Source: Bryobacterales bacterium
Lineage (GTDB): Bacteria; Acidobacteriota; Terriglobia; Bryobacterales; Bryobacteraceae
NCBI GenBank assembly: GCA_963716685.1
Contig: CAVQTR010000003.1
Coordinates: 3,225,500-3,289,499, forward strand
Length of the DNA stretch: 64,000 nucleotides
Reading direction: 5' to 3'
Shown here: piece by piece, positions 1-64,000 of the stretch
Layout of the letters: every line of letters starts with the position of its first letter
Position numbering within the stretch: position 1 is the first letter of the stretch
The notes under the pieces: generated by a model
What the model saw: only the letters and a program-made list of their open reading frames with translations
Told to the model about the DNA's origin: nothing
Databases searched by the model: none
Translations under genes and position numbers: made by a program

Positions 1-393
1 GGAAGAGACCTCCAGCGCCGCGGACGAGCTCAGTCCCGCTCCATCCGGCACCGTGCTGTGGATCAGCAGCTTTCGGCCCTCGATGGGAAAGCCCGCGCGC
101 GCGAGTTGCTGCGCCACGCCGGCCACGTAATCGGTCCAGTGTTTTACCGGTTTCAGGTCCGCGATGGCGGCCACGGGCCAGTCCCATGTCTCGTTCTGCG
201 CTTCCGAACGAACATGCATATGGCCGTCAGCGGAGGGCGCGGAAGCCACCCAGGTCGCCAGATCGAGCGCAATCGGCAAAACAAAGCCAAAATTGTAGTC
301 GGTGTGCTCACCGATCAGGTTGACGCGGCCCGGCGCCCGGAATACGCGTAGTTCCGGCGCCGGGCCGAACTGCTTCTCAAACGCTTCCCTCAT
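1..393 (-). CDS. galK: galactokinase, N-terminal portion (gene continues past the window start)
   Basis: Minus-strand translation from the ATG at 393-391 reads MREAFEKQFGPAPELRVFRAPGRVNLIGEHTDYN..., the GHMP-kinase galactokinase N-terminal signature (PGRVNLIGEHTDYN). The reading frame runs off the window. The ATG overlaps the TGA of the upstream small ORF. Confidence 0.75.
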   Translation of the reverse strand, partial: MREAFEKQFGPAPELRVFRAPGRVNLIGEHTDYNFGFVLPIALDLATWVASAPSADGHMHVRSEAQNETWDWPVAAIADLKPVKHWTDYVAGVAQQLARAGFPIEGRKLLIHSTVPDGAGLSSSAALEVSS

Positions 394-584
394 GCGCGGC
401 GGCGAGCGCGAACAGCCAGCAGCAGCAGAAACGCTCCAAATGCAAGCATCACCAGACCGGCCCAGAGATTGATATTTAGAGGCGTAAGCGGCGCCCGTGC
501 CTCCGGTTCCAGCACGCCCAGCGCAACCAGAATGATGCCTGCGAGCGTAAAGAAGAGTCCCGAGGGAAGACGCAGATCTAGCAC
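390..584 (-). CDS. small two-helix membrane protein (DUF3311-like) coupled to the solute symporter
   Basis: 64-aa ORF, almost entirely hydrophobic with an RARRRA tail. It lies 4 nt after the stop of the SSS symporter, a typical small partner of Na+/solute symporters. Confidence 0.45.
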   Translation of the reverse strand: MLDLRLPSGLFFTLAGIILVALGVLEPEARAPLTPLNINLWAGLVMLAFGAFLLLLAVRARRRA

Positions 585-588
585 GGGG

Positions 589-2241
589 TCACCGGAACCA
601 TACGTTCAATAGTATGAGCACGACGCAGACCAGCCCGGCAAGCGGAATCGGTCTTCGATACCACGCAACGGTTCCGTCATGCGGGATTTTCGTGAGCCCG
701 TAGACCAGACCGGTCAGTTCCGAATGAGGCCGGGGCTTCGTCGCGAGGCTCACCACAATCGTGACCAGAAAACAGGTACTCCACGCGAAGATGGCAATCC
801 AAAAATTCTGGGCCATGGTCGAGGGAAACGAATAGAGCACCGTCCCGAGCCAGCCGCCTTTGCCTTCCGCGAGCGTCAGCCCGTGAACCAGAGCCGCAGC
901 AGTGGTTCCGCTCAGCAGCCCGGTAAAGGCCGCGTGCCCCGTGGTCCGCTTCCAGAACATGCCCAGCAGGAAGGTCGCAAACAGGGGGGCGTTCACGAAC
1001 CCGAACACCAGCTGCAGCAGGTCCATGATGTTGTTGTAGTGCTGGGCCAGGTAGGCGGTCATGATCGAGAGCGCGGTCCCCACCAGCGTGGTTACGCGAG
1101 CTACCGAGAGGTAATGCCGGTCGCTTTCACCCGGCCGGATGTAGCCCTGATAGATGTCGTACGTAAATACGGTGTTAAAGGCGGTCACATTGCCCGCCAT
1201 GCCGGACATAAAGGATGCCATGAGCGCTGTCAGCCCGATTCCCAGCATCCCGGCGGGATAAAACTGCGACATAAGGGTAGTCAGCACCTTGTCGTAATCC
1301 GGGCCGCCCGTCTTCATCGGCATCGCGTACCCGGTGCCCATCTGTGCCAGTGCAACCGCGGCCAGGCCCGGCACGATCACGATGAACGGCATAATCATCT
1401 TGGGGAACGCGGCCATCAGCGGCGTCCGGCGCGCGGCCGCCATGGAATCCGCGGCCATAGCGCGCTGCACCACCAGGAAATCAGTGCACCAATATCCGAA
1501 GGACAGCACAAACCCGAGTCCGGCAATCAGTCCAAAAGCCTCCACTCCCATCGGATTCATGCCGGAATTTCCCAGATACTGCCAGCTGTGCGTCATCACC
1601 GGAGCCAGATGGCTCTTCATTCCGCTCCAGCCGCCCGCGCGGTAAACGGCCATCATGGCCAGCGGCGAAAAGCCCAGCACGATCAGGAAAAACTGAAGCA
1701 CTTCGTTGTAGATGGCGCTCGTCAGCCCGCCCAGATAGGTATAAACCAGAACGATGGTTGCGGACAGAATGACGGAAGCGGTGAAACTCCAGCCCAGCAC
1801 CGCTTCGAACAAAATGCCCAGCGCATACATCGAGATGCCCGACGAGAAAATCGTCATGATGGCGAAGGTAATCGCGTTGAGCCCGCGCGTCTTTTCGTCG
1901 AACCGGAGCAGCAGGTATTCCGGCACGGAACGCGCGCGGCTGCCGTAGTAGAACGGCATCATGAACACTCCGATGAAGACCATCGCAGGCACCGCGCCAA
2001 CCCAGTAAAAGTGGGAGGTCATGATGCCGTATTTAGCGCCGGATGCACACATGCCGATCACTTCCTGCGCGCCGAGATTGGCCGCCAGAAACGCCAGGCT
2101 GGTGATCCACACCGGCATGGACCGCCCGCTCGTGAGAAACTCACCGCTGGACGTGGCCTGCCGGCGGAGCCGCCAGCCGATGCCGATTACGAAGAGGAAA
2201 TACAGGGCAAGGATGGAGTAATCAACAAGAGCAAGTTTCAA
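589..2241 (-). CDS. sodium:solute symporter (SSS family), likely sugar (galactose) uptake given the adjacent galK
   Basis: 550-aa ORF with about 13 predicted TM helices. The N-terminus (YFLFVIGIGW..R.........EFLTSGRS) is characteristic of SSS-family transporters. The start codon is TTG. Confidence 0.85.
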   Translation of the reverse strand: MKLALVDYSILALYFLFVIGIGWRLRRQATSSGEFLTSGRSMPVWITSLAFLAANLGAQEVIGMCASGAKYGIMTSHFYWVGAVPAMVFIGVFMMPFYYGSRARSVPEYLLLRFDEKTRGLNAITFAIMTIFSSGISMYALGILFEAVLGWSFTASVILSATIVLVYTYLGGLTSAIYNEVLQFFLIVLGFSPLAMMAVYRAGGWSGMKSHLAPVMTHSWQYLGNSGMNPMGVEAFGLIAGLGFVLSFGYWCTDFLVVQRAMAADSMAAARRTPLMAAFPKMIMPFIVIVPGLAAVALAQMGTGYAMPMKTGGPDYDKVLTTLMSQFYPAGMLGIGLTALMASFMSGMAGNVTAFNTVFTYDIYQGYIRPGESDRHYLSVARVTTLVGTALSIMTAYLAQHYNNIMDLLQLVFGFVNAPLFATFLLGMFWKRTTGHAAFTGLLSGTTAAALVHGLTLAEGKGGWLGTVLYSFPSTMAQNFWIAIFAWSTCFLVTIVVSLATKPRPHSELTGLVYGLTKIPHDGTVAWYRRPIPLAGLVCVVLILLNVWFR

Positions 2242-2282
2242 CTGTCAAACTATATATCATCGGGTTGATTTCCCGCCCGAGT

Positions 2283-4784
2283 TCACTGCGCTCCATCGGC
2301 CGCCGTGCGCACGGTCAGATAACGCCCGTCGCTGATCACCGTTTCGAGGCCTGATCGGTCGGTCCGCACGGTCCAGACATGCCGTTCCTCCAGGTTTTCC
2401 ACAGTCTGCCGGTGCGGATGCCCGTAGGAATTTTCAAAGCCGGCCGAGATCATCGCGAACGCCGGGTGCACCGCGTCGAGGAAGCCCGGCGTACTCGAAC
2501 TCCGGCTGCCGTGATGCCCCACTTTCAACACATCGGCACGTCGCACCAGATCGCCCGCCAGCAGTTCCTGCTCCACCTGCTTTTCCATGTCCCCGGTCAG
2601 CAGAAACGAGTGGCGGCCATACGCTAAACGAAGCACCAGCGAATCGTTGTTCTTCGGCGAATTCCCCGTCACGTAATCCGCAGAAGGAGCCAGCACCTGC
2701 ACGCTCGCCCCGCCGAAGGGAAACGGGCCTCCCCGCACCAGCGGCTTGACCTTTACTCCTCGGGCGCTCGCTTCCTCACGAAGCCGGTCCCAGGACGGAT
2801 ACGGCGGGGTCGCTCCGGTCCACAATTCCCGCACATCGAAATCCCGCAGGATTGCCGCAAGCCCGCCAATGTGATCTTCATGCGCGTGCGAAAGCGCCAC
2901 CACATCGATGTGCCGGATGGAGCGTGTCCACAGGTAAGGAGCCACCACGTCCTCCCCGACGTCCAGCCGGGTGTTCGCCGATTTTCCAAAACTCGGGATT
3001 CCCCCGCCATCCACCAGCATGATGCGGCCGTCCGGAAACGCGACCAGCAGGCTGTCGCCCTGCCCCACATCGATGGCCGTCACCTCCAGAGCGCGCGGCT
3101 GAATCACCGGCGGGAACGGATGAACCACCAGCACCACCAGCAACAGCAGCACTGCGGCTGCCGTGACCACCCGAACCGATACCCAGCGGAAGCGGATTGC
3201 CGCGGCCACCAGCGCGGCCGTAAATGCCAGTGCGAGCCACAGCGGCGGGTCCGGAATACGCCAGTTGGGCTCCCAGCGCGCATGCCACGCAACCGCTATC
3301 CGCGAAAGGTCCAGCAGCCACGCCGCAAGACCCGCGAGCAGCGTCGAGTTCGTAAAAACCGCAAGGAAGCCGACCGGCACCACGACACCCAGCAACGGCA
3401 CCGCAAACGCATTGGCCGAAAGACCCGAAAACGAGATGCGATGAAAGTAGATAGCCATCGGCAGCGCCAGCCCAATCTGAATCACCGCCGACGTCAGCAA
3501 CAGGTCGTAAAGATAGAATCCGAGGCGCATGGGCACCGTCACCGCCCACCTCGCCATCCGCGAGGGAAGCCGGGGCAGGAGCAGTTCCACGGTGTCCACC
3601 ACCAGCCGTAGTTCCAGACGGAAGTGGGCAACTCGCGGCGGCATCCGCAGGTCGCTTGTCTTGTCGCTCAGCTTGGCCAAACCAGCGGTGAGCGGCCCCG
3701 AAGTTTTCTCGATGATGGGAACCACCATCGCGGCGATCAGCGCCACCGAAAGAAAGGAAAGCTGGAAACCCGGATCAAACATCTGCTCGGGGTCGGCAAG
3801 GATAAAGATCAGCGCCACCGCCGCGATCACGTTGAGCATGCGGCCCTGACGGTAGAAGCATCGCCCGATCGCAAACAGAGTCATTCCCGCCGCTGAGCGC
3901 ACCACTGGCGCCTGCCAGCCCGTAACAAACGCGTATAGCCACCCCGCAATCAGGGTTGCCAAGGTGGCCCAGTCGCGCGGCACGAAGCAGATGCGCAGCA
4001 GGAACAGCAGGAAAGCCGCCAGTACCGCCACGTGACTGCCGGAGATCACCAGCGCATGAAAGGTCCCGGTGGATCGAAAGTCTTCCGTCCACACGCGCTC
4101 CATGCCGCTGGTCTCCCCAATCAGAACCGCCTGCATCATCGCGATGTTGTACGCGCTCGGCTGATAGAGTTCCTCGATGCGCGCGAGCGCGGCCATGCGA
4201 ATGGCGTAAATGGCCGCCCAAAATCGCGATCCGCATCGCCCAGGCAAAACCGTTGCCTGAGCGCCGGCCGGGGTCGAAGCGGTCCAGTAGATGTACTGTC
4301 GCGCCAGAAAATGCGTGTAGTCGAAAGCTCCGGGATTCCGGTAGTTGTGTGGAACGCGCGTTTTCGCCGGAAACTCCACCAGCTGCCCGTAACGAAACGC
4401 CGGGGCCGATTCACCCTCGCGCAGATACCAGTTCACCCGCGCGCGCGCCTGCGGCGCCATTTCCAGAGTGAACTGTTCGCGCTCGCGCGCCAGCACCGCC
4501 GGCTCCACCACGCAGCCCGAAAGCAGTACCTGTTCACCGTCGACTGTGTCGAGTTCCGGGGCCGCTTCAGGACGGTGCGCCAGCATCACCAAAGCCCCGC
4601 AGGAGAACATCGCAAGCAGCACACAGGCGCCTGCCAGACGCTGTGAAAATCGCAGCGCGACGAGGCCGAGCAGCGCAAACGCGGCCGTCACGCACCACAG
4701 CTCGCCCGACTGAAACGGCGCAACACGCGGCAGCAGAATGCCGCACGCCACAGCAGCCAAAGGCGCGATCAGCGGTTCCCGCAC
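2283..4784 (-). CDS. comEC: DNA internalization competence protein ComEC/Rec2 (polytopic membrane domain plus C-terminal metallo-beta-lactamase fold)
   Basis: 833-aa ORF. It has an N-terminal multi-TM region with a DUF4131/competence domain, and a C-terminal HxHxDH-type MBL motif (SHAHEDHIGG ... VGHHGS). Confidence 0.8.
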   Translation of the reverse strand: MREPLIAPLAAVACGILLPRVAPFQSGELWCVTAAFALLGLVALRFSQRLAGACVLLAMFSCGALVMLAHRPEAAPELDTVDGEQVLLSGCVVEPAVLAREREQFTLEMAPQARARVNWYLREGESAPAFRYGQLVEFPAKTRVPHNYRNPGAFDYTHFLARQYIYWTASTPAGAQATVLPGRCGSRFWAAIYAIRMAALARIEELYQPSAYNIAMMQAVLIGETSGMERVWTEDFRSTGTFHALVISGSHVAVLAAFLLFLLRICFVPRDWATLATLIAGWLYAFVTGWQAPVVRSAAGMTLFAIGRCFYRQGRMLNVIAAVALIFILADPEQMFDPGFQLSFLSVALIAAMVVPIIEKTSGPLTAGLAKLSDKTSDLRMPPRVAHFRLELRLVVDTVELLLPRLPSRMARWAVTVPMRLGFYLYDLLLTSAVIQIGLALPMAIYFHRISFSGLSANAFAVPLLGVVVPVGFLAVFTNSTLLAGLAAWLLDLSRIAVAWHARWEPNWRIPDPPLWLALAFTAALVAAAIRFRWVSVRVVTAAAVLLLLVVLVVHPFPPVIQPRALEVTAIDVGQGDSLLVAFPDGRIMLVDGGGIPSFGKSANTRLDVGEDVVAPYLWTRSIRHIDVVALSHAHEDHIGGLAAILRDFDVRELWTGATPPYPSWDRLREEASARGVKVKPLVRGGPFPFGGASVQVLAPSADYVTGNSPKNNDSLVLRLAYGRHSFLLTGDMEKQVEQELLAGDLVRRADVLKVGHHGSRSSSTPGFLDAVHPAFAMISAGFENSYGHPHRQTVENLEERHVWTVRTDRSGLETVISDGRYLTVRTAADGAQ

Positions 4785-4826
4785 TCCAGTTGGTGCCGCA
4801 GCCCGCGCCTTCTTCTCGCGCGCGCA

Positions 4827-4985
4827 CTATGCCATCGGCGGAGTCCAGTGGTTCAGCACCGGCAGCATCTCTTCCATTTCCGCCCCGCTATAGACCCGCG
4901 TCGTGCCGTCTTTGAACTTCACTTCCACGGCAGTCTGTCCCAGGTAATTCACCTCGCTGATGTTGTCCACATCGATGTTTTCCAT
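4827..4985 (-). CDS. small hypothetical protein (52 aa) upstream of comEC
   Basis: ATG at 4985 preceded by AGGA about 10 nt upstream. Product: MENIDVDNISEVNYLGQTAVEVKFKDGTTRVYSGAEMEEMLPVLNHWTPPMA. The listed 73-aa ORF uses an upstream TTG. I see no recognisable domain. Confidence 0.35.
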   Translation of the reverse strand: MENIDVDNISEVNYLGQTAVEVKFKDGTTRVYSGAEMEEMLPVLNHWTPPMA

Positions 4986-5042
4986 TGATTCTGATCCTAC
5001 ACGGATTATGAACTCCAAATTACTTTGTGGTATAAAGCTTGC

Positions 5043-5660
5043 ATGCAAGTCGGCGATCTTCTCTTCCTCGCGTCATTCCTGATGCTGCTGGTGTTGCTTG
5101 CTCGTTCCCTTTGGCTGGTGGTGCGCGGGAACGGGCTCGCCCTGCGCAACACCGCCCGCTTCACCGCCGGGTTTGTGGTCTGCTACGCAGCGGCTCTGCT
5201 GACCAGTTCCCTGGCGACACCGCGCCGCTACTTCCACCCCGGCCAGCGCCGCTGTTTTGACGACTGGTGCCTTGCGGTGAACTCGATCGAGCCGACAGCC
5301 GCACCCGGCGCATGGACGGTCACGGTCCGGATCGAAAGCGTCGCGAAGCGCGTGCGGCAGCGTGAACGGGGCGTGGCGCTCGCGCTCGAAGATCAGCAGG
5401 GCCACCGTTACCTCGCGGGCCCGGCGCTGGACCGCCCTGTAACGGATGAGGTGGGCCCCGGCGAATCGTTCACCACCACGATCCCGTTCCGTTTACCCGC
5501 GAACACCCGGCCATCCGGTATCGTCGTCCGGCATTCGCGCTTTCCCACTGCCTTCATCATCGGTGACGATAGCAGCCTGTTCCACGTACCCGCGCTTCAC
5601 CTGGTCAGGGTTGCGTCACCGCAAACTCTCGAAATTGTGCCGGCGAGCCATCCGTTGTAA
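5043..5660 (+). CDS. hypothetical membrane-anchored protein
   Basis: ATG at 5043. N-terminal TM segment (LLFLASFLMLLVLLARSLWLVV) followed by a soluble domain. No recognisable family. Confidence 0.4.
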   Translation: MQVGDLLFLASFLMLLVLLARSLWLVVRGNGLALRNTARFTAGFVVCYAAALLTSSLATPRRYFHPGQRRCFDDWCLAVNSIEPTAAPGAWTVTVRIESVAKRVRQRERGVALALEDQQGHRYLAGPALDRPVTDEVGPGESFTTTIPFRLPANTRPSGIVVRHSRFPTAFIIGDDSSLFHVPALHLVRVASPQTLEIVPASHPL

Positions 5661-7554
5661 TCCCGGGCATCCCATTCACCAGAGCAAACTCCGCCCGCAG
5701 CATCTCCGCGCCATCTATCAGAAACAAAAACCCGCTGCCCGCTTTCTCCGCTGTCAGCGCGTGCCACGCCCCGGCATCGAAGCCGGCGGGCAGCCCGGCA
5801 TTCTGCCAGGTACTGATTCCGTTCACAACGGCATGAACCCTTAGCAGACGCTGTGCCGCATCCAGCCACATGCTCACGTTATTATTGCGGTCGTCGTAAC
5901 ACGCCACCAATCCAACCCGGCCCTCGGAGCCGCCGCCCTTACGAACCTCCGCCCCAACGGTGTACGACTGCAGATTTGGGTTACCGCGATAAAGCGCCTG
6001 TGTTCCAGCGCCACGACTCTCCACCGCACGGGCATCCACAATCTGCCACAACCCCGGCGCGTCGCTCGCCCCTCCCTCCGCGGCGTCCCCATAGGGTCTG
6101 CCCCACCCGAAGGCATCGTCTATTAGGGTCACATTCCGAAACTGCGCGCCCGCGCCAGTCGAAAAGACGCCGATCTGTCCGCCTTCCAAGGCCGCGCTTC
6201 TTTGTTCGCGCACCACGCCATCGAGCACGAAGCTGAACGACTGCTCGGCCGACTTCCTCACCTCCAGATGATGCGCTGCCGCAAAATCGAACCCAATCGG
6301 CATCGCGGTCCAGTGAATCCCCTGATCGGCGCCCGCTACCGTCGCTCCCGTCCCCAGCACGCCAGCTGATCCATCCAGGAAGACCTCGACATGGTTCGCC
6401 TCATCGCGGTACAGCGCGTAAACTCCCGAGCGTCCCGTCCTGCCTGCCGCCACATCGGCGGATACGGTGTACGCCACCGATTCCGAACCATTGCGAAACG
6501 CGGTACCGCCAACGGGCCCGCTGTACACGTTGCCACTGCTGAGGTATGCCATCGCGCCCGCCGCCCGCGCGCCCTGTTTCGAATCTCCCCAGCCCGAAGC
6601 GGCCCCGGCATCGCCCGACGGCTGCTCCAGCCCAACCTGCGGATCCATGGGATAGCCCAGCAGCGGGACGCCCTCCGAATCCCACGCGATCTTCTGCATG
6701 CGAATGCTGCGGCATGCCCACTGCGCGCAGTTCAGCCGGTCATACGCGTGGTAAAGACTCCACGATTCCGTTCCGTCCGGCGAATTGATGAACACCACGC
6801 TTCCAGGACCATATACGTGCGAGTGTCCATCCAGCACCGGGCCATGTTTCTTCCAGGCACCTGGATTCAGCAGATCGCCCGAAGCATTGATCAGTACGCC
6901 CACGGCATAGTCCTTGGTCGTCCAGCTGGCGCTCGCCGAATACGTTAAATAGGTGGATCCCGCATGCACAAAACCCACCGGACCTTCCTGAATGGCGCCC
7001 GTGCGCGTTTCCCAGCTCTCCACCGGCGAACTGATCTGAACTGTGTCGCTGGCAACATGCACCGGGTCGCTCATCCGCGCGATGCAAAGGTTCTGGGGAA
7101 GTCTCCCGAATTCATCCCCGGTGCATGACCACGTCAGGTAGAGCTGGTTGTCGGCACCGAAGAACACGTCCGGATCGATGGCCCAGTTCCCCGTAGAATC
7201 CACAATCTGCCCCGCCAGTTTGTAAGGATCGAGCGGGTCGGACCCGCCCTCGAGCACAAACAGGCGATGCCGCGCGTCACTGTGGTGGTCGGCTGCGAAG
7301 TAGAGGTACCAGCGTCCGCCGATAAGGTGCAGCTCGGGAGCCCAGACATTCGCCAGCCCCCCGGATCCCGGCCGGGCGTTCCAAACCGGAATCGGCGCCT
7401 GCGAACTCAGCCCCGAAAGCGTGGGGGACCGGCGCAGATAAATACGGTCGGAGTCCGCGTCCGAATAATAGTAATTCCCTTGCCAACGAATCACATATGG
7501 ATCCTGGCTCGGGAACAGTGGGTTGGTAAATGTCTGAGCCACTACCACCCGCAA
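5605..7554 (-). CDS. glycoside hydrolase family 43 (beta-xylosidase/arabinofuranosidase-like) with two C-terminal jelly-roll lectin-like domains
   Basis: N-terminal DPYVIRWQGNYYY ... WAPELHLIGGRWYLYF ... is the GH43 five-bladed propeller signature. Two roughly 150-aa repeats follow (YTVSADV.., YTVGAEV..). The listed start at 7554 is a TTG. An in-frame signal-peptide-like extension lies upstream (see findings). Confidence 0.8.
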   Translation of the reverse strand: MRVVVAQTFTNPLFPSQDPYVIRWQGNYYYSDADSDRIYLRRSPTLSGLSSQAPIPVWNARPGSGGLANVWAPELHLIGGRWYLYFAADHHSDARHRLFVLEGGSDPLDPYKLAGQIVDSTGNWAIDPDVFFGADNQLYLTWSCTGDEFGRLPQNLCIARMSDPVHVASDTVQISSPVESWETRTGAIQEGPVGFVHAGSTYLTYSASASWTTKDYAVGVLINASGDLLNPGAWKKHGPVLDGHSHVYGPGSVVFINSPDGTESWSLYHAYDRLNCAQWACRSIRMQKIAWDSEGVPLLGYPMDPQVGLEQPSGDAGAASGWGDSKQGARAAGAMAYLSSGNVYSGPVGGTAFRNGSESVAYTVSADVAAGRTGRSGVYALYRDEANHVEVFLDGSAGVLGTGATVAGADQGIHWTAMPIGFDFAAAHHLEVRKSAEQSFSFVLDGVVREQRSAALEGGQIGVFSTGAGAQFRNVTLIDDAFGWGRPYGDAAEGGASDAPGLWQIVDARAVESRGAGTQALYRGNPNLQSYTVGAEVRKGGGSEGRVGLVACYDDRNNNVSMWLDAAQRLLRVHAVVNGISTWQNAGLPAGFDAGAWHALTAEKAGSGFLFLIDGAEMLRAEFALVNGMPGITTDGSPAQFREFAVTQP

Positions 7555-7588
7555 AGAGAGCAGAAACAGGAGATAAAGTCTGCTTGGT

Positions 7589-7610
7589 ATTTGTAATTAA
7601 TATCACAAAT
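7589..7610. promoter_or_regulatory. inverted repeat ATTTGT-N10-ACAAAT in the AT-rich region immediately 5' of the GH43 gene (candidate operator)
   Basis: Sequence atttgtaattaatatcacaaat. The arms are perfect 6-bp reverse complements. It sits in a conspicuously AT-rich 110-bp intergenic region (7555-7666). Confidence 0.3.
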
Positions 7611-7666
7611 AACCGAGAAAAGTAAATAGAAATTGAGTCAATGAAAAACAAACAATTGCGTTCAGC

Positions 7667-8551
7667 TCACACGCTATCAATCTCGGCCAGTTCCTCCGCG
7701 CTTAAATTCCATTCCGCTGCCCGAGCATTCGCCTCCACCTGTGCCGCCGATGTCGCGCCCGCGATCACGGAAGCGACCGCCTTCTGAGCCGCGAGCCAGG
7801 AAAACGCCAGCTCGAGCAAAGTGCGCCCATGCCGCTCGGCGAACCCGATCAGCTTCTCCACTTTTTCCAGATTCTCCGGCGTAAATACCTTCGGCCCAAA
7901 ACCCGCCTCGCCGCGGCTTCCTGCCGGAACCGGCTGTCCTTTGCGGTATTTGCCGGTCAACAGTCCGTTCGCCAGTGGAAAATACGGCAGGAACGCCATA
8001 CCCATTCGTTCGCATTCCGGCAGCACGTCAGCCTCCGGCGAGCGATGGAACAGACTGTATTCGTTCTGCACACTGGCAAATCCCGGCGTGTCCCGTAGCT
8101 GCTGCGCGGTGAAATTCGAGCATCCAATCTCGCGCACCTTGCCCGCTCTCACCAGCTGCTGCATCGCCCCGAGCGTATCGGCGAGCGGCACCTTCGGGTC
8201 CGGCCGGTGGTACTGATAAAGATCGATCCGGTCCGTTCCCAGACGCCTAAGACTTGCCTCCGCGGCCTGATGCACATATTCCGGCCGGCCACCCTCCAGT
8301 CCGTCACCCATCTTCATGCCAAACTTGGTGGCCACCACCACCTCGCTTCGCCGCGGGCCCAGCGCGCGCCCCAGGTACTCCTCGCTCTGCCCAGTGCCAT
8401 ACATGTCGGCGGTGTCGAAAAAGTTCACTCCGGCCGCAAGCGCAGCGTCTACCACCTTCTTCGTTGCCTCCGCATCGATGCGCCAGCCGAAGTTGTTGCA
8501 CCCCAGCCCCACCAGCGAAACGTCCAGCGATCCGATCCGTCTTCGTTCCAT
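7667..8551 (-). CDS. aldo/keto reductase
   Basis: The true start is the internal ATG at 8551 (MERRRIGSLDVSLVGLGCNNFG...). This gives a 294-aa protein with AKR motifs (GxGxxxFG, ...FFDTADMYG..., IGCSNF). The listed 552-aa ORF extends the N-terminus antisense to the GMC gene and is an artefact. Confidence 0.85.
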   Translation of the reverse strand: MERRRIGSLDVSLVGLGCNNFGWRIDAEATKKVVDAALAAGVNFFDTADMYGTGQSEEYLGRALGPRRSEVVVATKFGMKMGDGLEGGRPEYVHQAAEASLRRLGTDRIDLYQYHRPDPKVPLADTLGAMQQLVRAGKVREIGCSNFTAQQLRDTPGFASVQNEYSLFHRSPEADVLPECERMGMAFLPYFPLANGLLTGKYRKGQPVPAGSRGEAGFGPKVFTPENLEKVEKLIGFAERHGRTLLELAFSWLAAQKAVASVIAGATSAAQVEANARAAEWNLSAEELAEIDSV

Positions 8552-8587
8552 AGTGATATGATCCTCGAACAAAGCCGCTGACCGCGA

Positions 8588-10150
8588 ATGGCGACCAAAG
8601 TTTACGACGTGTGCATTGTGGGTTCCGGCGCCGCCGGGGGTGTCCTCTCGTCTCATCTCGCACGCGCGGGCGTGGATGTCGCCGTGGTGGAAGGCGGGCC
8701 CAAAGTGAACACCCGCACGGATTTCAACACCCACGCCCTTCCCTTCGATTTCCCCAACCGCCACATTCCCACGATGAAGCCCGGGCGTGAGGGTTTCGAT
8801 TCCGAACGCTCCCGCGGCGTCGGCGGCAAGACCATGCTCTGGAACGCGGTTGCGCTCCGCCTGAGCCCGCGCGATTTCAAGGGCCGCCGCTACGAAGGCG
8901 CGGGCGAAGACTGGCCGCTCGAATACGCCGATCTTGCGCCTTACTACGAACGCATTGAGCGCGAAGTGGGGGTGTGCGGCAACGCGGACCATCTGGAAGA
9001 TCTGCCCGATGGCGTTTTCCTTCCACCGGTTCCCCTCAAGCGCAGCGATCTGCTGATCCAGCGCGGCGCGGCAAAACTCGGCGTGAAAGTGATTCACGTC
9101 CGCAAGTCCACGCTCAGCGTTGCGTCGAAGACCCGGCCCGCCTGCCACTTCTGCGGCAATTGCATGTCTGGCTGCGACGTGGCCGCGAAATATAATTCCG
9201 CAGACGTCCACATGAACCCGGCGCTGGCCACCGGCAAACTGGACATCTTCCCCAACTCGATTGTGCGCGAAGTGGCCGTCTCGAACGAGAACCGCGTCAC
9301 TGGCGTCCGCTTCCTCGACCGGCACAGCAAAGCCGAAGGCGAGATCCGCGCGCGTTCGGTGGTGGTCTCCTGCGCCTGCGTGCAGAGTGTCGCGCTGCTA
9401 CTCATGTCGAAGTCGCGCCTCTATCCCACGGGTCTTGGCAACTCGTCCGGCGAACTCGGGAAGAACTTCATCCCGCACTTTACCGGCGGAGTGGAGATCT
9501 TTCTTCACGACCTGATTGGTCAGCCGGTCACCAATGACGAAGGCTTCCTGGACCACGCCTACCTGCCTTCGTTCATGCATGGCCGCCGGCGAGAATATGC
9601 GCGCAGTTTCGGCATGCAATTCAATTATCAAAATCATCGGACGGTGGGATGGGCGCGGTCGCTGCCGGGGTTCGGTGCTTCTTACAAAGCCGCCGTAAAA
9701 GCCCGGTATCCCGCCTATGTCGTCATGTCCCCGTATGGCGAAATGCTGCCGCACGCCGGCAGTTTCATCGATCTTGATCCCAAAGAGAAGGATGGCTTCG
9801 GGCTCCCCGTCGCGCGCCGCACATTGACTTACAGCGAGAATGACCGCCGCCTGTTCCGCGATATGACGGATTGGGCGCGCCGCGTTTCGGAGTCCGCCGG
9901 CGCGGAAATTCTTTCGGTCAGCCCCGATCCCAAACCGAACCACGAAATTGGCGGCGCGCGCATGGGCGAAGATCCGCGCCGCAGCGTGCTCAACTCGTTC
10001 TGCCGCTCTCACGACGTTCCCAACCTTTACGTTGTGGATGCCAGCGTCTTCCCGTCGTCTTCGGAGAAGAATCCGACCCATACGATCATGGCGCTGGCCG
10101 CCCGCACGGCCGACCACATTGCCGATCGGCTGCGCAAAGGAGACATGTGA
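8588..10150 (+). CDS. GMC family FAD-dependent oxidoreductase (gluconate 2-dehydrogenase flavoprotein-like)
   Basis: N-terminal Rossmann FAD motif (DVCIVGSGAAGGVLSSHLARAG) and C-terminal GMC signature (...HEIGGARMG...NLYVVDASVFPSS...). 520 aa. Confidence 0.85.
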   Translation: MATKVYDVCIVGSGAAGGVLSSHLARAGVDVAVVEGGPKVNTRTDFNTHALPFDFPNRHIPTMKPGREGFDSERSRGVGGKTMLWNAVALRLSPRDFKGRRYEGAGEDWPLEYADLAPYYERIEREVGVCGNADHLEDLPDGVFLPPVPLKRSDLLIQRGAAKLGVKVIHVRKSTLSVASKTRPACHFCGNCMSGCDVAAKYNSADVHMNPALATGKLDIFPNSIVREVAVSNENRVTGVRFLDRHSKAEGEIRARSVVVSCACVQSVALLLMSKSRLYPTGLGNSSGELGKNFIPHFTGGVEIFLHDLIGQPVTNDEGFLDHAYLPSFMHGRRREYARSFGMQFNYQNHRTVGWARSLPGFGASYKAAVKARYPAYVVMSPYGEMLPHAGSFIDLDPKEKDGFGLPVARRTLTYSENDRRLFRDMTDWARRVSESAGAEILSVSPDPKPNHEIGGARMGEDPRRSVLNSFCRSHDVPNLYVVDASVFPSSSEKNPTHTIMALAARTADHIADRLRKGDM

Positions 10151-10719
10151 GCTTTCCCGACGAAACGCGCCGCGAAGCCCTGAAGATCATGGGTGCGATC
10201 GGCGGAACCTGCGCGTTTCCCTTCGCTTCCAATGAGCTCTACGGTCAGGATGCGCCGCCGCAGCAGGTGCACCAGCATGCCGGACCGCCACAGCGTCCGC
10301 CCGTGATAGCCGGACCTGTCAGGCCCGGCTACTTTTCCGAGAACGACTTCGCCGTCATCAGCCGCATGGCCGAGCTGATCATTCCGAAAACCGATACGCC
10401 CGGCGCCATCGAAGCGGGCGTTCCTCTGTATATCGATGCGGTGGTGGGTGCGAGCAAACCGCTGCAGCAGCTGTGCCAGGCAGCCCTCACTTCAGACGAT
10501 CTCGCGGGCTTCGGCGGCTTGAGCGAGTCCCGGCAAATCGCGGTGCTCACCAAGCTCGATACAGCGTACGATACCGAACCCGCCAGGTTCTTTCACCTGA
10601 TCAAGAGCCTGACCGCCGATGGCTACTACACCTCCTATACTGGCCTGATCGAGGAGCTTGGTTACAGCGGCAACACCGTGCTGGCGCGGTTCCCGGTCTC
10701 GGAGCTCCCCGAACACTGA
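10147..10719 (+). CDS. gluconate 2-dehydrogenase subunit 3-like protein with twin-arginine (Tat) signal
   Basis: GTG at 10147 overlaps the GMC stop (ATGTGA). It gives SFPDETRREALKIMGAIGGTCAFPFAS (RRxxLK Tat motif) followed by a roughly 160-aa domain. The listed ORF 9871-10719 is in the same frame, but its N-terminus lies inside the GMC gene. Confidence 0.65.
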   Translation: MSFPDETRREALKIMGAIGGTCAFPFASNELYGQDAPPQQVHQHAGPPQRPPVIAGPVRPGYFSENDFAVISRMAELIIPKTDTPGAIEAGVPLYIDAVVGASKPLQQLCQAALTSDDLAGFGGLSESRQIAVLTKLDTAYDTEPARFFHLIKSLTADGYYTSYTGLIEELGYSGNTVLARFPVSELPEH

Positions 10720-11840
10720 TGCGCCTGAACCGTCTCGCTCTGCTGCTGACCGCTGCTGTTTTCGCTGCCACGCGCCCGCCGGATATTCCGTTTGAGAAGA
10801 TCACGCTCGATCTGGGCGCCAGCGAGAGCGCCGCCGTTGCCGACATCAATGGCGATGGCCGGCTCGACGTTGTCTCCGGCGAGAACTGGTATGAAGCCCC
10901 GAAGTGGACCAAACACCACTTCCGCGACCTGCCTTACACCAATTACTACATCGACAATTTCAGCGATCTGCCGCTCGATGTGAACGGCGATGGCGCCATC
11001 GACATCGTGGGCTGTTCCTGGTTTGGCAAGCGGCTGATCTGGTTTGAAAACCCCGGCAAAAAGGGTGGCCCGTGGAAAGAGCACCCCATCGATTCCGGGT
11101 TTAACATCGAGTTCGCGTTCCTTGTGGACATCGCAAGAAAGGGAGACCGGCGCGACGTTCTGCCGCAACCTGGCAATCAGGACTCGCCTCTCGCCTGGTA
11201 TGAAGCGCGCGACGGCGGCTTCACCAAACACATCGTCAGCAATCGCAGTTACGGCCACGGCATCGGCGCAGGCGACGTCAATAACGACGGCCGCACCGAC
11301 ATCCTGACCTCGAAAGGCTGGCTGGAAGCACCGGCCGACCCGCGCTCCCCCGCCGAATGGAAGTGGCACCCCGACTGGGACCTCGGCCAGACCGGTTTTC
11401 TCTTCGTCAACGATGTGAATGGGGACGGCCGCATGGACATCGTCACCTCATTGGCGCACGACTACGGCATTTTCTGGCTCGAACAGACCGCCGACGGCAA
11501 GTGGACCAAACACATGATCGACGACAGCTGGTCACAGGCGCACGCGGTCACCATGGTCGATCTGAACGGGGATGGCCGAATGGATTTCGTGACGGGCAAA
11601 CGCTTCTGGGCGCACAACGGCCATGATCCCGGAGGGCACGAACCGCTGGGCGTCTACTGGTACGAACACACCGCGGGCACGCCCATGGAGTGGGTTCGCC
11701 ATGTGGTGGATTACGGCACCCGCACCGGTGGGGGTATGCAAATCCCGGTGGCCGACCTGAACGGCGACGGCAAACCCGACTTCGTGGTCGCCGGCAAAGG
11801 CGGCCTGTTTCTGTTTCTCAACGAGCGGCCGAATCGCTGA
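10719..11840 (+). CDS. secreted FG-GAP/VCBS repeat beta-propeller protein
   Basis: ATG at 10719 overlaps the preceding TGA. Signal peptide MRLNRLALLLTAAVFAA. Repeated DxNGDGxxD(I/V)V motifs (DINGDGRLDVV, DVNGDGAIDIV, DVNNDGRTDIL, DVNGDGRMDIV, DLNGDGRMDFV, DLNGDGKPDFV). Confidence 0.7.
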   Translation: MRLNRLALLLTAAVFAATRPPDIPFEKITLDLGASESAAVADINGDGRLDVVSGENWYEAPKWTKHHFRDLPYTNYYIDNFSDLPLDVNGDGAIDIVGCSWFGKRLIWFENPGKKGGPWKEHPIDSGFNIEFAFLVDIARKGDRRDVLPQPGNQDSPLAWYEARDGGFTKHIVSNRSYGHGIGAGDVNNDGRTDILTSKGWLEAPADPRSPAEWKWHPDWDLGQTGFLFVNDVNGDGRMDIVTSLAHDYGIFWLEQTADGKWTKHMIDDSWSQAHAVTMVDLNGDGRMDFVTGKRFWAHNGHDPGGHEPLGVYWYEHTAGTPMEWVRHVVDYGTRTGGGMQIPVADLNGDGKPDFVVAGKGGLFLFLNERPNR

Positions 11841-11855
11841 CGGCCGGAAATCTCA

Positions 11856-13450
11856 TTACCCGGGCAGCAGAGCCCGAATCGTCTCGATGGTATCCGCTTC
11901 CGTGGCCGGTTTATCGAGCCGCCATCGCGCCATCCGGGGAAAGCGCACCGCAATGCCCGACCGGTGCCGCGGACTCTTCTGGATGCCTTCAAACGCCAGC
12001 TCAAAAACCAACTCCGGCTTCACCGACCGCACCGGCCCGAACTTCTCGATCGTGTTTCGTCTGACGAACGCATCCACCTTGCGAATCTCTTCGTCGGTCA
12101 GCCCCGAATAGGCTTTGGCGAAGGGCACCAGCGTGTCGCCGTCCCACACCCCAAACGTGTAATCGGTGAACAGACTGGCGCGGCGTCCACTTCCTGGCTG
12201 CGCATAGAGCAACACCGCATCGATCGAGAACGGTTCGATCTTCCACTTCCACCAATCGCCGCGGCGGCGCCCCACACGATAAGGCGATCCGCGGCGCTTC
12301 AGCATGAACCCTTCCACCCGGCGCTCGCGCGACTGCGGCGCGCAACTCCATCAGGCGCTCCCAGGATTCCGCCTCCACCACCGGCGAGAGCACCAGCCGG
12401 CCGCTGTCGCGCATCGACTCCACCAGCCCGGCGAGTTTCCCGCGGCGCTCTTCAATGGGCTCCTCGCGAATGTCGCGGCCTTCCCACTCCAGCAGATCGT
12501 AAGCCAGAATCACCACGGGCACATCCGCCAGAATCTTCGGCCCCAGCACTTTGCGCCCGATGCGCCGCTGCATCTGCGCAAACGGCAGCGGCTGTCCAGC
12601 CACCCACGGCAGAATTTCGCCATCGATCACCGTGCCCTCGGGCAGCAGCGCACCCATAGCCTCCAGTTCCGGGAAAGCGCTCCGTCACCAGTTCCTCGCC
12701 GCGCGACCAGATGAACGTCCGCCAGTTCCGCCGGATCAGCTGCGATCGGATGCCATCCCATTTCCATTCGATCTGCCACTCCGCGATGTCGCCCAGCTGC
12801 GCGATCTCGCCTTCGATCGGATAAGCGAGGAAGAACGGATAGGGCCGGCTCACATCCGCATCTTCGGCTTCGCTTCGCGATCAGCTGGGCGTAAAACTCG
12901 GGCGAAGGATGCCAGTCGCCCATCAACCGGTGAGAAATCACCGGAGCCGCGATGCCGCTCACCTGCGCCAGAGCGCGCACCACCAGACTTTGCGACACCC
13001 CCACGCGAAACGCGCCGGTGATCAGCTTGTTCCAGACGAACCGCTGCGGCTCGTCCATCTCCCGCCATGCATTTACGAGTGAATCGCGGCGCAGATCGTC
13101 GTTCCACCTCGCCAGCGGAAGCAGCCGCTCTTCCACCCAGTAATGCAGCGGCAGATCGGTGGTCTTCTCCGCGTCCGGCAGCAGCAGGGCAATCGTCTCC
13201 GCCAGGTCGCCCACCGCCTGATAGCACTCATCGAACATCCACCCCGGCACCTGCGGATTCTTCGATGGCCCACTCCACCAGCTTGCGGGTTTCGATCAGC
13301 CGCTTCGGGCGCCGCCCAATCAGAAAATGAATGGCCCAGACGGCGTCCTCCGGAGGAGCCGCGCTGAAGTAGGCCGTCAGAGCGTCGGTCTTCAGATTGG
13401 TTTTGGTGGTCTCGTCGAGCGCGGTGTACAGGTCCGCAAAAAGCCTTCAT
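11856..13450 (-). pseudogene. ATP-dependent DNA ligase (LigC-type, ligase-associated DNA damage response), reading frame broken at least 4 times
   Basis: Fragments spread over several frames: ligase N-terminal region (MKAF.ADLYTALDETT...), adenylation motif I (EWKWDGIR), the adenylation/OB domains, and the C-terminal motif (EGFMLKRRGSPY..GRR.GDWWKWK). One break is at an A5 run at 13439-13443, where A4 is expected. Confidence 0.7.
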
Positions 13451-13452
13451 GG

Positions 13453-14496
13453 CCGCCCGCCGCTAGTCCGTTTCCTCTTCGTTTTCAAAGCGCGTCTCGA
13501 GCGCGCGCGAGGCCAGGCCCTGCTCACTCAGCCACCGCACCAGCGGCGCGCGATAGCCATGCGTCACCAGCACTTGCTTCCGCTCCGGTTTCGGTCAATG
13601 GCGCGCAGCAGTCCCGGCCAGTCCGCATGATCCGAAAGCGCAAACCCGCGGTCGAGCGACTGGCGCCGGCGCGTTCCCCGTACCCGCATCCACCCCGATG
13701 CAAACCCTGTGGACACCGCGCCAAATTTCCGCATCCACGCGACTCCCATTGCAGGAAGGCGGTGCGACGATCAGCGACCGGCTCCAGTCGATACCCGCGC
13801 TCCACGTCGCCCGCGTACAGCGTCTCCGGCAAATCGATGCCGGACTCGCGATAGACCTGGTTCAATTTCTGCACGGCGCCGTGGCAAAAGATCGGCCCAA
13901 TCGCAGGGTCCACGCCGGCAATCAGCCGCTGCGCCTTGCCGAGCGAATATGCAAAGAGCACGCTCGCCTTCCCGGCCTGCTGATTCGCGCGCCACCAGGC
14001 GTCGATCTGCGCGAAGACCTCCGGCTGCGGGACGCCAGCGGTAGATCGGCAGTCCGAAGGTGCGATTCGGTGATGAAGGTATGGCAGCGTACCGGCTCGA
14101 ACGCGTCGCACGTGCGGTCTGTTGTCGATCTTGTAATCGCCCGAAACCACCCACACGTCGGCCAGCGGCTTCAATGCGCACCTGCGACGAACCCAGGACG
14201 TGTCCGGCGGGATGTAAGGAAACACGCACGCCACCCATGGCGATCGTCTCGCCGTACACGGCCGTCTCGATGCAGGCGTCTGTGCCGATACGGGCGCGCA
14301 GTATCCCGGCTCCCGCCGCCGATGTAAGATATCGCTTGGAACCCGAACGTGCGTGGTCGGAATGGGCGTGGGTAATAACAGCGCGGTCTACCGGACACCA
14401 CGGGTCCACGTAGAAGTCTCCCTGCTCACAGTAGAGACCGTTGGGAGTGACATCTAAAATAGCGTTCCACAGGCTCAGAGCCGCATCCTGTTTTCC
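13453..14496 (-). pseudogene. ligase-associated DNA damage response exonuclease (metallo-beta-lactamase fold), frameshifted
   Basis: LYCEQGDFYVDPWCPVDRAVITHAHSDHARSGS ... FGLPIYRWRP ... RGFALSDHADWPGLL is the typical partner of LigC-type ligases. The start ATG at 14496 is separated from the body by a homopolymer break (T4 at 14489-14492; reading 5 restores MEKQDAALSLWNAILDVT...). At least 2 more breaks lie further in. Confidence 0.65.
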
Positions 14497-14534
14497 ATGA
14501 TAGAGTGATGACTCAGATCGCGGGGGGGACCACC

Positions 14535-17500
14535 ATGAAGGTTTTTCCGATCTTATTTTTACTTACCACCGGCTTTCTGACCGGAGTTTCTCAAGCGGCA
14601 AGCGCAAGCCTTGACCGCGCGCTGGAATACGAAAGACAAGGCAATCCTGCTGCCGCGCGCAGCGTCCTGGTCAAAGGCCGTCCAGTCTTCGCCCCACGAT
14701 GCCCAAAGCCTAATCGATTACGCCCAGTTTCTGGACCGGTACGGCGACGCCAATGCCCGCGCCGTTTACCGGCAGGCTGCCGCCGAGTCCAAAAACCTTC
14801 CCGTTCTGAAGCGTATCGTGCTGCTGGACCTGTCGCCGGAGATCGGGCATCCGCCGCGAAAGACCTGGCCGCTTATCGAAGCGGCAGGCGGCACCGATTG
14901 GAAGCTCCGCGAAGTTCAGCTCGGCCGACACCGTGGCGGAAAAACGGCAGTACATCAAGATTCCCGGCCCGCTGCGTTCCTTCGGGCGCATGGCCGCGAT
15001 TTCGCCCGAAAGCGATCCGAACGAAGTGCTGGTCTCGCTGGCCCGCAACGTGGTCACCAACGGCTATCAGGCGTCGCACAGCAACGACGCTCTGGAACAA
15101 ACCGAATATCTGAAGCTGGTCAATCGCTATCTTTCGCAGGCGCGTGAACTGGAAAAGCTGGCCGGCGCCGATCACATGATCCACATCGCCAACTGCGATT
15201 CCACCGAGACCGGCGATCTGCTGCGGGTGCTCGGCTTCCGCATGCGCGGCGGCTGCGGCAGCGAAGTGGTGCTCGAAACCGTCAATGCCACCCGCGCCTT
15301 CCTGAGCACCGATTCCGGCTTTCCCATGGCGGAACTGGAACAGGCCCTGCGCACCAACAAGCCCTTTCGTCTACGATTATTCACCCAGCCGACGTCCCGG
15401 TTCTTTACGGCCCCGATTACTGGATCACCGCAGAAGGAAAAGAGCGACGGCGAATTCATCGACGCGTTCCTTGGCGATCCCGTCGCTCTGCCGTTTTTAT
15501 CTCGGCATGGCCAAGCTCGACCGCGCAGACTGCCGACGCGCTGAAGGAAGGACATTCCCGCTCCGCGGCTGCGCGCGTATGCTCACGTGCTCGATTTCTT
15601 CGGCGGCATGTTCGAGATCCGCGACGGCAAAGCGGTTGTTCCCGGCGGTCAGCGTTCCGCCGCGGCGTGGGCCGAACTGGCTGGGCGTCGAGTCCCGATA
15701 AGGGCGCTGCGTTCTTTGAAAAGCTGATGGCCAAAGACGATGGCTGGCTGGCCAGCCAGTTCGACGCGCTTTGCCCGCATTCACGGTCCCGTCCAGGAAT
15801 ACCTGACCGACCCGGCCCGCATGAAGCGGTTTTACTCCGCGATCCGCGGCAAAGTCACCAGCCCGGTCCGGCGCGCCCGGTATTCCGCGCCAATGCGGAT
15901 ATGATGCTGCTCACCACGCGGCTGCGCATGGACCCCAACGGTCAGGCCCACATCCCCGGCAGCATTGAGATCTGGAAGAATCTCTTCATCAACCATCCGC
16001 ACGGGAAGTACGACGCCAAGCTGACGCACGCGGCGCCCGGCTGGAAGGATTCCGATGACGTTCTCGAAGCGCTGTTCGGGCTGTCCCGCAAGTCCGTGGA
16101 AAACGAGCCGCTTAAGATTTTCATGGCGCTCAGCGATCTGGACCGCAACCGCGCGCAGCCGCTGAAGGCCGCCACAGTCGACCGGCTGGCCCGATCTTTC
16201 AAGGAATACGGAGCGCAGTACGCGATCTTCAACGACGCGCCCACGTCTGAAAGATCCCACCATCATCGCCTTTCTGGATACAGCCGCGAGGCATCGATAA
16301 GATCCGCGACACCGCGCTGCGTCAGAATGCAGCCGGAACCATGCAGGCGCTCATCGGCATGTGGCAGATCTTCTGCCGCCAGGGCCTGGTGGCGCAAGGC
16401 AGAGAAGACCAGACACTTGCCGGTATCCTGCAGCACTTCGACCAAGTGCGATAACGAAGCCGCATCTGTTCGATGGCGGCCGCGCCGGCGTGAAAGTGCT
16501 GCTGGCGGCCACGGGCCCGGTGCCCGCGGAAGGCGAAACCGCAGGAGCGCATGCTCGGGCTGCTGGCCGGCGTCAACAATCCTGTCCGACACCGACGTTC
16601 GCGACCAGCTGGTGACTGAGATGCAGCGCGTGCTCGAAGCGCAGCGCATACTCTCTCTCGACATCATCCTGCAGCTGGCCGACAATCTGGAAGGCGTTTC
16701 GCAAAGGTCAGAAGCTCAACGCTGCTCTGGCCGCGAAACTGGCCGCGCGCGTATCGGAAATTCAGCTCCCGCGCAACTCGCTTACCGGCGCGGAGAAGAA
16801 CGCGCTGGCGTTCGGCTACTGGACTGAGACGCCACATCGACGATGGAGCGCAAGACTCAACATGCGCGCGCTCATCGATAAGGCGCAGAAGGATCCGGAA
16901 AAGCTGAAGGAAATCCGCGGCCTGCTGGCGCCGTTCCTGCGCGACACGCTGGTGGCTTACAACTACGTCCACTATGCCCCGCCGGGCGCGCAGATTCTGT
17001 ATACCAATCCGCTGTTCGTCCGCGGCCACGATTTCATCGGAATGCAGGGCTCGAACCACACCTGGAAGGCCACCGAAATGTTCGGCACCGGCTGGCCTTC
17101 GAATGGCGGCGGCCGCCTGGTGGGCTCGCTGTCGGACCTGCCTTACGCGCTGGCCGAAGCCGAACAGAACTTCCTGATTCCCACGCAGACGCAGGCGCTG
17201 ATCTGGGGCGATCTGGTTCCGCAGATGATTCTGAGCGCCAAGATCCCGCGCTGGTGGAACGTGACCCCGGCGCAGATGCACTGGGTCGGACTGCACATGC
17301 GCTACGGCCAGTCGCTGCTGGCTGAGGCCGCTGCTCGATCCGAAGCTCCGGCCATGCCGTGCTGGATGCGCTCGAACTTGCAGGCGGCTCCGGCGCGCCG
17401 CGTCAGCGTCGAGCGATTCCCTGGCGGCCGGTGATGTCCGGCAGGCCATCGACAAGCTGACTCCCTCCGAACTCTACGGCATGGCGTGCGAGATGTCGTC

Positions 17501-17935
17501 GCACGGCTTCACCGATGCCGGCCCGGAAGCCGCCGAACTCACGCGGCTGAAGAACGACAACGCCGCACAGGTGAGCGATGCGGCGATTTCGCGGCCTTCG
17601 GAACGCCCAAGCCGACGCTCGCGAATTCCTACAGCCGGAACTGCTGAAGCTGCGCACCTTCCCTACGCTGATGGGCTATTCCAGCCGCATCATGGCGGAG
17701 AGCTGGGAATCGAATATGCTCTACTGGGCCGCGCTGGCCGACCAGCTGCAGATTTCGCCGGCGCAGCTGAACGTGCTGATTCCGGAGTGGACGCAAAAAG
17801 TGGTGGAACGGATCTTCGCCTCGCATCTGGAAGACTGGCCGGCGTTGTTGAAATCGCTGCGGCTGGTGGGCGAAGACGTTCGAGCTACAGGCATTGAAAA
17901 ACAGCGGTGGAGACCAAAAGGCGGCTTTGATTCAG
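14535..17935 (+). pseudogene. large hypothetical secreted protein (about 1100 aa), reading frame broken at least 5 times
   Basis: Six consecutive same-strand ORFs in alternating frames (14505, 14611, 14933, 15667, 16862, 17578). All have protein-like composition. The first carries a signal peptide (MKVFPILFLLTTGFLTGVSQA). No family recognised. Confidence 0.35.
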
Positions 17936-17937
17936 TG

Positions 17938-18953
17938 ATGAAGCGAATGTGGAAAGTGGCGGCGCGTCTCGCCGCTTGTCGTCGGCGGCGGCATCTGGTT
18001 GTGGGCGCAGGATCCAGTGGGCGCCGGACCGCTCCGCCGTATTCAAATCCAAAGTGGATCTGGTGGTGCTGAGCTTCACGGTGACGGATAGCAAGGGCCG
18101 CTACATCAACGGTCTGAAGCCAAGCGATTTCCGCATCACCGAAGACGGCATCACGGAGAAACTCACCACGTTCGCCGAAGGCACGCAGCCCGGCGATGGA
18201 GGTGCTGCCCGACGGCACGCTGCGGCCGATGGTCAAGGCCGAAGACGAGGTCGGCGAAACCGGGACAGGGCGCGCCGACGCTTTCGTCGGCACCAACGTG
18301 TTCGTTCTCTTCGACACCAGCAACTTCATGTACAAAGGCTTCGTCTACGCGGAGGACGCCATCGCCGATTTCGTGCGCGGCCTCGATAAAGCCGATTCCG
18401 TCGCGGTCTATACCTTCAGCCGCAATCTGTCGCGCGCCGCGTACGCTGACCGCGCGACCGCAACGACGCCATCATGGGCCTGCGCAAAGCCGTGGCCGGA
18501 GACGATACCGCGCTTTACAATGGCCTGCTGCTGTCACTGCGCGATGCCGCGAAGGTGCCGGGCCGCAAGGTGGTCATCGTGTTCTCGAACGGGCCGGATA
18601 ACGCCAGCATGGTGGCTCCCGACGATGTCCGCGCCGTCGCCGAAGACGAAGGGATTCCGATCTACGTCATCTCGACCAACGAGGTGAACAAGGACTCCAT
18701 CTCGAGCAGCGTCTTCCGCCGCATCACGTCGCGCACCGGCGGCAAAGCCTACTGGGCCAAGACCTGGCAGAAACAGGTGGAAGCCTTCGAGAGCATCCGC
18801 GAGGATCTCGGCAACTCCTACACCGTCACGTACTATCCGCAGCCGAATCCCAACGAAGGGTTCCGCAAGATCAACGTCGAAATTACCAGTGACGCCGGCA
18901 AGAAGTACCGGGTCCGGTCGCGGCCCGGCTACCGCCCGCGCGCGGCTTGTTAG
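17938..18953 (+). pseudogene. VWA (von Willebrand factor A) domain protein, frameshifted (3 frames)
   Basis: MKRMWKVAARLA.. signal. Then ...VDLVVLSFTVTDSKGRYINGLKPSDFRITEDG ... VFVLFDTSNFM ... VVIVFSNGPDNASM ... IPIYVISTN ... YTVTYYP, the architecture of acidobacterial VWA proteins. Confidence 0.6.
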
Positions 18954-21312
18954 ACTCCGGCGCCATCCAGCAATCCGGATCTGACCTTCTTCTTCCTTCT
19001 GGGTTTGTCTTCCAGCGCCGCCTGGCATTCTCGCGTGGCGCTCGCCTTATCGCCCTTTTGCACCAGCGCCATCGCGTAGTGATAGTGATAAGTCGGGTTG
19101 TCCGGCACCTTGCGCCACCAGGTCTTTAAAGATCTCGACCGCGTTGTTGTACAGGTTCTTCTTCAGGTAAATCCAGCCGATGGTATCTGAAACCTCGGCG
19201 AGGCTCGGCAGCTTCTGTTTGGCGCGAGTAGCCAGGGTCAGCGCCTCGTCCAAGTTGCCGCCGGTCTCCGCCATCAGGTAGGCCAGAGTTGTTCAGCGCT
19301 TCCGGATTGTTGGGATCGCGTTTGATGGAAAGCTCGTACACTGAGCGAGCTTCGGCGTGCTGCCCGGTGTTATCCAGTAGGATCGCCAGATTGTTTAGAA
19401 CGATGGTATTTTCCGGAATCAGATCCTTGGCTTTCTTGTAGCCCTCAATCGATTTCGGAGTATCTTTCATATCGTAATATGTCGCGGCAAGGCGCGCCCA
19501 CACTTCGCCCTCGGCCGCGGGTTGTTCTTATAGCGGCCCAGCAGATCCTGGTAAACGGTCGCTGCCATCGGGTACTGGCCGGTGCGCAGTTCGAAATCGC
19601 CGAGATCGCGTTTCAGATCGAGGCGGTCCGGAAAGCGCTCGGTTCGGTCTTAATCAGTTTGACCGCCTCTGCCGGCTGACGCATCATAAGTGTAGCTTCC
19701 GCCTGGCCCAGAAGGCCTCGTGGGTTGGAAGGGTCGGCATCGTAGGCGTGCCGGAAAGAAGCGGCGGCGTCCTGATATTTCTTCTCCATCAGATCCAGCA
19801 CGCCCATTTCCAGCAGCGTGTCGGGCTGTTTTGCATTAGCAGCGAGCAGTTGGTTCAGGGTGGCCCGCGCCTCCGTCAAACTTCTGCATGCGCATCAGCG
19901 CCGCCGATTGCAGCAGCCGTGCGGCACCGCTCTTCGGATTCTGTTTTAACCCGTCCTGCGCATACTGCAGCGCGCCATTAGCATCGCCGCGGGAAAGCGC
20001 GACCTGTGCCAGCGCCAGACGCGGAGGCAGATAATCGGGACGGAGCTCAATGGCTTTCTGGAACTGCTGCCGGGCCTGCTCATACTCGCCTTTGGCGAAG
20101 TGGGCGCGGCCCAGATGGAAGCGCGCCACGAAGTTATCGGGACGCGCGGTGACCACCGCCTGCAGCTCGTTAATGGCCTGCTTGATGTCGCCCTTATCCA
20201 GAAGGAAACTGGCTTTTAAGCCGCGCGCTTCAGGGTCCTTCGGATTGGCTTTCAGGATCTCCTGATTCTTCTCATACGCCTGCGCCACTTTCCCCTCGTG
20301 AATCAAAGCCTGGATAATCAGCTTCTGGTACTCCAGCTTGCGTCCGGAATCCTTATCAATGCCCTCTTCGTACTGCTTGATCGCTGTAGGGCTGTCGTTC
20401 AGACGCAGATAGAAGTCGCCGGCGGTGAAGAACGCATTGGGGAAGTTCTTGTAATCCCGCTTCATGCTCCTCCAGCATCCCGACGGCATCGGGACGCCGG
20501 TTGTTGTTGAAGTAAAACGCCGCCAGCAGGGTCTTGTAGTTGTAATCCTTGGGATTGGCCGCAATGGCTTTCTTCAGCAGGGCTTCGGCTTCCGCCGTTT
20601 TCCTCTCGCCCATGTAAAGCCGATAGAGCTCGATGTAACCCAGCGTGCCGTTCTTGCCCTGATCGATGACGCCGCGATAAAGCTGCTCCGCTTCCGCCGG
20701 CTGGCCGTAAAGCGTCAGCGTGCGCGCCAGTGAGAGCATCACCTGCGGCTGGCCCGGCCGTATTTCCAGAGTACTGCGGTAACCCGCAATAGCGTCCTCA
20801 ATGGACTTCTTGGAATCGATTAGATTATTGCGCTTGTACTGGCCCACAGCGCGCGTAAATGCCAGATCGGCCTTCAGTTTATGACCTTCGAACGAACGCG
20901 GATTGCGCTGCAGGAATCCGTCGGCAATCTGGTCCACTTCCGTAATCAGCGGAAGATCGCGATTCGGCTGATCGGACTGCTGCACTGCCTGCAGCAGAAT
21001 TTCCGCCAGATCCAGGCTGCTTTCGTCGTATTCCTTCGACCCTTTGGGAAGCAGTTCCATCGCCCGGCGAAGTGCGGGAACGGAGTTGGCAACCTGTCCC
21101 TGCCTGAGGCTGGTCTGCGCCAGATGGTAATACGCATCCCCGTACTTGCCGTCCACCGAAAGGGCGCGGCGGTACATGATGGATGCTTCTTTGTAATGTC
21201 CCTTCTCGAAATAGGCATTGCCACGATCGAGATACCGCTTCCTGACGACCTTCGGGTCGCGGCTGCAACTGACTAATGCAATAGATATAAGAACGAGAGC
21301 AACGGCGCGCAT
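18950..21312 (-). pseudogene. TPR-repeat lipoprotein (about 785 aa), frameshifted at least 4 times
   Basis: Lipoprotein signal MRAVALVLISIALVSCS, then continuous TPR repeats across ORFs 20356-21345, 19836-20564, 19613-19879, 19126-19503 and 19047-19274. The stop overlaps the VWA stop convergently (18950-18953). Confidence 0.6.
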
Positions 21313-21352
21313 AGAAACCTTCAGCAGCCCGTGCCTTTTCGGCACAAACGAC

Positions 21353-24300
21353 CTATTCTACCGCGACAGTTGGCGCAGCCGGTCCTGTGGTAGTACTACT
21401 CACGCTGCCGATCTTGATGGTGACCGGCAAGGTGTCGCCGTTCATATGTACGCCTGGAACCGTGACATTGATTTGATTGACACCCACCAGACCGGGAACC
21501 AGACCGCTGAAATTCACAATCACCGGAGCCTGGCTGTAGCCCTGCGGGCCGAAGAAGACCTGCACCGGCGCGGTAACTGCCAGCGGACTGGTCGGCGCCG
21601 CGTTGCCAGCCGTCACTGCCCCTCCGGTAGTCACGCCGAGACCAGTAGCGTAAATGACCAGTTTCTGATCGCGCGTAGTCGGATTGTCCTTCGTCACCGG
21701 TTTGCCGTCCGCATGATAGATGGCAGCCTGCCCCGTGGAACTCACGAAGATTGCGGGCGCATACTGCGTCACGGTGATGGGAGCCGCAACCTGGGACGCA
21801 GCCTGATTCGCGATCGAGCGGACGGTCAGCGAATACCGACCGGCCGTCAGCGTGGGAGGCAGCTGCGCGTTGATTTGTCCGGAAGTGGTAGCGATCAGCG
21901 GCAGTGCCGTGGTACCCAGCGTCACGCAGGTGCCGCCGAGGACCGTAGGAAGCGGAGTCGCGGAAGCAGTGGCCACCGCCGCAAGGTTCTGTCCAAAGAT
22001 GCCAATCAGGCTGCCCGGAGCCACGGCCGTTTGATAACTGCCGAGGTTCACCACGCCGCCCTGACTCACCTGGGGCCGAGCGGACGCCGGTACAGGCGTT
22101 AGTGGAATGATCGATAGACCGCTCATGGTGAGAATGTACGCCGTGTTCGAAACCGAATCGATCGCGAGCGTACGGCCGGCGGTAACCACCGCTCGTGTTC
22201 CGGTCACCGTGGAAGCCTGCCCTTCGAGCGCATTCGTCACCCCCATAGCCGTACCGGTGGTCGCATTATCCATTTCGATCTGGCCCGCATCGGAAGGGGT
22301 CGCCGTGGCAGTGGCCGTCACCGGCTGCGTGAAGCGCGCGAAGGTTGTGGCACTGACCGCCACGGCCGCCCAGGTGGGCCGCACGGTTGTAGTGGTCGTG
22401 GTGGTGGAAGTTCCGGGCAGATTCTGCGGCGTCAGCGCCGAATTCAGCAGAGTTCCGTTTACTACGTAGTACTGTCCTTTGGGCCCGGCGGCGACCGGAC
22501 CAAGGAAGCCGGAGAGCGTCGTAAAAATCTGGCGCGCAATCGTGTAATCGTCAACGCTGGCGTCGTAAAGGTAAACGTACCCTGCGCCGGTGGCCAGGAT
22601 CACGTATTCTCCGCCGGGAGTGGCCGCCATGGTGCGCGAGGTGTTCTGAGTGGTGCCGCCGGAAACGGTTTTCACCGTGGTGGTGTTCGAGCCGCCGAAA
22701 ATGGCCGGATTCAGCGTGCGTGGAATTGCCTGGTTGCCATCGATTTTCCACAGGCTGCCGTCGCTCATCACAAACTGCGGCCCGCGCTCACTTGACGCGA
22801 TCGAAACCGGATAAGCAAGCGTAACGGCAACATTCGTGGGAATGGCGGGAAAGATTACCTGTCCCACTGTCTGGCCCTTATTCAAATCCACCATGCTGAT
22901 GGATTCGCCGCCGGTATTCGCAACATAGAGCGTCACGCCATCGTTGCCCATCGCCATCGAGTGCGGCAGCTGGCCAACCTTGATCGGCGTCCCGAACTTC
23001 TGGGTCGCCAAATCGAACACCTCCACCTCATTGAGGCCGGAGTTCGCCATGTAGAGCTTGCGGCGGCTGGAGTCCAGCATGATGTCCACCAGGGTTTCCG
23101 CCGGACTGATATTCTGCGCAACGGGGATAATCGTGCCGCGCGCATCGGCATCGCGGTTGTTCTCGTAAACGCGCACGCTCGCCGGAATGTTGACGGCTTC
23201 CGGCGACTGCACCAGGAAATCGTTGGGGCCGACCGTGCCGGGTTTGGTGGCTGCCCGGGAATTGTATTTAAAGGTGAGAGTCGCGCCGTTCTGAGAAGAG
23301 GTTTGCTGCACAATCGGAACGGTTCCGGTGGCAGTCGTGGTCGTCGTCGTCGTCGTCGTCGTGGTTCCGCCTCCGCCCGCTCCGCCGTTTCCGCCGCCGC
23401 CAACCGGCGTAAGACCCCCGCCGCCGATGATGCCAATAATTCCGCCGATGCCGCCACCGGGGAAGATGACTCCGCCGCCCGCGCCGCCAAAGCCGCCGAG
23501 CCCGTTTACCCCGGTGGTAGGGATGGTGTAAGACTGAACGTTCACGCTCAGGCGGCCGGCGCCCGTATTGGTAACCGGGTCAGCGAGGGAACTCTGGCTT
23601 GAGGTGACGCCGCATTGATCGTTGGCCAGCAGAACCGTCTGCGTGGCAACCTGCGCGAGTGGGCTCTGTGCCAGGGACCCGATTGGCAGGGTGACGAACC
23701 CCGACTGCGAGAGGCCGTAAATGGTGTTGCCGGCAGCGTTGATTACCATCCTGCCGGACAGGCTCTCCGGCAGCTGCAGGCCCAGCCGGATCAGCAGATT
23801 ATCCGGATCGTTCACCAGCAGACGGGTAACATTGGCGTTGGCCGGCGGGTTCTGAATTGGCGCAAAATTGAAAGCCGCGTAAAGCACCGAGCCATCCGGC
23901 GAGAACACGCTGCCGCCCTGGTTGGTCTGGGTGTTGAAGTTGGCTCCGGAAGGAAAAGCGAATGGCGCGTTGGCCACATTCTCCTGGGCGCGAATGGAAA
24001 GCGTCTGCGTATCAAAGAGAGAGGAGCCCGCCATGAACTTCGTCCCGTCCGGCGAAACCGAGAGAACGTTCGAGAGATTGGTGACCACGCGGCTCTGCAG
24101 CACCGTTCCGGAAGCTACCTGATAGAGGAAAACCACGCGGTTGTTGGTGGTTGCCGAGCTGGTGACGTTGGCGCCGATGATCATGGTTCCGTCCGAAGTC
24201 GTCAGCAGCTTGCTGTGATACGAAGCGTATGTGTCTCCAGATGGCGCCGGGAGAGTCGGCGGAGTCGGCGCGGCGGGAGTAATGGCGACGTTGGTTAGCC

Positions 24301-24793
24301 GGCTGGAGGAAGGCGCGGAAGGATCATAGATCAGCAGGATATTCGAGCCGGAACTGCCGACAGTCGAGATGAGCACGCGGCCATCACCGCCCGCGGCCAC
24401 CCCTTCGGGACTAGCGGGAAGGCTCACCCGATTAGTGACGGAGAGAGTGCTCTTAGTGAGATCGACGATATCGAGCGTGCCTCCGGTATACGCAGTCACG
24501 TAGAGGGTCGGCGAAGCCGCGGATCCCGCCGCCGGCGCCAGGGCAACAGAAACCGGTTGCGAATCGACCGTGATAGAGGCAAGAAAAGTTTTCTGCTGGA
24601 TTGAATAAACGTCAACCCGGTTGCCGGAGCTGTCGCACAGGTAGAGCCTCTGGCGGGGCTCGTCGAGAACAACGTCGGAATACGAGCCTCCCCCGGGAGC
24701 GGGGACAACCGTCCCAAACGTGGCGGAGAAGCCTGGCAATGCGGCGAGCGCGGAAAATACTAAGAATAACGCGGGACGCATGGGTACTCCCAT
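21353..24793 (-). CDS. secreted YVTN/NHL-type beta-propeller repeat protein with Gly/Thr-rich linkers and C-terminal TIGR03437 (Solibacter C-terminal) domain
   Basis: 1146 aa. Signal peptide MRPALFLVFSALAALPGFSA. Repeated propeller blades. Low-complexity GGFGGAGGG...TTTTTTTTTTT. The C-terminal segment ...YAPAIFVSSTGQAAIYHADGKPV...GLVPGLVGVNQINVTVP... matches the TIGR03437 pattern. Confidence 0.75.
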   Translation of the reverse strand: MGVPMRPALFLVFSALAALPGFSATFGTVVPAPGGGSYSDVVLDEPRQRLYLCDSSGNRVDVYSIQQKTFLASITVDSQPVSVALAPAAGSAASPTLYVTAYTGGTLDIVDLTKSTLSVTNRVSLPASPEGVAAGGDGRVLISTVGSSGSNILLIYDPSAPSSSRLTNVAITPAAPTPPTLPAPSGDTYASYHSKLLTTSDGTMIIGANVTSSATTNNRVVFLYQVASGTVLQSRVVTNLSNVLSVSPDGTKFMAGSSLFDTQTLSIRAQENVANAPFAFPSGANFNTQTNQGGSVFSPDGSVLYAAFNFAPIQNPPANANVTRLLVNDPDNLLIRLGLQLPESLSGRMVINAAGNTIYGLSQSGFVTLPIGSLAQSPLAQVATQTVLLANDQCGVTSSQSSLADPVTNTGAGRLSVNVQSYTIPTTGVNGLGGFGGAGGGVIFPGGGIGGIIGIIGGGGLTPVGGGGNGGAGGGGTTTTTTTTTTTATGTVPIVQQTSSQNGATLTFKYNSRAATKPGTVGPNDFLVQSPEAVNIPASVRVYENNRDADARGTIIPVAQNISPAETLVDIMLDSSRRKLYMANSGLNEVEVFDLATQKFGTPIKVGQLPHSMAMGNDGVTLYVANTGGESISMVDLNKGQTVGQVIFPAIPTNVAVTLAYPVSIASSERGPQFVMSDGSLWKIDGNQAIPRTLNPAIFGGSNTTTVKTVSGGTTQNTSRTMAATPGGEYVILATGAGYVYLYDASVDDYTIARQIFTTLSGFLGPVAAGPKGQYYVVNGTLLNSALTPQNLPGTSTTTTTTTVRPTWAAVAVSATTFARFTQPVTATATATPSDAGQIEMDNATTGTAMGVTNALEGQASTVTGTRAVVTAGRTLAIDSVSNTAYILTMSGLSIIPLTPVPASARPQVSQGGVVNLGSYQTAVAPGSLIGIFGQNLAAVATASATPLPTVLGGTCVTLGTTALPLIATTSGQINAQLPPTLTAGRYSLTVRSIANQAASQVAAPITVTQYAPAIFVSSTGQAAIYHADGKPVTKDNPTTRDQKLVIYATGLGVTTGGAVTAGNAAPTSPLAVTAPVQVFFGPQGYSQAPVIVNFSGLVPGLVGVNQINVTVPGVHMNGDTLPVTIKIGSVSSTTTGPAAPTVAVE
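23333..23363 (-). repeat. (GTC)n/(GGT)n microsatellite inside a CDS, encoding a poly-Thr run
   Basis: gtcgtggtcgtcgtcgtcgtcgtcgtcgtgg read on the minus strand gives TTTTTTTTTTT. It is coding low complexity, not a CRISPR array. Confidence 0.6.
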
Positions 24794-24830
24794 AGTAACC
24801 CCCGCCCGTCGCCGAAGTTCCAGAACCGGA

Positions 24831-25244
24831 CTAGATCACCCAGCGGAGCGATTCGCCGCCAGGCGACGGCGACCAGTCTCCAAACGACATGTTATGCACC
24901 CGCACAGCCAGCTGCCACCGGGAGAATCCGGTTTGCATAATCCGCACAAGCGATGCTTCGCAATCCATGGTTTTCCGGCCAAAGCTGTGATTGGCCGGCA
25001 ACATCACACGGACATGAACCGTTTCTCCGAGAGCAGGGAGATCGTTCCCAATAGAACTCAGATCACATCCAATCAAAATTCCGTTTCGGTGAAGGTTCGC
25101 AGTGACACCTTCCAGCGGAAGCAACCAAAGCTTCGGAAAGAGAACTTCACAGGGAAGTTTCATTTCGATGCGATCATCCGCACGCCTGTTCATACCAGCT
25201 TGCCCCTCCGGCCGAGCCGTGAGCCCAGTAGGAATCATTTCCAA
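24831..25244 (-). CDS. PilZ domain protein (c-di-GMP receptor family)
   Basis: RRADDR (RxxxR) and DLSSIG (DxSxxG) motifs at PilZ spacing. 137-aa ORF; the true start may be the internal MNRRADDR. Confidence 0.55.
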   Translation of the reverse strand: MEMIPTGLTARPEGQAGMNRRADDRIEMKLPCEVLFPKLWLLPLEGVTANLHRNGILIGCDLSSIGNDLPALGETVHVRVMLPANHSFGRKTMDCEASLVRIMQTGFSRWQLAVRVHNMSFGDWSPSPGGESLRWVI

Positions 25245-25315
25245 TTATAAAAAGAATAGGACTCTGATTAGCTCAGCTCTTCAGCTAGTTTTATACCAGA
25301 TTCATGACAGTTTCG

Positions 25316-28300
25316 CTAGAAGGCGAAGCGAAGCTGAAGATCAATTCGGCGATTATTGGTGCTTCCGCCCGGCGGCCCGAAACCGCCGCCCCCCAGAGCA
25401 TTGGCCACTCCAAAGAATGGAGACGTGAGATCGCCGTTGTAGTTCGCCGGGTTCACATGGTTCAACAGGTTCCGCGCGTTGGCCGAAATGGTCAGGTTGT
25501 AGCGCTTGTTGGTGACACCGCCGCCACCGCCGCCCATGCCGCCCATCATGCCGGGCATCCCGCCGCCGCGTCCACCGCCACCGCCACCGCCCCCGCGTCC
25601 GCCGCCGCCGCCCATACCACCGCCACCGCCGCCGCCCCCGGTGTTGGGACGGGCAGCGCCCTCACCAAAGCCCCATGTCTTCGAAATGCGAAGGTTCACG
25701 GTGAACGTCCCGGGGCCCTGACCATAGTTGCGGGGAATCAGCGCGGAGCCGGGCACGGGATTCAGATAAAAATCCCCGTAAGCCGTGCATTTTACGTTGT
25801 TTGTGCCGCAGGCAGAAGCCGGCGCAAACGACGGGCGTCCGTTAAAGAGAGTGGTGCCGTAGACGTCGTGTCCCACTGTAATGTTGAACGGCGGTCCCGT
25901 CTGCATCGTGATGAACGGGCTGAAGCGGACGTTGTACTTCGCGTTGAACGATCCGCTAATGATGCCGCGATGGCGAATGTCCTGTGAGGAACGGCCGTAA
26001 TCCTGAGACAGATTGTACTGGTCGGCCGGAAAGGAACCGGCACCGTCCGTGTTGCTGTGTGCGTGAGCGAACACGTAATACCCGAATACGGATAGATTCG
26101 CGTTAATCCGGGAATTTACATTGGTAATCAATTGATTCTGATTAAATGTTCCGTTGGATTCATATTGGAACAGGTTGCCTGCGGCCGCGCCGTACGGGAA
26201 CGCGCCGCCGACGACGCTTCCGCGGTTATTGAAGATCGCGGTGCCGTCGAGGGGGGCATTAATGTCGCGGGAGAGAAACTGATGCGTGGTGTGCGACATC
26301 ATGTAGTTCACCGCGATCGTCGTGTTGTAAGGAAGGCCGCGTTCCACGCCGATCGCTCCCTGATAGGTAGCGGGCGCGTGAAGGTTGGGGTCCAGCGTGT
26401 AAATGGTGCTGGCGGAAGATCCACTCTGGCCCGCCAGGGCCTGAATAGTGGCGATGGAGGGGACGTTAGGGAAGAAGTTCGGCGACGTGATGATGTAGGA
26501 ATGCTGCAGGCTGCCGTTAAAGCGCTCGGTCTGCAACACGTTCGACACGTTGAAGCGGTCGTAGAAAATACCCGCGCCGCCGCGGACCACCGTCTTCGAT
26601 TTGCCGGCCTGACCGGGCGACCAGGCAAAGCCAAGACGCGGGGCCACATCGGAATGGTCGTGGATATTGGTCTGATACTCGTACCGGATACCGCCGCTCA
26701 GGGTCAGGTTGGGGCGGACGCGCCAGTCGTCCAGAAGGAAGACGCCGACATCGGTTTGGTTCAGCCCAATATAAGGACTACCGGTCGCGATGGAGAACTG
26801 CGTGGCTCCGGCCCCGGCAGCGGTGAGCTGAGTAGGGGTATAGCCAAGCGCCTGCAGCTGGAGGGTGCGCTGATAGAGCTGCAGCGAGGTCAGCTGCACG
26901 CACGTAGTGGTGACGCTCTGCGAAGGCGAACAGCCAGGCAGCGGATTGTTGTTGGCATCGAGCGCCGGGGCAAGCGCGCTCGCGAACTGGAAGGAGCCGC
27001 CGAAATTCTGCGCGGAGGAGTTGTTTACGAAGTACGAACGCAGGCGGAACCCGGCTTTGATCGAGTGTGCACCCTGCGCCAGCGAGGTATAGTTCTGCAG
27101 TTCGGCATGATGCTCCTTGTCATACGACCGTCCCACCTGGCTGCCGCCGCCGCTGAAGGACTGCAGCACGTTGATGGAAGGAAGCGAGTTGTCGCCCGTC
27201 TGGACGCTGTTGGTCATCAGGTACTGGAACCGGGTTTCGTTAATGACTTTGGTGCTCAGAACGGCGGTTTCCGTGATGCGCACGCTCTGTTCGGTGTTTT
27301 CGGTGTTGTAGGCCTGCGAAGGCAGAGTAAACTGCCCGAGACCCGCATCGCTCTGCTTCTGCTGCTGGAAGGAGTAGCGCATCACGATGGTGTTATTACC
27401 GTTGATCTGATAATCCAGCCGCGGGCTGATCTCGTTGCGCGAATTCGGCGTGGGAACCGAAGTGCTGAACGGGGCCGGCTGCAGAGCGCTGTTCAGGGTG
27501 TAGGCATTAATAATTGCGTTGTCGTTGATGGCGCGGCGCTGCAGGTCGAGAAAGAACGAAGCCCGCTTGCTGAGCGGGCCGCTCAGATTGCCCTCATACA
27601 GTTTGGATTGGAAGGTGGGGCTGAAATTGTTGGTCGCAACGGTCCCCGGGCTCAAACCCGTAACCGCCGCGCCGGGCTGCTGTGAGGCCACCAGAAACGG
27701 GTTGCGCGAGTTGAAAACCGAATCGCTGTCGTTGAACATCACCGAGCCGCGGAACTTGTCCGTACCCGGCTTGGTCAAAATTTCAATGCGGCCAAAGCCG
27801 ATGTGATCGTATTCGGCCGAGAAGGGATTCTGGTTGATGCGGATTTCACGGATGGAAGACTTGGGAGGCAGGTTGCCGCCGGTGAATCCATCGATATAGA
27901 TCTGGCCCCCGTTGGGACCGGCGGAAGGACCGGCAAGCGCCTGAAGATCGGCTGCCAGATCGTCGGGATCGTCGGGGAGAGCTTCGAGGTCGCTGCCCTT
28001 CAGAACCAACTGGCCGGCGTTGGCCACCGGATCCACGCTAACAGTGCCGACAGCGTCGGAACTGACCGTGACTTCCTGCTTATTGGCCTGGAGGTCGAGC
28101 GGGATGCTAAGGGTCTGAGTCCTGCCGGCCGCGATCGAGATTGGCTTTGAATTGTACGGAGCGAAGCCAAACTTGGTGATCTGGACGGTGTAGTTACCGG
28201 GCGCCAGGGCAGCGGCAGTAAACGAACCGGTCTCGTCTGTGGAGAGCGTCTTCGACGTGCCCCTTCCGGCCACAATCACGGCGGCTCCGGGGATGGCCGA

Positions 28301-28423
28301 ACCCGTTACATCCGTCACCTGACCTTTCAGGGTGCCGCCGGGAGCAGGCTGCGCATCGGCCCCGGGGGCCAGTATGCCCAGGCAAAGAAGGAAAAGGGAA
28401 AGACAGGTTCGATTTCGAGACAT
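25316..28423 (-). CDS. TonB-dependent receptor with N-terminal carboxypeptidase-regulatory-like domain, and a Gly-rich insert near the C-terminus
   Basis: The start is the ATG at 28423 (MSRNRTCLSLFLLCLGILAPGADAQ). A CarbopepD_reg-like domain follows (GTLKGQVTDVTGSAIPGAAVIV..), then the plug and barrel. (G)n run: GGGGGGGGMGGGGGRGGGGGGGGRGGGMPGMMGGMGGGGGG. Terminal aromatic residue F. Confidence 0.85.
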   Translation of the reverse strand: MSRNRTCLSLFLLCLGILAPGADAQPAPGGTLKGQVTDVTGSAIPGAAVIVAGRGTSKTLSTDETGSFTAAALAPGNYTVQITKFGFAPYNSKPISIAAGRTQTLSIPLDLQANKQEVTVSSDAVGTVSVDPVANAGQLVLKGSDLEALPDDPDDLAADLQALAGPSAGPNGGQIYIDGFTGGNLPPKSSIREIRINQNPFSAEYDHIGFGRIEILTKPGTDKFRGSVMFNDSDSVFNSRNPFLVASQQPGAAVTGLSPGTVATNNFSPTFQSKLYEGNLSGPLSKRASFFLDLQRRAINDNAIINAYTLNSALQPAPFSTSVPTPNSRNEISPRLDYQINGNNTIVMRYSFQQQKQSDAGLGQFTLPSQAYNTENTEQSVRITETAVLSTKVINETRFQYLMTNSVQTGDNSLPSINVLQSFSGGGSQVGRSYDKEHHAELQNYTSLAQGAHSIKAGFRLRSYFVNNSSAQNFGGSFQFASALAPALDANNNPLPGCSPSQSVTTTCVQLTSLQLYQRTLQLQALGYTPTQLTAAGAGATQFSIATGSPYIGLNQTDVGVFLLDDWRVRPNLTLSGGIRYEYQTNIHDHSDVAPRLGFAWSPGQAGKSKTVVRGGAGIFYDRFNVSNVLQTERFNGSLQHSYIITSPNFFPNVPSIATIQALAGQSGSSASTIYTLDPNLHAPATYQGAIGVERGLPYNTTIAVNYMMSHTTHQFLSRDINAPLDGTAIFNNRGSVVGGAFPYGAAAGNLFQYESNGTFNQNQLITNVNSRINANLSVFGYYVFAHAHSNTDGAGSFPADQYNLSQDYGRSSQDIRHRGIISGSFNAKYNVRFSPFITMQTGPPFNITVGHDVYGTTLFNGRPSFAPASACGTNNVKCTAYGDFYLNPVPGSALIPRNYGQGPGTFTVNLRISKTWGFGEGAARPNTGGGGGGGGMGGGGGRGGGGGGGGRGGGMPGMMGGMGGGGGGVTNKRYNLTISANARNLLNHVNPANYNGDLTSPFFGVANALGGGGFGPPGGSTNNRRIDLQLRFAF

Positions 28424-28466
28424 AGGGTAGTTACAGGTAAGTTCCGGTTCGTTGGATTTCCCCACG

Positions 28467-29732
28467 TTACTGTGGGATGGACATTTCAAAGTTCCAGCCG
28501 CCATCGACAGCCGAGCGGCCGCCGCCTTTGGTAGGAGCGGTAAGCAGCGGCTCCACGCCGGCTACCAGGCTGATTGCCGTCACGCTGGTGGGATCGCCGC
28601 CACCGGAGCTCGAAACCATAATGGCATCGCCCGGTTTCAGATCGGCAAGGGTAATCGTCGGGGCATTTTCAAGGACGCGTGCGGGGTCGAAGCGACGTCC
28701 GCCGCCAAAGCCGCCGCCACCCGGACCACCGCCGCCCGGACCGCCGGGTCCGCCAGCGCGGGGCTGGCCATCACCGGAACCATACGCGGGACGTCCCTCG
28801 GCTCCGGCAGGACGGCCCTGACCACCGCCAGGACCACCGGCGCCGCCTGGACCACCCGCTCCGGGAGCGCCACCCCCGGCTGCCGCGCCTGCCTGCTGCC
28901 GCGCCATCATGGCCGCCAGCATGGCAGGCAGTTTCTTCACGGTCGTGCTGTCATTGACCTTAACGGTCACGGGCTTCTTCGTGGCGAGATCGGTCATGCG
29001 CACCGTTTTGGCCGCCGCGTCCACCGAAATGATGGTGCCCGCCTGCCGGACGAACGTTCCATACACAATCTCTTCCGGCTTCACCCGCAGGCCGTCTTCC
29101 GACTTTTGCCCCAGCACGCGAATGGTATCGCCCGCTTTGATTTCGGAAAGGCTGCTTGGCTTGGCGTCGGAAAACTTGACGGAATCCGCCGCGTAGCGAT
29201 GCACTTCGGCTTTATCGACGGGCTCCACCACAATCTGCCTGGGATCGGTGCCGATGGTCTTGAAGGTAATCTCCTTCGTAGCGGGATTGACCAGCGTCAC
29301 CGTCCCGGCGAGGCCGCGCTTCTGCCACTCTTCCTGGCCGGCCTGCTGGTGTTTCGCCAATTCGGCCTTGGTCATCACCACCATCGTGGTCGCGGGGCTG
29401 AAGCTGCCGTTGTCCAGCTTGCGCACCCGGGCAAGAGCGCGATCGCCAACGCCCAGATCACCTTCTTTCACTTCGGTTGCTTTTTTCAGGTCTTTTTCGC
29501 CGGGCGCGAGTTTCAGAAAGTGTGTCTTATCGTCAAACGTGACAGTCGAGGAAGTGCCGTTATCGGCTTTGATGGTCACCTGTTTGGTGGCACTGTCCAG
29601 CGCGGTCACTTCGCCCAGGATGCTCGCAAAGGCCGATGGTTTTGACGCCGGCGCCGTGGCCGCGTCCTGCCCCACAGCCGGAAACGATGCGGCTGTAAGA
29701 CAGATGATGCTCAAAACAGAGAACTTCCACAT
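28467..29732 (-). CDS. secreted repeat protein (four roughly 70-aa beta-rich repeats, DUF5666-like) with a Gly/Pro-rich linker
   Basis: ATG at 29732 gives MWKFSVLSIICLTAASFPAVGQ. Internal repeats have the form T(V/I)T..D..T....V.V.....(K/V)..L..L..GD.I.V. Linker: GGGAPGAGGPGGAGGPGGGQGRPAG...GGPGGPGGGGPGGGGFGGG. Confidence 0.5.
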   Translation of the reverse strand: MWKFSVLSIICLTAASFPAVGQDAATAPASKPSAFASILGEVTALDSATKQVTIKADNGTSSTVTFDDKTHFLKLAPGEKDLKKATEVKEGDLGVGDRALARVRKLDNGSFSPATTMVVMTKAELAKHQQAGQEEWQKRGLAGTVTLVNPATKEITFKTIGTDPRQIVVEPVDKAEVHRYAADSVKFSDAKPSSLSEIKAGDTIRVLGQKSEDGLRVKPEEIVYGTFVRQAGTIISVDAAAKTVRMTDLATKKPVTVKVNDSTTVKKLPAMLAAMMARQQAGAAAGGGAPGAGGPGGAGGPGGGQGRPAGAEGRPAYGSGDGQPRAGGPGGPGGGGPGGGGFGGGRRFDPARVLENAPTITLADLKPGDAIMVSSSGGGDPTSVTAISLVAGVEPLLTAPTKGGGRSAVDGGWNFEMSIPQ

Positions 29733-29843
29733 GTAAGCTAGTATGGCGCGGCTTCCAGGCAAAAGGTAACAACGGAGTTCCCCTAAATTCCGGTTTTACA
29801 TCCGCTTAACGTTTCACCTCAGCTTCAAGAAAGGGCAGGGTTT

Positions 29844-31160
29844 ATGCAGCTGGCACGGAGACTGGGACTGGCGGATGCCACCAACATCACAGTCGGCGTG
29901 GTAATCGGCTCGGCTATCTTCCTGGTGCCGGGGGAAATTGCACGCAGCCTGGGAACGCCGGCGCGGATGCTCGCTGTTTGGGTGTTCACCGGGATCCTCT
30001 CGTATTTCGGAGCGCTGGCCTACGCGGAATTGGGCGCGATGATGCCGGACACCGGAGGGCAGTACGTGTTCCTGCGCGAGGCTTACGGCCCCATGTGCGG
30101 CTTTCTGTTCGGTTGGTCCATGTTCATGGTCGCCGAATCAGGTGGGGTGGCGAGCCTCGCCGCTGGCTTCGCAATCTACCTCGGTTACTTCGTGCCAATG
30201 GGCCCGGTCTCGGCGAAATGCGCAGCCGCGGCAGTCATCGCGTTGTTCGCATGGGCCAACTACCGCGGTGTCCGGGCCGGGGCCTGGACGCAAAACCTGC
30301 TCACCGCGTTGAAAGTGGCAGGCCTGCTGGTGCTGATCGGCGCGGCATTCGCGGCACCGGCCGGGCATGGAACCTCCGGTACCGCGGCAATCCCGTTTTC
30401 CTTCCGCGCGTTCGGGGCGCCGGTGGTGGCCTGCCTGTGGGCTTACGAGGGCTGGAACAGTGTCAGCTATGTAGCGGGCGAGGTGCAACGGCCGCAGCGC
30501 AATCTGCCGCTGGCGGCGGGCGTCGGCATGGCGGTCGTCGTGGTTCTTTATTTAATGGCCAATCTGGCATACGTGCGCGTTCTGCCCATGGCCGAAATTG
30601 CCGCCAGCGAACGGGCTGCGGCACTGGTGGCCGACCGGACGCTGGGACGCGTGGGTGGCATGCTCTTCGCGCTCACGATCCTGATCTCCATGGCGGGGTC
30701 GCTGAACGGCAGCATCATGACGGCGCCGCGCAGCTATTTCGCCCAGGCCCGCGACGGACTCTTCTTCCGCAGTTTCGGGCGAGTGCATCCGCGTTTTGGC
30801 ACGCCGGGTATCTCGATTGCGCTCAGTTCGGTCTGGGCCGCCGTGCTGGCGCTTTCCGGGTCGTACGAAGTGCTGTATTCCTACGTGATCTTCACCGCGT
30901 GGATCTTCTACGGGCTCACCGTGCTCGCGGTAGTGGTGCTGCGGCGTAAAATGCCGGACCGGGAGCGGCCTTACCGGATGCACGGCTATCCCTGGACGCC
31001 GGTCATTTTCGCAGCCGTGAGCTTTTGGTTTGTACTCAATACGCTGATCAGCGAGCCGCGGAGTTCCTTAATCGGACTGGCGCTGGTAGTGGCAGGCGCG
31101 CCAATTTACTGGTTCTGGCGGCGGGCAAACCCGAATCGTGCCATCGGCGCGGCGGGTTGA
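29844..31160 (+). CDS. APC superfamily amino acid permease
   Basis: 438 aa, 12 TM helices, with an N-terminal APC consensus-like region (ITVGVVIGSAIFLVPGEIARSLG). Confidence 0.85.
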   Translation: MQLARRLGLADATNITVGVVIGSAIFLVPGEIARSLGTPARMLAVWVFTGILSYFGALAYAELGAMMPDTGGQYVFLREAYGPMCGFLFGWSMFMVAESGGVASLAAGFAIYLGYFVPMGPVSAKCAAAAVIALFAWANYRGVRAGAWTQNLLTALKVAGLLVLIGAAFAAPAGHGTSGTAAIPFSFRAFGAPVVACLWAYEGWNSVSYVAGEVQRPQRNLPLAAGVGMAVVVVLYLMANLAYVRVLPMAEIAASERAAALVADRTLGRVGGMLFALTILISMAGSLNGSIMTAPRSYFAQARDGLFFRSFGRVHPRFGTPGISIALSSVWAAVLALSGSYEVLYSYVIFTAWIFYGLTVLAVVVLRRKMPDRERPYRMHGYPWTPVIFAAVSFWFVLNTLISEPRSSLIGLALVVAGAPIYWFWRRANPNRAIGAAG

Positions 31161-31179
31161 ACGTGGTCGCGGGGTGAGT

Positions 31180-31254
31180 TGGAGCGGGAGACGAGAATCG
31201 AACTCGCAACCAACAGCTTGGAAGGCTGTGACTCTACCATTGAGTTACTCCCGC
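31180..31254 (-). tRNA. tRNA-Gly (anticodon TCC), 3' CCA encoded
   Basis: Minus-strand sequence: GCGGGAGTAACTCAATGGTAGAGTCACAGCCTTCCAAGCTGTTGGTTGCGAGTTCGATTCTCGTCTCCCGCTCCA. It has a 7-bp acceptor stem, an anticodon loop CTTCCAA and a T-loop GTTCGATTC. Confidence 0.8.
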
Positions 31255-31328
31255 GCCCGTCCCTATCCTACGAAAATCGAACCCTGGCGGTCAATTCAGC
31301 GTTATAGTCTTTAGGGAAACCAGCCGAC

Positions 31329-32326
31329 ATGAGCCTCCGAACCTTTCTGGGCAAGCAGTTTATCGATGTAATCGACTTTACCGAGCCGGAGGATGGCATC
31401 CTGGCCTACCGCTATCCGATGCAGGACCGCGAAATCCAGAACGGCGGCAAGCTCACCGTGCGCGATTCGCAAATGGCCGTCTTCGTCAACGAAGGCAAGA
31501 TCGCGGACGTGTTCGGCCCCGGTCTCTACACCCTGAACACCCAGACCCTGCCGATCCTTACCTACCTGATGAACTGGGACAAGGCGTTCCAATCGCCTTT
31601 CAAGAGCGACGTCTATTTCTTCTCGACGCGCATCCAGACCAACCAGCGCTGGGGCACCCCGAACCCGATCACCATCCGCGATAAGGATTTCGGCGTTATT
31701 CGCCTGCGCGGCTTCGGCATCTTCTCGTATCACGTCAGCGATCCCAAAACCTTCTACAGCAAGGTCAGCGGCACTCGCGATATCTATCATGTTGCCGATC
31801 TCGATGGCCAGCTCCGCAACACCATCGTCGGCCGCATGTCCGATTCGTTTGCCGCCAGCAACGTGCCGTTTCTTGACATGGCCGCCAATCAGATGATGCT
31901 GGGCAACAAAATCGCAGGATTCCTGAAACCGGTATTCGTCGATCTGGGCCTGACGCTCGATTCGTTCGTCGTCGAAAACCTCTCGCTGCCGGAAGAACTG
32001 CAGAAGATTCTCGATCAGCGCATCGGCATGAACATGCTGGGCGATATGAACCGGTACACCCAGTATCAGGTGGCCAACTCGCTCCCCATCGCGGCCGCTA
32101 ATGAAGGCGGACTGGCGGGGGCCGGAGCTGGCCTCGGCGCCGGTTTCGCCATGGCGCAGACGCTGGGCAACGCGCTGCGTCCCCAGCAGCCGCCGCCTGC
32201 TCCGGCTCCGGAAGCGTGCCGCTCCGGCCACTCCCTCCACCGAAACCAAGTTCTGCATCGACCTGCGGCAAGCCCATCCCGAAAGGCGCCAAATTCTGTC
32301 CGGAGTGCGGCGGTCCTCAGCAATAA
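31329..32326 (+). pseudogene. SPFH/band-7 family protein with C-terminal zinc ribbon (COG4260, virion-core-like); two frameshifts in the zinc-ribbon tail
   Basis: N-terminal SPFH domain (MSLRTFLGKQFIDVIDFTEPEDGILAYRYP...) and a Pro-rich linker. The zinc ribbon (T.TKFCIDCGKPIPKGAKFCPECGGPQQ*) is split across three frames within about 80 nt (32200-32326). The listed 447-aa ORF is a read-through chimera with the next gene. Confidence 0.65.
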
Positions 32327-32327
32327 C

Positions 32328-32672
32328 ATGTCCGGCTGCGAGTGGCTCATCGAAGCCCACGGTTGCAGCGCCGGCGTGCTGGCGGATGGCGAGGCGCTGC
32401 GCGAGCTCTTCGCCCAGGTCATCGCCGCCCTGGATCTGCACCCGGTGGCGGAAACCAAGTGGCACCAGTTCCCTGCTCCCGGCGGCATCACCGGCCTGTG
32501 CCTGCTTTCTGAAAGCCACCTGGCGTGCCACACCTTTCCGGAATTCGGCTCGCTGTGCCTCAATGTCTTCTGCTGCCGCGAGCGGCCCGACTGGGCGTTC
32601 GACGACTGCCTGCGTGCGCTCTTCGGCGCTACCCGCGTGATGGTGCGCAAAGTCGAGCGCCCCTATCAATGA
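32328..32672 (+). CDS. S-adenosylmethionine decarboxylase-like pyruvoyl-dependent proenzyme (SpeH/AdoMetDC family)
   Basis: ATG at 32328, two nt after the TAA of the zinc-ribbon frame. Contains LLSESHLACHTFPE, the ES|S self-cleavage site of bacterial AdoMetDC-type proenzymes. 114 aa. Confidence 0.7.
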   Translation: MSGCEWLIEAHGCSAGVLADGEALRELFAQVIAALDLHPVAETKWHQFPAPGGITGLCLLSESHLACHTFPEFGSLCLNVFCCRERPDWAFDDCLRALFGATRVMVRKVERPYQ

Positions 32673-33307
32673 CATCACGCCAATTGCCCGAACTGCGGCG
32701 CGCCGGTGCAGCTGCTGTGGTCGGGCGCCGTCCAGACCACCTGCCCTTTCTGCAAGTCGATACTGGTTCGGCGCGACGTCAATCTGGAGAAAGTCGGGCG
32801 TGGTGGCCGATCTTCCGCCCGACAGCTCGCCCATCCAGATCGCGACCGAGGGAAGCTGGGGCGGCAAGACCTTCGTCGTAGTCGGCCGCATCCTTTATGA
32901 ATACGATCAGGGCGGCTGGAACGAGTGGCACATCATCTTCAGTGATGGCGCGAGCGGCTGGCTTTCGGACGCGCAGGATGAATTTGCCGTCTCATTCCTG
33001 ACACCCGCGCCCGCGCCGATGCCATCCGCCAGCGCCCTGCAGCGCGGCGGAAGCTTCACCTGGGGCGGCACGCGCTATGAGATCACCGTGATCACGCCCG
33101 CGCATTACAAAGGCGTGGAAGGCGAGATGCCCTTTCAATACGTGGGACAAACACGAAGCGCTCTTCGCCGATCTGCGCACCTACGACGCGCGCTTCGGCA
33201 CCATCGATTACAGCGGCGAACCGCCGGTTCTCTATCTGGGAGCGGCTGCCGAATTCGACGACCTCGCGCTCCGCAATCTGCGCCAGTTTGAAGGTTGGGA
33301 TTCATGA
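32669..33307 (+). pseudogene. DUF4178 domain protein with N-terminal zinc ribbon, frameshifted
   Basis: ATGA overlap with the previous gene. Pieces in three frames: CPNCGAPVQ..TTCPFCKSILVRRDVNLEKVG / VADLPPDSSPIQIATEGSWGGKTFVVVGRILYEYDQGGWNEWHIIF / ...TKEALFADLRTYDARFGTIDYSGEPPVLYLGAAAEFDDL*. Confidence 0.55.
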
Positions 33308-34477
33308 TCCCGAAGCTTTCCGGCCTTAATTGTCCCAGTTGCGGCGCGGCGCTCGAGATCCGTTCGTTCGGCAACGCTCTGAACGTCGTCTGCCCAAACT
33401 GCCTTTCGGTGCTCGACGCCAAAGATCCCAACCTGCGCATCCTGCAGGAGGCGAAAGGCGCGGGAGAAAGTGGCGCCGCTGATTCCGCTGGGCACGCGCG
33501 GCACGCTGGGCGGCGTGATATACGAAGCCATCGGATTCCAGGTTCGCACTGTTACCGAGGAAGACGGATCGTACGCCTGGCAGGAATATCTGCTCTTCAA
33601 CCCGTATCGCGGCTTCCGCTACCTGACGCAGTACCACGGCCACTGGAACCTCGTTCGCACCCTGCAGTCGCTGCCAGAACCGGTCTCCGGGCGCGCGGTG
33701 CGCTGGAACGGCGAAACCTACCGGCGATTCTCCAGCGCTCAGGCCGCCACCTCTTACGTTGTCGGCGAATTTCCCTGGCAGGTGCGCGTCGGTGAAACCG
33801 CTCAGGTGGCCGATTACGTTCACGTGCCCCGCGGCATCTTCAGCGAATCCACCGCGGACGAAACCGTCTGGTCGCTCGGCGAGTACATCACCGGCGAAGA
33901 GGTTTGGAAAGCCTTCGCTCTGCCGGGCGCGCCGCCCGCCCGCTTCGGCGTATTTGAGAACCAGCCATCGCCCTACACGGACACCGTCGCCGCCATGTGG
34001 ATGCAGGGTTTGAAACTGCTGGCTGCTGCCGTGGTGGTGGCCTTTCTCTTCTCCGCTGTTTCCGGCCGCCAGGTGTATCGGCAGAGCATCCAGGTCAGTG
34101 CCGGCGAGGTGCTCACGCCGCCGTTCGCTGTCGGCGGTCACCTCTCAAACCTGCAAATCGTCACCCACAATCAGACCGGCGAGCGCGTCTTCGTCACCTA
34201 TTCGTTAATCGATCAGCGCGGCGGTCCGGCGCACACATTTTCCCGCGACGTGAACCGTGAGGACAAAGCAACCATTTCATCCATCGCTGATGGCACCTAT
34301 CGCCTGCGTGTGCAGCCCGGCCGCTATCCCGCGCAGCTCGATCTGCAGGTTCGCCGCGGTGTTCCCTCCATGAGCTTCTTCTGGTTTACCGTGGTGCTTC
34401 TTCTCTTACCGCCGCTGCTGCGCACCATGCGCCGCTATTCATTTGAACGCGAGCGCTGGCAGGAGAGCGGCGGCTAG
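33304..34477 (+). pseudogene. DUF4178 domain protein paralogue (zinc ribbon, DUF4178 domain, C-terminal TM region), one frameshift near 33470
   Basis: MIPKLSGLNCPSCGAALEIRSFGNALNVVCPNCLSVLDAKDPNLRILQEAKG, then a frame change, then APLIPLGTRGTLGGVIYEAIGFQVRTVTEEDGSYAWQEYLLFNPYRGFRYL... This parallels the upstream paralogue. Confidence 0.55.
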
Positions 34478-34479
34478 CC

Positions 34480-34665
34480 ATGCGCCACCCTTTTTACACA
34501 ATTTACGGCATTGCGCTCATCGGTCTTATGGGCTTCGCGCAGTTCCGGGGCTGGACGCTCAACTCGCTGAATCAGGAGCCTTCCTCACCGCGCTCCGTGC
34601 GCGACAATCCCGGCGCGTATCGCTCCACTTACGGCGGCTATTCTCGATATACAGGAGGAAAGTGA
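34480..34665 (+). CDS. small membrane protein
   Basis: 61-aa ORF with one TM helix (IYGIALIGLMGFAQF), tightly packed between the DUF4178 and DUF350 genes. Confidence 0.35.
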   Translation: MRHPFYTIYGIALIGLMGFAQFRGWTLNSLNQEPSSPRSVRDNPGAYRSTYGGYSRYTGGK

Positions 34666-34878
34666 ATGGAACAGTTCAGTATCGGCAATCTGGTGAACGC
34701 TTTGATTTACTCAGCGCTGGGCATTCTGATATTCGTGTTGACCTTCGTGCTGATCGATAAGCTGACGCCGTACCATCTTTGGAATGAGATCGTGCGCGAG
34801 CACAACACGGCTCTCGCGATTCTAATCGGCGCGATGTCCATCGGCATGTGCATCATCATCGCCGCGGCCGTACATTAG
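34666..34878 (+). CDS. DUF350 family small membrane protein
   Basis: 70 aa with two TM helices (LIYSALGILIFVLTFVLIDKLTPYHLWNEIVREHNTALAILIGAMSIGMCIIIA), as in YjfL/DUF350. Confidence 0.55.
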   Translation: MEQFSIGNLVNALIYSALGILIFVLTFVLIDKLTPYHLWNEIVREHNTALAILIGAMSIGMCIIIAAAVH

Positions 34879-34879
34879 C

Positions 34880-36380
34880 TTGAACCTGCTTCTCTTCCTT
34901 TCCGTCCTCCTGATCGCCGCGTGCGGGCTGATCTATGAGCTGGTCGCCGGCACGCTCGCCAGCTATTTGCTGGGCGACAGCGTGCTTCAGTTTTCCACGG
35001 TCATCGGCAGCTACCTGTTCGCCATGGGCATCGGCAGTTGGCTCTCGCGCTTCCTGCACCGCGGCCTCGTGGCCCGCTTCGTCTCCGTCGAACTGATGGT
35101 CGGTCTGGTCGGCGGCTTCTCCTCTTCCCTGCTCTTCCTCGCCTTCGCGTGGACGCAGAGTTTCCGCCTGGTGCTGTATCTGGTCGTCGATCGCCATTGG
35201 AGTGCTGGTGGGCCTCGAAATCCCGCTGCTGATGCGCATCCTCAAAAACCGGCTGGAGTTCCGCGAACTCGTCGCGCAATGTCCTCACGTTCGATTACCT
35301 CGGCGCGCTGGGCGCCTCGCTGCTGTTTCCGCTGCTGCTTGTGCCGCACCTCGGTATGGTGCGGTCCGCGCTGCTGTTTCGGCATGGTGAACGCCGGCGT
35401 TGCGCTCTGGTCCACGTTTCTCTTCCGCCAGGAAATTCCACGCGTCGCGATGCTGCGCGCCGGCTGTATCGCCGTGCTGCTCGCCCTGGCCGGCGGCATG
35501 GCTCAGGCCGACTGGATTTCTTCAGCCGCCGACAATCAGCTCTTCGCCGATCAGGTGATCTTCTCCAAACAAACCCGATACCAGCGCATCGTCCTCACGC
35601 GTTGGAAAGATGATCTGCGCCTTTTCCTCAGTTCGCATCTGCAGTTCAGTTCACGCGATGAATATCGCTACCACGAGGCGCTGGTCCATCCCGGTTTGTC
35701 CGCCGTTCCCGCACGCGCGTCGCGTCCTCGTGCTGGGCGGCGGCGACGGCCTTGCCGTTCGCGAAATCCTAAAATACCGCGGCGTCGAAGCCATCACACT
35801 GGTCGATCTCGATCCGGAGATGACCAAGCTGTTCTCCACAAACGCGATGCTTACCGCTCTGAACCTGCATTCGCTTACGAACGCCCGCGTGCACGTCATC
35901 AACGCCGATGCCTTCGTCTGGCTCGACGAACATCCGGATATGTTCGATTTCGTGGTCGTCGATTTTCCCGATCCCACCAACTACTCGCTCGGCAAGCTCT
36001 ACACCACGGCTTTCTATCGGCTGCTCGGCAAGCATCTCAGCGCACGCGGCCTTGCGGTCGTCCAGAGCACGTCGCCCATGTTCGCGCGCCAGTCTTACTG
36101 GTGCATCGAAACAACCCTGCGGCAGGCCGGCCTGCGCACGTGGCCCTACCATGTCTACGTTCCCTCTTTCGGCGAGTGGGGTTACATGCTTGCCGGGAAC
36201 GGCGACTGGGAGCCGCCGGCGACCCTTCCCGCCAACCTGCGCTTCCTTTCCGCGCAGACTCTGCCCACCATGTTTCAGTTCCCGGCCGACATGCAACCGG
36301 TTCCCGCCGAAGCCAATCGCCTGAACGATCAGGTGCTGGTGCGATACTACGAGCGCGATTGGAATGACATCGCGCATTAG
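34880..36380 (+). pseudogene. spermidine synthase-like polyamine aminopropyltransferase with N-terminal multi-TM domain, frameshifted at least 3 times
   Basis: N-terminal TM domain (MNLLLFLSVLLIAACGLIYELVAGTLASYLLGDS...). The C-terminal SpeE fold (VLVLGGGDGLAVREILKY...VDLDPEMT...VVVDFPDP) lies in another frame, with two short intermediate frames between. Confidence 0.65.
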
Positions 36381-37848
36381 CCGCCGCGAAGTACTCAGCG
36401 CCGGTCTGGCCGGCCTGACTCGCAAGACCGACCGGCCCGTAGCCGGTTCCTTCGTGAATGACGACTTCGTCCGCGGCCATCAGCTGCGCGATCGCGCGCG
36501 CTTTTCCACGCCGTCGCGAACCGTCAAAGTGCCGGCAGTTATCGTCGGTGGCGGCATCGCCGGCCTCTCCGCCGCGTGGCGCTTCTCAAAACGCGGCTTT
36601 CACGATTACGTGCTCCTCGAAATGGAGAAGCAGCCTGGCGGCAACTCCCGCAGCGGCAGCAACGCGGTATCCGCTTACCCGTGGGGCGCGCATTACGTTC
36701 CCGTACCCAGCCACAAATCCGCCCTCGTTCGCGAACTGTTCGCAGAGCTCGGCCTGGTTCGCGACGGCGTCTGGGATGAGCGCCAGCTCTGCTTCTCGCC
36801 GCAGGAGCGGCTGTTCCTCAACGGACAGTGGCAGGAAGACATCGAGCCGCACGACGGCCTGAGCGCGCGCGACCGCGACCAGATGAAACGCTTCGGCGAA
36901 CGGATGCGCGCCTTCCACGCCACCGGAAAGTTCACCATTCCCATGGCGGAAGGTGCGAGCCCCTCCGAGCTGGATTCGCTCAACATGACCGAATGGCTGC
37001 GGCGCGAGCGCTTCGATTCGCCCTACCTGCACTGGTATGTCAACTACGCCTGCCGCGACGATTACGGCGCGCTCGCCCGCGACACCTCGGCGTGGGCCGG
37101 CATCCACTACTTCGCCGCGCGCGAGGCCGACGACAAAGGTCCGCTCACCTGGCCGGAAGGTAACGGCTTTCTGGTGAAGCAGCTGCTCGAGCGCGTTGCG
37201 TCTCATGTTCGCACAGACGCCATGGTGCATCGCATCCGTCAGGACGGCGCGTTCTGGCGGGTAGCCGCCGCCGACACGGAATATCTGACTCGCACCGTGA
37301 TCTTCGCCGCGCCCACGTTTCTTGCTCCTTACGTGATCGACCCCGCGCCGCTGGTGCCGGAGCGCGAATATTCGCCGTGGATGACAGCCAATCTCACGCT
37401 CGACCGCCTGCCCAAAGAAGGCGGCGCCGAACTCGCCTGGGACAACGTGATTTACGATTCGCCGGCGCTTGGCTACGTTGTCGCCACCCATCAATCGCTG
37501 CGCACGCAGGAAGAGCGCTCCGTCTGGACTTATTACTGGTCGCTCGCCGAAGGTTCACCCGCTCAGAATCGCAGACTGCTGATCGAGAAGGACTGGGCTT
37601 ACTGGCGCGATTCCATCCTCAACGATCTGGCACGCGCCCATCCCGATATCCGGCAGTGCGTTTCGCGCATCGACGTCATGCGTTTTGGCCACGCCATGGC
37701 GCGGCCCACGCCGGGATTTCTTAGCATGCGCGCGCCGGTCGCCCCGCGGCTTCACTTCGCCAACTCCGATCTCAGCGGGTTCTCTATCTTCGAAGAGGCG
37801 CAGTACCGCGGCGTGACGGCAGCCGACCAGGCACTTCGCGATCTCTGA
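36364..37848 (+). CDS. FAD-dependent amine-oxidase-like oxidoreductase with Tat signal
   Basis: SRREVLSAGLAGL Tat motif and a Rossmann FAD motif (VIVGGGIAGLSAAWRF), with an amine-oxidase-like fold. 494 aa, intact. It overlaps the SpeE-like gene by 17 nt. Confidence 0.75.
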   Translation: MTSRISRREVLSAGLAGLTRKTDRPVAGSFVNDDFVRGHQLRDRARFSTPSRTVKVPAVIVGGGIAGLSAAWRFSKRGFHDYVLLEMEKQPGGNSRSGSNAVSAYPWGAHYVPVPSHKSALVRELFAELGLVRDGVWDERQLCFSPQERLFLNGQWQEDIEPHDGLSARDRDQMKRFGERMRAFHATGKFTIPMAEGASPSELDSLNMTEWLRRERFDSPYLHWYVNYACRDDYGALARDTSAWAGIHYFAAREADDKGPLTWPEGNGFLVKQLLERVASHVRTDAMVHRIRQDGAFWRVAAADTEYLTRTVIFAAPTFLAPYVIDPAPLVPEREYSPWMTANLTLDRLPKEGGAELAWDNVIYDSPALGYVVATHQSLRTQEERSVWTYYWSLAEGSPAQNRRLLIEKDWAYWRDSILNDLARAHPDIRQCVSRIDVMRFGHAMARPTPGFLSMRAPVAPRLHFANSDLSGFSIFEEAQYRGVTAADQALRDL

Positions 37849-39153
37849 TTACAGCGGCGGCTCCATCGGCAGCGCGAGCGGCGGCTCTTTCAGGAAATCC
37901 AGCCGCGACATCTCTTCCACCGCTTCGCACATCGCGCTCTCAGAGGTCATCTCCGTCGTGATCACGAACGGCAGATCGTGTTTCGTTTCGCAGGGTCGCT
38001 GCAGCACCGCTTCCAGACCGATATGCTTCGCCGCCAGAATACCCGCCAGCGCCGCCGTGATGCCCGGCCGGTCTTCCACGCGGAACCGCAGGTAATAAGG
38101 ACGCCTCTGCAGCCGGACCGAGACGGGCTGATACTCGCCAAGGCGCTCGTGCGCAAAAGGCGAAACGCGCTCCGGACTGCCGGAACGGATCTCGCGCGCG
38201 ACGCGCATCAGATCGCTGACTACCGCGACACCCGTGGGATTGGGACCGGCGCCGCGCCCGTAGTAAAAAGTGTCCTGCCCGTAATGGCCCTTCACCCAGA
38301 CCGCGTTGTACGCGCCCTGCACGCCGGCCAGAATAGTCGATTGCGCAATCAGCGCCGGCCGCACCGAAAGAATCAGCCCGTCATGCGTCTGGTCGGCGGA
38401 ACACACCAGCCGGATAGTGTGGCCCAACTGATGCGCGTATTCAAAATCAAGCGGCGTGATGCGGCGGATGCCTTCCACGAAGATGTCCGTCGGCGTGATG
38501 CGTTCCCCGAACGCCAGCGCCGCCAGTATCGCCAGCTTGGAGCGCGCGTCGTAGCCATCGACATCCGCGCTCGGGTCGGCTTCGGCATACCCCAGACGCT
38601 GCGCTTCGGCGAGCACCTTCTCCAGCGGCTCGCCGTGCTTCTCCATCTCCGTCAGGATGAAGTTACTGGTTCCGTTGAGAATCCCCTTGAGCGCCACCAC
38701 GCGGTCGCCGGAGATACCTTCGCGCAGCACGGCGTGAATCGGAATGCCGCCGGCGACGCTCGCCTCCATCGCCAGATTGATACCGGCCTGAATCGCGCGA
38801 TCCCAGATCTCCGAGCCGCACAGCGCCATCAACTCTTTGTTCGCGGTCACGACCGATTTGCCATGCGCGATGGCTCCGTCGATAATCTCTCGGGCCACGC
38901 CGGTTCCGCCGACCAACTCCGCCACCACATCCACCTGAGGCAGCGCCACCAGCTGCCGCCAGTCGGCCGTCCGGAACACACCGTTCAACTCGGCCGGCAG
39001 CGCCGCCGCGGCCACCGAACGGCTGCACACGGCAACCACTTTCAGCTGGAAACCGAGCTTCAACGCGATCTGCTCCGCGTTGCCCGTCAGGATGGAAATC
39101 GCCCCGGTTCCCACGTTCCCCAGGCCCACGATCCCCACGTTCACTTCACGCAT
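37849..39153 (-). CDS. hom: homoserine dehydrogenase
   Basis: N-terminal NAD-binding region (VGIVGLGNVGTG), a central catalytic domain, and a C-terminal ACT domain. 434 aa. Confidence 0.9.
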   Translation of the reverse strand: MREVNVGIVGLGNVGTGAISILTGNAEQIALKLGFQLKVVAVCSRSVAAAALPAELNGVFRTADWRQLVALPQVDVVAELVGGTGVAREIIDGAIAHGKSVVTANKELMALCGSEIWDRAIQAGINLAMEASVAGGIPIHAVLREGISGDRVVALKGILNGTSNFILTEMEKHGEPLEKVLAEAQRLGYAEADPSADVDGYDARSKLAILAALAFGERITPTDIFVEGIRRITPLDFEYAHQLGHTIRLVCSADQTHDGLILSVRPALIAQSTILAGVQGAYNAVWVKGHYGQDTFYYGRGAGPNPTGVAVVSDLMRVAREIRSGSPERVSPFAHERLGEYQPVSVRLQRRPYYLRFRVEDRPGITAALAGILAAKHIGLEAVLQRPCETKHDLPFVITTEMTSESAMCEAVEEMSRLDFLKEPPLALPMEPPL

Positions 39154-39179
39154 GTTGAGTATGATAGCAACAGCAATTT

Positions 39180-39500
39180 ATGCGGCTTTTTTTGGTAATC
39201 CCGCTGTTGTTTCTGGGTCTGAGCGCGGCCCAGGATCCGATGGAAATCCGACCGCCCAGCCTGCACGACAAGGAACCGGAAAAGCGGCTCCCCAACGGCA
39301 AACTGCAGAGCGACGAGATCCTGAAACAGGATTACCAGAACAGCATTAAGGACGTCCATCAGCTGGTGACCCTGACGCAGCAGCTGGAGTCCGACATGCA
39401 AAGGGAAACCGGACAGGTGCTGTCCCTGGGCGATTTGAAGAGGCTCGATGAAATCGAAAGGATTGCAAAGAGAATTCGCGGACGCATGCGGCGATTCTGA
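39180..39500 (+). CDS. small secreted coiled-coil protein (hypothetical)
   Basis: Signal peptide MRLFLVIPLLFLGLSAAQ, then a charged helical region. 106 aa. It fills the hom-pyrR intergenic space. Confidence 0.35.
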   Translation: MRLFLVIPLLFLGLSAAQDPMEIRPPSLHDKEPEKRLPNGKLQSDEILKQDYQNSIKDVHQLVTLTQQLESDMQRETGQVLSLGDLKRLDEIERIAKRIRGRMRRF

Positions 39501-39521
39501 TACCCTGAACGAAACGTCCGC

Positions 39522-40071
39522 ATGGCACTTACCCGCGAAAAAAGTCAACTCATGAGTGCGTCCGAAATCGACCGGACGCTGGTGCGCCTCGCGCACGAGA
39601 TCCTCGAACGCAGCCACGATCTGGATCAGCTTGCCTTCATCGGAATCCGGCGGCGCGGAGTACCGCTGGCGCAGAGGCTGGCGCAAAAGATTTCGGCGCT
39701 TGAGAAGCGTACAATTCCGGTCGGGATTCTGGATATCAATCTGTATCGCGACGACCTCTCCACGGTGGGTGCGAAACCCGTGATTGGCACCACGGAGATT
39801 CCCTTTCCCGTACAGGGCAAGGACATCATTCTGATGGACGACGTGCTCTACACCGGCCGCACCATTCGCGGCGCGCTGGATGCGCTGTTCGAGCACGGCC
39901 GCCCGGCGCGCGTGCAGTTGCTGGTGCTCATCGATCGCGGGTCATCGCGAACTGCCGATCGAAGCCCGTTTCATCGGCCGCACCGTGCAGACCAGCGACC
40001 GCGAGATCATCGAAGTGAAGTTTCAGGAAATCGACGGCATGGAAAAGGTGCTGCTGGTCGAGAAGGTCTGA
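39522..40071 (+). pseudogene. pyrR: bifunctional pyrimidine operon regulator/uracil phosphoribosyltransferase PyrR, one frameshift near 39945
   Basis: The PRPP-binding motif (IILMDDVLYTGRTIRGALDAL) is in the listed ORF. The C-terminus (HRELPIEARFIGRTVQTSDREIIEVKF...) is in another frame (ORF 39880-40071). Confidence 0.75.
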
Positions 40072-40074
40072 CGC

Positions 40075-40985
40075 GTGGCGAACGGGCTGCTCGGCATCGA
40101 ACACCTGGAGCGCGCGGAAATCGAAGCCATTCTGAAGCGGGCCAGGGATTTCCAGCCCGCGCAGAACGAACCCTTCCAACGTTTCGAAACGTCTGCGCGG
40201 CAAAATGATCGTGAACCTGTTTTTCGAGGCCTCCACTCGCACGCGGACCAGCTTTGAAATTGCCGCGAAGCGGCTGGGCGCGGAAGCACTTTCCATCACG
40301 GCCAGCGGTTCCAGTGTTTCGAAAGGCGAATCTCTGGTGGACACGCTGAACACCCTTGCCGCCATGCGGCCGCAGGCAATCGTGATGCGACATTCCGCCT
40401 CCGGAGCCCCTCAGTTTCTCGCTCGCTACCTGCCGATTCCCATCATCAACGCCGGGGACGGAACGCATGAGCATCCCACGCAGGCTTTGCTGGACGCGCG
40501 AACCATTTTGGATCGGCGCGAGTCGCTGGAAGGGCTGCGCGTCGCGATCATCGGCGACATTGCGCACAGCCGCGTAGCTCGCTCGAACGTGCATCTGCTC
40601 TCGAAGTTTGGCGCCAACATCGTGCTGTGCGGACCGGCCAATCTGCTGCCGCGCGAACTGGCCGCAGCTGGCGCCGGGCGTCACCCTGACCAACGACATT
40701 CAGGAAGCCATTCAGGACGCCGACGTGGTGATGATGCTGCGCGTGCAGCTGGAGCGTCAGCATGAAATCCCCATGTCCGCGGGCGAATACTTCCAGTTCT
40801 TCGGCCTGCGTCTGGAACATCTGGCTCTCGCCAAACCCGATGCCATCGTGATGCATCCGGGGCCGATCAACCGCGGCCGCGAGCTTTCAAGCGAAGTGGC
40901 AGACAGCCAGCGTTCGGTGATCTTAAACCAGGTAGAGAATGGAATCGCGGTGCGCATGGCAGTGCTCGAGCGGGTGGTGGGATGA
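40075..40985 (+). pseudogene. pyrB: aspartate carbamoyltransferase catalytic subunit, two frameshifts
   Basis: Pieces at 40075-40257, 40205-40765 ([15 protein letters not shown], the carbamoyl-phosphate binding STRTR motif) and 40608-40985 (HPGPINRG). Confidence 0.8.
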
Positions 40986-42275
40986 AGACTCTGCACATCC
41001 GGAACGGCCGGGTGATCGATCCCGCTTCGCAGTTTGATGGCGTGACCGACATCTGGATTGTCGAGGGGAAGATCAGCCGTGAGCGGCCGTCCGGCGACGG
41101 CTGGGATGTGTTCGATGCCGCGGGCATGGTGGTGGCGCCAGGCTTCATCGATATGCACGTGCACCTGCGGGAGCCCGGGCTCGAGCATGCGGAGACCATC
41201 GAAAGCGGTTCGCGCGCGGCGGCAGCGGGCGGCTTTACCACCATTTGCTGCATGCCCAACACCAAGCCGGTGAATGACAGCGCCACCGTGACGAGTTACA
41301 TCATCGAGCGCGCGCGACGAGCCGCCGTGGTGAATGTGCTGCCCATCGGCGCGATCACCAAGGGCAGCGCCGGCGAGGAACTGGCGGCGATCGGATCGAT
41401 GAAGAAGGCCGGCATTGTGGCGATTTCCGACGATGGCCGCCCGGTGATGAACTCGCGCGTGATGCGCCGCGCCATGGAGTTTGCGCGCTCGCTCGATCTG
41501 CCGGTGATTGATCATTGCGAGGATCTGAATCTGAGCGCGGGCGGCGATATGCACGAAGGCGTGGTCTCGACGCGTCTGGGCCTGCGCGGGATTCCGTCGA
41601 GTTCCGAAGACGTGATGGTGGCGCGCGATATTCTGCTGGCCGATGCCACCGGCGCGCGTTTTCATGTGGCTCATATTTCCACCCGTCATTCCGTTGCCAT
41701 GGTGGCGTTTGCAAAAAGCAAAGGCCTGCCCGTCACCTGTGAAACCACGCCGCACCATTTCGCGCTGACCGATGCCGGGGTCGCCGCTTACGACAGCAAC
41801 TACAAAATGAAGCCGCCGCTGCGCTGCGATCATGACGTGGACGCGGTCATCGAGGGCATTGTTTCGGGCGCCATCGACGTGATTGCCACTGACCATGCGC
41901 CCCATGCCGGCAGCGAGAAGATGCAGGAGTTCGAGCGCTGCCCGTTCGGGATTACCGGCCTTGAAACAGCCATCGGTCTAACCACTGGAACGGCTGGTGC
42001 ATACCGGCAAAATCTCCCTCCCACGCATGGTGGAACTGTTCACCACCGGTCCGGCGCGGGTGCTGCGGCTCGACCGGGGAACCCTGGCGCACGGCGCGCC
42101 GGGAGATGTGACCATCTTCGATCCGGAGCTGGCGTGGACCTACGACGTCAATCGTTCATTCTCGAAGAGCCGGAACTCGCCGTTCGACGGACACCGATTT
42201 CGCGGGGGCCCGGTGGCTGCGATCGTCAATGGAGCGATCGTCTGGTCCCGTCAGAACCCGGGAACTTTGGCGTAA
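40982..42275 (+). pseudogene. pyrC: dihydroorotase, one frameshift near 42000
   Basis: Metal-binding motifs ([10 protein letters not shown], ...HVAHIST.., ATDHAPH) in 40982-42000. The C-terminal part ([20 protein letters not shown]...) is in another frame (41997-42275). Confidence 0.8.
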
Positions 42276-42340
42276 ACGGCTGACAACGGCAAGGTGCCCG
42301 GGATGCTCGCTGGCTGACAGACGCCATCGGGCATAGCTGT

Positions 42341-44713
42341 TTAGTTCATCAACAGTGCCATCATCGCACCGGCAATCTCTTTGCCGCGCTCGCCCACTTC
42401 GCCAATGGGGCCCACGCATGACGGGCAGCCGGTCTCGCACGGGCAGTTCGATACCAGCTCCCGCGTGCGCCGCACCAGCTCTTCGCCCATGCGGAACAGC
42501 GGTGCGCTTTGGCCCACTCCGCCGGGATAGCTGTCGTACAGGTACAGATTCGGCTCCCAGTTCGCCACCGAGCCTTCCGCGTTCTCCGTAACGGCGAGGC
42601 CCAGATCGCGCGGATCGCACATCAGCAGCAGCGACGCGACGGTGCGCAGCGCATTGCCCAGGCCCGTCAGACCGTTCTGTTTTTCCACCGGCTGTAAAGG
42701 GCAAGCTGTGCCAGAAACGCCGCCGGGAAATGCAGCCAGAAAGACGTGGTGTGCATTTCCTGTTCCGGCATGGAGAGCTTCCCGGCCCCCACGTTTTCCA
42801 GCGTGTAAAACTTGATCTTCTTGAACCCGACAATCTGCCGGTTTACGCGCACGTCGCCGTGCGCCTTTTCCGCCTGCCCGGCCGGCGCCGCTTCGAACTC
42901 GCGCAGCACTTTCACCTGCGTGTAATCGATCGCGTCGGTATAGTAGTCGCAATCCACGCGCCTCACATAGGCTTTGCGCTCCTTGTAATCGAAATGCTCC
43001 ACATGGAACTGCTTCGCCTCATGCAGATAAATCGCTTTCTCATGCAGCGTGGTGAGCGCCGTGGTGAAGCAGACGTCCGCGATGACTTTCGGCTCACCCG
43101 TGATATCGACCACCACGAAGTTATCGCTGGACACGGCGCGCAGCGAGACGGCATCGGCCGGATACGTGTCCGAAGTCCAGTGCCAGTTATCGCCGGACTG
43201 GTGCAGAAAGCCCGATTCGGCCAGGAACACGACAAAGTTCACGAGTGTCGTGACGGCCGAACTGTTCGCCGTCGCGCAGCGGCAGTTCGAACGCCGCGCA
43301 CTTCAGATGATTGAGCAGGATTTCCAGGTTATCCGCATTCACCTGCGCATGCTCGGGCGAGCTGCCGAAGAAGTATTCCGGATGCTCGACGATGTACTGA
43401 TCGAGCGGCGCGCTGGAGGCAACCAGAACCGCGGCGGAAGGCGTCTGGCGGCGTCCCGCGCGACCGGCCCGCTGCCAGGTGGAAGCGATGGTTCCGGGAT
43501 AGCCGGCCATCACCACCGCATCGAGCGAGCCAATGTCGATACCCAGTTCCAGCGCATTGGTGGCAACCACGGCGCGGATATCGCCAGCGCGCAGACGGCG
43601 TTCGATCTCCCGGCGTTCGCGCGGCAGGTAGCCGCCGCGATAGCCGCGCACCGTTTCGGTGGGGATGCGGCCGTTGTCGCAGGCGTCCTTGAGATAGGTC
43701 ACCAGCACTTCCATGGCGAGTCGGTTGTTGGCGAAGACCAGCGTCTGCTGTTCGCGGTCGATGAACTCAAGCGCGATGCGGCGGGTCTCATTGATGTAAC
43801 TGCGCCGGATGCCCAGCTGGCGGTTGACCACCGGCGGATTGTAGAAGACGAAATACTTCTCGCCGGACGGCGCGCCGCTGCGATCCACCATTTCAAAGGG
43901 CGCGCCGGTCAGCGTTTGCGCCAGTTCGCGCGGGTTCGCAATGGTGGCCGAACAGCAGATGAACACCGGCTTCGATTGGTAGAACTCGCAAATGCGCGCC
44001 AGACGCCGCAGCACATTCGCCATGTGGCTGCCGTAAACGCCGCGGTAGTAGTGCAGCTCATCGATGACGATGTACTGCAGGTTCTCGAACAGCTTCGCCC
44101 ATTTGGTGTGGTGCGGCAGAATGCCGCTGTGCAGCATGTCCGGATTCGTGAACACCACGTTGGCGCGCTGGCGAATGGCTCGTCGCGCATCCTGCGGCGT
44201 GTCGCCGTCGTACGTGAAGGCGCGAATGTCCGAGCCCATTTCCTCCACGATTTCGTGGAACTCATGCAGCTGATCTTCGGCCAGCGCCTTGGTGGGAAAC
44301 AGGTACATGGCGCGCGCGCCGGGATCGCGCATCAGCAGATCGAGCACCGGCAGGTTGTAGCAAAGCGTTTTACCGCTGGCGGTGGGCGTGACGATCACCA
44401 GATTCCTGCCCGCGGTGACCACCTCGAACGATTCGGCCTGATGGCTGTACAGCCGTTCGATGCCGCGGGCCTTCAGGACATCGCGCAGCGCTGGCTGGAT
44501 GCTTTCGGGCACGGGCGCGAACGAACCCTCGCTCGCGGGCCGGTGATGGATGGCGCGTACGGGACCTTCGGGCTGCGCGGCCAGCGCCTCAAATTTGGAA
44601 ATGACCGCGGCCAGATTCGGGCTGAGCGCGCGCTGCAGCTGGTTCGCCATCGCGGGCGTGAAGTCCGGTTCCTGGAAGAGGGATGGCTGCGGCGCGCCGG
44701 GGGAAAGCTCCAT
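42341..44713 (-). pseudogene. DEAD/DEAH-box helicase with C-terminal DUF1998 four-Cys domain (MrfA/YprA-like DNA repair helicase), frameshifted at least 2 times
   Basis: Walker A (TPTASGKT), DEAH-like box (IVIDELHYY) and helicase C domains in 43187-44713. The DUF1998 region, with CPCETGCPSCV, is in ORFs 42667-43242 and 42341-42952. Confidence 0.7.
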
Positions 44714-45030
44714 TACTCGGGTTTGGGCCGGACGAACTTGTGCTTATCGATGGTGGCGGTTACCAGAAACGGCATCTCGGCATCGCCTGGGACGGCTTCG
44801 ATGCGCAGCACTTTTCCGGTGCAGTGAATGCGCACCGGCATTTCGCCATCGGCAAGAGTAATCTCGTATTCGATTTTGCCGCCGAGTTTCACTTCTTTGG
44901 CCGAGGGAAAAGAAACGCCGCCGGAACTGACATTAGCGGTTTTGGTGGTACGCGAAACGCGTTTGCCACCCAGAACCGAGATCTGGACCGGAAGGTTGAT
45001 CTCGAAGCGATGCGACTGCCGCTTGTTCAA
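44713..45030 (-). CDS. PilZ domain protein
   Basis: TTG start at 45030 preceded by AGGAGGG. RQSHRF (RxxxR) ... NVSSGG (DxSxxG-like). 105 aa. Stop/start overlap with the helicase gene (TAATG). Confidence 0.55.
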   Translation of the reverse strand: MNKRQSHRFEINLPVQISVLGGKRVSRTTKTANVSSGGVSFPSAKEVKLGGKIEYEITLADGEMPVRIHCTGKVLRIEAVPGDAEMPFLVTATIDKHKFVRPKPE

Positions 45031-45041
45031 ATTGGTCCCTC

Positions 45042-46037
45042 CTATGCGACCGAGGCGTGCGCGGCCACTCCGCGAACGATACCGGCCAGCACGGTTTCGG
45101 GCGTCTGCCCATCGGCATGCGCGTCGAAATTCAGAATCACGCGATGACGCAGGACGGCGGCGGCAACGCTGCGCACATCTTCCACGCTCAGGTGGAATCG
45201 TCCCCGCATCAACGCTACCACGCGGCCGCATTCCACCAGCGCCTGCGCGCCGCGCGGAGAGCTGCCGTAGCGAATGTATTTCCGGGCAAGTTCGGGCGCA
45301 TCCTTCTCGCCGGGCTGAGTGGCCATCACCAGCTCGATAGCGAAATCCTGAACATGCGGGGCAACCAGAACCTCGCGGCAGACCGAGCGGACTTCGAGGA
45401 TGGATTCGGCATCCAGCGCGGGGTTCACATGCGCTTCCTCGCGGGCAATGGTGCGCTCCACAATTCGGCCCAGTTCGGCACGCGACGGATACGTCACAAG
45501 AATCTTCATCAGGAAGCGATCCAGCTGCGCTTCGGGCAGCGGATACGTCCCTTCCATTTCGATGGGGTTCTGCGTCGCCATCACCAGAAACGGAGCCTCC
45601 AGCTGATGGGTGGTGGTGCCGCTGGTGACAGTGCGCTCCTGCATGGCTTCCAGCAGCGCGGATTGCGTCTTCGGCGTGGCGCGATTGATTTCATCCGCCA
45701 GCACCAGGTTGGCGAAAATGGGGCCGGGCTGGAAGCGCAGCACCTTGGAGCCGTGCTCGTCGTTCTCCATGATCATGCTGCCCACGATATCGGCGGGCAT
45801 CAGATCCGGCGTGAACTGGATGCGGGAATACTTCAACTGCAGAGCGCGGGCAAGGGTTCGCAGCAGCGTGGTCTTGCCGAGGCCGGGAACTCCCTCGAGC
45901 AGGACGTGACCGGAAGCGATCAGGCAGACCAGGACGCCCTCCACCACGTCGTCCTGCCCCACAATTACCTTGGCTATCTCGCTTCGTACCTGATTAAGTC
46001 GGGAAACCGCCTGCTGCAGGGATGCTTCGCTCGCCAC
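45042..46037 (-). CDS. MoxR family AAA+ ATPase
   Basis: Walker A (GVPGLGKT), Walker B (LLADEINRA), sensor 1/2 regions. 331 aa, the typical MoxR length. Confidence 0.85.
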   Translation of the reverse strand: MASEASLQQAVSRLNQVRSEIAKVIVGQDDVVEGVLVCLIASGHVLLEGVPGLGKTTLLRTLARALQLKYSRIQFTPDLMPADIVGSMIMENDEHGSKVLRFQPGPIFANLVLADEINRATPKTQSALLEAMQERTVTSGTTTHQLEAPFLVMATQNPIEMEGTYPLPEAQLDRFLMKILVTYPSRAELGRIVERTIAREEAHVNPALDAESILEVRSVCREVLVAPHVQDFAIELVMATQPGEKDAPELARKYIRYGSSPRGAQALVECGRVVALMRGRFHLSVEDVRSVAAAVLRHRVILNFDAHADGQTPETVLAGIVRGVAAHASVA

Positions 46038-46064
46038 TTCGACATTGTACTGTATTGCGTTCTG

Positions 46065-47612
46065 CTATTCGGTTCGCATGACCCGTTTCATCTGGTTGAC
46101 CAGCTGTGCCGCAGTGTACGGCTTCTGCAGGAAGCCGGCGACGCCTTCACCGAAGCGCCGCCGCGTGGCAGTCTCGTCGTAACCGCTGGACGCGACGACG
46201 GGAATGCCGGGACGAATCTGGACGATCTGCCGGAATGCCTCTTCGCCGTTCATCACCGGCATCGCCATATCGAGCAGGACGACGGCGATGCGGTCGGACT
46301 GCTGGCGGAAGAACTCCACGCCTTCGAGTCCGTTCCTGGCCAGCAGCACCGTAAAGCCGTGGCGTTCGAGAGCCATCCTGGCGGTGCGCCGAATGGTGTC
46401 CTCGTCATCGACAACCAGCACCAGACCTTTGCCGCTCTGTGCAGCGGCGGGCGCAGCCGGGCGATGATCGTCAACTTCGGACGGCGGAAAGAAGACGCGG
46501 AAGACCGTTCCGGCAAGCGGCTGACTTTGCAGCTGAATGGCGCCTTTGTGTCCGCGCACAATGCCGAGCACGGCGGCAAGGCCCAGGCCGCGACCGGCGA
46601 ATTTGGTAGTGAAGAAGGGGTCGAAGACGCGCGCCTGCGTCGCCGGGTCCATGCCGTGACCGTTATCGCGGACTTCGAGGACCACGTAGTCGCCGGAACC
46701 CAGCTCGCGGCCTTCCACATCCGGAACGTGACGGTCGCGCAGGTGCGCAAGACGGGTGCTGAGCGTCACGGAGCCGCCTTCGGCGCTGCAGGCTTCGGCG
46801 GCGTTCATCACCAGATTCAGGATGAGCTGCCGCAGCTGCGCGGAATCGGCTTCCACGGGCGGCAGATCGTCGCAGAGCTCCAGAACCAGCGCCACGTTGT
46901 TCGGTACCGTAGCCTGCAGCAGCGGCAGCAGTTCCTTGACACGGCGCGAGAGCGCGACGGGCTCCACGACGAGGCGGCCGCGTCCGGAATAAGCCAGCAT
47001 CTGACGCGTGAGCTGCGCGGCGGTTTCGGCGGCCAGCATGACGCTGCGGACGCACTCGCGGTTTTCCTCGCTGAGCTGTTCATCTTCCAGGACGAGCGAG
47101 GAATGGCCCAAAATTCCGGTCAGCAGGTTGTTGAAGTCGTGGGCAATGCCGCCGGCCAGAAGGCCCATGCTTTCGAGCTTCTGGCGGTTACGGGCGAGTT
47201 CGTCGGCCATGCGGCGCGCGGTGATATCCTGCGCAACGCCGACAAAGCGCGACGGATCGAGAACGCGGCCGCGCGCCGAGATCCAGCGCGGGTTTTCGTC
47301 GGGACAGACGATGCGGAACTCGCCATCGAACTCCGCGGCGTAGTCGAGCGACGCAGCGAGCATACCGGCAACGCGCTCGCGATCTTCCGGCGCAATGCGG
47401 GCCAGCCACACATCGAGATCGAACGCATCGTCAGGCATTCCGAACAGGGAGCGGAAGCGCGGCGAGGCGGTGACGGTGCGCGACGGAATTTCGACATGCC
47501 ACAGCGCGAGATCCGCGGCGTCGATGGCATCGGCGGGCGTCAGACCTGAACTGTTGAGAGCCGACACTGTTCCCATTTTAGGGTGAACCGCCGCCAGCAC
47601 AATGAGGCCCAA
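46065..47612 (-). CDS. hybrid sensor histidine kinase/response regulator (PAS, HisKA, HATPase_c, REC)
   Basis: H-box (GIAHDFNNLL), N/G boxes (LVMNAAEA, DNGHGM, GRGLGLAAV), and a C-terminal receiver (LVVDDEDTIR ... DMAMPVMNG). No TM segments, so probably cytoplasmic. Confidence 0.8.
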   Translation of the reverse strand: MGLIVLAAVHPKMGTVSALNSSGLTPADAIDAADLALWHVEIPSRTVTASPRFRSLFGMPDDAFDLDVWLARIAPEDRERVAGMLAASLDYAAEFDGEFRIVCPDENPRWISARGRVLDPSRFVGVAQDITARRMADELARNRQKLESMGLLAGGIAHDFNNLLTGILGHSSLVLEDEQLSEENRECVRSVMLAAETAAQLTRQMLAYSGRGRLVVEPVALSRRVKELLPLLQATVPNNVALVLELCDDLPPVEADSAQLRQLILNLVMNAAEACSAEGGSVTLSTRLAHLRDRHVPDVEGRELGSGDYVVLEVRDNGHGMDPATQARVFDPFFTTKFAGRGLGLAAVLGIVRGHKGAIQLQSQPLAGTVFRVFFPPSEVDDHRPAAPAAAQSGKGLVLVVDDEDTIRRTARMALERHGFTVLLARNGLEGVEFFRQQSDRIAVVLLDMAMPVMNGEEAFRQIVQIRPGIPVVASSGYDETATRRRFGEGVAGFLQKPYTAAQLVNQMKRVMRTE

Positions 47613-47631
47613 AGATATACTGGCAGCTGGT

Positions 47632-48975
47632 ATGAAGAAACTCTTGCTCCTGCTGAGTCTGGCAGCGGCCGGCGCGCAGGCGGCGGATGTGACGATCCCG
47701 ATCGATAAGTATAAACTGCCAAACGGGATGCGCGTGATTCTGTCGAAGGATAACGCCGTTCCGGTGGTTGCGGTCTACGTGATGTACAACGTGGGCTCGC
47801 GATCGGAGGAAAAAGGCCGCACGGGCTTCGCGCATCTGTTCGAGCACATGATGTTCGAGGGATCGGCGAATGCGCCGAAGGGCATGCACTCGAAGCTGAT
47901 TACGTCCAACGGCGGCGCGGACAACGGCTCGACGCATCCGGATTACACGGATTACTTCGAGACGCTGCCATCGAACAAGCTGGCGGTTGGGCTTTGGCTG
48001 GAATCGGACCGCATGCGCAGCCTGGCGATTACGGCGGAGAACCTGACGAACCAGAAGGAAGCGGTGAAGCAGGAGCGGCGGCTTTCCTTCGATAACCGTC
48101 CGTATGCCACGGCGATTGTGGACAAGTGGCCGGCACTGGCGTACAGCAACTGGCAGAGCTCGCATTCGCTGATCGGGTCGTTCGAGGATCTGAACGCGGC
48201 GTCGCTCGATGACGTGTCGAAGTTCTTCCGGACTTACTACGCGCCGAACAATGCCGTGCTGGTGATTGCCGGGGACTTTCAGACCGCCGCGGCGAAGAAG
48301 CTGGTGAGCGACTACTTCGGGGACATTCCGGCGCAGGCGGCGGCGAAGCGTCCGGACATGACGGAGATGACGCGGACGGAAGGCCGAACCGAGAAGTACA
48401 GCGACAAGCTGGCGCAGGTTCCCGGCGTGGTGGTGGGATTTCCGGGACCGGCGCGGCGCTCGCCGGATTACTATGCGCTGGGCATGCTGGACGTGCTGCT
48501 GACGGGCGGCGAGAGCTCGCGGCTGCAGCTGGATCTGGTGAAGGGAAAGCAATCGGTGGTGCAGTTCGAGGCGAATCCGGGCTGGCCGTTTGCGGACTTG
48601 TCGGACTATCGCGATCCGGGCGTTTACGCGTTCTTCCTGCTCTACAAGCCGAACTTCCAGGCGAGCGAGATTGTGGGACAGCTGCAGGATGAGATTGCGC
48701 GGGTGCAGAAAGACGGCGTGGAGACGAAGGAACTGGAGCGCATGCGGACATTCTTCCGGGCGCAGCGAATTACCAGTCTGCAGAGCGCGCTGACGCGGGC
48801 GCAGCTGCTGGCGAAGTACCAGACGCTGGACGACAAACCGGAATGGATCAACCTGGAAATGGACCGGTTTCTGGCGGTGACGCCGGCGGAGATTCAGGCA
48901 GTGGCGAAGAAGTACCTGACGGCGCAGAAGCGGGACGTGCTGGAGATTCAGCCGGTTGGCGAGGAGAAGAAATGA
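47632..48975 (+). CDS. M16 family zinc peptidase (pitrilysin-like), active-type subunit
   Basis: Signal peptide MKKLLLLLSLAAAGAQA. Inverted zinc motif HLFEHMMFEG (HxxEH). Confidence 0.85.
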   Translation: MKKLLLLLSLAAAGAQAADVTIPIDKYKLPNGMRVILSKDNAVPVVAVYVMYNVGSRSEEKGRTGFAHLFEHMMFEGSANAPKGMHSKLITSNGGADNGSTHPDYTDYFETLPSNKLAVGLWLESDRMRSLAITAENLTNQKEAVKQERRLSFDNRPYATAIVDKWPALAYSNWQSSHSLIGSFEDLNAASLDDVSKFFRTYYAPNNAVLVIAGDFQTAAAKKLVSDYFGDIPAQAAAKRPDMTEMTRTEGRTEKYSDKLAQVPGVVVGFPGPARRSPDYYALGMLDVLLTGGESSRLQLDLVKGKQSVVQFEANPGWPFADLSDYRDPGVYAFFLLYKPNFQASEIVGQLQDEIARVQKDGVETKELERMRTFFRAQRITSLQSALTRAQLLAKYQTLDDKPEWINLEMDRFLAVTPAEIQAVAKKYLTAQKRDVLEIQPVGEEKK

Positions 48976-50366
48976 GAAGCGCGGTGATCACGATCCTGCT
49001 GAGCGCGGGCGCGCTGGCGCAGACGTTCGACCGGACGAAGCCGCCGCAGACGCCGCCGATTCCGGCGTACAAGCTGCCGCCGGTTTACGAGACGAAGCTG
49101 GCAAACGGATTGGCCGTGGTGCTGGTGGACGACGCGCGCTTTCCGCTGGTGACCGTGCGGCTGGCGATTCAGGCGGGCGCGAAGTTCGATCCGGCGAATT
49201 TGCCGGGCGCATCGGACGCGGTTGCGGCCCTGCTGACGCAGGGAACGAAGACGCGCACATCGCGCCAGATTGCGGAGCAGCTGGCGGAGATGGGCGGCTC
49301 GCTGAACGGGCAATCCACGGCGGACTCACTGATGCTGGCGGGCAGCGCGCTGGCGGAGAATGCGCCGCGGCTGCTCGCGCTGCTGGGCGATGTGGTGCTG
49401 AACGCGAGCTTCCCTGAAAGCGAAGTCGCGCTGCAGATGCAGAATCGCAGGCAGGTGCTCATGGCGGAGCGTTCCGAGGCCAGCTTCCTGATGAACGAGA
49501 AGTTCCGCTCGGTGGTATTCGGCAGCCATCCGTACGCGCACGCAGGACCGACGCTGGCGTCGCTCGATCATCTGGATCGAAAGGCGCTGATGGCGTTTCG
49601 GGATTCGTATGTGACGCCGAACCGAGCGTCGCTGATTGTGCTGGGACGCCTGCCGGCGCGGGCGCAGATGATGAAGACGATTCAGGAGCAGCTCGGTGCA
49701 TGGGCGGCGAATACGGCTCCGGCATATTCGCCGGCGGCGCCGCCGGCGCCGAAGAGACAGATCGTGCTGGTGGATCGGCCGGGCTCGGCGCAGGCGGATA
49801 TCCGAGTCGGGCGGCTTACATCGACGTATGGGTCGCCGGATTTCTTCCCGCTTACAGTGGCTTCGGCGATTCTGGGCGGGAGCGCGGATTCGCGGCTGTT
49901 CAACGATATCCGCGAGAAGCGCGGTTACGCTTATGACGTGCATACCGAACCGAGCCGCAGCCAGGAAGCAGGCACGTTCGCGGCAGTAACGCAGGTGCGC
50001 AACGATGTGGTGGAACCGGCGATGCAGGCGCTGCTGGACGACATGGCGCAGATGGGCAGCGAGCGCGTGGGCGCGGAGGAACTGAGCGCCAACAAGAATT
50101 ACCTGAGCGGCCGATACCTATTAAGGATGGAGATGCAGTCCGGCCTTGCCGAGCAGCTGGCGACGGTGAAAGTAATGGGGCTGCCGAACGACTACATCGA
50201 GACGTATACAACACATGTGCGGTCGACGGAGCCGGATCAGATCGAGGCGGCGGCGAAGAAGTACATTGTGCCGGGCGATTCGGCGATCGTGGTGGTAGGC
50301 GACGCGGCGAAGATCCAGAAGGCGCTGGAGAAGTTCGGCACGGTGACGCTGGCAAAGCCGGAATAG
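48972..50366 (+). CDS. M16 family peptidase, second (non-catalytic-type) subunit
   Basis: ATGA overlap with the preceding M16 gene. Signal peptide MRSAVITILLSAGALAQ. M16 fold without HxxEH. Confidence 0.75.
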   Translation: MRSAVITILLSAGALAQTFDRTKPPQTPPIPAYKLPPVYETKLANGLAVVLVDDARFPLVTVRLAIQAGAKFDPANLPGASDAVAALLTQGTKTRTSRQIAEQLAEMGGSLNGQSTADSLMLAGSALAENAPRLLALLGDVVLNASFPESEVALQMQNRRQVLMAERSEASFLMNEKFRSVVFGSHPYAHAGPTLASLDHLDRKALMAFRDSYVTPNRASLIVLGRLPARAQMMKTIQEQLGAWAANTAPAYSPAAPPAPKRQIVLVDRPGSAQADIRVGRLTSTYGSPDFFPLTVASAILGGSADSRLFNDIREKRGYAYDVHTEPSRSQEAGTFAAVTQVRNDVVEPAMQALLDDMAQMGSERVGAEELSANKNYLSGRYLLRMEMQSGLAEQLATVKVMGLPNDYIETYTTHVRSTEPDQIEAAAKKYIVPGDSAIVVVGDAAKIQKALEKFGTVTLAKPE

Positions 50367-50367
50367 T

Positions 50368-51279
50368 TCAGAGCTGGAGCGTGCCGGTGAGCGAGCGGAC
50401 ATCGGAAATGCGCTGCCGGGCCAGGAACGCAGCAAGTTCCTGAGCGATGCGGCGCGGCGCGGCGGGATCCCAAAACGTGGCGGTGCCGACTTCGACGGCG
50501 GTGGCGCCGGCGATGAGGAACTCGGCGGCATCTTCGCCGGAGGCGATGCCGCCCATGCCGATGACGGGAATGCGGACGGCTTTGGCGGCCTGATAGACCA
50601 TCCGCAAAGCGATGGGCTTGATGGCCGGGCCGGAAAGTCCGCCAAAGCCGGCGCCGATGCGGGGTTTGCGCGTGCGGGCGTCAACCGCGAGCGAGATAAA
50701 CGTGTTGACGAGCGAAACGGCGTCGGCGCCGGACTGCTCGGCGGCCAGCGCGAGCGGTTCGATGCGGGCGACGTTGGGCGAGAGCTTCACGATGACCGGG
50801 CGTCGCGCAATCACTTTTACCGACGCGACGAGACCGGAAAGCGCGTCGGCGTCGTTTGAAAAGAAGATGCCGCCGTGTTTCGTATTCGGGCAGGACACGT
50901 TGAGTTCATAGCCGGCGAGACCTTCGGCATCTTCAAGGACGCGTACAACTTCCACATAGTCCTCGGCGGCGTAGCCGAAGACGTTGGCGAAAACGGGCGT
51001 GCCGACGGAGCGCAGCGCGGGCAGTTTTTCGCGGACGAAAGCGCGGACGCCGATGTTCTGGAGGCCGACGGAATTGATCATGCCCTGTTCGGCTTCCCAG
51101 AGGCGCGGCGCGGGATTGCCCTCAATGGGATCCTTCGACAGGCCTTTGACCACGATGCCGCCGAGCGCGCGGAGGTTGACGAGATCCTGAAATTCCAGGC
51201 CGTACCCGAATGTGCCGGACGCCGCGATTACCGGGTTCGCGAGCGGGATGCCACAAATGGAGACGGCCAGGCCATGCAT
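50368..51279 (-). CDS. pyrD: dihydroorotate dehydrogenase (class 1, catalytic subunit)
   Basis: Motifs NPVIAASGTFGYG, ...GGIVVKG..., ...VIGMGGI.... 303 aa. It is separated from pyrRBC by about 8 kb. Confidence 0.85.
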   Translation of the reverse strand: MHGLAVSICGIPLANPVIAASGTFGYGLEFQDLVNLRALGGIVVKGLSKDPIEGNPAPRLWEAEQGMINSVGLQNIGVRAFVREKLPALRSVGTPVFANVFGYAAEDYVEVVRVLEDAEGLAGYELNVSCPNTKHGGIFFSNDADALSGLVASVKVIARRPVIVKLSPNVARIEPLALAAEQSGADAVSLVNTFISLAVDARTRKPRIGAGFGGLSGPAIKPIALRMVYQAAKAVRIPVIGMGGIASGEDAAEFLIAGATAVEVGTATFWDPAAPRRIAQELAAFLARQRISDVRSLTGTLQL

Positions 51280-51281
51280 TC

Positions 51282-52112
51282 CTCAGGCAGTGTAGCAGGC
51301 AAGATCGGTAAAGGCTTCGGAACGGCGATCGGCACTCAGGACGACTTCCACCGACATCTCCTTATGATTACGGACGACGGTGAGGGTGACGGATTTGGCA
51401 GCGTTGGGCGGGAGGATTTTCATGGTGATGTCGCCAGGGCTGCGAATGGCATCGCCGCTGACGCGGGTGATTACGTCGCCGGCTTTCAGACCGGCCCGCT
51501 CGGCGGCGGAATTTTTCGAAACGAACCGAATCAGGACTCCTTCGTGAACGCCGAAGTAATCGGCAAGCTGGGAATTGAGGGCTTCGCTTTCAATTCCGAG
51601 GCGGGGGAAGCGAGCGGAATCTCCGGCATATTGGGCATATTGGGCATGGCAGGCATCACTGGCATCGCCGGCAGGGCGGAGAGATTCGGCATGGTGAAAG
51701 AGAAGCCACCGCGTCCGGAGCGGGCTTCGATAGTGACTGGAAGCGTTTGGAGCGAGCCGTTGCGGCTGATCTGGAGGGAGACTTTGCGGCCGGACGGCGT
51801 TTCCGAGACCATTCGGATGAACTGGTTGATGCCTTCAATGCGCTGGCCGTTGTAATCGAGAACGACGTCGCCCTCTTTCAGTCCGGCTTTGGCAGCCGGG
51901 CTGTTTTCATCGACATACTTGATCTCGACACCACGCTCTTCCTTTAGTTTTAAGGCTTTGGCCCGATCGGAATCGATTTCGACGACGGCGACGCCGAGGT
52001 AACTGCCGGGCTGCGCGACGAGGCTGGTGACGGAACGCGCACGCGGCGCGGGGGCCGGCGCCTGCGCCATCAGGGCAAACAGCGCTGTGCATTGTGCAAG
52101 ATTGTGCATCAT
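51282..52112 (-). pseudogene. periplasmic PDZ-domain protein (two PDZ domains, MPxMP repeat linker), one frameshift near 51530-51580
   Basis: First PDZ in ORF 51531-52112 (GVEIKYVDENSPAAKAGLKEGDVVLDYNGQRI). Second PDZ in another frame (GVLIRFVSKNSAAERAGLKAGDVITRVSGDAI). Linker PAMPVMPAMPNMPNMPEIP. Confidence 0.55.
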
Positions 52113-52120
52113 TGTGCCTA
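52091..52120. repeat. three tandem 10-bp direct repeats ATTGTGCANN overlapping the start of the PDZ gene
   Basis: attgtgcaag attgtgcatc attgtgccta. The same 10-bp unit recurs at 53883-53920. Confidence 0.7.
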
Positions 52121-52975
52121 TTTCTTCCTTATATAGATGAAGCCGCCATTGGCGGAAATGCGCAGCAGCGGGCCTCCGCCATTGATGGCTCCTTCGGCGA
52201 GAACGGAGCTGCGGACCGATCTTACGCGGATGGCGGAAAAATCCGAAACGATGGACCGGCGGTCCGCCGAACCGGTATTTTGCGCCCGGATGCTGACATG
52301 GAGATTAGACGCAAGGTGGACGGTTATGTCACCGGCAGCGGTGGAGAGCATGGAATCCATGAGCATGAGGCCGGGGAAGAAGGTGGCGAAGATGCTGCCG
52401 CCGCCGGTCCACGCGCGGACGGGGCCGGTGGATTTCTGAATCACGATGTCGCCGCCGGCGGTTTGGAAGACAGCGCCGGAGTGAAGGGTGTCGGCACGGA
52501 TGGCGCCGCCGCCGGAGGAGCAGTGGATTTCGCCGCCGATGGAGCCAAGGGACGTGGGTCCGCCGGCGGAGTGGATTTCGACGCTGCCGCCGATGCGGCC
52601 GAGGGCGATGCGGCCGGCGGCCTGGGCGACGAGCGAGCCATTGAGATCGGCGACATCGAGATCGCCGCCGGGCGTATGGATGTTCAGGCGTTCAAGGGTG
52701 CGGGGCGCGGTGACTTCGAGCGAGTCGGCAGCAGGGGCCTGGAGAATGGTGAGATTTCCCTGACGGGTGAAAGAGATACGGGAATCACTGCCCGCGCGCC
52801 AGGTAAGCCGGGAGGAAGAGGTGCCTCGGAATTTGATGTTGCCGGGACAGAAGATCTGGAGGGCGCCGGCAGGGTCGATGGGTTCAGAGGACTGAGGGGA
52901 AAAGGCGTACAGGGGGGCAGTGCAGGCCAGGGCGAGAAGGGGCCAACGGAACTTAGAAAGTGCCGACGGACGCAT
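52118..52975 (-). CDS. DUF4097-type beta-helix repeat protein (putative adhesin family often encoded with anti-sigma factors)
   Basis: Signal peptide MRPSALSKFRWPLLALACTAPLYA. Repeated G(G/D)(D/S)I.. beta-strand motifs (TPGGDLDVAD, RIGGSVEIHS, SIGGEIHCSS, TAGGDIVIQK, AAGDITVHLAS). Confidence 0.55.
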   Translation of the reverse strand: MRPSALSKFRWPLLALACTAPLYAFSPQSSEPIDPAGALQIFCPGNIKFRGTSSSRLTWRAGSDSRISFTRQGNLTILQAPAADSLEVTAPRTLERLNIHTPGGDLDVADLNGSLVAQAAGRIALGRIGGSVEIHSAGGPTSLGSIGGEIHCSSGGGAIRADTLHSGAVFQTAGGDIVIQKSTGPVRAWTGGGSIFATFFPGLMLMDSMLSTAAGDITVHLASNLHVSIRAQNTGSADRRSIVSDFSAIRVRSVRSSVLAEGAINGGGPLLRISANGGFIYIRKK

Positions 52976-53852
52976 TCATCTCCTGCAACGCGCGCTGCAG
53001 GCGAACGCGAACATTGCTGTTGTCTTCCTTGCGAACCAGATTCTGGAGGACGCCGACCATGGAATCGTCGTGATGGGATACGAGCAAATCAATGACCTGG
53101 ATGCGGACGCCGGGGTTGGAATCGTTGAGGAGAACCTGGCTGAGGGCCTTGCGGACTTCGGCATTCGAGGCGAACTGACGGAGGCCGTCGAGGGCTTTGA
53201 GGCGGACGCCGGGATTGGGATCGTGCTCGACCGCATCGAGGAGGGCGCCGCGGACGTCTTCGGAGGACGCCATGTTTTTGAGAAGATCGACGGATTCGAC
53301 GCGAACGCCGGGATTGCTTTCCTCGCGGACGGCGGTGAGGAGGAGCTGGCGAATTTTCTGATCGTCGACGCCGCCTGAGACGACGCGGCGGTGAACGTCA
53401 TCGACCGAGATGCGGACGCGGCCGGAGGAATCGGGCTGAACGGAGCGGACGGTGGAGACGATGCCGCTTTCGAGCGCGCCGGAGGGGAGGAGGTCCGGGG
53501 TTAGGCGGGCGCCGAAATAGCCGATGGCGACGAGCGCGAGAGCGCCGGCGGGAATGCGGAGGGAGATGTGGGCATCCTGGAAAATCCGCTGCCAGAACGG
53601 CAGGCGGGGTTCGGGGAGGGATTCGCCGGCGCGGATCCGCGTGGCCAGGATCTGGCGGCATTCGACGAGCAGGTCGAGCGACGGCTCAAGTTCGGATTCG
53701 TTGAGGGCGGTGGAGAACATACGGAATTGGTCACATGAGGACTGGCAGGCGAGGCAAGCGGCGCAGTGGGCTTCGATGAGTTCTTCGGTTTCCGGCGGCA
53801 GTTCGCCATAGAAATAAAGGGGAACGGACTTCCGGACCTGGTCGCAGGTCAT
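52953..53852 (-). CDS. anti-sigma factor (N-terminal zinc-finger anti-sigma domain, predicted TM helix, C-terminal HEAT-like repeats)
   Basis: Start at the ATG at 53852 (MTCDQVRKSVPLYFYGELPPETEELIEAHCAACLACQ, zf-HC2-like). TM segment ALALVAIGYF. Repeats of ..NPGVR...D.L. The listed longer ORF begins inside the upstream tandem repeat and is not believable. Confidence 0.6.
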   Translation of the reverse strand: MTCDQVRKSVPLYFYGELPPETEELIEAHCAACLACQSSCDQFRMFSTALNESELEPSLDLLVECRQILATRIRAGESLPEPRLPFWQRIFQDAHISLRIPAGALALVAIGYFGARLTPDLLPSGALESGIVSTVRSVQPDSSGRVRISVDDVHRRVVSGGVDDQKIRQLLLTAVREESNPGVRVESVDLLKNMASSEDVRGALLDAVEHDPNPGVRLKALDGLRQFASNAEVRKALSQVLLNDSNPGVRIQVIDLLVSHHDDSMVGVLQNLVRKEDNSNVRVRLQRALQEMNASVGTF

Positions 53853-53882
53853 GACCGGGCACTCCTTTCCCGGGAGGCCGGC

Positions 53883-53920
53883 GTTGTGCAGGATTGTGCA
53901 GGATTGTGCAGAATTGTGCA
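53883..53920. repeat. four tandem 10-bp direct repeats (G/A)ATTGTGCAG in the 70-bp spacer between the ECF sigma and anti-sigma genes
   Basis: gttgtgcagg attgtgcagg attgtgcaga attgtgcaca. Same unit as at 52091-52120. Confidence 0.7.
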
Positions 53921-53923
53921 CAT

Positions 53924-54553
53924 TTAGGCAAGATCTCCCAGGACTGTGCGCATTTTTTGGGTGGCGCGGAACAGGCAGTTTTTGGCGGCTTCTTCGCTGG
54001 TGCCCAGCACTTCCCCGATATTCCGGAGGCGCAGGCCTTGAAAATGGCGCAATTCGAAGACAACGCGTTCGCGCGGGGTGAGGGCAGCGAGGGCGGCTTC
54101 AATGCGGACGCCGAGCTGGCGGCTAAACATGGTGCGCTCGGGATCGGCATGAGCGGCTTCTTCTTCCACGCGTTCCATGCGGTCGACAGGACCCTCTCCG
54201 GTTTCGATGACGGAGGATTCCTCCCGGCGCACTTTTCGTTTGCGCAGATGGTCGAGGCAGATATTGGTCACTATGCGATAGAGCCAGGTGTGAAAGCTGC
54301 AATCGAAGCGGAACGAGTGGAGGTTGCGGTAGACGCGGAGAAATGCCTCCTGATAGACGTCGCGGGCGTCTTCGGGGGACCGGAGGAGGTTGAGCGCGAT
54401 CCGGAGAACGCTCTGGTCGTAGGTGCGGACGAGGCGCTCGAACGCCTCCTGATCGCCGTTTTGGGCAGCGCGGATGAGGTCGCTTTCGACGGAGGCGGTT
54501 TTTTCGATGGCGGGCGCGAGGCGGATGGTGAGGGTTCCGGCGGCGTCGAGCAT
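53924..54553 (-). CDS. RNA polymerase ECF-type sigma-70 factor
   Basis: Start at the ATG at 54553 (MLDAAG..). Region 2 (YDQSVLRIALNLLRSPEDARDVYQEAFLRVY) and region 4 (LTPRERVVFELRHFQGLRLRNIGEVLGTSEEAAKNCLFRA). Confidence 0.8.
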   Translation of the reverse strand: MLDAAGTLTIRLAPAIEKTASVESDLIRAAQNGDQEAFERLVRTYDQSVLRIALNLLRSPEDARDVYQEAFLRVYRNLHSFRFDCSFHTWLYRIVTNICLDHLRKRKVRREESSVIETGEGPVDRMERVEEEAAHADPERTMFSRQLGVRIEAALAALTPRERVVFELRHFQGLRLRNIGEVLGTSEEAAKNCLFRATQKMRTVLGDLA

Positions 54554-54837
54554 CGTTACGGGTTTTGGACGGATTGAAACCGGAAACGTCACGCGCTTTT
54601 CCGGCCGAAGCACAGCCGCGGAACGAAGCCAATTGTGACAGGAATGGCGGCGCGGCGCATGAGGTTTTCAGTTCGAGGATACAACGGCGGGCGGAAGTCG
54701 AGTAGATAAGTCGTTGATTCCGTTGAGTGATATGAGAGTTACCGGGCGTGGCGAGGGGCATCGGCGCGGGGAGGTGAAACGGGAAGCGGGCGGCCCGCAC
54801 TACTCACCGACGCCCAAGGGGGCGCAGAGGAGATTCC

Positions 54838-55419
54838 ATGCAAGCTACGCAGACGCAACAGTCTTTCGCGATCACTCCGGCACGGATGGTTGCCCTGGTC
54901 GACTCGGTTTTGGAACGATCACCGACACTTCCGCTGCCTCCGCCCCGGCGGTTCGACAGCCTGATCCGCCAGGCCATTGCCCAAGTGGTGGGGCAGGCGG
55001 CGGAGCCGTGGCATTTGTTCGCGGCGGGGAGCCAGCCCAGGCTGAACCCGCAGCCACTGCCGCCGGGCGTCCGGTTTTTCCACGCAGTGGTGGATGTGAT
55101 GGTGAGCCGGGCGGAGATGCTGGACGAGTTTTCCCGCGCGATCACGGAAGAGGAGCGAGGCATTATCATCGTCGGCGGATATGTGAGTGAGTTTTCCGAT
55201 GACTTCTGCGGGAACGGGTTCCGACTGGTTTGGCCGTATCCGGGTCCGCCGCCGCCGTGGTTTACGAGTGAGCTGGACGGAGGCGATCTGCTGGTGATGG
55301 CGGGCCAGCTTTCGCGTTCCGCCGGCGAGGCGTTCGGCGTGGGATTGCGGGACGCGCTTTCGGGCGCCGCGAACCAGTTTGCGCGAACGGGATTTGCGCG
55401 CCTGCAGAACGCGGGGTAG
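54838..55419 (+). CDS. hypothetical protein
   Basis: ATG preceded by GGAGA 7 nt upstream. 193 aa of ordinary composition. The overlapping 220-aa minus-strand ORF is Pro/Ser-rich, antisense-like junk. Confidence 0.45.
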   Translation: MQATQTQQSFAITPARMVALVDSVLERSPTLPLPPPRRFDSLIRQAIAQVVGQAAEPWHLFAAGSQPRLNPQPLPPGVRFFHAVVDVMVSRAEMLDEFSRAITEEERGIIIVGGYVSEFSDDFCGNGFRLVWPYPGPPPPWFTSELDGGDLLVMAGQLSRSAGEAFGVGLRDALSGAANQFARTGFARLQNAG

Positions 55420-55486
55420 TTTGGGGCGGTTTCTTTTGGGGAAGGAAGGGCGCGTTTCTTCCCCACGGACGAGCTGGATGAGTTCG

Positions 55487-55750
55487 TTATTTGCCGGGCT
55501 GGAGGAACTTCTTCGTCGCTTCGGACGGCGTCAGGATTTCGCCATCGATCAGCATGCGTCCGGTATAGCCGCCTCCCGCTTCAAACTCCCAGGCCACGTC
55601 GTGGCCTTCGCGGGCGAGCTTTGCCCATTTGGTGCGCTTGGCCGAATTCTGTTCCAGCCAGAAATTGCCGTCCGCTGTGGCTAAAGAGCGGAGTCTGGCG
55701 TGGCCGGTGCGGTTGGTCCACGTTTTCATGTCGTGGAGGTTGGGTGGCAC
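55487..55750 (-). CDS. small hypothetical protein
   Basis: 87-aa ORF (..MKTWTNRTGHARLRSLATADGNFWLEQNSAKRTKWAKLAREGHDVAWEFEAGGGYTGRMLIDGEIL..) directly upstream of arsM on the same strand. No recognised domain. Confidence 0.35.
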   Translation of the reverse strand: MPPNLHDMKTWTNRTGHARLRSLATADGNFWLEQNSAKRTKWAKLAREGHDVAWEFEAGGGYTGRMLIDGEILTPSEATKKFLQPGK

Positions 55751-56592
55751 TACTGACAGAGTAACGGCTGGGTGGGGCAGCAGCCCGCAGGCTTCGTGGC
55801 GCGAATGAAGGCGCTGAAGAACCTGCCTTCGACAGCCGGAGCCATGGCGTCGACGTCAACGCCCTGCCCGCTAAGAAAGGTTCTTGCATCTTCGATGCTG
55901 TAAACCCGGGTCGGTTCGATTTCGACAGCATCAAAACCCGCTCCGGCCAGTTTGGCGACATACTCATCCTGGCCGAGCGCCCCGGCAATGCAGCCGACCC
56001 ACAGCAGCATGTTCCTGCGCACTTCGGCAGGGACTTCGCCGCGTGTGACAACATCCGACACGGCGAAACGCCCACCCGGTTTCAGGACGCGGAACGCCTC
56101 ACGGAGCACGCGATCTTTATCGGCGGACAGGTTAATCACGCAATTGCTGATGACCACATCGACCGAGTTGTCCGGCAGCGGGATCTGCTCGATCTCCCCT
56201 TTCAGGAATTCGACATTCTCCACCCCGGCTTTGCGCTGGTTCTCGCGGGCAAGGGCCAGCATTTCATCGGTCATATCGAGGCCCCAGGCTTTGCCAGCCG
56301 GGCCGACACGGCGGGCTGACAGCAACACGTCGATGCCGCCGCCGGAGCCGAGATCGAGCACGGTTTCGCCAGCTTTCAATTCGGCGAGGGCCGTGGGGTT
56401 GCCACAGCCGAGTGACGCCAGCACCGCTGCTTCCGGGACCGTGCCGGTTTGCGTGGCATCGTACAGGTTTGCGGTGATCGGGTCACAGCAGTTATCGAGA
56501 GCGGCCCCCGCGCCACAGCAGGAGCTGCCGCCCGTGTTGACACGCAGCGCCGCCTGACCGTATTTCTCTTTGACGATGTCTTTGAGTTCCAT
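55750..56592 (-). CDS. arsM: arsenite S-adenosylmethionine methyltransferase
   Basis: Start at the internal ATG at 56592 (MELKDIVKEKYGQAALRV...). Conserved Cys pairs (SSCCG...CC), SAM motif VLDLGSGGGID, ..VISNCVINL... 280 aa. Confidence 0.8.
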   Translation of the reverse strand: MELKDIVKEKYGQAALRVNTGGSSCCGAGAALDNCCDPITANLYDATQTGTVPEAAVLASLGCGNPTALAELKAGETVLDLGSGGGIDVLLSARRVGPAGKAWGLDMTDEMLALARENQRKAGVENVEFLKGEIEQIPLPDNSVDVVISNCVINLSADKDRVLREAFRVLKPGGRFAVSDVVTRGEVPAEVRRNMLLWVGCIAGALGQDEYVAKLAGAGFDAVEIEPTRVYSIEDARTFLSGQGVDVDAMAPAVEGRFFSAFIRATKPAGCCPTQPLLCQ

Positions 56593-56600
56593 CTCTTTAT

Positions 56601-56948
56601 TTACTGACACAGGCGAAAAATCGCTTTTGGCTGAATCGCTTTGTTTCGGGTGCAGCACTCGGCATAGAGGAAGCCCAAAAGCACCTGCAAGGCTTCGGCA
56701 TTCGCCGAGTACCAAAGATACGTTCCTTCGCGGCGCACTTTCACGAGGTCTTCGTTTTTCAACTTGTCCAGGTGATGCGAGAGCGTCGAGCCAGGGATAC
56801 TGAGTTCCGTCCCGATTTCGTTGACGACCATGCCCTCGGGATGCGCTGAGAGCAGCACCCGCATGATACGCAGGCGCGGGCCGGTTCCCATGGCGGAGAA
56901 CATATCCGCAAAACGGATGATTTCGTCTTCGGTTGGTTTCGCAGGCAC
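56601..56948 (-). CDS. arsR: ArsR family metalloregulator
   Basis: HTH region (RLRIMRVLLSAHPEGMVVNEIGTELSIPGSTLSHHLDKLKNEDLV) and a C-terminal CC pair. It lies 8 nt upstream of arsM. Confidence 0.8.
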   Translation of the reverse strand: MPAKPTEDEIIRFADMFSAMGTGPRLRIMRVLLSAHPEGMVVNEIGTELSIPGSTLSHHLDKLKNEDLVKVRREGTYLWYSANAEALQVLLGFLYAECCTRNKAIQPKAIFRLCQ

Positions 56949-57048
56949 GCTTCGTTGATTCTACCTCTATCGAAATATCGAAGCAAGCCTTTTCCGCGTT
57001 CCACAAGCGAAGGCAGCGCGTTGCCGCGGAGTGGAATAATCAGGGGAT

Positions 57049-58011
57049 ATGCGCGGACAAACTGTTTGGGCTCTGATGGTTTGCTGCACGACGCTGCTGG
57101 CGGAGACGCCCGCCATGTTCTGGAGCGATTCGTCGCGGCTGGGACGGCCGTTCGCGAAAGATCCGTCCGTGATTCGTTTTCAGGGGCGCTATCTGCTCTA
57201 TTACTCGATGCCGGCGGGCGGGGCGGCGAAGGGCTGGTCTGTGGGGATTGCGGAAAGCCGCAACCTGACGGATTGGACCAAGGTGGGGGAGATTCTTTCG
57301 GAAGCGGATTACGAGAAGCTGGGGCTTTGCGCTCCGTTTGCGAAGGTGATCGACGGCGAGGTTCACCTGTTCTACCAGACCTACGGGAACAAGGAGAAGG
57401 ACGCGATCTGCCATGCGAGTTCGAAGGATGGCCTGCACTTTACGCGGGATGCGAGCAATCCGGTGTTCCACCCGACCGGGAACTGGAATGCGGGACGGGC
57501 GATTGATGCCGAGGTAGCGGAGTTTCATGACCGCTGGCTGCTCTATGCGGCCACGCGCGACCCGCAGATGAAGGTGCAGATGATTGTGGGCGCCTATGCC
57601 GAAAAGGGAAAAGGTTTCGGACGGGATGCGTGGAAGATGCTGGCCGACGCGCCGGTTCTGAAGCCCGAGCTGCCGTGGGAGCGCGATTGCGTGGAGGCGC
57701 CGTCGATCGTTCGGCGCGGTGACGTTCTGTTTATGTTCTATGCCGGAGCCTATAACAATGCGCCCCAGCAAATTGGGTGCGCGAGGAGCAGGGATGGGAT
57801 TCACTGGGAACGGATATCGAAGGAGCCGTTTTTGGCGAATGGGCGCGAGGGTGAATGGAATTCGTCTGAGTCGGGGCATCCGGGGGTGTTTACGGATCAG
57901 GATGGGAAGGGTTATTTGTTTTACCAGGGGAATGCGGATCAGGGGCGGACCTGGTATTTGTCTTTTGTGAAGCTGGGGTGGCGGGATGGGCTGCCGAGGA
58001 TTGAGCGGTAG
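57049..58011 (+). CDS. GH43/GH130-like five-bladed beta-propeller glycosidase (DUF377-like)
   Basis: Signal-like N-terminus. Motifs DPSVIRFQGRYLLYYS, WSVGIAES.NL.DW, ...YAGAYNN..QQIGCARSRDGIHW. 320 aa. Confidence 0.65.
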   Translation: MRGQTVWALMVCCTTLLAETPAMFWSDSSRLGRPFAKDPSVIRFQGRYLLYYSMPAGGAAKGWSVGIAESRNLTDWTKVGEILSEADYEKLGLCAPFAKVIDGEVHLFYQTYGNKEKDAICHASSKDGLHFTRDASNPVFHPTGNWNAGRAIDAEVAEFHDRWLLYAATRDPQMKVQMIVGAYAEKGKGFGRDAWKMLADAPVLKPELPWERDCVEAPSIVRRGDVLFMFYAGAYNNAPQQIGCARSRDGIHWERISKEPFLANGREGEWNSSESGHPGVFTDQDGKGYLFYQGNADQGRTWYLSFVKLGWRDGLPRIER

Positions 58012-58574
58012 GGGGGATAGTGAACGCTGTGAGGTTGATCGCGGGTTTGAGCGCCGCATAGCAAGTTTCCGGTAACGCCGTTTTGCGTTCTCAATTCCGA
58101 TCACGGCTAGCGACCATCCGGCCACAAAAGTGTTCCGCTCGCGTGCAGTGCCGCCCAGTTCGAATCTATGACGGGGAGCCATCCGGAGTGGATTACGCGT
58201 TCTTCGGAGCCTCAAACTCAGAAGGCCGATTCTCGACGTTCCTGCAAAGTCCCGTTACCGGAAACTGACCCACCACACGTTATTCCGGCCGGTGCAAAAC
58301 CCTGTGTAGTCGCGAAGTATAGATCTACCCTTCGCCCTGATCGGGGCACAGCCTGGTCCTTCCGCTATGGATTTGTACCAGAGGCGCTCCGCCGACTCGG
58401 GCAATCAACAGTGCCGATTGCGTCGCGCAGAGATAAAGCATCTCACGAAACTTCGGAGTGAAGTCCGCGAACGACACGGACGCCAGAGCTAAAGGAGAGT
58501 GCCCCGCCGGTCTGCACTAGCTGAAGGTTTCATCAAATTGATCTCTCCAGTAGTTCTTTGGGGTAGCGTTGATT

Positions 58575-59018
58575 TCAGCCGGCTGCCGCGAATATCTTCG
58601 CCAATCTCTGTTGGCCGCCACGGCCGAGAATGTCCGCAAGAGTATAGCGGTTCAGAGAGGCGATAAACGCATCAAGTGCTTCCTTCAGCATTCCTCTAAG
58701 CGCGCAGACCGGCGCGATCTTACATGTGTTGGTTTTGTGGTCGAAGCACTCCACCAAACGCATGTTGGGTTCAGCGGTTCGAACCACCTCACCCAATCGG
58801 ACCAGAGCCGGTTCACGAAGCAGTGTAATGCCTCCGGAACGTCCCGGGTGGATTTTAACGTATTCGTGTTCGGCCAGCGTCTGGACCACCCGCACCAGGT
58901 GATGCTTCGAAATCTGATACGCTTCGCTGACGTCCTGCGTTCGGACTACGCGATTTGGATGGGCGCCCAGATAGACCAGCACGCGAAGCGCGTAATCTGC
59001 ATGTAAGCTTAACTGCAT
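58575..59018 (-). CDS. Rrf2 family transcriptional regulator (NsrR/IscR-like, three-Cys cluster ligands)
   Basis: MQLSLHADYALRVLVYLG HTH. Cys at CFDHKTNTCKIAPVC, the Fe-S ligand pattern of NsrR/IscR. Confidence 0.8.
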   Translation of the reverse strand: MQLSLHADYALRVLVYLGAHPNRVVRTQDVSEAYQISKHHLVRVVQTLAEHEYVKIHPGRSGGITLLREPALVRLGEVVRTAEPNMRLVECFDHKTNTCKIAPVCALRGMLKEALDAFIASLNRYTLADILGRGGQQRLAKIFAAAG

Positions 59019-59027
59019 TGCATCATG

Positions 59028-59983
59028 TTAAACCGAGGGCACAAAAGCATCGGCATAGATATCGCGTGATGCCGCCCCGGCCAGAAAGATCCTTTTGCGG
59101 AGGAGCTTGACGATCTCAGGATCGCCATACACAAAGGCGCGCCATCCGCTGAGCTGAGGCAGCCGTTCCAGCAGCACCTTTTCGATTGAGCCGGACGCAA
59201 TCTCTCCATCGCTGTTCTTCAGAACGCATGGTGTGTACTCCACATTCGGATAACGGGCCGCAATATCCCGAAGTTCTTCCCGCAGGTACAGGCCGCCCTC
59301 ATCCACTGCCCCATGAAACAGCGAGATCGGACCCGTATGACCCTGCCTAAGTGCGTCAAGCAGGATTCCATAGAGAGGCGCAAGACCGGTACCCGTGCCA
59401 GCCAGAAGCAGCGGCTGGTCCGGGCTGCCCGGCAGGTAAAAACAATCGCCCGAGGGTCCCTGGATCTGAACTCTGTCGCCTACCCGCGCGATGTCATGAA
59501 GCCAGCCGCTCATTTTACCCCCGGCGATGCGACGCACATGGATCTGGATTTCGAACCCGCCCGGCAAATTGGCAATCGAGTAACTACGGGCCAGCGTTCC
59601 GTCCAGCAGCAGCGTTATATATTGACCCGCCCGGAAATCGACCCTGGCGTCGCATCGGAGCCATACTGCGAGCACGCCTGCGCTCAACTGCTCGAAGGCT
59701 GTAATCGTCGCGCCGAACCGTGCGTCCGTTCCAACGCGGGCAACAGTCAAGTCTGAATCCGGCGTGCACACGCACGGTAGAAAATAGCCCTGCGCCGCCC
59801 ATGAAGGCTTAAGCCCGGCCTGGGCTTTTGCGGGCACGATTCCCTCGACCGCTCGCATCATGCACGAACCGCAAGTGCCGGCCATGCATGAATGCGGCGC
59901 CTCTACACCTCCGCCAAGCAGCACATCGAGAACAGACCTTCCAGGCGCGATTGAGTAAGAGCGCCCGTCAAAATCGCGGTCAT
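59028..59983 (-). CDS. 2Fe-2S ferredoxin domain fused to FAD/NAD(P) reductase (FNR-like), 5' homopolymer frameshift
   Basis: Cx4CxxC...C (CMAGTCGSC...LPCVC), then an FNR module (RSYSIAN, GTGLAP). The listed ORF starts at GTG 59924 with only 12 residues before the first Cys. The ATG at 59983 (MTAI) joins the ferredoxin N-terminus (FDGRSYSIAPGRSVLDVLLGG) if the T4 run at 59970-59973 is read as T5. Confidence 0.7.
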
Positions 59984-59991
59984 AAAATCAG

Positions 59992-60375
59992 TCAGCGGTT
60001 CAGGACGTCTGCGCGGGTGGATTTGGCAATCGCGGCAACCTGCGCGATCAGGTTCGCGGGAACGTTCAAGTCAGTGAGGCTTTGACCGAGCAGTTCCACC
60101 ACAGCGTCGAAATGTGAATCGTTCAGGCCCATCGCCACGAGACGTGCATGGGCCGCTCGCATGTCCTTGCCGGTATAGGACACAGGACCTCCAAACGCCA
60201 TCGTTAGAAAACCTTTTTGCTTCGCGATCTGGCGGTCCATATCGACATCGTCAAAGAATCTGCTGATACGGTCGTCCGCAAGTACCTTTCGATAGAAGAC
60301 GTCAACCGCGGCGTTCACTGCCGCTTCACCGCCGATTTGTTCGTAGAGAGATTGAGTGAACGCCATAATATGCAT
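59992..60375 (-). CDS. truncated haemoglobin, group I (trHbN-like 2/2 globin)
   Basis: 127 aa. SLYEQIGGEAAVNAAVDVFYRKVLADDRISRFF ... AHARL proximal-His region, typical of 2/2 Hb. It is 8 nt upstream of the reductase gene. Confidence 0.8.
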   Translation of the reverse strand: MHIMAFTQSLYEQIGGEAAVNAAVDVFYRKVLADDRISRFFDDVDMDRQIAKQKGFLTMAFGGPVSYTGKDMRAAHARLVAMGLNDSHFDAVVELLGQSLTDLNVPANLIAQVAAIAKSTRADVLNR

Positions 60376-60411
60376 TCAGAATGCATCTTTTTAGCGGAGC
60401 TGTCAAGCTCG

Positions 60412-62226
60412 TCACGCTTCCTGATTCGCCGATACCTTGCGCGCCGATCGGGAAAACGGAAACCGCAACTCAAGCACCCTTTCGCGATCGCGTTCCTCCT
60501 GGAGATTCCGAATACGCGCGCCCAGCAAATCCCCCAGAGCTACGACGCCTTCCAGCAGTCCGGTGTTCCGATCCACAACCGGCATCCGGGTCAAACCCGT
60601 TTCGGCCATGCGCATGACCACAACACGCAAGGGCTCATCCGGATGCGCGGTCACGGCCTCCCGAACCACTGCGCCCAGACTTTGACTTCCCGCATCGCCG
60701 TCGATAATTTCGCGCAGTTGCCCGCGCGTCACCACACCGATGAGTTTCTTCTTGTCGTCTACTACCGGGTATAAATGTTGTCCGTGTTTCGTCTGCCGCT
60801 GCAGCACAACAGGCCGCAGTTCCTCTACCGTCGTCTGCGCGGGGAGCACAGCAACCTTCGTTCGCATTACCTCACGAACAAACATAATCTCCAGCGGGTC
60901 GATGGCGTACTCACGCGTGAGGTGAAATCCTCGCCGTGCCACCTTCTCAGTAAGAATAGACCGTTTCAGCAGCAAGACTGTCGTTCCGTGGGCCAGCATG
61001 GCGGCGACCAGCAGGGGCAGCAGCACGTTGATGTCGTGTGTCAGTTCAAGCGCGAACAGCACTGCGGTAAATGGTGCGCGCATTGTACCGCCCAACATGG
61101 CGCCCATACTGACCAGAGGCCAGAACCCTGCCCCTTCCTGTGGCAGAAAGGCTGCTTCCATTCCGCCCAGAGCAGCGCCCATCATGAGTAATGGCGCCAG
61201 CACACCGCCCGACGTTCCCGACCCCAGCGAGATGATCCAGATTGTTGATTTCACCAGGAGTACACCTGCAATCACGGTCGCTGCGACATTTCCCTGCAAT
61301 AACTCTCGAATCGTGTCGTATCCGACTCCGAGCGCCTGGGGGAAAATCATACCGCCCAGTCCAACGAACAACGCACCGATTGACGGCCACCACATCCAGT
61401 GGATGGGCAATTTCATGAACCCATCCTCGGCCGCATAGACGCCCCATGTCAGTAATGCTGAGAGTGCACCGGCCAGCAGGCCCGCAATCGCGCAGCCCAG
61501 GAGTCCCTCGGGTCCAATGAAGATCGCATGGTGGGGTACCGGGAACAAAGGCCCGAGGCCGAGAATGTAACGCCGGCCCGCGCCTGCAGCCGCGCTCGCC
61601 AGAGCCACCGGGATGGCGCTCCGCGGCTTCCACTCGAACAACAGCAGTTCAACCGCGAGCATAACTGCGGCGACAGGTGTCGCGAAGGTTGCCGACATTC
61701 CCGCAGCCGCTCCCGCTACGAGTAGAGTTTTTCGTTCCGATGCCGTCAGATGGAAGAACTGCGCGACGATCGAGCCAATCGCGCCGCCGGTCATGATGAT
61801 CGGACCTTCCGCACCGAACGGTCCGCCCGAGCCGATCGATATCGCCGCTGACAGTGGTTTCAGGATCGCCAGCCGTGGCTGCACCCTGCTTCCGTGAATC
61901 AGGATTGATTCCAGTGCCTCGGGAATCCCGTGGCCGCGAATCCGCTCAGAACCGTACCGCGCCATAAACCCGATGGCAAGTGCTCCGCCCACCGGCACAA
62001 GAACCGCCCACCAGCCCAAATGGTTTCCCGCCGGAGAGTTGAGCACAGTGCTGATCGTTCCGAAGTAGAAGAGGTTCGTGAAGAACGCAATCAGCCGCAA
62101 GAGTGCCCATGCGACGCAGGTAGCGATCAGGCCGATCACGATTGCCAGCATCGAAATCGGGATCACGCGCGCCGTGGTCGTGAAATCCCCTAAGCCTGCA
62201 GCACGGTCTTTATAATTGTGTTTCAT
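60412..62226 (-). CDS. ClC family chloride channel/H+-Cl- exchanger with C-terminal CBS pair
   Basis: GSGIP-like (GHGIPEA), GKEGP-like (GAEGPII) and GxFxP (GGMIFP) selectivity motifs. Two CBS domains at the C-terminus. 604 aa. Confidence 0.85.
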   Translation of the reverse strand: MKHNYKDRAAGLGDFTTTARVIPISMLAIVIGLIATCVAWALLRLIAFFTNLFYFGTISTVLNSPAGNHLGWWAVLVPVGGALAIGFMARYGSERIRGHGIPEALESILIHGSRVQPRLAILKPLSAAISIGSGGPFGAEGPIIMTGGAIGSIVAQFFHLTASERKTLLVAGAAAGMSATFATPVAAVMLAVELLLFEWKPRSAIPVALASAAAGAGRRYILGLGPLFPVPHHAIFIGPEGLLGCAIAGLLAGALSALLTWGVYAAEDGFMKLPIHWMWWPSIGALFVGLGGMIFPQALGVGYDTIRELLQGNVAATVIAGVLLVKSTIWIISLGSGTSGGVLAPLLMMGAALGGMEAAFLPQEGAGFWPLVSMGAMLGGTMRAPFTAVLFALELTHDINVLLPLLVAAMLAHGTTVLLLKRSILTEKVARRGFHLTREYAIDPLEIMFVREVMRTKVAVLPAQTTVEELRPVVLQRQTKHGQHLYPVVDDKKKLIGVVTRGQLREIIDGDAGSQSLGAVVREAVTAHPDEPLRVVVMRMAETGLTRMPVVDRNTGLLEGVVALGDLLGARIRNLQEERDRERVLELRFPFSRSARKVSANQEA

Positions 62227-62666
62227 GCGCGGTGGCCTTTCCGGCTGTGTCGCAGCATGGACTGAAGTGCTCTCGCCACCTCCGGGCCAGAGCGTTCCAG
62301 TTCCTCACGGTGAGCTACAGCCAATTTGCGGAGAATTGTCTTTCCCTCCGGCGTGAGCCGAATCCACACTTCGCGTCTGTCTTCCGGACCCGGGCTGCGG
62401 GCTATGGCGCCGGCGGACTCAAGCCGATTCACCAACTCGACAGTGCTGTGGTGCTGAATAAAGAGCCTCGATGCCAGTTCGCCGATCGTAGGCTTGACTT
62501 CGGCCGGCAGCCCCTGCACCGCCAGCAATAGTTGATGCTGTTGCGGTTCGATGCCGACACTCTTTGCGGCCGCCTCGCTGAAATGAAGAAACTGACGGAT
62601 CTGCCGCCGGAACTCCGCCAGATCCCTATACTGCTCCGGAGTCAAATCAATGTTCTCATCGACCAC
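62223..62666 (-). CDS. MarR family transcriptional regulator
   Basis: Winged-helix region (QHQLLLAVQGLPAEVKPTIGELASRLFIQHHSTVELVNRLESAGAIAR). 4-nt overlap with the ClC gene. Divergent from the TIR/NB-ARC gene. Confidence 0.8.
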   Translation of the reverse strand: MVDENIDLTPEQYRDLAEFRRQIRQFLHFSEAAAKSVGIEPQQHQLLLAVQGLPAEVKPTIGELASRLFIQHHSTVELVNRLESAGAIARSPGPEDRREVWIRLTPEGKTILRKLAVAHREELERSGPEVARALQSMLRHSRKGHRA

Positions 62667-62882
62667 AAATACATCGTATCACGACATATCTACTGGCAGA
62701 GCCGGCCGCCATCCATCGGGACCTCTGCGTGAGGCGGCAACCTGGTGGACGGCAGTACACCGCGGATCGGATTTCGAGGTTTCGGATGACCGTGTCTACG
62801 TTGAACCAGTCCGCACCGTAATTACAACGCCTACCGGGCCACCTTTGACTGATATTCTGTAGCTCCAAGCTAATGTCCCGGT

Positions 62883-64000
62883 ATGCCCGCTGCTGACTAC
62901 GACCTTTTCCTGAGTCATGCGTGGGCGGATGGGGACCGCCCAGGGCAGATCGCCGATGCGCTAAGGACGGCTGGGCTCCGGGTGTGGTTCGACGCGAACG
63001 AGATCAACGACTTCGACAGCATAACTCGCGCCGTCAACACCGGCCTCGCGAAGGCTAAGGCCCTGCTGGCCTACTTTTCCAAAACCTACCCCACCAGGCG
63101 CGCGTGCCAGTGGGAACTTACGGCCGCCTTCCTCGCCGGGCAAGCCGAGGGCGACCCTCGACGCAGGGTGTTGGTAATCAACCCGGAAACGACTTCCGCC
63201 CACATCCATCCCGTTCAGCTCCGCGACGCGAAGTTCCGCCCGGTGCCCAGGGACGATGCCGATCTCAGGGAATTGGTGCAGGCCGTCGTCAGCCACCTGG
63301 AGGGACTCGAGGGGCCGTTGGCCAACATCCAATCCGTGTCCGCCCCCCAGTGGCACCCTTTGAGCCCGGCGGGTTCCACCCGCTTCGTAGGCCGCATCGA
63401 GAAAATGTGGGAGCTGCACTCCGTGCTGAGTGCCGGCGACGTGGCGCAAGTTACCGGTGCCGCCGCTGCCACCGGAGGCATCGGGCAGGTTCACGGACTC
63501 GCCGGCGTGGGCAAGTCGCTCCTCGCCGAAGAGTACGCCTTGCGTTTCGGCTCGGCTTACCCCGGCGGCATCTTTTGGCTCCGAGCGTATGGTAACGACG
63601 CCACCTCGGCCGCCGGCGATGAAGCGCGCGAGGCACAGCGTGCGGCCCAGGTACGGCAGATTGCGGAAAGGGTCATACCTGCGGAAAGGCTCGGACTTCC
63701 CATTCACGCGCTGACGACAGACCAGATTGAAGGAGCGCTCGGCCGCGAGTTGGCGAAAAGGGAAAAGCGCTGCCTTTGGGTGGTCGACGACGTCCCGGAT
63801 GGCCTCGAACCTCAGGCCCTCCGCCGCTGGTTAGCGCCCGACACCATCGCCCGCACGCTCATAACGACCCGCAGTCGCGCGTACGGCACTCTCGCGCGGC
63901 CGGTGGACCTCTCCGTTCTGCACCCCGATGAGGCCTTCCAACTGCTCACTTCACGGCGGCCCCCGGCTAACAACCAAGAAGAAGATGCGGCACGCGCACT
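62883..64000 (+). CDS. TIR domain / NB-ARC (STAND NTPase) protein, N-terminal 372 aa only; gene continues beyond the window end (absent from the supplied ORF list because no stop is reached)
   Basis: ATG at 62883 after an in-frame TAA at 62871. TIR motifs DYDLFLSHAWADG ... RVWFD ... RACQWELTAAF. P-loop GLAGVGKSLLAEEYA. Walker B CLWVVDDV. LITTRSRAY is the hhhTTR/RNBS-B motif of NB-ARC. Confidence 0.75.
   Translation, partial: MPAADYDLFLSHAWADGDRPGQIADALRTAGLRVWFDANEINDFDSITRAVNTGLAKAKALLAYFSKTYPTRRACQWELTAAFLAGQAEGDPRRRVLVINPETTSAHIHPVQLRDAKFRPVPRDDADLRELVQAVVSHLEGLEGPLANIQSVSAPQWHPLSPAGSTRFVGRIEKMWELHSVLSAGDVAQVTGAAAATGGIGQVHGLAGVGKSLLAEEYALRFGSAYPGGIFWLRAYGNDATSAAGDEAREAQRAAQVRQIAERVIPAERLGLPIHALTTDQIEGALGRELAKREKRCLWVVDDVPDGLEPQALRRWLAPDTIARTLITTRSRAYGTLARPVDLSVLHPDEAFQLLTSRRPPANNQEEDAARA

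Follow-up and report, generated by a model that had tools for sequence, protein, structure and literature searches.

Clustered one- and two-base indels split 15 genes of a Bryobacterales contig, most probably through consensus error in a long-read assembly

Split and intact genes of the window

The window is a stretch of 64,000 nucleotides from a contig of a soil bacterium (Bryobacterales), and it carries both uninterrupted long ORFs and genes that are split across reading frames. The number of split genes had been put at about 15, and alignment to intact orthologues recovers exactly the same 15. Counting the indels gene by gene shows, however, that the breaks are far more numerous than had been reported. 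There are 72 frame-breaking events in the window (59 of +1 nt, 2 of +2 nt, and 11 of −1 nt), all of them confined to these 15 genes. Most of the events fall into three patches, A, B, and C, which are listed here with their genes, the intact neighbour of patch A, and two single breaks.

12336–20466: patch A, 55 frame-breaking indels (6.8 per kb)
11856–13450, minus strand: ATP-dependent DNA ligase (TIGR04120 type); five +1 events at ~12336, ~12676, ~12872, ~13251, and in the A5 run 13438–13442
13466–14497, minus strand: ligase-associated DNA damage response exonuclease; eight +1 events at ~13577, 13593, 13741, 13790, 14031, 14062, 14120, and 14160
14535–17935, plus strand: conserved hypothetical protein of ~1126 aa with no Pfam match; 29 events (23 of +1, 2 of +2, 4 of −1)
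17935–18950, plus strand: VWA-domain protein; five +1 events at ~17965, 18029, 18189, 18442, and 18455
18975–21345, minus strand: TPR protein (orthologue 787 aa); seven events at ~18999, 19112, 19287, 19513, 19641, 19877, and 20466
21353–24793, minus strand: intact 1146-aa ORF directly beyond patch A
32217–35708, plus strand: patch B, nine +1 insertions
in patch B, plus strand: SPFH gene; +1 at 32217 and 32260
in patch B, plus strand: DUF4178a; +1 at 32796 and 33142
in patch B, plus strand: DUF4178b; +1 at ~33454–33463
in patch B, plus strand: SpeE-like gene; +1 at 35189, 35277, 35377, and ~35708
39939–43231: patch C, six events
in patch C: pyrR; +1 at ~39939
in patch C: pyrB; +1 at ~40192 and ~40667
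in patch C: pyrC; +1 at ~41984
in patch C: DEAD/MZB helicase; −1 at ~42692 and +1 at ~43231
51589–51632, minus strand: break in a two-PDZ protein, a single −1 between ...NMPEIP in one frame and PRLGIE... in another
59970–59973, minus strand: break at the N-terminus of a Fer2-FNR-like reductase, a single −1 at a coding-strand T4 run

Breaks are called with a purpose-written protein-to-DNA aligner that allows frameshifts, using orthologues as queries; for patch A, the reference is the locus L002 of a relative. Other approaches place the breaks poorly. In plain tblastn, HSPs run across the frame changes so that the breaks are not placeable, and a reference-free HMM of codon usage for frame tracking is too noisy at 62% GC, showing strand and frame shadows. 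Indel placement at the DNA level against the nearest relative (76–80% nucleotide identity) is ambiguous on its own; therefore, every possible one-base correction is scored at the protein level, with simulations as controls. No sequence of the same species exists among the collections searched (the best ligase match is 88% identical and the best hom match 90%). The stretches 1–11.8, 23.4–31.2, and 47.6–58.4 kb are without an orthologue reference and are called clean solely because their ORFs are uninterrupted and their Pfam matches full length. L056, tried as a reference for 58.4–62.7 kb, is itself frameshifted.

The breaks had also been predicted to cluster in patches, and they do: in 2-kb bins, the variance-to-mean ratio of the event counts is 9.9 (chi-square p = 4e-47). 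The density profile is step-like, with 6.8 events per kb between 12336 and 20466 versus 0.30 per kb elsewhere, and both flanks of patch A are free of events over more than 11 kb. Within patch A, the spacing of events fits an exponential distribution (KS p = 0.71), i.e., the events are randomly spaced. The edges of the patch are intragenic, lying in the ligase gene on the left and in the TPR gene on the right. All seven TPR events fall in the 3' 1.5 kb of that gene and the 5' 0.85 kb is clean, which places the edge inside it. Synteny with L002 breaks off at the 3' end of the ligase gene, ~0.5 kb from the left edge of the patch. Whereas the ~1126-aa gene has 29 events, the nearby 1146-aa gene has none, and zero frameshifts are found over the 679 residues of it that align to an orthologue. 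The long ORFs at 21–28 kb, expected to be clean, are so at both 21353–24793 and 25316–28504. Patches B (32.2–35.7 kb) and C (39.9–43.2 kb) are weaker than patch A. The sites of patch B are identical across three independent orthologue sets (L047, L008, and L055), and they include the two shifts foreseen in the tail of the SPFH gene. In patch C, pyrR, pyrB, and pyrC are affected as foreseen.

Once the frame is corrected, all 15 genes are full length with no in-frame stop. Over its entire length (100%), the corrected ligase shares 88% identity with intact ligases of 530 aa, and it matches TIGR04120 over profile positions 1–526 of 526 with 654 bits. The corrected exonuclease matches TIGR04122 over positions 2–326 of 326 with 492 bits. 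Both scores are above the NCBIfam equivalog cut-offs. The corrected ~1126-aa protein shows 82.9% identity to its L002 orthologue over residues 1–1126, with zero in-frame stops, and the VWA protein 88.9% over 333 of 333 residues. Overall, the corrected genes are 66–94% identical to their orthologues (77–89% for those of patch A), which is also the range seen in the intact neighbours. The orthologues of the broken genes in the nearest relative (L002, L055) are all intact.

The corrected genes also look functional by codon position. Identity at positions 1, 2, and 3 is 86.6, 93.5, and 56.6% in the ~1126-aa gene, compared with 90.8, 94.9, and 58.8% in hom and 81, 87, and 47% in a beta-propeller gene, both intact controls. 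As this is the pattern of intact genes, purifying selection is still visible downstream of the breaks. Relaxed constraint, a hallmark of decay, is not found, divergence being far higher at the third codon position than at the other two. Nonsense codons and large deletions are absent from the 15 corrected genes, in which the only lesions are indels of 1–2 nt. In a low-power test, the ligase shows no extra substitutions at columns invariant in 120 homologues beyond a manual splice junction.

Added and missing bases

Insertions outnumber deletions 61:11 (85% of events; binomial p = 1.5e-9). The original prediction held that the breaks coincide with homopolymers, and this does not stand: runs of at least 4 lie within ±6 nt of 5 of the 72 events, as compared with 8% of random coding positions. 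For the insertions alone, the figure is 2 of 61 against the same 8% background. Among the 45 +1 insertions that can be resolved, 25 are explained only by a singleton base, and not one involves a run of at least 4. In simulations, the obligate-singleton fraction is 0.50 for random insertion and 0.08 for either neighbour duplication or homopolymer extension. The insertions thus fit a model of random base insertion and reject homopolymer extension.

Deletions lie near runs of at least 4 marginally more often than the background (3 of 11 versus 5–8%, p about 0.02–0.05), and 7 of the 11 occur at runs of 1–2. Plausibly, only about four of the 11 (14491–14494, ~15861, ~51600, and 59970–59973) are under-calls of a homopolymer, with restored runs of 4–6. 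The first of these is a −1 that the exonuclease gene probably carries near its start codon, at a T4 run, and the PDZ break overlaps a C5 run of the coding strand and may likewise be an under-call. The three homopolymer restorations quoted in the prediction give the translations claimed for them; their coordinates and strand are partly wrong. The A5 run exists at 13438–13442 rather than 13439–13443, the T4 run at 14491–14494 rather than 14489–14492, and the run at 59970–59973 is A4 on the plus strand and hence T4 on the coding strand. The reductase example is ambiguous, since the closest relative has I-Y-Y-D at the break, so that a base other than a T of the run may be the one missing. These three examples are a biased sample of the 72 events.

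By codon phase, the insertions are distributed as in the random model: the fraction of obligate phase-1 events is 0.20, where random insertion predicts 0.17 and insertion only next to third bases predicts 0.05. A motif scan around 60 insertions finds TCGA, the top-ranking 4-mer, at 15 (6.3 expected) and CCGCA at 11 (3.3 expected), both weak signals uncorrected for multiple testing. Programmed frameshifting and phase-variable tracts, which would call for a recurring slippery motif or a long simple-sequence tract, usually once per gene, were considered and rejected, as there are up to 29 shifts per gene, no dominant motif, and no long runs.

Artefact or biology

We regard it as very probable (about 0.92) that the breaks are technical and stem from the consensus of a long-read assembly, in which a few stretches of 3–8 kb would have been built from too few reads or would have escaped polishing. 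In such stretches, random single-base insertions of the reads and a minority of deletions would survive, and the neighbouring stretches would be essentially error-free. Low depth or missing polishing as the cause of the patches is what we infer from this pattern. The preference for sequence error over gene decay in the original prediction is well supported, on evidence other than homopolymers: the indels are of 1–2 nt only, no stops remain, selection is unchanged, and the orthologues are intact. Patch edges within genes, blindness to codon phase, and the strong bias toward largely non-templated single bases point the same way. The length of the source contig, 3,393,393 bp (3.39 Mb), is in favour of long-read assembly. 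Among the relatives retrieved from the genome collection, frameshifts in hom occur only at the long-read MFD MAG loci L049 and L051, and none is seen at relative loci whose contig names indicate short-read assembly. L056, with a Flye-style contig name, has private breaks in its CLC, globin, FNR, and MarR genes at other positions. Two observations count against an artefact. Its signature is not the textbook one, with insertions that dominate 6:1 and avoid homopolymers, and no excess of substitutions is detected in the ligase, which is odd for near-raw reads, albeit in a test of low power.

Homopolymer-length miscalls of the Nanopore, 454, or Ion type would explain the insertion in the A5 run and the four or so deletions at longer runs, together with the marginal enrichment of deletions. 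The remaining deletions at short runs and the insertions, which form the bulk of the events and are so often lone bases away from runs, make such miscalls highly improbable as the main source. A consensus of mixed strains, in which both alleles are kept in series at polymorphic sites and so yield +1 insertions, would account for why insertions prevail, why they are lone non-templated bases, and why they come in patches, and the synteny breakpoint close to the left edge of patch A would suit it. Natural polymorphism concentrates at third codon positions, however, and the random phase of the insertions, although an indirect test, leaves this explanation very unlikely. It would still be a subtype of technical error.

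Of the biological explanations, genuine recent pseudogenisation by a localised burst of frameshift mutations starts from the fact that the breaks are truly present in the deposited sequence, and pseudogene-rich bacteria do exist. Natural indels are biased toward deletion and slippage, the opposite of the non-templated single-base insertions found here. Moreover, the codon-position conservation and the lack of stops and larger deletions, the contrast between the ~1126-aa gene and the intact ORF nearby, the patch edges inside genes, the breakage of pyrR, pyrB, and pyrC alike with their orthologues intact, and the restriction of hom frameshifts in relatives to long-read assemblies all make decay very unlikely. 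The extra bases could also be real and very recent products of a localised mutational process in this lineage, e.g., error-prone addition of bases without a template while particular 3–8-kb segments are repaired or replicated. This is extremely unlikely; if true, 15 genes, including pyrR, pyrB, and pyrC, would be inactivated in the sampled population. Consensus error is an ordinary artefact and involves no biological novelty.

Its relevance is mainly practical. For this window alone, annotation of the contig will report some 15 spurious pseudogenes or ORF fragments, an example being an artificial SPFH–AdoMet_dc fusion ORF at 31329–32672, and calls of completeness, coding density, and pathways (e.g., pyrimidine synthesis) will be distorted. 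Because the signature is one of random single-base insertions in step-like patches, homopolymer-aware polishers and filters would miss most of the errors. Frame correction based on homology or on reads would catch them.

Comparison with known systems

In Mycobacterium leprae and in recent host-restricted symbionts, gene decay includes nonsense mutations, larger deletions, and relaxed selection, and it is scattered genome-wide. The window shares with such pseudogene-rich genomes its many interrupted genes, metabolic ones included. It differs in that its lesions are limited to 1–2-nt indels, selection is intact, stops are absent, and the patches have sharp limits that fall within genes.

Indels that fragment genes have been documented for long-read assemblies (PMC12007338). 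In the Nanopore and PacBio errors addressed by Kastor, Homopolish, and IDEEL-type checks (PMC12007338, PMC8011154), one-base indels split conserved genes, as they do here. The density of such errors follows local depth or polishing, as it probably does here, and long contigs and related long-read MAG loci are affected; homology-guided frame correction gives full-length genes, likewise as here. Long-read consensus errors are usually associated with homopolymers, those of Nanopore being biased toward deletion, and single-pass PacBio errors are described as random (PMC12007338). The window departs from the homopolymer-associated and, for Nanopore, deletion-rich pattern in its preponderance of insertions, its lone bases, and its lack of association with homopolymers. 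Single-pass PacBio CLR reads have random, insertion-dominated errors that hardly depend on sequence context and include few substitutions. The window resembles this error type in its 61:11 bias, in its single inserted bases at random codon phase, and in a ligase gene that lacks private substitutions, whereas the relatives with similar private frameshifts are Nanopore MAGs (PMC12313526); sequencing errors have been noted in such MAGs when coverage is low (PMC12313526).

Mapping of the frame breaks

Plain tblastn alignments against the window passed straight through frame changes. A local aligner of protein to DNA was therefore written that models +1, +2, and -1 shifts explicitly as states, and orthologous proteins were run with it against the window. 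It placed 72 events (59 of +1, 2 of +2, and 11 of -1). The original prediction had listed about 15 split genes, and the events are confined to exactly the 15 genes named there, but there are several times as many breaks as its text implied.

Frame-breaking events per gene
Ligase, 11856-13450 (-): 5 (all +1)
Exonuclease: 8 (+1) and a probable -1 at the start codon
~1126-aa protein: 29 (23 of +1, 2 of +2, 4 of -1)
VWA: 5 (+1)
TPR: 7 (4 of +1, 3 of -1), all within its 3' 1.5 kb
SPFH: 2
DUF4178a: 2
DUF4178b: 1
SpeE-like: 4
pyrR: 1
pyrB: 2
pyrC: 1
Helicase: 2
PDZ: 1
FNR-like reductase: 1

The window has a GC content of 62% and its proteins are of the Bryobacterales type; the best identity of hom among GTDB species representatives is 90%. 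The best relative comes from JGI sample 3300066018 and supplies two syntenic contigs in which every gene is intact. One of them, L002, has the order beta-propeller, TPR-787, VWA, 1126-aa protein, exonuclease, and ligase (window 23393..11865), and the other, L055, runs from SPFH through to a response-regulator kinase (31.2-47.6 kb). The same frameshift-aware alignment found no events in the beta-propeller ORF, hom, amine oxidase, MoxR, PilZ, AdoMet decarboxylase, DUF350, or kinase. Event positions in patch B (32217-35708) agree among three independent orthologue sets (L047, L008, and L055). In the regions without an orthologue reference (1-11.8, 23.4-31.2, and 47.6-58.4 kb), long ORFs abut one another and have Pfam matches that span the full profile (for example, positions SSF 1-406/406, GH43 1-288/288, and DHO_dh 2-291/291).

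Synteny with L002 stops at the ligase 3' end (~11840-11860), beyond which the window has an FG-GAP protein vs PAP2 and PHP genes in L002. Patch A (12336-20466) has its left edge about 0.5 kb from this breakpoint, which may be a coincidence or may hint at a junction that varies between strains and is less well supported by reads. The sole tRNA in the window, tRNA-Gly(TCC) at 31180-31254 (-), falls within a clean stretch, immediately upstream of the SPFH gene.

The genes after frame correction

No in-frame stop remains in any affected gene after frame correction. Corrected genes are 66-94% identical to their orthologues (77-89% in patch A), a range that they share with intact neighbours. Codon positions 1/2/3 are about 87/93/57% identical to the orthologue in the most broken gene (29 events), 91/95/59% in intact hom, and 81/87/47% in the intact beta-propeller gene. 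Since broken and intact genes are alike in this respect, constraint is still written downstream of every break. The ligase, joined by hand from five ORF pieces, aligns along 100% of its length with intact 530-aa ligases of Bryobacterales MAGs, at 88% identity. It matches NCBIfam equivalog TIGR04120 ('cisplatin damage response ATP-dependent DNA ligase') at 654 bits (cut-off 400; profile 1-526/526), and the corrected exonuclease matches equivalog TIGR04122 end to end at 492 bits (cut-off 325).

At 11856-18950, this ligase and ligase-associated exonuclease adjoin the ~1126-aa conserved protein, which has no Pfam domain, and the VWA protein, an arrangement common to the window and L002. Neither an Lhr-type helicase gene nor a phosphoesterase gene is adjacent to the ligase and exonuclease. 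A conserved polyamine-type cluster occupies 31329-37848 (+), with gene order identical in L055, L008, and L047: SPFH with zinc-ribbon tail, AdoMet decarboxylase, two DUF4178, a 61-aa gene, DUF350, membrane-fused SpeE-like spermidine synthase, and amine oxidase. Frame errors have made an artificial SPFH-AdoMet_dc fusion ORF at 31329-32672. The intact 1146-aa secreted beta-propeller-like protein (21353-24793, -) carries a Gly-rich stretch followed by an 11-threonine run, plus a second Thr run; its low-complexity linkers differ in length from those of the L002 orthologue.

Nature and distribution of the indels

Insertions outnumber deletions 61:11 (p = 1.5e-9). For 45 insertions with clean flanks, every possible one-base removal was scored against the orthologue. 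Lone bases were the sole solutions in 25 (0.56), as in cttt[G]cccg at 15772, atac[G]tggg at 33142, and gaag[C]gaag at 12872, and runs of 4 or more were involved in none of the 45. Under the same inference, random-base insertions simulated in intact genes gave 0.50 singletons-only; the fraction was 0.08 both when a neighbouring base was duplicated and when runs of at least 3 were lengthened. Codon-phase categories agree with random placement: phase-1-only events make up 0.20, where the random model gives 0.17 and limiting insertions to third-position neighbours gives 0.05. There is no dominant sequence motif at insertion sites. Within +-8 nt of them (12336-43231), TCGA occurs at 15/60 (6.3 expected) and CCGCA/TGCGG at 11/60 (3.3 expected), both modest and uncorrected for multiple testing. 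A search for extra substitutions in the ligase, which is a weak test, found none except at our own manual splice junction.

The breaks had been held to coincide with homopolymers. The three runs cited for this are present, with small coordinate corrections, but they are unrepresentative, and the homopolymer mechanism is unsupported for 85% or more of events. Runs of 4 or more lie within +-6 nt of 5/72 events, vs 8% of coding positions; by class, the counts are 2/61 insertions and 3/11 deletions (p about 0.05). Four deletions could be run under-calls, and the remaining seven are at runs of 1-2. The FNR-like reductase break is ambiguous, as ATT-TAC-TAT-GAC occupies this site in the closest relative.

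Possible run under-calls (deletions)
14491-14494
about 15861: C3 vs C4 in the orthologue
about 51600: C5 on the coding strand
59970-59973

Events are strongly clustered (2-kb bins, variance/mean = 9.9, chi-square p = 4e-47). Patch A holds 55 (6.8 per kb), with spacing that an exponential distribution fits (KS p = 0.71). Both its edges are intragenic: no events occur in the final 470 nt of the ligase or over the first 0.85 kb of the TPR gene. Outside it the mean is 0.30 per kb, mostly in two stretches, 32.2-35.7 kb with 9 events and 39.9-43.2 kb with 6.

Error or decay, and the source of the patches

Natural indels arise mostly by slippage and are biased to deletion. Natural indel mutagenesis does not yield lone non-templated insertions that are blind to frame, to gene borders, and to the importance of the gene (those struck include pyrR, pyrB, and pyrC), whereas such features would be the expected look of residual read errors in a consensus. 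The original preference for sequence errors over gene decay is supported by these insertions, the lack of stops, and the retained constraint. The frame breaks are an assembly-quality artefact of low biological interest; their practical consequences concern annotation and the choice of polishing strategy.

Four intact proteins of the window recur verbatim in the protein collection ('NCBI, ENA'), all on a single contig of 3,393,393 bp, a length that implies a long-read assembly. We infer that the patches are most likely (probability about 0.9) stretches whose consensus derives from very few reads or is unpolished, within which random read insertions would persist. The densities of 6.8, 2.6, and 1.8 per kb would then mirror differing local depths, and the patch sizes of 3-8 kb are comparable to those of long reads or polishing chunks.

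Among relatives fetched around hom, frameshifts in that gene occur only in L049 (3 events, 10253-10580) and L051 (2 events, 10517-10975), and no event coincides with a long run. These two loci come from Microflora Danica long-read MAGs, and their contig names are Flye-style; fetched loci with contig names indicating short-read assembly have no hom frameshifts. L056 (ENA ERZ25039595 contig_72644, a 'contig_N'-type name), whose DNA shares 90% identity with window 58.4-62.7 kb, has private breaks in CLC, globin, FNR, and MarR (9500-13800); in these genes the window is either intact or has its break at another site. Private frameshifts of these three loci are mostly away from long homopolymers. 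The Microflora Danica assemblies used Flye and one round of Medaka, and Nanopore-associated errors were flagged in lower-coverage MAGs (PMC12313526). Gene-fragmenting indels in long-read assemblies are mainly homopolymer-linked according to Kastor (PMC12007338). The insertion-dominated, non-homopolymer signature of the window is atypical, and it resembles the random insertions of PacBio CLR-type reads or a low-depth consensus bias.

Follow-up and report, generated by a model that had tools for sequence, protein, structure and literature searches.

The question raised by this locus is whether a run of polyamine-type enzymes and membrane proteins in a Bryobacteraceae-like acidobacterium constitutes a working system, and what that system might do, given that four of its eight genes are frameshifted in the sequence as given. 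The reading that we favor, somewhat ahead of an even chance, is that all eight genes are intact and form an envelope operon for aminopropyl transfer at the membrane, which only errors of assembly make look broken.

Within the window, a stretch of 64,000 nucleotides from a Bryobacterales bacterium, positions 31329-37848 of the plus strand contain eight tightly packed, co-directional genes that adjoin a tRNA-Gly(TCC) gene on the minus strand (31180-31254). The plus-strand genes encode, in order, a cytosolic SPFH protein (Band_7_1) with a C-terminal zinc ribbon (31329..32326; 331 aa corrected; Pfam Band_7_1, 5.5e-75); a class-1b-like AdoMetDC proenzyme (32328..32672; 114 aa, intact; AdoMet_dc, 6.5e-23); DUF4178a, a soluble protein in which an N-terminal zinc ribbon precedes a DUF4178 domain (32669..33307; 211 aa corrected; DUF4178, 3.8e-11); and DUF4178b, a membrane protein (33304..34477; 390 aa corrected; DUF4178, 1.1e-17). 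These are followed by a conserved 61-aa single-TM protein of no known family (34480..34665; intact); a DUF350 (YjfL family) protein with two TM helices (34666..34878; 70 aa, intact; DUF350, 3.6e-15); a 7-TM/SpeE-like fusion that would be a membrane aminopropyltransferase (34880..36380; 498 aa corrected; Spermine_synth, 1.1e-28); and an FAD amine-oxidase-family protein with a Tat signal (36364..37848; 494 aa, intact; Amino_oxidase, 1.3e-11; NAD_binding_8, 8e-13). The AdoMetDC/DUF4178a and DUF4178a/b junctions are each formed by an ATGA overlap, the last 17 nt of the SpeE-like gene are shared with the oxidase gene, and gaps of 0-2 nt separate the remaining genes. No further long ORF between 31329 and 37848 shows the coding signature of this region. 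All of the genes described in an earlier, sequence-only reading are present at these coordinates on the plus strand beside tRNA-Gly, and every family that it claimed, including AdoMetDC, SpeE, DUF4178 and DUF350, was recovered with Pfam and NCBIfam. Its estimate of seven or eight genes resolves to eight, with the 61-aa gene being the one that it left unnamed.

The most immediate obstacle to treating this locus as an operon is that the window sequence carries two frameshifts in the SPFH gene, three in DUF4178a, one in DUF4178b and four in the SpeE-like gene, while no frame is broken in AdoMetDC, the 61-aa gene, DUF350 or the oxidase. Ten frame-breaking bases in four of eight genes are what would be expected if the operon was truly decaying, with SPFH, both DUF4178 genes and the SpeE-like gene being pseudogenes and the oxidase kept for another role. 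We consider this very improbable based on comparison with L001, an independent Logan contig (run ERR11523676) from a strain that is 98.9% identical over window positions 31473-36017. Each gene covered by L001 is intact, apart from truncation of the first and last by the contig ends, and its DUF4178a has 211 aa. Exactly 10 length differences separate the two sequences, all of them one-base insertions in the window, located against L001 at 32215 and 32261 (SPFH), 32677, 32800 and 33139 (DUF4178a), 33459 (DUF4178b), and 35190, 35276, 35380 and 35711 (SpeE-like), and deletion of these 10 bases regains eight complete ORFs. Real decay would more plausibly have left deletions alongside insertions. 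Substitutions relative to this closely related strain are also strongly biased to the third codon position (11/5/33 at the three positions; 31 codons synonymous and 14 non-synonymous). Furthermore, similar breaks occur in genes elsewhere in the window that have housekeeping roles, with pyrB, pyrC and an ATP-dependent DNA ligase also split inside single Pfam domains, mostly by +1 shifts. A codon-usage frame HMM detected at least 19 additional intragenic shifts outside the cluster in the 64 kb, 14 of which are of the +1 type; for true gene junctions the HMM gave 4 versus 10. Additionally, some of the same genes are split in an ENA/NCBI MAG contig of a relative, while a Logan contig with the same protein is intact. 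Judged from these sequence comparisons, the breaks are single-base insertion artefacts without biological meaning, and the operon looks broken because the assembly carries such errors. The earlier description of most genes as broken is thus correct for the frames as given, with SPFH, both DUF4178 genes and the SpeE-like gene frameshifted and the oxidase intact, but it describes this assembly and not the locus, whose covered genes are whole in the related strain's contig L001. None of the 10 insertion sites (0/10) lies in a homopolymer run, and insertions outside homopolymers are unusual for the commonest type of long-read error, an observation that counts against the artefact reading.

Conservation of the locus was assessed in related loci, which are dominated by Acidobacteriota, with the count of gene order restricted to 56 loci that have room for the whole cluster. 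Identical order of all eight genes is found in 47 of these 56 complete loci, and presence of the individual genes ranges from 87 to 100%. For example, AdoMetDC is present in 74 of 74 loci, DUF4178a in 77 of 77, DUF350 in 78 of 79 and SPFH in 65 of the 66 that could be tested, while the oxidase occurs in 55 of 63 and is missing from the other 8. The 61-aa gene was found by tblastn at the same position in all 79 related loci, and it is also present in Gemmatimonadota loci. The full eight-gene operon also resides on plasmid 1 of the cultured Gemmatirosa kalamazoonensis, and so the co-conservation proposed for these genes holds up in homologous loci. Fused DUF4178a+b proteins are common in other lineages, as seen in Gemmatimonadota metagenome contigs and in Ralstonia. 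On the megaplasmid of Ralstonia solanacearum, fused DUF4178, SPFH and DUF350 genes form a module beside the SpeE-like and oxidase genes; AdoMetDC was not found in the 17 kb searched around this locus, which, like the 8 loci without the oxidase, counts against the system that we favor. On gene content and order, the predicted eight-gene operon is real and is conserved in three bacterial phyla.

Both enzymes of the putative aminopropyl pathway retain the residues expected for activity. The AdoMetDC product keeps the self-processing motif LSE|SH together with the aligned His and Cys, and it aligns with the Thermotoga maritima AdoMetDC (PDB 1TLU; E 2e-10) over the ESH..H..C residues. It scores 66.8 bits on the NCBIfam equivalog TIGR03330, under the cut-off of 75.65, and is therefore a divergent member. 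In the SpeE-like fusion, hydrophobic helices occupy residues 2-207 and the Spermine_synth domain begins at about residue 224, with its GGGDG, DLD and DFPDP motifs kept and its dcAdoMet-binding and catalytic Asp motifs conserved. This protein is the most conserved component of the operon: all homologues are 498 aa long and 74-92% identical, with full-length copies in L001, in the Logan counterpart of the relative's MAG contig and in 120 homologues. An AF2 model of the fusion has seven helices; the model is poor (pLDDT 63.5), and the helix count and topology are therefore tentative. On average, the loops that follow TM2, TM4 and TM6 contain 2.9, 3.8 and 2.0 K+R residues, compared with 0, 0, 1.7 and 0.9 for those that follow TM1, TM3 and TM5 and for the post-TM7 linker. 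By the positive-inside rule the SpeE-like domain may thus lie outside of the cytoplasm, a placement that we hold with low to moderate confidence. A periplasmic catalytic domain would require export of dcAdoMet, which counts against the explanation that we favor.

The oxidase has the twin-arginine motif SRREVL in its N-terminus (MTSRISRREVLSAGLAGL), with a hydrophobic stretch after it, and an RRxFL Tat motif is retained in 56 of 59 orthologues. Since this N-terminus has no clear A-x-A cleavage site, the signal may stay as an anchor. Pfam Amino_oxidase and NAD_binding_8 matches extend over residues 65-490. Matches to solved amine oxidases are weak and confined to the FAD-binding N-terminus (E 4e-4 or weaker), and no NCBIfam model was reached. 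The family matches and the conserved motif uphold the assignment of a Tat-type FAD amine oxidase, which is predicted to be exported via Tat.

The remaining five products are non-enzymatic. The SPFH protein consists of Band_7_1 (residues 27-235), a low-complexity Ala/Gly/Pro linker and a CxxC-x10-CxxC zinc ribbon (KFCIACGKPIPKGAKFCPECG) that is visible only once the frame is corrected; hydropathy analysis of the corrected protein found no hydrophobic segment. DUF4178b is built from a zinc ribbon, a DUF4178 beta domain, a TM helix, a beta-sandwich of ~100 aa that is predicted to be periplasmic, a second TM helix and a basic C-terminal tail, and its identity among relatives is 40-67% versus 74-92% for the SpeE-like protein. 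A single TM helix at the N-terminus of the 61-aa protein is accompanied by a basic tail rich in Tyr and Gly, and neither Pfam nor NCBIfam gave a match to it; the DUF350 protein has hydropathy peaks at residues 12-30 and 51-69.

These features place the operon in a known, uncharacterised type of cluster that combines AdoMetDC, a membrane SpdSyn-like protein, DUF350 and DUF4178, and not in the soluble PA4773-PA4775 type. Gene clusters of AdoMetDC, membrane-fused SpdSyn-like protein and DUF350 were reportedly described by Li, Kurihara, Kim, Liang and Michael in 2019; the homologous fusions are said not to rescue an E. coli speE mutant, and their host bacteria to be without spermidine. The operon resembles those clusters in encoding a DUF350 protein (34666-34878) and in pairing an adjoining class-1b-type AdoMetDC with a multi-TM fusion that has a C-terminal spermidine-synthase-like domain. 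It differs in that the fusion has seven TM helices, as counted in the poor AF2 model, and not a 12-TM MFS domain, and in that SPFH, two DUF4178 genes, the 61-aa TM gene and the Tat oxidase are added. Assignment of the fusion to the NCBIfam class NF037959 (fused MFS/spermidine synthase) was rejected, as it scores 30.2 bits against a cut-off of 40 and has 7 helices versus 12, while it reaches 697.5 bits on NF002956/PRK03612 (cut-off 472). It therefore represents a sister architecture and not the exact MFS-fused family.

PA4774 is a soluble enzyme of the SpeE type whose product is free polyamine. Compared by description, the PA4773-PA4775 locus, also known as speD2/speE2 (references listed in PMC11107197), likewise pairs AdoMetDC and SpeE homologues in an envelope-linked operon. 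The earlier comparison with that locus is apt for this pairing and loose beyond it, since the SpeE-like counterpart in this operon belongs, as a 7-TM fusion, to NF002956/PRK03612 and has DUF4178, DUF350, SPFH and Tat-oxidase partners. Ravi et al. 2024 (PMC11237479) reported operons that encode a spermine-synthase-like protein fused to TM segments together with YjfL/DUF350 and DUF4178, including variants that carry band-7, AdoMetDC and polyamine oxidase. For the link to AdoMetDC they refer to Li et al. 2019 (Biochem J 476:2579), and in their supplement the context string of SO_3765 from Shewanella oneidensis includes TM-Spermine_synth, YjfL/DUF350 and DUF4178. Thus, the system is uncharacterised as had been suggested, but it was already noticed in the literature. 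The PSP-associated operons share with this one the joint encoding of TM-fused Spermine_synth, DUF350 and DUF4178. However, PspA, CesT/Tir, the Ctha_1186 lipoprotein, the RHH regulator and the ATP-grasp ligase are absent here, the band-7 protein is Band_7_1 plus a zinc ribbon without a 2TM or SHOCT domain, and DUF4178 is duplicated into one soluble and one membrane form. Matched by description, the SPFH protein has the cytosolic architecture of B. subtilis YdjI (PMC8581546), which is encoded with membrane proteins needed for its membrane recruitment (PMC8581546; bioRxiv 10.64898/2026.02.06.704340), and it too is encoded with candidate membrane partners. Unlike PspA-YdjGHI (SamGHI), the present operon is without PspA and the TPM-domain YdjH, the role of membrane receptor would fall to DUF4178b and DUF350, and polyamine-type enzymes are at its center.

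In the favored reading, the cytoplasmic pyruvoyl AdoMetDC, with its observed motif, would make decarboxylated AdoMet (dcAdoMet), from which the 7-TM/SpeE-like fusion would move the aminopropyl group onto an amine acceptor at the membrane. This acceptor is probably an envelope-associated amine, as opposed to free putrescine for bulk spermidine synthesis. The Tat-exported flavin amine oxidase might then process the aminopropylated product further, or turn it over, on the periplasmic side. DUF350, the 61-aa TM protein, DUF4178b, DUF4178a and SPFH may together form the platform in the membrane on which the enzyme is housed or regulated, a role suggested by strict co-conservation, the fusion of DUF4178 genes, three zinc ribbons and the analogy to B. 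subtilis YdjG/H recruiting YdjI. The family matches and co-conservation support the larger membrane-associated aminopropyl-transfer system that had been proposed. An alternative, which we view as unlikely though worth weighing, is ordinary polyamine metabolism in which a merely membrane-anchored enzyme makes free spermidine, thermospermine or norspermidine, the oxidase is a catabolic or back-conversion enzyme and the other genes are unrelated neighbors or function in polyamine transport. The NF002956 model that the fusion exceeds is named "polyamine aminopropyltransferase", its best PDB relatives are ordinary spermidine and thermospermine synthases (7XIF, 6BQ2 and 1UIR; E ~1e-28), homologues are labelled spermidine synthase in public sources, and the intact motifs of both enzymes fit this alternative as well. 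Chance neighbors are not expected, however, given that the five non-enzymatic genes keep both order and company with the enzymes in the 47 loci and on the Gemmatirosa plasmid, and accompany them, rearranged or fused, in Gemmatimonadota contigs and Ralstonia. The oxidase Tat signal is conserved while free polyamine pools are cytoplasmic, and the homologous fusions studied by Li et al. in 2019 reportedly made no spermidine.

We regard as improbable a further explanation in which SPFH, DUF4178 and DUF350 constitute a PSP-like envelope-stress scaffold, with the polyamine enzymes providing sensor or regulatory input on polyamine or dcAdoMet levels. The SPFH architecture is that of YdjI/SamI, a component of a complex that senses membrane stress, and the operons of Ravi et al. 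2024 (PMC11237479) also count in its support. Against it, no PspA or CesT/Tir domain was found among the eight products with Pfam and NCBIfam, the SPFH protein holding the first position, and Pfam identified no transcription factor among them. In addition, Gemmatimonadota versions are without SPFH while the enzymes stay. Finally, it is the SpeE-like protein that is most conserved, with every catalytic motif kept, which favors catalysis as the central function.

Positions 31329-37848 form a dense plus-strand coding run between a tRNA-Gly(TCC) gene (31180-31254, minus strand) and a convergent homoserine dehydrogenase gene, hom (37849-39153, minus strand). The run consists of eight genes that encode, in order, an SPFH/Band_7_1 protein of 331 aa (31329-32326; Pfam Band_7_1 5.5e-75), an AdoMetDC-like proenzyme of 114 aa (32328-32672; AdoMet_dc 6.5e-23), a soluble 211-aa protein with a zinc ribbon and a DUF4178 domain, here DUF4178a (32669-33307), a 390-aa membrane protein, DUF4178b (33304-34477), a 61-aa single-TM protein of no known family (34480-34665), a 70-aa DUF350 protein with two TM helices (34666-34878; DUF350 3.6e-15), a 498-aa membrane aminopropyltransferase in which seven TM helices are fused to a SpeE-like domain (34880-36380; Spermine_synth 1.1e-28) and a 494-aa protein of the FAD amine oxidase family (36364-37848; NAD_binding_8 8e-13, Amino_oxidase 1.3e-11). 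The two DUF4178 genes matched Pfam DUF4178 at 3.8e-11 and 1.1e-17. All of these E-values were obtained with ORF pieces of the uncorrected window, while lengths in aa are those after frame correction. The Pfam scan recovered every family named in the sequence-only reading; the cluster is real, and that interpretation of it is essentially right. A horizontally acquired island beside the tRNA gene was considered but is not supported, since GC content is uniform at 0.60-0.64 and the downstream hom gene is syntenic in a relative represented by a 3.0-Mb contig (L003).

Three-frame translation detects a mid-gene frame change in the SPFH, both DUF4178 and the SpeE-like genes, with the AdoMetDC, 61-aa, DUF350 and oxidase genes intact, so the earlier description of four frame-broken genes followed by an intact oxidase is accurate for the window. 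As a property of the locus, the breaks are an artefact. When the long DUF4178 piece was searched against protein sequences, it matched a 390-aa protein (P0002) that is 100% identical over the query and is encoded by a 4535-bp contig of a near-identical strain (L001, from the Logan assembly of run ERR11523676), in which the SPFH through SpeE-like genes are all unbroken, the first and last being cut by the contig ends only. This contig aligns with window positions 31473-36017 at 98.7% identity; the 4545 alignment columns contain 49 mismatches and 10 gaps. The ten gaps all reflect one-base additions in the window (32215, 32261, 32677, 32800, 33139, 33459, 35190, 35276, 35380 and 35711), none of which lies in a homopolymer, and deleting these bases restores eight complete ORFs. 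The 49 substitutions are distributed 11/5/33 over the three codon positions, with 31 codons changed synonymously and 14 non-synonymously, the latter mostly conservatively; purifying selection has therefore acted on the locus until the present. Likewise, the SPFH, DUF4178a and SpeE-like genes are split in an ENA/NCBI MAG contig of a 65%-identical relative (L002) and whole in a Logan contig with the same protein.

The same type of break occurs elsewhere in the window. For example, a single Pfam domain is divided over different reading frames in each of pyrB (OTCace, profile positions 1-39 and 59-155), pyrC (Amidohydro_1, 1-260 and 277-320) and an ATP-dependent DNA ligase gene (A_M, 72-160 and 173-204). 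A codon-usage frame HMM made for this analysis identified another 19 frame switches within genes that lie outside the cluster, 14 of them in the +1 direction, with no +1 bias at true gene junctions (4 versus 10). The HMM is conservative, as its filtered census caught 4 of the 10 known cluster shifts, and the ten cluster shifts plus 19 outside shifts therefore amount to approximately 29 or more frame errors in the window, concentrated at 11.8-21 kb, 32-36 kb and 39.5-44 kb. Pseudogenisation specific to the cluster was rejected on the basis of the L001 alignment, the substitution pattern, the breaks in pyrB, pyrC and the ligase gene and the 19 outside shifts. The cluster breaks are assembly errors in the form of +1 insertions, the exact cause of which we infer rather than observe. 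Such errors affect the whole window and, consequently, pseudogene calls from this assembly are untrustworthy. Judging by their record names (MFD... bins, contig_NNNN), the related loci seem to come from long-read soil MAGs.

Individual error patches lie at 11860-13440 (minus), 14713-15495 (plus), 16579-18906 (plus), 19111-21234 (minus), 39522-42152 (plus) and 42343-44715 (minus). The shifts, mostly +1 (an inserted base), are spread over the window but leave the long segments 21.4-31 kb and 44.7-51 kb clean. Genes broken by shifts are those for the ATP-dependent DNA ligase (five pieces), pyrR, pyrB, pyrC, a TPR protein, a VWA-like protein and a DEAD/DUF1998-type helicase.

A pattern scan for DUF4178b, using one genome per species, yielded at least 593 loci, of which the best 80 are almost all from Acidobacteriota (Bryobacterales, Terriglobales and the cultured Occallatibacter savannae AB23) with a few from Gemmatimonadaceae. 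The eight corrected proteins were used in tblastn searches of the best loci, with testable loci as denominators, and this established the presence of SPFH in 65/66, AdoMetDC in 74/74, DUF4178a in 77/77, the 61-aa gene in 79/79, DUF350 in 78/79, the SpeE-like gene in 65/69 and the oxidase in 55/63. All eight genes occur in the canonical order in 47 of the 56 loci large enough to contain the complete cluster, and the co-conservation on which the original proposal depended is thus clearly borne out. These results show that the eight-gene version is almost invariant across soil Acidobacteriota, and it is also present in O. savannae AB23. Two Gemmatimonadota-type contigs carry AdoMetDC, a fused DUF4178, a small TM gene, DUF350, SpeE-like and oxidase genes without SPFH, and a third is without AdoMetDC beside the cluster and has its oxidase gene a few genes downstream. 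The complete set of eight genes, in the same order, is carried by plasmid 1 of the cultured Gemmatirosa kalamazoonensis KBS708. On the Ralstonia solanacearum megaplasmid, one strand encodes a fused DUF4178, an SPFH protein (64% identical) and DUF350, and a SpeE-like gene (58%) and an oxidase homologue (38%) are located beyond an ABC transporter; no AdoMetDC was found within 17 kb.

The AdoMetDC-like protein aligns to Thermotoga maritima AdoMetDC (1TLU, E 2e-10), retains the ES|H processing site together with the downstream His and Cys, and has no export signal. The SpeE-like fusion scores 697.5 bits against NCBIfam NF002956/PRK03612 'polyamine aminopropyltransferase' (cut-off 472) and 30 bits, under the cut-off of 40, against NF037959 'fused MFS/spermidine synthase'. 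Its SpeE-like domain keeps the DEYRYHE, GGGDG, DLD and DFPDP motifs, and its closest solved relatives are spermidine/thermospermine synthases (E about 1e-28). This protein is the most conserved component, with all 120 best matches being 497-505 aa long (almost all 498) and 74-92% identical, as compared with 40-67% identity for DUF4178b. An AF2 model of the fusion has seven helices and is weak (pLDDT 63.5) and too poor for a fold search with the membrane domain, the available homologues of 74-92% identity having given a shallow alignment. Among 36 homologues the mean K+R count is 2.9, 3.8 and 2.0 in the loops after TM2, TM4 and TM6, and 0, 0, 1.7 and 0.9 in those after TM1, TM3 and TM5 and in the post-TM7 linker. 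As far as the weak model allows, this charge pattern and the seven helices predict that the N-terminus is inside (N-in) and that the SpeE-like domain lies outside the cytoplasm. The oxidase begins with MTSRISRREVL and has a predicted Tat signal that is conserved, since 56 of 59 orthologues retain the twin-arginine motif; only its FAD-binding N-terminus resembles solved amine oxidases.

Zinc ribbons are present in three of the eight proteins. The SPFH protein has a low-complexity linker followed by a C-terminal CxxC-x10-CxxC zinc ribbon; no hydrophobic segment was found in the corrected protein, and a PDB sequence search with it gave no match. DUF4178b spans the membrane, with its zinc-ribbon/DUF4178 part on the same side as its basic tail. 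A search with DUF4178b gave 2444 cluster representatives at E <= 1e-3, many of them approximately 630-650 aa long and matched over two segments, of which the one in the C-terminal ~400 residues is stronger. Context loci identify these longer proteins as DUF4178a-DUF4178b fusions, a Rosetta-stone-type link between both proteins. Fused forms occur in Gemmatimonadota, Vicinamibacteria and Ralstonia (proteins P0132, P0135, P0146 and others; loci L084-L087).

The present operon belongs to a kind that has been reported before but is uncharacterised. Operons that combine DUF4178 and CesT/Tir-PspA with a 7-TM spermine-synthase-like fusion, YjfL/DUF350 and a lipoprotein, such as that of Shewanella SO_3765, have been described (Ravi et al. 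2024, PMC11237479), with Li et al. 2019 cited there for linkage to AdoMetDC. In contrast to those operons, the one described here is without PspA, CesT/Tir, lipoprotein, RHH regulator and ATP-grasp ligase, its band-7 protein has the YdjI-like combination of Band_7_1 and a zinc ribbon, and its DUF4178 is split into soluble and membrane forms. The Pseudomonas PA4773-4775 type, offered earlier as a precedent, is not this operon beyond the common SpeD/SpeE pairing. The SPFH protein has the same architecture as Bacillus subtilis YdjI/SamI, a cytosolic SPFH protein that needs the membrane proteins YdjG/H to bring it to the membrane (PMC8581546). Literature searches on mycobacterial Rv2598-Rv2601 and on Ralstonia speE gave nothing useful.

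In the mechanism that we consider most likely, AdoMetDC would supply decarboxylated AdoMet (dcAdoMet) to the membrane aminopropyltransferase, which would modify an amine at the envelope, and the exported flavin oxidase would act on the product on the periplasmic side. Because of the analogy with B. subtilis YdjI/SamI and YdjG/H, the DUF350, 61-aa, DUF4178a/b and SPFH proteins may constitute a membrane platform. The main rival explanation is plain polyamine synthesis and catabolism, which is favoured by the family names and the solved relatives but disfavoured by the invariant non-enzymatic partners and the Tat signal on the oxidase. It is also disfavoured by the 2019 work of Li and colleagues, in which such fusions reportedly gave no spermidine and no complementation. 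A bolder and rather unlikely extension of envelope-amine modification is that the SpeE-like domain and oxidase both work outside the cytoplasm, attaching aminopropyl groups to an envelope amine and taking them off again in a cycle; a hopanoid amine, a peptidoglycan-linked amine or a lipid head group could be the target, and dcAdoMet would be delivered via the 7-TM domain or DUF350. This extension is suggested by the odd number (seven) of TM helices, whose charge pattern is N-in, and by the Tat-exported oxidase. A SpeE-like domain that is truly outside would require dcAdoMet to pass through the membrane.

Aminopropyltransferases that are fused to a membrane domain and partnered by AdoMetDC, DUF350 and DUF4178 are widespread, and the acceptor that they use is a question in polyamine biology. 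The conserved operon, the Tat-targeted oxidase and the predicted outside location of the transferase domain provide concrete hypotheses and organisms for testing. Both the acceptor and the possible extracytoplasmic chemistry deserve further work in cultured carriers, namely G. kalamazoonensis KBS708 and O. savannae AB23, while tractable R. solanacearum offers rearranged and partly fused components.

Several related loci vary in detail. In L003, whose DUF4178b is 52% identical and whose downstream hom gene is convergent as in the window, a 206-aa ORF with no Pfam match (13052-13672) lies between the SpeE-like and oxidase genes. Insertions of approximately 3.6-4 kb, which could be mobile elements, interrupt the operon in L033 (11245-14849) and L062 (11645-15628), one after DUF4178b and the other after DUF350. 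Loci L029, L035 and L062 have the typical acidobacterial form under MAG labels of Patescibacteria, Betaproteobacteria and Rhodospirillales, and are probably mis-binned contigs as opposed to real occurrences in those groups. In several Terriglobales loci (L025, L028, L038, L064 and L081) the DUF350 match ends at query residue 58 with 170-620 nt before the SpeE-like gene, so that the DUF350 protein may be longer there (perhaps through a double repeat) or an additional small gene may be present. Upstream of the operon in the window are two very large intact minus-strand ORFs (21401-24733 and 25319-28474; 1111 and 1052 aa), one with poly-Thr and poly-Gly runs and the other, which has a long poly-Gly tract, resembling a CarboxypepD_reg/TonB-dependent-receptor-type outer-membrane protein; both are without frame errors, in contrast to their neighbours.

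Follow-up and report, generated by a model that had tools for sequence, protein, structure and literature searches.

Hybrid Kinase, Bat-Type MoxR ATPase and a PilZ–Helicase Gene Pair in a Bryobacterales Bacterium: A Probable Lineage-Specific Operon Fusion

Introduction

Bat-type operons are headed by a MoxR gene, which is followed by genes for DUF58, BatA/B (VWA) and TPR proteins. In Riemerella, the expression of such a moxR operon is regulated by the PhoPR two-component system (PMC11834572). MoxR ATPases are generally regarded as dependent on VWA adaptors. For this class of AAA+ ATPases, the adaptor is considered to deliver the substrate (PMC9976466, PMC13036017). Adaptors are also known among single-domain PilZ proteins, as in the MapZ–CheR1 and HapZ–SagS pairs (bioRxiv 10.1101/2020.02.11.943704). 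A further well-described system is the repair helicase MrfA/YprA of B. subtilis (6ZNP; PMC7797055), which combines DEAD, Helicase_C, WHD and MZB domains with a four-cysteine zinc cluster, and the family includes a "YprA only" branch with no nuclease fused to the helicase (Bell et al. 2025, PMC12458937).

Here we describe a locus in which genes of these families, together with a hybrid histidine kinase, lie side by side within a 64-kb stretch of Bryobacterales DNA (the window). Each of the four proteins comes from a well-known family, and together they form no new kind of machine. An earlier note on this DNA had seen in the arrangement a MoxR ATPase coupled to two-component and c-di-GMP signalling. 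The arrangement itself is confirmed and is unusual, but the comparative data do not favour a functional coupling of this kind.

Organization of the Locus

The genes are read from the minus strand in the order soluble hybrid kinase, MoxR, PilZ and MrfA/YprA-type helicase (Table 1), and all four carry the corresponding Pfam domains. The surrounding genes are housekeeping ones (pyrBCD, M16 peptidases), and a gene with TIR_2 and NB-ARC domains is found at the end of the window.

Table 1. Position of the genes, gene parts and spacers of the locus within the window.
Feature	Position	Strand	Remarks
Hybrid histidine kinase (HK), PAS_3-HisKA-HATPase_c-REC	46065..47612	(-)	Pfam
HK–MoxR spacer	46038..46064	(-)	27 nt, no stop codon in the MoxR frame
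MoxR AAA+ ATPase, MRP/Bat type, 331 aa	45042..46037	(-)	GTG start; AAA_3 and AAA_lid_2
MoxR–PilZ spacer	45031..45041	(-)	11 nt; read from the sequence
Stand-alone PilZ, 105 aa, predicted c-di-GMP receptor/adaptor	44713..45030	(-)	TTG start; PF07238
Helicase part 1, residues 1 to ~494 (DEAD, Helicase_C, start of WHD)	43232..44713	(-)	Pfam; 90% identical to the L082 helicase
Helicase part 2, ~residues 493-671, other frame	42700..43236	(-)	tblastn, 90% identity
Helicase part 3, ~residues 674-789, MZB/DUF1998 zinc domain	42341..42702	(-)	MZB 2.4e-20; back in the first frame

Read from the sequence, the distance from the kinase stop to the MoxR GTG is 27 nt, rather than the 28 nt given before. Within this spacer, an ATA codon stands at the position of the MoxR start of L082, a locus of the sister lineage described below (residues 3–337 of the L082 protein align to 45045–46049). 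The gap between MoxR and PilZ is 11 nt, as the earlier note had given it; in L082 it is 7 nt. A Shine–Dalgarno sequence, AGGAGG, is found 7 nt upstream of the PilZ TTG and takes in the final base of the MoxR stop. At the junction of PilZ and helicase, TAATG, stop and start codon have one base in common.

The longest open reading frame of the kinase begins at TTG 47612, and among the candidate starts ATG 47576 is the likely one. The Pfam matches are clear (PAS_3 3e-13, HisKA 1e-8, HATPase_c 8e-21, Response_reg 9e-20), and the translation contains an H-box, AHDFNN, and a receiver aspartate within LLDMAMP. A hydrophobicity scan of the kinase gave no stretch at transmembrane level; its previous description as cytoplasmic is fair, as KD19 never exceeds 1.5. 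With its L082 orthologue, a 694-aa REC-PAS-HK-REC protein, the kinase shares 68–69% identity over residues 202–683, and the N-terminal REC domain of that protein is missing.

The MoxR protein matches AAA_3 across the full profile (2.4e-63) and AAA_lid_2 (1.8e-16), which is the architecture of Bat-type MoxR, and it has intact Walker A (GVPGLGKT at 49) and Walker B (LADEINR at 113) motifs. The profile check that had been proposed for it, with PF07728 given as AAA_3/MoxR, mixed two families: AAA_3 is PF07726 and PF07728 is AAA_5, but both profiles match. The NCBIfam RavA model scores 26.7 bits vs a cutoff of 681. The protein belongs to the AAA_3/MRP group and not to RavA or NorQ, and its locus lacks the adaptor gene that accompanies MoxR in RavA–ViaA and NorQ–NorD. 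Moreover, unlike in Bat-type operons, MoxR is not the first gene but is placed between kinase and PilZ, and no gene for DUF58, BatA or VWA was found in the 64-kb window. Searches with tblastn, using the orthologous partners from the same order as queries, gave no match in the window at E 1e-3, and the main open reading frames of the window that were scanned contain none of these Pfam domains. By these searches, the lack of the canonical partner, already pointed out before, holds both beside the gene set and throughout the window.

The PilZ assignment made previously passed the profile search, with 34.8 bits against PF07238 (gathering score 22.5), and relatives are likewise annotated PF07238. 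The motif spacing, formerly regarded as merely approximate, is exact: RQSHR (RxxxR) occupies residues 4–8 and NVSSGG (NxSxxG) residues 33–38. In an alignment of 28 relatives, G38 never varies, R4, R8 and N33 vary rarely or not at all, and Ser35 is replaced by Gly in three sequences. An AF2 model is all-beta with a mean pLDDT of 72, and its best Foldseek matches in the PDB are the PilZ domains of Alg44, MrkH and MotI, with a probability of ~1.0 but E 0.017–0.1 and TM 0.5–0.58; with solved PilZ domains the protein shares just 15–21% of its sequence. The putative beta-barrel best resembles c-di-GMP-bound PilZ structures. Like the known single-domain adaptors, the protein consists of a PilZ core of ~105 aa, which bears RxxxR and (D/N)xSxxG, and a short tail at the C terminus, and from these motifs we infer that it binds c-di-GMP.

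The helicase gene is split into three pieces, which together contain DEAD, Helicase_C, WHD_HRQ1 and MZB/DUF1998 domains in the same order as in MrfA/YprA, and their translation includes the zinc cluster CxCx3CxxC. Alignment of the DNA with the intact 789-aa orthologue of L082, to which the helicase is 86–90% identical, places two indels in the gene, one of +1 nt at about 43232 and one of +2 nt at about 42702. Since pyrB, pyrC and a DNA ligase gene of the window are likewise split by frameshifts, an assembly error is the likelier cause, and all of these frameshifts are probably assembly errors. The previous description of the gene as MrfA-like is borne out by the L082 orthologue, which matches 6ZNP at full length (E 1e-244, residues 61–770 vs 30–734). 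Thousands of close homologues are found in Bryobacteraceae and Solibacter. The helicase shares with the "YprA only" branch the lack of a fused nuclease. Unlike MrfA/YprA of B. subtilis, the helicase of the window has two frameshifts and no MrfB-type DEDDh exonuclease gene adjacent to it; downstream lies pyrC, which encodes a dihydroorotase and is convergent with the helicase gene, and in relatives the downstream genes vary and include no exonuclease. A PilZ gene directly upstream is a further difference, which is not described in the papers found.

Comparison with Related Lineages

The complete order HK–MoxR–PilZ–helicase recurs in one sister lineage (L082/L083), in which MoxR is 93% and PilZ 77% identical (dS ~0.85). 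Comparison of the window with L082 shows purifying selection on each of the four genes, with dN/dS of 0.05–0.20, the extremes being MoxR (0.05) and the kinase (0.20). Beyond this lineage, the synteny proposed as a check is not kept: HK–MoxR–PilZ is absent from all other loci with orthologous PilZ, which represent ~15 lineages. It is also absent at ~27 of the 35 Bryobacterales loci whose MoxR is 66–84% identical; these ~27, with the closest MoxR orthologues, are canonical MoxR-DUF58-BatA-VWA/GATase1_like operons, and the MoxR proteins heading such operons in other Bryobacterales are 73–84% identical to that of the window. In a neighbour-joining tree, the MoxR of the window and that of L082 fall inside the MoxR-DUF58-BatA-VWA clade of Bryobacterales, with 79–84% identity to its members. 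Because it nests within this canonical clade, the MoxR of the window is, as judged from the sequences, a Bat-type MoxR parted from DUF58, BatA and VWA and not a distinct subfamily.

The PilZ gene has a different companion. At all loci with enough flank, orthologous PilZ genes (62–78% identical) immediately precede the helicase gene, the loci counted being the window, L082/83, L084, L085/86, L087, L088, L089–L095 and L098–L101. The outer neighbours of the pair differ in at least seven ways, among them the atp operon, DUF3738, YfdI_N, a sigma-54 activator, LpxB, GFO_IDH, an epimerase and pyrC. A conserved small ORF of ~50 aa precedes PilZ in 12 loci and is missing solely where HK–MoxR sits. The pairing extends to a diverged PilZ in L103 (38% identical, hhalign 99.2%). 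In locus L102 the helicase occurs without PilZ; in a sister PilZ subfamily (L104–106) PilZ follows the atp operon without the helicase, and no helicase adjoins PilZ in L010, L096 and L097. Among 1015 profile hits there are no PilZ–helicase fusions. Judging by gene order, PilZ in relatives stays with the helicase and with neither MoxR nor the kinase.

L010 also contains a second DUF58-less Bat-type MoxR, which independently came to precede a PilZ gene from the broad family to which that of the window belongs. Its sister, L015, has a DUF58-less MoxR without PilZ.

Interpretation

We think that, on balance, the cluster arose when a lineage-specific operon fusion added genes to a PilZ–helicase module, in which PilZ would be a c-di-GMP adaptor for the helicase. 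Two units of different history would have been fused in a narrow lineage, and they are probably read as one transcript. One unit would be the stand-alone PilZ directly upstream of the MrfA/YprA-type repair helicase, preceded in most relatives by the small ~50-aa ORF; the other would be the hybrid kinase with a Bat-type MoxR cut off from its DUF58, BatA and VWA partners. This second unit would have displaced the small ORF, along with the region upstream of the first unit, in the ancestor shared by the window and L082. By its motifs and gene order, PilZ may bind c-di-GMP and serve the helicase, or the repair pathway of the helicase, as a small adaptor, a role suggested because other single-domain PilZ proteins act on partner proteins. 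In the lineage of the window, the PilZ–helicase pair would now be under the kinase promoter. MoxR may find its partners encoded elsewhere or may be a co-transcribed passenger; given the 11-nt MoxR–PilZ junction kept over dS ~0.85 and the adjacency in L010, it could be more than a passenger.

A different reading takes HK–MoxR–PilZ as a working signalling cassette, with PilZ as a c-di-GMP-dependent adaptor or regulator of a MoxR that has no VWA/DUF58 and the kinase as phosphorelay input. We consider it unlikely. The short MoxR–PilZ gap in both lineages and the order retained under purifying selection of all the genes are consistent with it, and chance looks an unlikely cause of the L010 case, in which MoxR lost DUF58-BatA-VWA at the ancestral locus and is independently followed by PilZ. 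PilZ binds a hexameric ATPase, PilB, in Xanthomonas and Pseudomonas, and HapZ–SagS is a precedent for a PilZ adaptor on the REC domain of a hybrid kinase. Yet the ~15 lineages lacking the order keep PilZ with the helicase and the small ORF, L015 has its MoxR without PilZ, and in L010 PilZ lies 155 nt downstream of MoxR, with a promoter-like TTGACC-N15-TATAGA in between. Moreover, MoxR forms no diverged subfamily but nests among the canonical proteins, no PilZ–MoxR fusion was found among the 1015 hits, and no paper in the literature searched links PilZ functionally to MoxR or to MrfA. The L010 adjacency keeps the idea of functional wiring alive, at low probability. That the four genes have no functional coupling at all, being neighbours through rearrangement history with the PilZ–helicase adjacency as inherited synteny in a young clade, seems to us less probable still. 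Helicase and PilZ do occur without each other (L102; L104–106 and L010), their spacers in other loci are not tight (43–131 nt), and the orthologous PilZ subfamily is a single cluster at 50% identity, so that the clade is not very deep. Against this, the trio of small ORF, PilZ and helicase has stayed intact and co-directional while both flanks were reshuffled at least seven times, the usual mark of a selected operon, and the pairing reaches the diverged PilZ of L103.

We regard an anti-phage role of the locus as highly improbable. On that reading, a YprA-family helicase would form the core of a defence system comparable to DISARM, Druantia or ARMADA, and MoxR and PilZ would be accessory proteins. 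PADLOC matches of the helicase core to SngC, BrxHI, DruE and DrmA and the TIR_2/NB-ARC gene would speak for it, but these matches span the generic SF2 core alone, and the full-length match is the repair helicase MrfA. PADLOC matches neither the kinase nor PilZ nor the small ORF. The neighbours are housekeeping genes, with no nuclease, methylase or DrmB/C-type partner close by, and PADLOC and the Pfam domains of the neighbours revealed neither partner genes nor helicase insert domains of DISARM, Druantia, ARMADA or Dpd. In addition, the helicase is widespread and highly conserved in the order, which fits the housekeeping "YprA only" branch (PMC12458937).

The operon-fusion reading directs attention to the PilZ gene kept beside an MrfA/YprA helicase across many Bryobacterales lineages, a lead that comes from gene order. 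If PilZ acts on the helicase, there would be a direct route from c-di-GMP, a biofilm/lifestyle signal, to DNA repair. No paper of the literature searched describes such a link through a PilZ–helicase pair; the sole related lead found is a 2026 preprint linking a diguanylate cyclase to UvrA homologues. Compared with the known PilZ adaptors, the candidate partner pointed to by gene order is a repair helicase (less likely MoxR or the kinase REC domain), a kind of target not described in the literature searched. A more far-reaching possibility is that a Bryobacterales-specific PilZ family ties c-di-GMP to an MrfA-type helicase and that the module of this lineage has also recruited MoxR and the kinase, with L010 as a second recruitment; a VWA-less MoxR would then, via a PilZ adaptor, join phosphorelay, c-di-GMP, an AAA+ remodeller and DNA repair. 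We consider this possibility unlikely. As another lead from gene order, the repeated loss of VWA partners offers a natural test of whether MoxR works with other adaptors or in trans: within a single order, Bat-type MoxR has been stripped of its VWA adaptors at least three times, and twice it now stands beside the broad PilZ family of the window.

Organization of the cluster

The cluster is formed by four head-to-tail genes on the minus strand, from 42341 to 47612, which encode a hybrid kinase, a MoxR ATPase, a PilZ protein and a helicase separated by 27 nt, 11 nt and −1 nt, the helicase ATG overlapping the PilZ stop codon. Pfam and the sequence itself confirm this arrangement as described in the earlier note, with three corrections: the gap between kinase and MoxR is indeed short but measures 27 nt instead of 28 nt; AAA_3 is PF07726 and not PF07728; and the PilZ motifs, whose spacing had been called approximate, are exact and canonical (RxxxR = RQSHR, NxSxxG = NVSSGG), the PilZ call itself having passed the profile search (34.8 bits against PF07238, gathering score 22.5). 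A transmembrane-grade hydrophobic stretch was looked for along the kinase and none was found. The ATG at 47576 is the likelier kinase start, since the longest ORF would run into the divergent M16 peptidase gene. Promoter and terminator signals between 42 and 48 kb are no more numerous than in shuffled sequence.

Two M16 peptidases, pyrD, a PDZ protein and an anti-sigma/ECF sigma pair are found on one side of the cluster, and pyrC, pyrB, pyrR and homoserine dehydrogenase on the other. MoxR had been claimed to lack its VWA/DUF58 partner, and this is borne out within the 64-kb window: tblastn with DUF58, BatA-like and VWA/GATase1_like proteins taken from the orthologous operons of other Bryobacterales gave nothing at E 1e-3, and a further 50 or so ORFs across the window, scanned with Pfam, gave no DUF58, BatA or VWA. 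Kdp, PolX and the giant HAMP kinase, which adjoin MoxR or the kinase in relatives, were also searched for and are absent from the window.

Positions of the features discussed, in the window unless a locus of a relative (L-number) is named
Feature	Position	Strand	Remarks
Hybrid kinase	46065-47612	-	PAS_3, HisKA, HATPase_c, C-terminal receiver domain (Pfam)
MoxR ATPase	45042-46037	-	AAA_3 (2.4e-63) and AAA_lid_2 (Pfam); Walker motifs intact
PilZ protein, 105 aa	44713-45030	-	TTG start; AGGAGG 7 nt upstream; PF07238
Helicase	42341-44713	-	DEAD, Helicase_C, WHD_HRQ1, MZB/DUF1998 (Pfam)
Split pyrB / pyrC region	40205-40985; 40982-42283	+	Interrupted reading frames
ATP-dependent DNA ligase, fragmented	11856-13295	-	Interrupted reading frame
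M16 peptidase beside the kinase	47602-50366		73% identical to the L011 M16 peptidase
tRNA-Gly (TCC)	31180-31254	-	Sole Rfam or ARAGORN match across the window
Possible polyamine gene cluster	31308-32672; 35559-37848	+	SPFH/Band_7 and S-adenosylmethionine decarboxylase domains; spermidine synthase and amine oxidase close by
TIR_2 + NB-ARC (STAND-type) gene	62874-64000	+	Runs off the window end
Small ORF, L084	7803-7958		About 50 aa; W-SS-RR..IAVRI.Y...GC.IY...VEEL
Small ORF, L085	7833-7985		About 50 aa; same pattern
Giant hybrid kinase, L082	1-6906		>2200 aa; HAMP repeats, GAF, HisKA, HATPase, two REC; 4-nt overlap with next kinase
MoxR and PilZ, L010	1734-3181		DUF58-less Bat-type MoxR, 155 nt, sister-subfamily PilZ
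MoxR locus, L015	7236-8990		Same upstream cytochrome c gene and MoxR as L010; opposite-strand CheB methylesterase gene in place of PilZ
MoxR loci, L030-L032	about 6516-8993		Conserved 492-aa protein without Pfam match, ending right at the MoxR start codon
Locus in L011	14341-16992		MoxR-DUF58-BatA-VWA, then 575-aa ORF (PolX-like by eye), then M16 peptidase

Conservation in the sister lineage

Relatives of the window PilZ form 45 clusters with 62-78% identity, and among loci with orthologous PilZ the gene order of the window is repeated only in L082/L083, a sister lineage that also shares the downstream pyrC-pyrB-pyrR-hom genes. The kinase-MoxR-PilZ synteny, on whose conservation the earlier note had made its proposal depend, is therefore present in this lineage and not in the other loci with enough flank. 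Identity between the window and the L082 lineage is 93% for MoxR, 77% for PilZ, about 90% for the helicase and 68% for the kinase, with dS of about 0.85 or more and dN/dS of 0.05-0.20. The upstream ends differ: in L082 the giant hybrid kinase is followed by a REC-PAS-HK-REC kinase, while the window kinase, which is missing the first of these REC domains, abuts the M16 genes. The giant kinase and the extra N-terminal REC of L082 suggest a multi-step phosphorelay that was lost from the window copy.

Identity and integrity of the helicase

The intact L082 helicase matches Bacillus subtilis YprA/MrfA (6ZNP) over its full length with an E-value of 1e-244, and close homologues of the helicase number in the thousands in Bryobacteraceae and Solibacter. 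A defence-system reading was considered and rejected on the basis of this full-length match and of PADLOC matches limited to the generic helicase core; the kinase, PilZ and the small ORF described below gave no defence match in PADLOC. These results agree with a helicase of the 'YprA only' branch, a housekeeping one, described by Bell et al. 2025 (PMC12458937) rather than with a defence system. Unlike in MrfAB, no MrfB exonuclease gene adjoins the helicase gene in the window.

Compared with L082, the window helicase carries one extra nucleotide near 43232 and two near 42702, yielding three pieces that are still 86-90% identical at the protein level. Other genes of the window are broken as well: pyrB appears as two overlapping ORFs, the C-terminus of pyrC is out of frame and the DNA ligase is fragmented. 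The interruption of several conserved genes suggests indels introduced by long-read assembly as the likeliest cause, and not pseudogene formation.

The PilZ-helicase module in relatives

Adjacency of PilZ and helicase was judged only in loci with enough flank. Outside the window and L082/L083, PilZ lies directly upstream of the helicase, without kinase or MoxR, in every such locus: L084, L085/86, L087, L088, L089-L095 and L098-L101. Twelve loci (L084, L085, L087, L089-L092, L094, L098-L101) carry in addition a conserved ORF of about 50 aa upstream of PilZ, at a distance of 15-42 nt in the five loci measured, and the gene sets flanking this trio vary in at least seven ways. The small ORF has no match in Pfam, NCBIfam or PADLOC, and it is missing where kinase and MoxR stand before PilZ. 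A profile built from it has no hit in the window, L082, L102-L104 or L010; the blank result in the window and L082 indicates that kinase and MoxR occupy its place. Some 60-110 nt before the small ORF, a pair of boxes spaced by about 45 nt, one GGTGACAGAAAT-like and the other ACTTAGC-like, can be made out by eye; the pair recurs in L084, L087, L089, L090, L092 and L098-L100. The small ORF-PilZ-helicase module could have in these boxes a common promoter or operator.

The pairing of PilZ and helicase is constant in the PilZ subfamily of the window and patchy outside it. Starting from helicase proteins, two look-ups led to L102, where the helicase is present and PilZ absent, and to L103, where the PilZ beside the helicase belongs to the same family but is 38% identical (hhalign 99.2%); the RxxxR motif of this PilZ was recovered after start correction. 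The sister subfamily of the L103 type comprises 1395 clusters; in its members L104-106, PilZ follows the atp operon without a helicase, and L010, L096 and L097 likewise have PilZ without an adjoining helicase. Since atp genes lie upstream of the trio in L084, the L104 PilZ looks like the same locus having lost the helicase. Scanning metagenomes with the PilZ alignment yielded just 11 loci, mostly short. A Rosetta-stone search found no fusion of PilZ to helicase or MoxR among 1015 profile hits in a library of 1.84 billion proteins; the best 150 of these hits measure 70-343 aa, and the sole 343-aa protein carries the PilZ domain alone.

Ancestry of MoxR

When one genome per species was scanned, MoxR with 66-84% identity to the window protein turned up at about 35 loci in Bryobacterales, other phyla remaining below 60%. 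About 27 of these loci have the classical Bat-type operon, in which genes for DUF58, a BatA/VWA_2 protein and a VWA/GATase1_like protein come after MoxR (PMC11834572). Because the window and L082 MoxR are nested within this canonical clade in a neighbour-joining tree, we consider the window MoxR a Bat-type copy that has lost its neighbours and no separate subfamily. The idea of an ancient paralogue of MoxR reserved for PilZ was rejected, since the window MoxR is closer to canonical copies (82-84% identity) than to that of L010 (79%), and L010 and L015 lie at the canonical locus. MoxR without DUF58 arose at least three times (window/L082, L010/L015 and L030-32). The upstream flank is common to L010 and L015, and in L010 it also matches the canonical locus L018, which indicates that the DUF58-BatA-VWA partners were removed there from an ancestral locus. 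In L030, a 106-aa ORF downstream of MoxR was tried as a PilZ candidate and rejected, as it is not PilZ-like. MoxR and M16 peptidase lie less than 10 kb apart both in L011 and in the window, which hints that a local rearrangement may have left the original copy of MoxR in the window.

Interpretation of the cluster

We think that the most economical reading of the cluster is an operon fusion. An ancestral small ORF-PilZ-helicase module would have had its small ORF and upstream region displaced by a kinase-MoxR pair before the lineages of the window and L082 diverged. The earlier note had instead seen a signalling cassette, with MoxR wired to PilZ and the kinase. The tight and stable MoxR-PilZ junction speaks in its favour, as does L010, where a second partner-stripped Bat-type MoxR independently precedes a PilZ that belongs to the same family in the broad sense; however, the 155-nt spacer of L010 holds a promoter-like site (TTGACC-N15-TATAGA) and the sister locus L015 has no PilZ, and we consider such a wiring unlikely.

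Within the operon-fusion reading, PilZ would most likely serve the helicase, or the pathway of the helicase, as a c-di-GMP adaptor. Both PilZ subfamilies have near-invariant c-di-GMP motifs, the AF2 model is an all-beta domain of moderate confidence (pLDDT 72), and its best PDB matches, with weak E-values, are c-di-GMP-bound PilZ domains. Single-domain PilZ proteins are known as adaptors on partner proteins, such as MapZ-CheR1 and HapZ-SagS REC (bioRxiv 10.1101/2020.02.11.943704). A 2026 preprint ties a diguanylate cyclase to UvrA homologues. In the library searched, no paper was found tying PilZ functionally to MrfA, DUF1998 or MoxR.

Other features of the window

The TIR_2 + NB-ARC protein at the window end is possibly a defence or signalling NTPase. 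SPFH/Band_7 and S-adenosylmethionine decarboxylase domains both match one stop-to-stop ORF, and the proximity of the decarboxylase, spermidine synthase and amine oxidase suggests a polyamine gene cluster.

What the first reader, a model, noticed from the sequence alone, without database searches (positions are those of the whole stretch)
52091..53920. Identical 10-bp tandem direct repeats (ATTGTGCA-NN) at two sites bracketing an ECF sigma/anti-sigma/DUF4097/PDZ envelope module
Three copies at 52091-52120 abut the start codon of the PDZ gene. Four copies at 53883-53920 fill the unusual 70-bp spacer between an ECF sigma gene and its anti-sigma gene; such pairs are normally tightly coupled. The 10-bp period equals one helical turn, as expected for a phased array of binding sites for a dimeric or oligomeric regulator (a response-regulator-type direct-repeat site). 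The two arrays are 1.8 kb apart and both sit at 5' ends of minus-strand genes in the same putative operon. I could not find the unit elsewhere in the window by eye. The supplied ORF caller even extends both downstream genes into the repeats (MHNSAQSCTILHN.. and MMHNLAQCTALF..).
Basis: seen in the sequence. Interest (0 to 1): 0.55.

Follow-up and report, generated by a model that had tools for sequence, protein, structure and literature searches.

The report
Phased TGCACAA heptamer arrays, Bryobacteraceae-wide
The two small repeat arrays are real. They are not a private control site of this stress-sigma operon but two copies of a repeat class scattered through genomes of one soil-bacterial lineage (Bryobacteraceae), and the likeliest binding partner is an uncharacterised host protein that resembles a phage DNA-packaging (small terminase) subunit.

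Summary
**Observation: confirmed.**
- On the coding (minus) strand the unit is TGCACAA plus 3 free bases, with a strict 10-bp period.
- Array B has four exact units (53884-53920). Array A has two exact units plus one near unit (52092-52118).
- An independent assembly carries the same sequence.

**Interpretation: partly supported.**
- Array B lies in a clean ~75-nt insertion. Five related operons lack both arrays and keep the sigma/anti-sigma ATGA overlap. One of them comes from a genome that has arrays elsewhere.
- The same arrays occur at 40 or more unrelated loci in at least 13 Bryobacterales MAGs. Their cores are fixed, their spacers are free, and their flanks share nothing. They sit next to housekeeping genes, at gene 3' ends, and even inside gpsA and parB.
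- About 27% of arrays carry an inverted unit on the 5' side.

**New lead.**
- Arrays are built into the linker-coding DNA of a large Bryobacteraceae protein family. The family has a small-terminase-like HTH domain and a SEC-C zinc motif, and 111 of the 120 top hits carry the array-encoded peptide.
- The residue pattern in that linker is dictated by the nucleotide period.
- In a Chloroflexia mobile element, an HTH-only homologue sits just downstream of an array.

**Best reading.** These are helical-turn-phased DNA sites for an oligomeric HTH protein, probably this family. Binding has not been tested, and the effect on the ECF operon is inferred only.

The parts
53884..53920 (-). Array B: four exact TGCACAA units at a 10-bp period. 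The minus strand reads TGCACAATTC TGCACAATCC TGCACAATCC TGCACAACG. The first unit is preceded by A-T-G, giving the near-palindrome ATGTGCACAAT.
53854..53928 (-). Lineage-specific insertion of about 75 nt (borders approximate). It separates the sigma stop (TAA, 53924-53926) from the anti-sigma ATG (53850-53852). Relatives have the overlap GC-ATGA here.
   Evidence: alignment A2; blastn; gene calls of L118-L124 and L250-252
53849..53923 (-). Possible 24-codon mini-ORF (MCTILHNPAQSCTTPASRERSARS). It starts directly after the sigma stop and ends in a TGA that overlaps the anti-sigma ATG. Read from the sequence only; not tested.
   Evidence: sequence
53854..53882 (-). Predicted RNA hairpin in which CCUCC pairs with the anti-sigma Shine-Dalgarno GGAG.
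   Evidence: 101-nt fold -33.3 kcal/mol, z = -2.2; weak
52092..52118 (-). Array A: GGCACAATGA TGCACAATCT TGCACAA (one near unit plus two exact units), followed by the overlapping near copy TGCACAG (52086-52092). It covers the PDZ start codons and the signal-peptide codons (MMHNLAQCTA).
53924..54613 (-). ECF sigma factor gene (longest ORF; homologues suggest about 209 aa).
   Evidence: Pfam; 75% identity to L251 sigma
52953..53852 (-). Anti-sigma factor gene (zf-HC2 + HEAT repeats), 299 aa, true start MTCDQ.
52118..52975 (-). DUF4097-like beta-helix protein gene, 285 aa. It lacks about 53 internal residues that relatives have.
51286..52112 (-). Two-PDZ-domain protein gene, frameshifted near 51604. 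The annotated ORF 51531-52112 holds only the first PDZ domain.

Best explanation
The two arrays are local copies of a Bryobacteraceae/Bryobacterales-wide class of cis elements. Each element has 2-5 (mostly 3) TGCACAA heptamers at a strict 10-bp spacing with unconstrained 3-nt spacers, and often an inverted unit on the 5' side.

The most likely mechanism is recognition as double-stranded DNA by an oligomeric helix-turn-helix protein that places one HTH per helical turn on one face of the DNA. The best candidate is the lineage's abundant protein family of about 200 aa. It has an N-terminal small-terminase (TerS)-like HTH and helical oligomerisation domain, a disordered linker, and a C-terminal SEC-C zinc motif. 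The family's own genes carry a 3(+1)-unit array and a 2-unit array in the linker-coding DNA, much as pac sites sit in or at phage terS genes.

In this window, array B arrived in a ~75-nt insertion that broke the ancestral sigma/anti-sigma ATGA coupling. Array A was written into the PDZ signal-peptide codons.

Inferred, not shown: a protein bound at these sites would act as a roadblock or architectural element. This would let expression of the anti-sigma/DUF4097/PDZ genes be modulated independently of the sigma gene. The mini-ORF and the SD-sequestering hairpin may preserve translational coupling across the insertion.
For: **Shown: the arrays are real and non-random.**

**Shown: array B is an insertion, and related operons lack both arrays.**

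**Shown: the same arrays occur across the lineage.**
Forty of them are from 13 Bryobacterales/Terriglobia MAGs, with several to 10 or more loci per genome.
- Spacing between consecutive heptamers is 10 bp in 115 of 132 pairs.
- Spacers within an array are identical in only 5 of 41 Bryobacterales arrays, against 34 of 75 arrays in other taxa.
- Flanks carry no information (IC < 0.3 bit), so the arrays are not a MITE.
- Arrays persist at orthologous or paralogous sites while spacers and positions change: L001/L004, L037/L072, L044/L071 and L113/L115.

**Shown: polarity and palindromy.** An inverted near-unit lies within 45 nt upstream in 12 of 45 arrays and downstream in 0 of 45. The background rate is 4%. 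In several cases the units overlap as TTGTGCACAA, which cannot form an RNA hairpin.

**Shown: arrays are imposed on coding DNA without changing its length.** Examples are the gpsA Rossmann domain and the ParB linker.

**Shown: the candidate partner.**
- Four array loci fall in HTH_23 / Sf6-terminase-like + SEC-C genes.
- The family has 2020 clusters, and all named members are Bryobacteraceae.
- 111 of 120 top hits contain the peptide DAQxCTTxHNDAQ...MHNxAQ.
- DNA fetched through the protein search rather than the array search (L250-255) shows the codons GCA-CAA, TGC-ACA and CAC-AAC.
- Variable residues obey the codon constraints set by the 10-nt period. The x in HNxAQ is an NNT-codon residue in 126 of 127 cases, although E, Q, K and M make up 24% of linker residues. 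CTx is always an ANN-codon residue.

**Shown: TerS likeness of residues about 3-107.**
- PHROGs terminase small subunit families match at E = 8e-8 and 5e-6.
- A PDB profile search hits the NV1 and PaP3 TerS structures (7joq, 6w7t) at E = 5e-4 and 1.4e-3.
- The top Foldseek hits are all small terminases or a TerS-like phage protein: 2ao9, 7joq, 3hef, 6w7t and 4dzj, with probability 0.96-1.0.
- The model has pLDDT of about 90 over residues 1-100.

**Shown: an independent co-occurrence.** In a Chloroflexia integrase/primase element (L006), a 4-5-unit array lies about 130 nt upstream of an HTH-only homologue with the same HRNT-x-NW helix.

**From the literature.** TerS rings display adjacent HTH motifs about one turn of B-DNA apart. 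The SPP1 pac site consists of direct repeats that span the start of the terS gene (PMC4737164).
Against: - No binding experiment exists. The link between arrays and the TerS-like family is circumstantial.
- No family member is encoded in the 64-kb window. Its presence in this genome could not be checked.
- TerS DNA-binding domains studied so far are weak and rather non-specific binders (PMC4737164).
- The family lacks neighbouring TerL or portal genes.
- The arrays' distribution over divergent, tandem and convergent intergenic regions (about 16: 19: 6) is close to what intergenic length alone would give. Six arrays lie between convergent genes, so there is no clear promoter bias.
- Orientation relative to the flanking genes is only weakly biased: about 14 sense against 5 antisense in tandem regions.
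- The Foldseek E-values (4e-3 to 4e-2) and TM-scores (0.38-0.48) are modest.
- The effect on the ECF operon is pure inference.
Confidence: 0.45

Rival explanations
1. RNA-level element. The transcribed repeats (UGCACAA-N3)n are bound by an RNA-binding protein or by the ribosome and tune translation or mRNA stability. This is what was proposed for the TAACTGA heptamer repeats of Beggiatoaceae. Here they would control translation of the anti-sigma and PDZ genes.
For: - Both window arrays are in the sense orientation at or just before start codons.
- About 31 of 44 arrays share the sense of the downstream gene or lie in a co-oriented 3' UTR.
- In the TerS-like genes the arrays are always on the coding strand.
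- The 20 nt downstream are C/A-rich and T-poor on that strand.
- The SEC-C tail is a zinc knuckle-like motif.
- A precedent exists in PMC4679880.
Against: - Five or six arrays are antisense to both neighbouring genes, which Pfam confirms as real, and six lie between convergent genes.
- The overlapping palindrome TTGTGCACAA and the inverted unit on the 5' side fit a DNA dimer site, not RNA.
- A strict 10-nt period matches the DNA helical repeat.
- No Rfam family matches.
- The fold z-scores are weak: -2.2 and +0.5.
Confidence: 0.2
2. Functionless or selfish repeat class. The arrays are generated and spread by a lineage-specific mutational or gene-conversion process, for example ectopic conversion from the multi-copy TerS-like genes. 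They are tolerated wherever they do little harm, and the two in this operon are neutral passengers.
For: - The distribution over intergenic classes matches intergenic length.
- Arrays are absent from orthologous operons.
- Arrays are part of larger duplicated or tandem units in some genomes: L027/28/33/91 and L089.
- About 76 kb of unselected Bryobacterales DNA holds none.
- A patch of unchanged length in gpsA looks like gene conversion.
Against: - Cores are invariant while spacers are randomised, which is the opposite of slippage-type minisatellites.
- Arrays are retained in about 92% of a very diverse gene family under a nucleotide-level constraint.
- Arrays are kept in the ftsY-HAD and other intergenic regions while their positions turn over.
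- The inverted unit shows a consistent polarity.
- No conserved flanks or terminal repeats are present.
Confidence: 0.2
3. The arrays are phased operator sites for a response-regulator-type (OmpR/PhoB-like) or other dedicated regulator of this ECF envelope module. A variant of the model treats them as an internal promoter for the anti-sigma gene.
For: - A 7+3 direct-repeat architecture at a 10-bp period is typical of OmpR/TorR/CpxR, Spo0A and CtsR sites (own knowledge; CtsR heptad operator in 10.1101/2025.09.04.674265; ArcA and PhoP direct-repeat arrays).
- There are two arrays within 1.8 kb in one operon and none in the other 62 kb.
Against: - Orthologous operons lack the arrays.
- The arrays flank unrelated housekeeping genes and lie within coding regions elsewhere.
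- No response regulator gene lies in or beside the operon.
- No sigma-70-like promoter was found between 51000 and 56000.
- No conserved -10-like motif sits at a fixed distance from the arrays.
Confidence: 0.08

Closest known systems
Phage pac/cosB recognition sites bound by small terminase (TerS) rings, such as the SPP1/SF6 pac site with boxA/B/C direct repeats spanning the start of the terS gene
   Same: - Both consist of short direct repeats.
- Both are recognised (here only proposed) by a ring of HTH motifs spaced about one DNA turn apart.
- In both, the site is embedded in or next to the gene of the TerS-like protein itself.
- The N-terminal domain of the candidate partner matches TerS by sequence profile and by fold (PMC4737164).
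   Different: - The sites here are dispersed at dozens of chromosomal loci, not at one site per phage genome.
- The candidate protein lacks a TerL-binding C-terminus and carries a SEC-C zinc motif instead.
- No TerL, portal or capsid genes lie nearby.
- Packaging or cleavage is neither shown nor implied.
Dispersed heptamer direct repeats of Beggiatoaceae and Cyanobacteria (TAACTGA sets; MacGregor 2015, PMC4679880)
   Same: - Both are lineage-restricted.
- Both occur as many intergenic sets of 2-6 copies of one heptamer.
- In both, the downstream genes show no functional theme and include essential genes.
- Both occasionally occur inside ORFs.
- The binding partner is unknown in both cases.
   Different: - The TAACTGA units are contiguous (7-nt period) and mostly lie within a few nucleotides upstream of start codons, overlapping the RBS position.
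- Here the period is 10 bp with free spacers.
- Distances to start codons range from 0 to about 500 nt.
- Orientation is mixed.
- A candidate partner gene family carries the arrays.
Heptad or decamer direct-repeat operators of HTH and winged-helix regulators (CtsR heptad repeat, Spo0A 0A boxes, OmpR/TorR/ArcA/PhoP direct-repeat arrays)
   Same: - Both have a core of about 7 nt plus a spacer of about 3 nt.
- Both bind (here only proposed) head-to-tail on one helix face.
- Both have a variable number of units.
   Different: - Those operators sit in promoters of defined regulons and have identified regulators.
- These arrays show no regulon theme, occur at 3' ends and inside genes, and no regulator of those families is linked to them.

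Membership tests
   Period is exactly 10 bp at both sites and in 115 of 132 heptamer pairs in the lineage.
   Neighbouring genes are unrelated housekeeping genes. Some arrays lie between convergent genes or inside gpsA, parB and TerS-like genes. Orthologous ECF operons lack the arrays.
   No response regulator gene lies in or beside the operon. Binding requires an experiment.
TerS-pac/cos type recognition site | Short repeats compatible with one HTH per helical turn of a TerS ring | tested here: met
   The period is 10 bp. The spacing of TerS HTH motifs at about one DNA turn is taken from PMC4737164.
TerS-pac/cos type recognition site | The site lies within or next to the gene of a TerS-fold protein | tested here: inconclusive
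   Met for the Bryobacteraceae family genes: 111 of 120 members, with DNA checked in L002, L003, L079, L082 and L250-255. Also met in Chloroflexia L006. Not met for the two arrays in this window, where no family gene lies within 64 kb.
TerS-pac/cos type recognition site | Part of a packaging module (TerL, portal, capsid) in which the site is cleaved or packaged | tested here: not met
   Gene neighbourhoods L250-255 hold ordinary chromosomal genes only. Cleavage is not testable.
Dispersed contiguous heptamer repeats (TAACTGA / STRR type) | Lineage-restricted, with many intergenic sets of a few copies of one heptamer | tested here: met
Dispersed contiguous heptamer repeats (TAACTGA / STRR type) | Units are contiguous (7-nt period), mostly immediately upstream of start codons in the forward orientation | tested here: not met
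   The period is 10 bp with variable spacers. Distances to start codons are 0 to about 500 nt. Orientation is mixed.
MITE / REP-like mobile intergenic repeats | Conserved element body with terminal inverted repeats or palindromic hairpins shared between copies | tested here: not met
   Flanking positions carry less than 0.3 bit each across 45 arrays. Only two genome-specific composite repeats contain arrays.

The most novel reading that the evidence does not exclude
Bryobacteraceae have domesticated a phage small-terminase-like ring protein, fused to a SEC-C zinc motif, as a chromosomal DNA-binding factor. Its sites are helical-turn-phased TGCACAA arrays scattered through the genome. The sites include ones inside its own ORF, giving an intragenic autoregulatory or pac-like site, and ones written into other coding sequences. 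New arrays, such as the one that split this sigma/anti-sigma pair, would rewire local gene expression, or could mark chromosomal DNA for a packaging or transfer process.
Probability: 0.3. Interest if true: 0.8.

Novelty: new variant of a known kind. Interest (0 to 1): 0.62.

Why it matters
If the pairing holds, it would be an example of a phage DNA-recognition module (a TerS ring plus pac-like repeats) re-used by a free-living soil lineage as a genome-wide cis/trans system. Its sites would be strong enough to be imposed on coding sequence, including gpsA, parB and the protein's own linker.

It would give a testable handle on gene regulation or DNA organisation in Acidobacteriota, where almost nothing is known experimentally. 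It would also show how a tightly coupled sigma/anti-sigma pair can be uncoupled by acquiring such a site.

If the arrays prove inert, they remain a clean case of a lineage-specific repeat class whose origin needs explaining.

Tried and rejected
- **Rfam.** An e-value-mode scan of 49-58 kb and of four array loci found nothing at the arrays.
- **Promoter and terminator scan of 51-56 kb.** No promoter-like site was found, and terminator-like sites were at the chance level.
- **Promoter built from the repeats.** TGCACA-N16-CACAAT scores only 8 of 12 and has no conserved partner motif. Rejected.
- **Sigma-54 -24/-12 reading.** The spacing is off by one. Rejected by inspection.
- **MITE or mobile element.** Rejected because the flanks are not conserved.
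- **Metagenome scan for relatives of the DUF4097 protein.** It found only one distant locus.
- **Unbiased orthologue test using ftsY neighbourhoods.** It failed because upstream synteny is not conserved. The roughly 76 kb recovered held no arrays.
- **Arrays in Enterobacterales and viral contigs.** These are a different element: P88/P2-like Peduoviridae, cos-proximal. Their TerS is not homologous to the Bryobacteraceae family, with hhalign probability 1.8%.
- **ECF sigma genes as a recurrent neighbour.** Only 2 of about 40 other loci have one.
- **The duplicated L044/L071 segment as a possible transposon end.** No transposase or Pfam domains were found.
- **PADLOC.** Only the SEC-C tail matches.
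- **Taxonomic naming of the window's proteins.** No names are on record. The Bryobacteraceae assignment rests on the named homologues.
Full report
**1. Observation**

The region was read directly. On the + strand, 53884-53920 holds four exact TTGTGCA heptamers at a 10-bp period. 52092-52118 holds two exact heptamers and one 1-mismatch heptamer (TTGTGCC), preceded by an overlapping CTGTGCA.

- Tandem Repeats Finder reports period 10 at both places, with scores 67 and 42.
- A two-unit pattern allowing 2 mismatches gives 7 matches, all at these two sites, against 0.34 expected. No shuffle reaches 7.
- Six of the eight TTGTGCA heptamers in the window are in the arrays.

All genes here are on the minus strand, so the unit is better written TGCACAA-NNN. 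In this window it is mostly TGCACAAT-NN.

- ECF sigma: 53924-54613.
- Anti-sigma with zf-HC2 and HEAT repeats: 52953-53852.
- DUF4097-like protein: 52118-52975.
- PDZ protein starting at 52112/52109.

Array B fills most of the 70-bp sigma/anti-sigma spacer. Array A overlaps the PDZ start codon and the signal-peptide codons (MMHNLAQCTA...). An independent Logan assembly of the same sample type (L116) is 99.9% identical and contains the arrays.

**2. Homologous operons**

The DUF4097 protein has homologues only at 60% identity or less. The contigs that encode them are L118/119, L120, L121/122 and L123/124.

- They carry the same sigma, anti-sigma(HEAT), DUF4097 and PDZ operon.
- They contain no arrays at all.
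- Their sigma stop and anti-sigma start overlap as ATGA.

Nucleotide alignment shows that the window carries a clean ~75-nt insertion exactly at that junction (A2). Array A corresponds to a remodelled stretch of signal-peptide codons, with a net change of -9 nt (A1).

A further orthologous operon (L250-252; sigma 75% identical, anti-sigma 48%) comes from MAG JBKQIF, which has arrays elsewhere. It also lacks arrays and keeps the overlap. The arrays here are therefore recent, lineage-specific acquisitions, not a conserved part of the module.

**3. The arrays are a lineage-wide class**

Forty of them come from 13 Bryobacteraceae/Bryobacterales/Terriglobia MAGs, with up to 10 or more loci per MAG. 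The expectation for a 21-specified-base pattern in 596 Gb is below one match.

In these loci:

- The spacing between consecutive heptamers is 10 bp in 115 of 132 cases.
- The internal spacers of an array are identical in only 5 of 41 arrays, against 34 of 75 arrays from other taxa, which look like ordinary slippage minisatellites.
- The 60 nt on either side carry no shared motif (less than 0.3 bit per position), so these are not copies of a mobile element.
- Neighbouring genes are diverse and often housekeeping. They include pgk, acpP, folD, xseB/ispA, purH, selA, a HAD phosphatase, ligD, two ECF sigma genes, an H+-PPase, and the 3' ends of dnaG and dksA.
- About 38 of 47 arrays are non-coding.
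- By my gene calls, checked with Pfam, arrays fall in divergent, tandem and convergent intergenic regions at about 16: 19: 6. That is close to what region lengths alone would give. In tandem regions about 14 are sense and 5 antisense.
- Roughly 76 kb of Bryobacterales DNA fetched without reference to arrays contains none, so the density is low.

Arrays recur at orthologous or paralogous places while spacers change and even positions shift. Examples are L001/L004 upstream of the same HAD gene, L113/L115, L037/L072 and L044/L071. Both members of each pair were found by the pattern, so this is suggestive only.

**4. Anatomy that points to DNA recognition**

Twelve of 45 arrays have an inverted near-unit (TTGTGCA, at most 1 mismatch) within 45 nt on the 5' side. 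None has one on the 3' side. The background rate is 4% of windows. In several arrays, including array B of the window (ATGTGCACAAT), the inverted and first direct units overlap on the palindromic TGCA. That arrangement cannot be an RNA hairpin but is a normal dimer site.

Arrays are also found inside coding DNA with no change in length. They occur in the NAD-binding domain of gpsA in two genomes and in the ParB linker. Three units are 30 nt, or 10 codons, and translate to AQ-x-CT-x-x-HN.

**5. A candidate partner**

Four array loci (L002, L003, L079, L082) lie in the linker of a protein of about 200 aa. It has an N-terminal HTH (HTH_23 / Sf6 small-terminase-like) and a C-terminal SEC-C motif.

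- A database search finds 2020 clusters, and every named one is a Bryobacteraceae 'SEC-C metal-binding domain-containing protein'.
- 111 of the 120 best hits contain DAQxCTTxHNDAQ...MHNxAQ.
- DNA fetched through the protein search rather than the array pattern (L250-255) shows GAT GCA CAA nnn TGC ACA Ann nTG CAC AAC and ATG CAC AAT nnT GCA CAA. These use codons (GCA, CAA, ACA) that should be rare at this GC content, going by general knowledge of high-GC codon usage rather than a test made here.
- The variable residues are exactly those predicted by a nucleotide period. The residue before AQ must have an NNT codon and does in 126 of 127 cases, although E, Q, K and M make up 24% of the linker. 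The residue after CT always has an ANN codon. The next is V, L or M (NTG), or A.

The conserved entity is therefore the nucleic-acid array, not the peptide. The sequences are related, so the raw probabilities overstate independence.

Residues about 3-107 are TerS-like:

- Several PHROG 'terminase small subunit' families match, down to E = 8e-8.
- A PDB profile search hits the NV1 and PaP3 small terminases, at E = 5e-4 and 1.4e-3.
- An AlphaFold model has pLDDT of about 90 over residues 1-100. The linker at 130-169 is below 50.
- The model's best Foldseek matches are all small terminases or the TerS-like 2ao9, with probability 0.96-1.0 but modest TM-scores.

Independently, a Chloroflexia contig (L006) encodes an integrase and a primase-like protein. 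It has a 4-5-unit TGCACAATAT array about 130 nt upstream of a 79-99-aa HTH-only homologue. That homologue matches the family HMM at E = 1e-10, passes the PF20901 cut-off, and shares the HRNT-x-NW helix.

The literature states that TerS rings present neighbouring HTH motifs about one turn of B-DNA apart. It also states that the SPP1 pac site consists of direct repeats spanning the start of the terS gene (PMC4737164). No family member lies in the 64-kb window.

**6. What it probably does here (inference)**

The insertion reads TAA-ATG-TGC-ACA...TCA-TGA. This is a 24-codon frame that starts right after the sigma stop and ends on the anti-sigma ATG. The anti-sigma SD (GGAG) can pair with an upstream CCUCC (z = -2.2, weak).

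This would be compatible with preserved translational coupling through a relay ORF. A protein bound to the four phased units could meanwhile impede or modulate read-through from sigma into the anti-sigma, DUF4097 and PDZ genes. Array A could do the same at the PDZ start. None of this is tested.

**7. Comparison with known systems**

- The closest known mechanism is TerS recognition of pac/cos repeats.
- The closest known phenomenon is the dispersed TAACTGA heptamer repeats of Beggiatoaceae (PMC4679880). Those have a 7-nt period, hug start codons, and have no known partner.
- The 7+3 architecture also resembles CtsR, Spo0A and OmpR-type operators. That resemblance rests on my own knowledge and on the titles and abstracts returned.

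Membership in any of these families fails on at least one defining feature (see the table). I found no description of TGCACAA arrays or of this protein family in the searchable literature.

**8. Verdict**

- The interpretation as a module-specific, response-regulator-type site is not supported.
- The general idea of a phased protein-binding array is supported, and it is now attached to a concrete, testable candidate.
- Confidence that the arrays belong to the lineage-wide class is about 0.9.
- Confidence that they act as DNA protein-binding sites is about 0.55.
- Confidence that the TerS-like/SEC-C family is the partner is about 0.35.

Noticed in passing
window 51286-51606 and 51531-52112 (minus strand): The PDZ gene is frameshifted near 51604, inside a PMP-rich 9-nt repeat. 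The second PDZ domain (78% identical to L119) is readable in another frame down to about 51286. The Logan assembly has the same sequence. It could be a real pseudogene, a real frameshift, or a shared assembly error.
   Followed up: partly
window 51268-51280 and 52390-52405: Compared with L118, L120 and L121, the window lacks the Phosphodiest (PF01663) gene between the PDZ gene and pyrD. It also lacks about 53 residues of the DUF4097 beta-helix.
   Followed up: partly
L027 4895-4984; L028 1876-1942; L033 7069-7163 and 7348-7444; L091 529-595 and 2051-2135: A multi-copy element of about 80 bp (...GAAGAAATTAAAGGACTTATTTGTTTTTTCACGCCCGGGCG...) is bracketed by TGCACAA arrays. It lies upstream of xseB and folD in the two related MAGs bog_375 and SPRUCE 69. 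No Rfam match. It could be an sRNA or a leader.
   Followed up: partly
L089 (reverse orientation 630-878) and L013 5396-5533: Three tandem units of about 110 bp, each containing an array, lie upstream of pgk. The same unit occurs at another locus of the same genome.
   Followed up: no
L125 3001-3068; L256 7001-7064; NC_049391 37055-37099; NC_049343 133-168: P88/P2-like Peduoviridae prophages of Enterobacterales carry TGCACAATAGTGCACAAATTTGCACAA next to the portal gene and at the ends of linear phage records, so the element is cos-proximal. About 1150 of 5426 E. coli genomes have it. Their gpM-type TerS is not homologous to the Bryobacteraceae family.
   Followed up: partly
L037 3345-3371 and L072 (reverse orientation 2815-2841): A 3-unit array replaces the usual G-H-E-V-x-L-W-x-x-D strand of the GpsA Rossmann domain with YAQVCTTLHN or CAQVCTIVHN, with no change in length. 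It is conserved in two genomes.
   Followed up: partly
L044 3200-3999 and L071 2060-2858: Two copies in one MAG of an 800-bp segment are 95% identical. The segment encodes a 191-aa protein with no Pfam hit and ends exactly at a complex of direct and inverted TGCACAA units. The adjacent 2.2 kb is only 66% identical.
   Followed up: partly
L250-252 6001-6606 versus 1-3689: In MAG JBKQIF the TerS-like/SEC-C gene lies 2.3 kb from the orthologue of this window's ECF operon. This is probably a coincidence, because the window has no such gene upstream.
   Followed up: partly
L027 6525-6569: An Acido-Lenti-1 RNA (RF01687, 42.8 bits) lies about 1.5 kb from the arrays.
   Followed up: no
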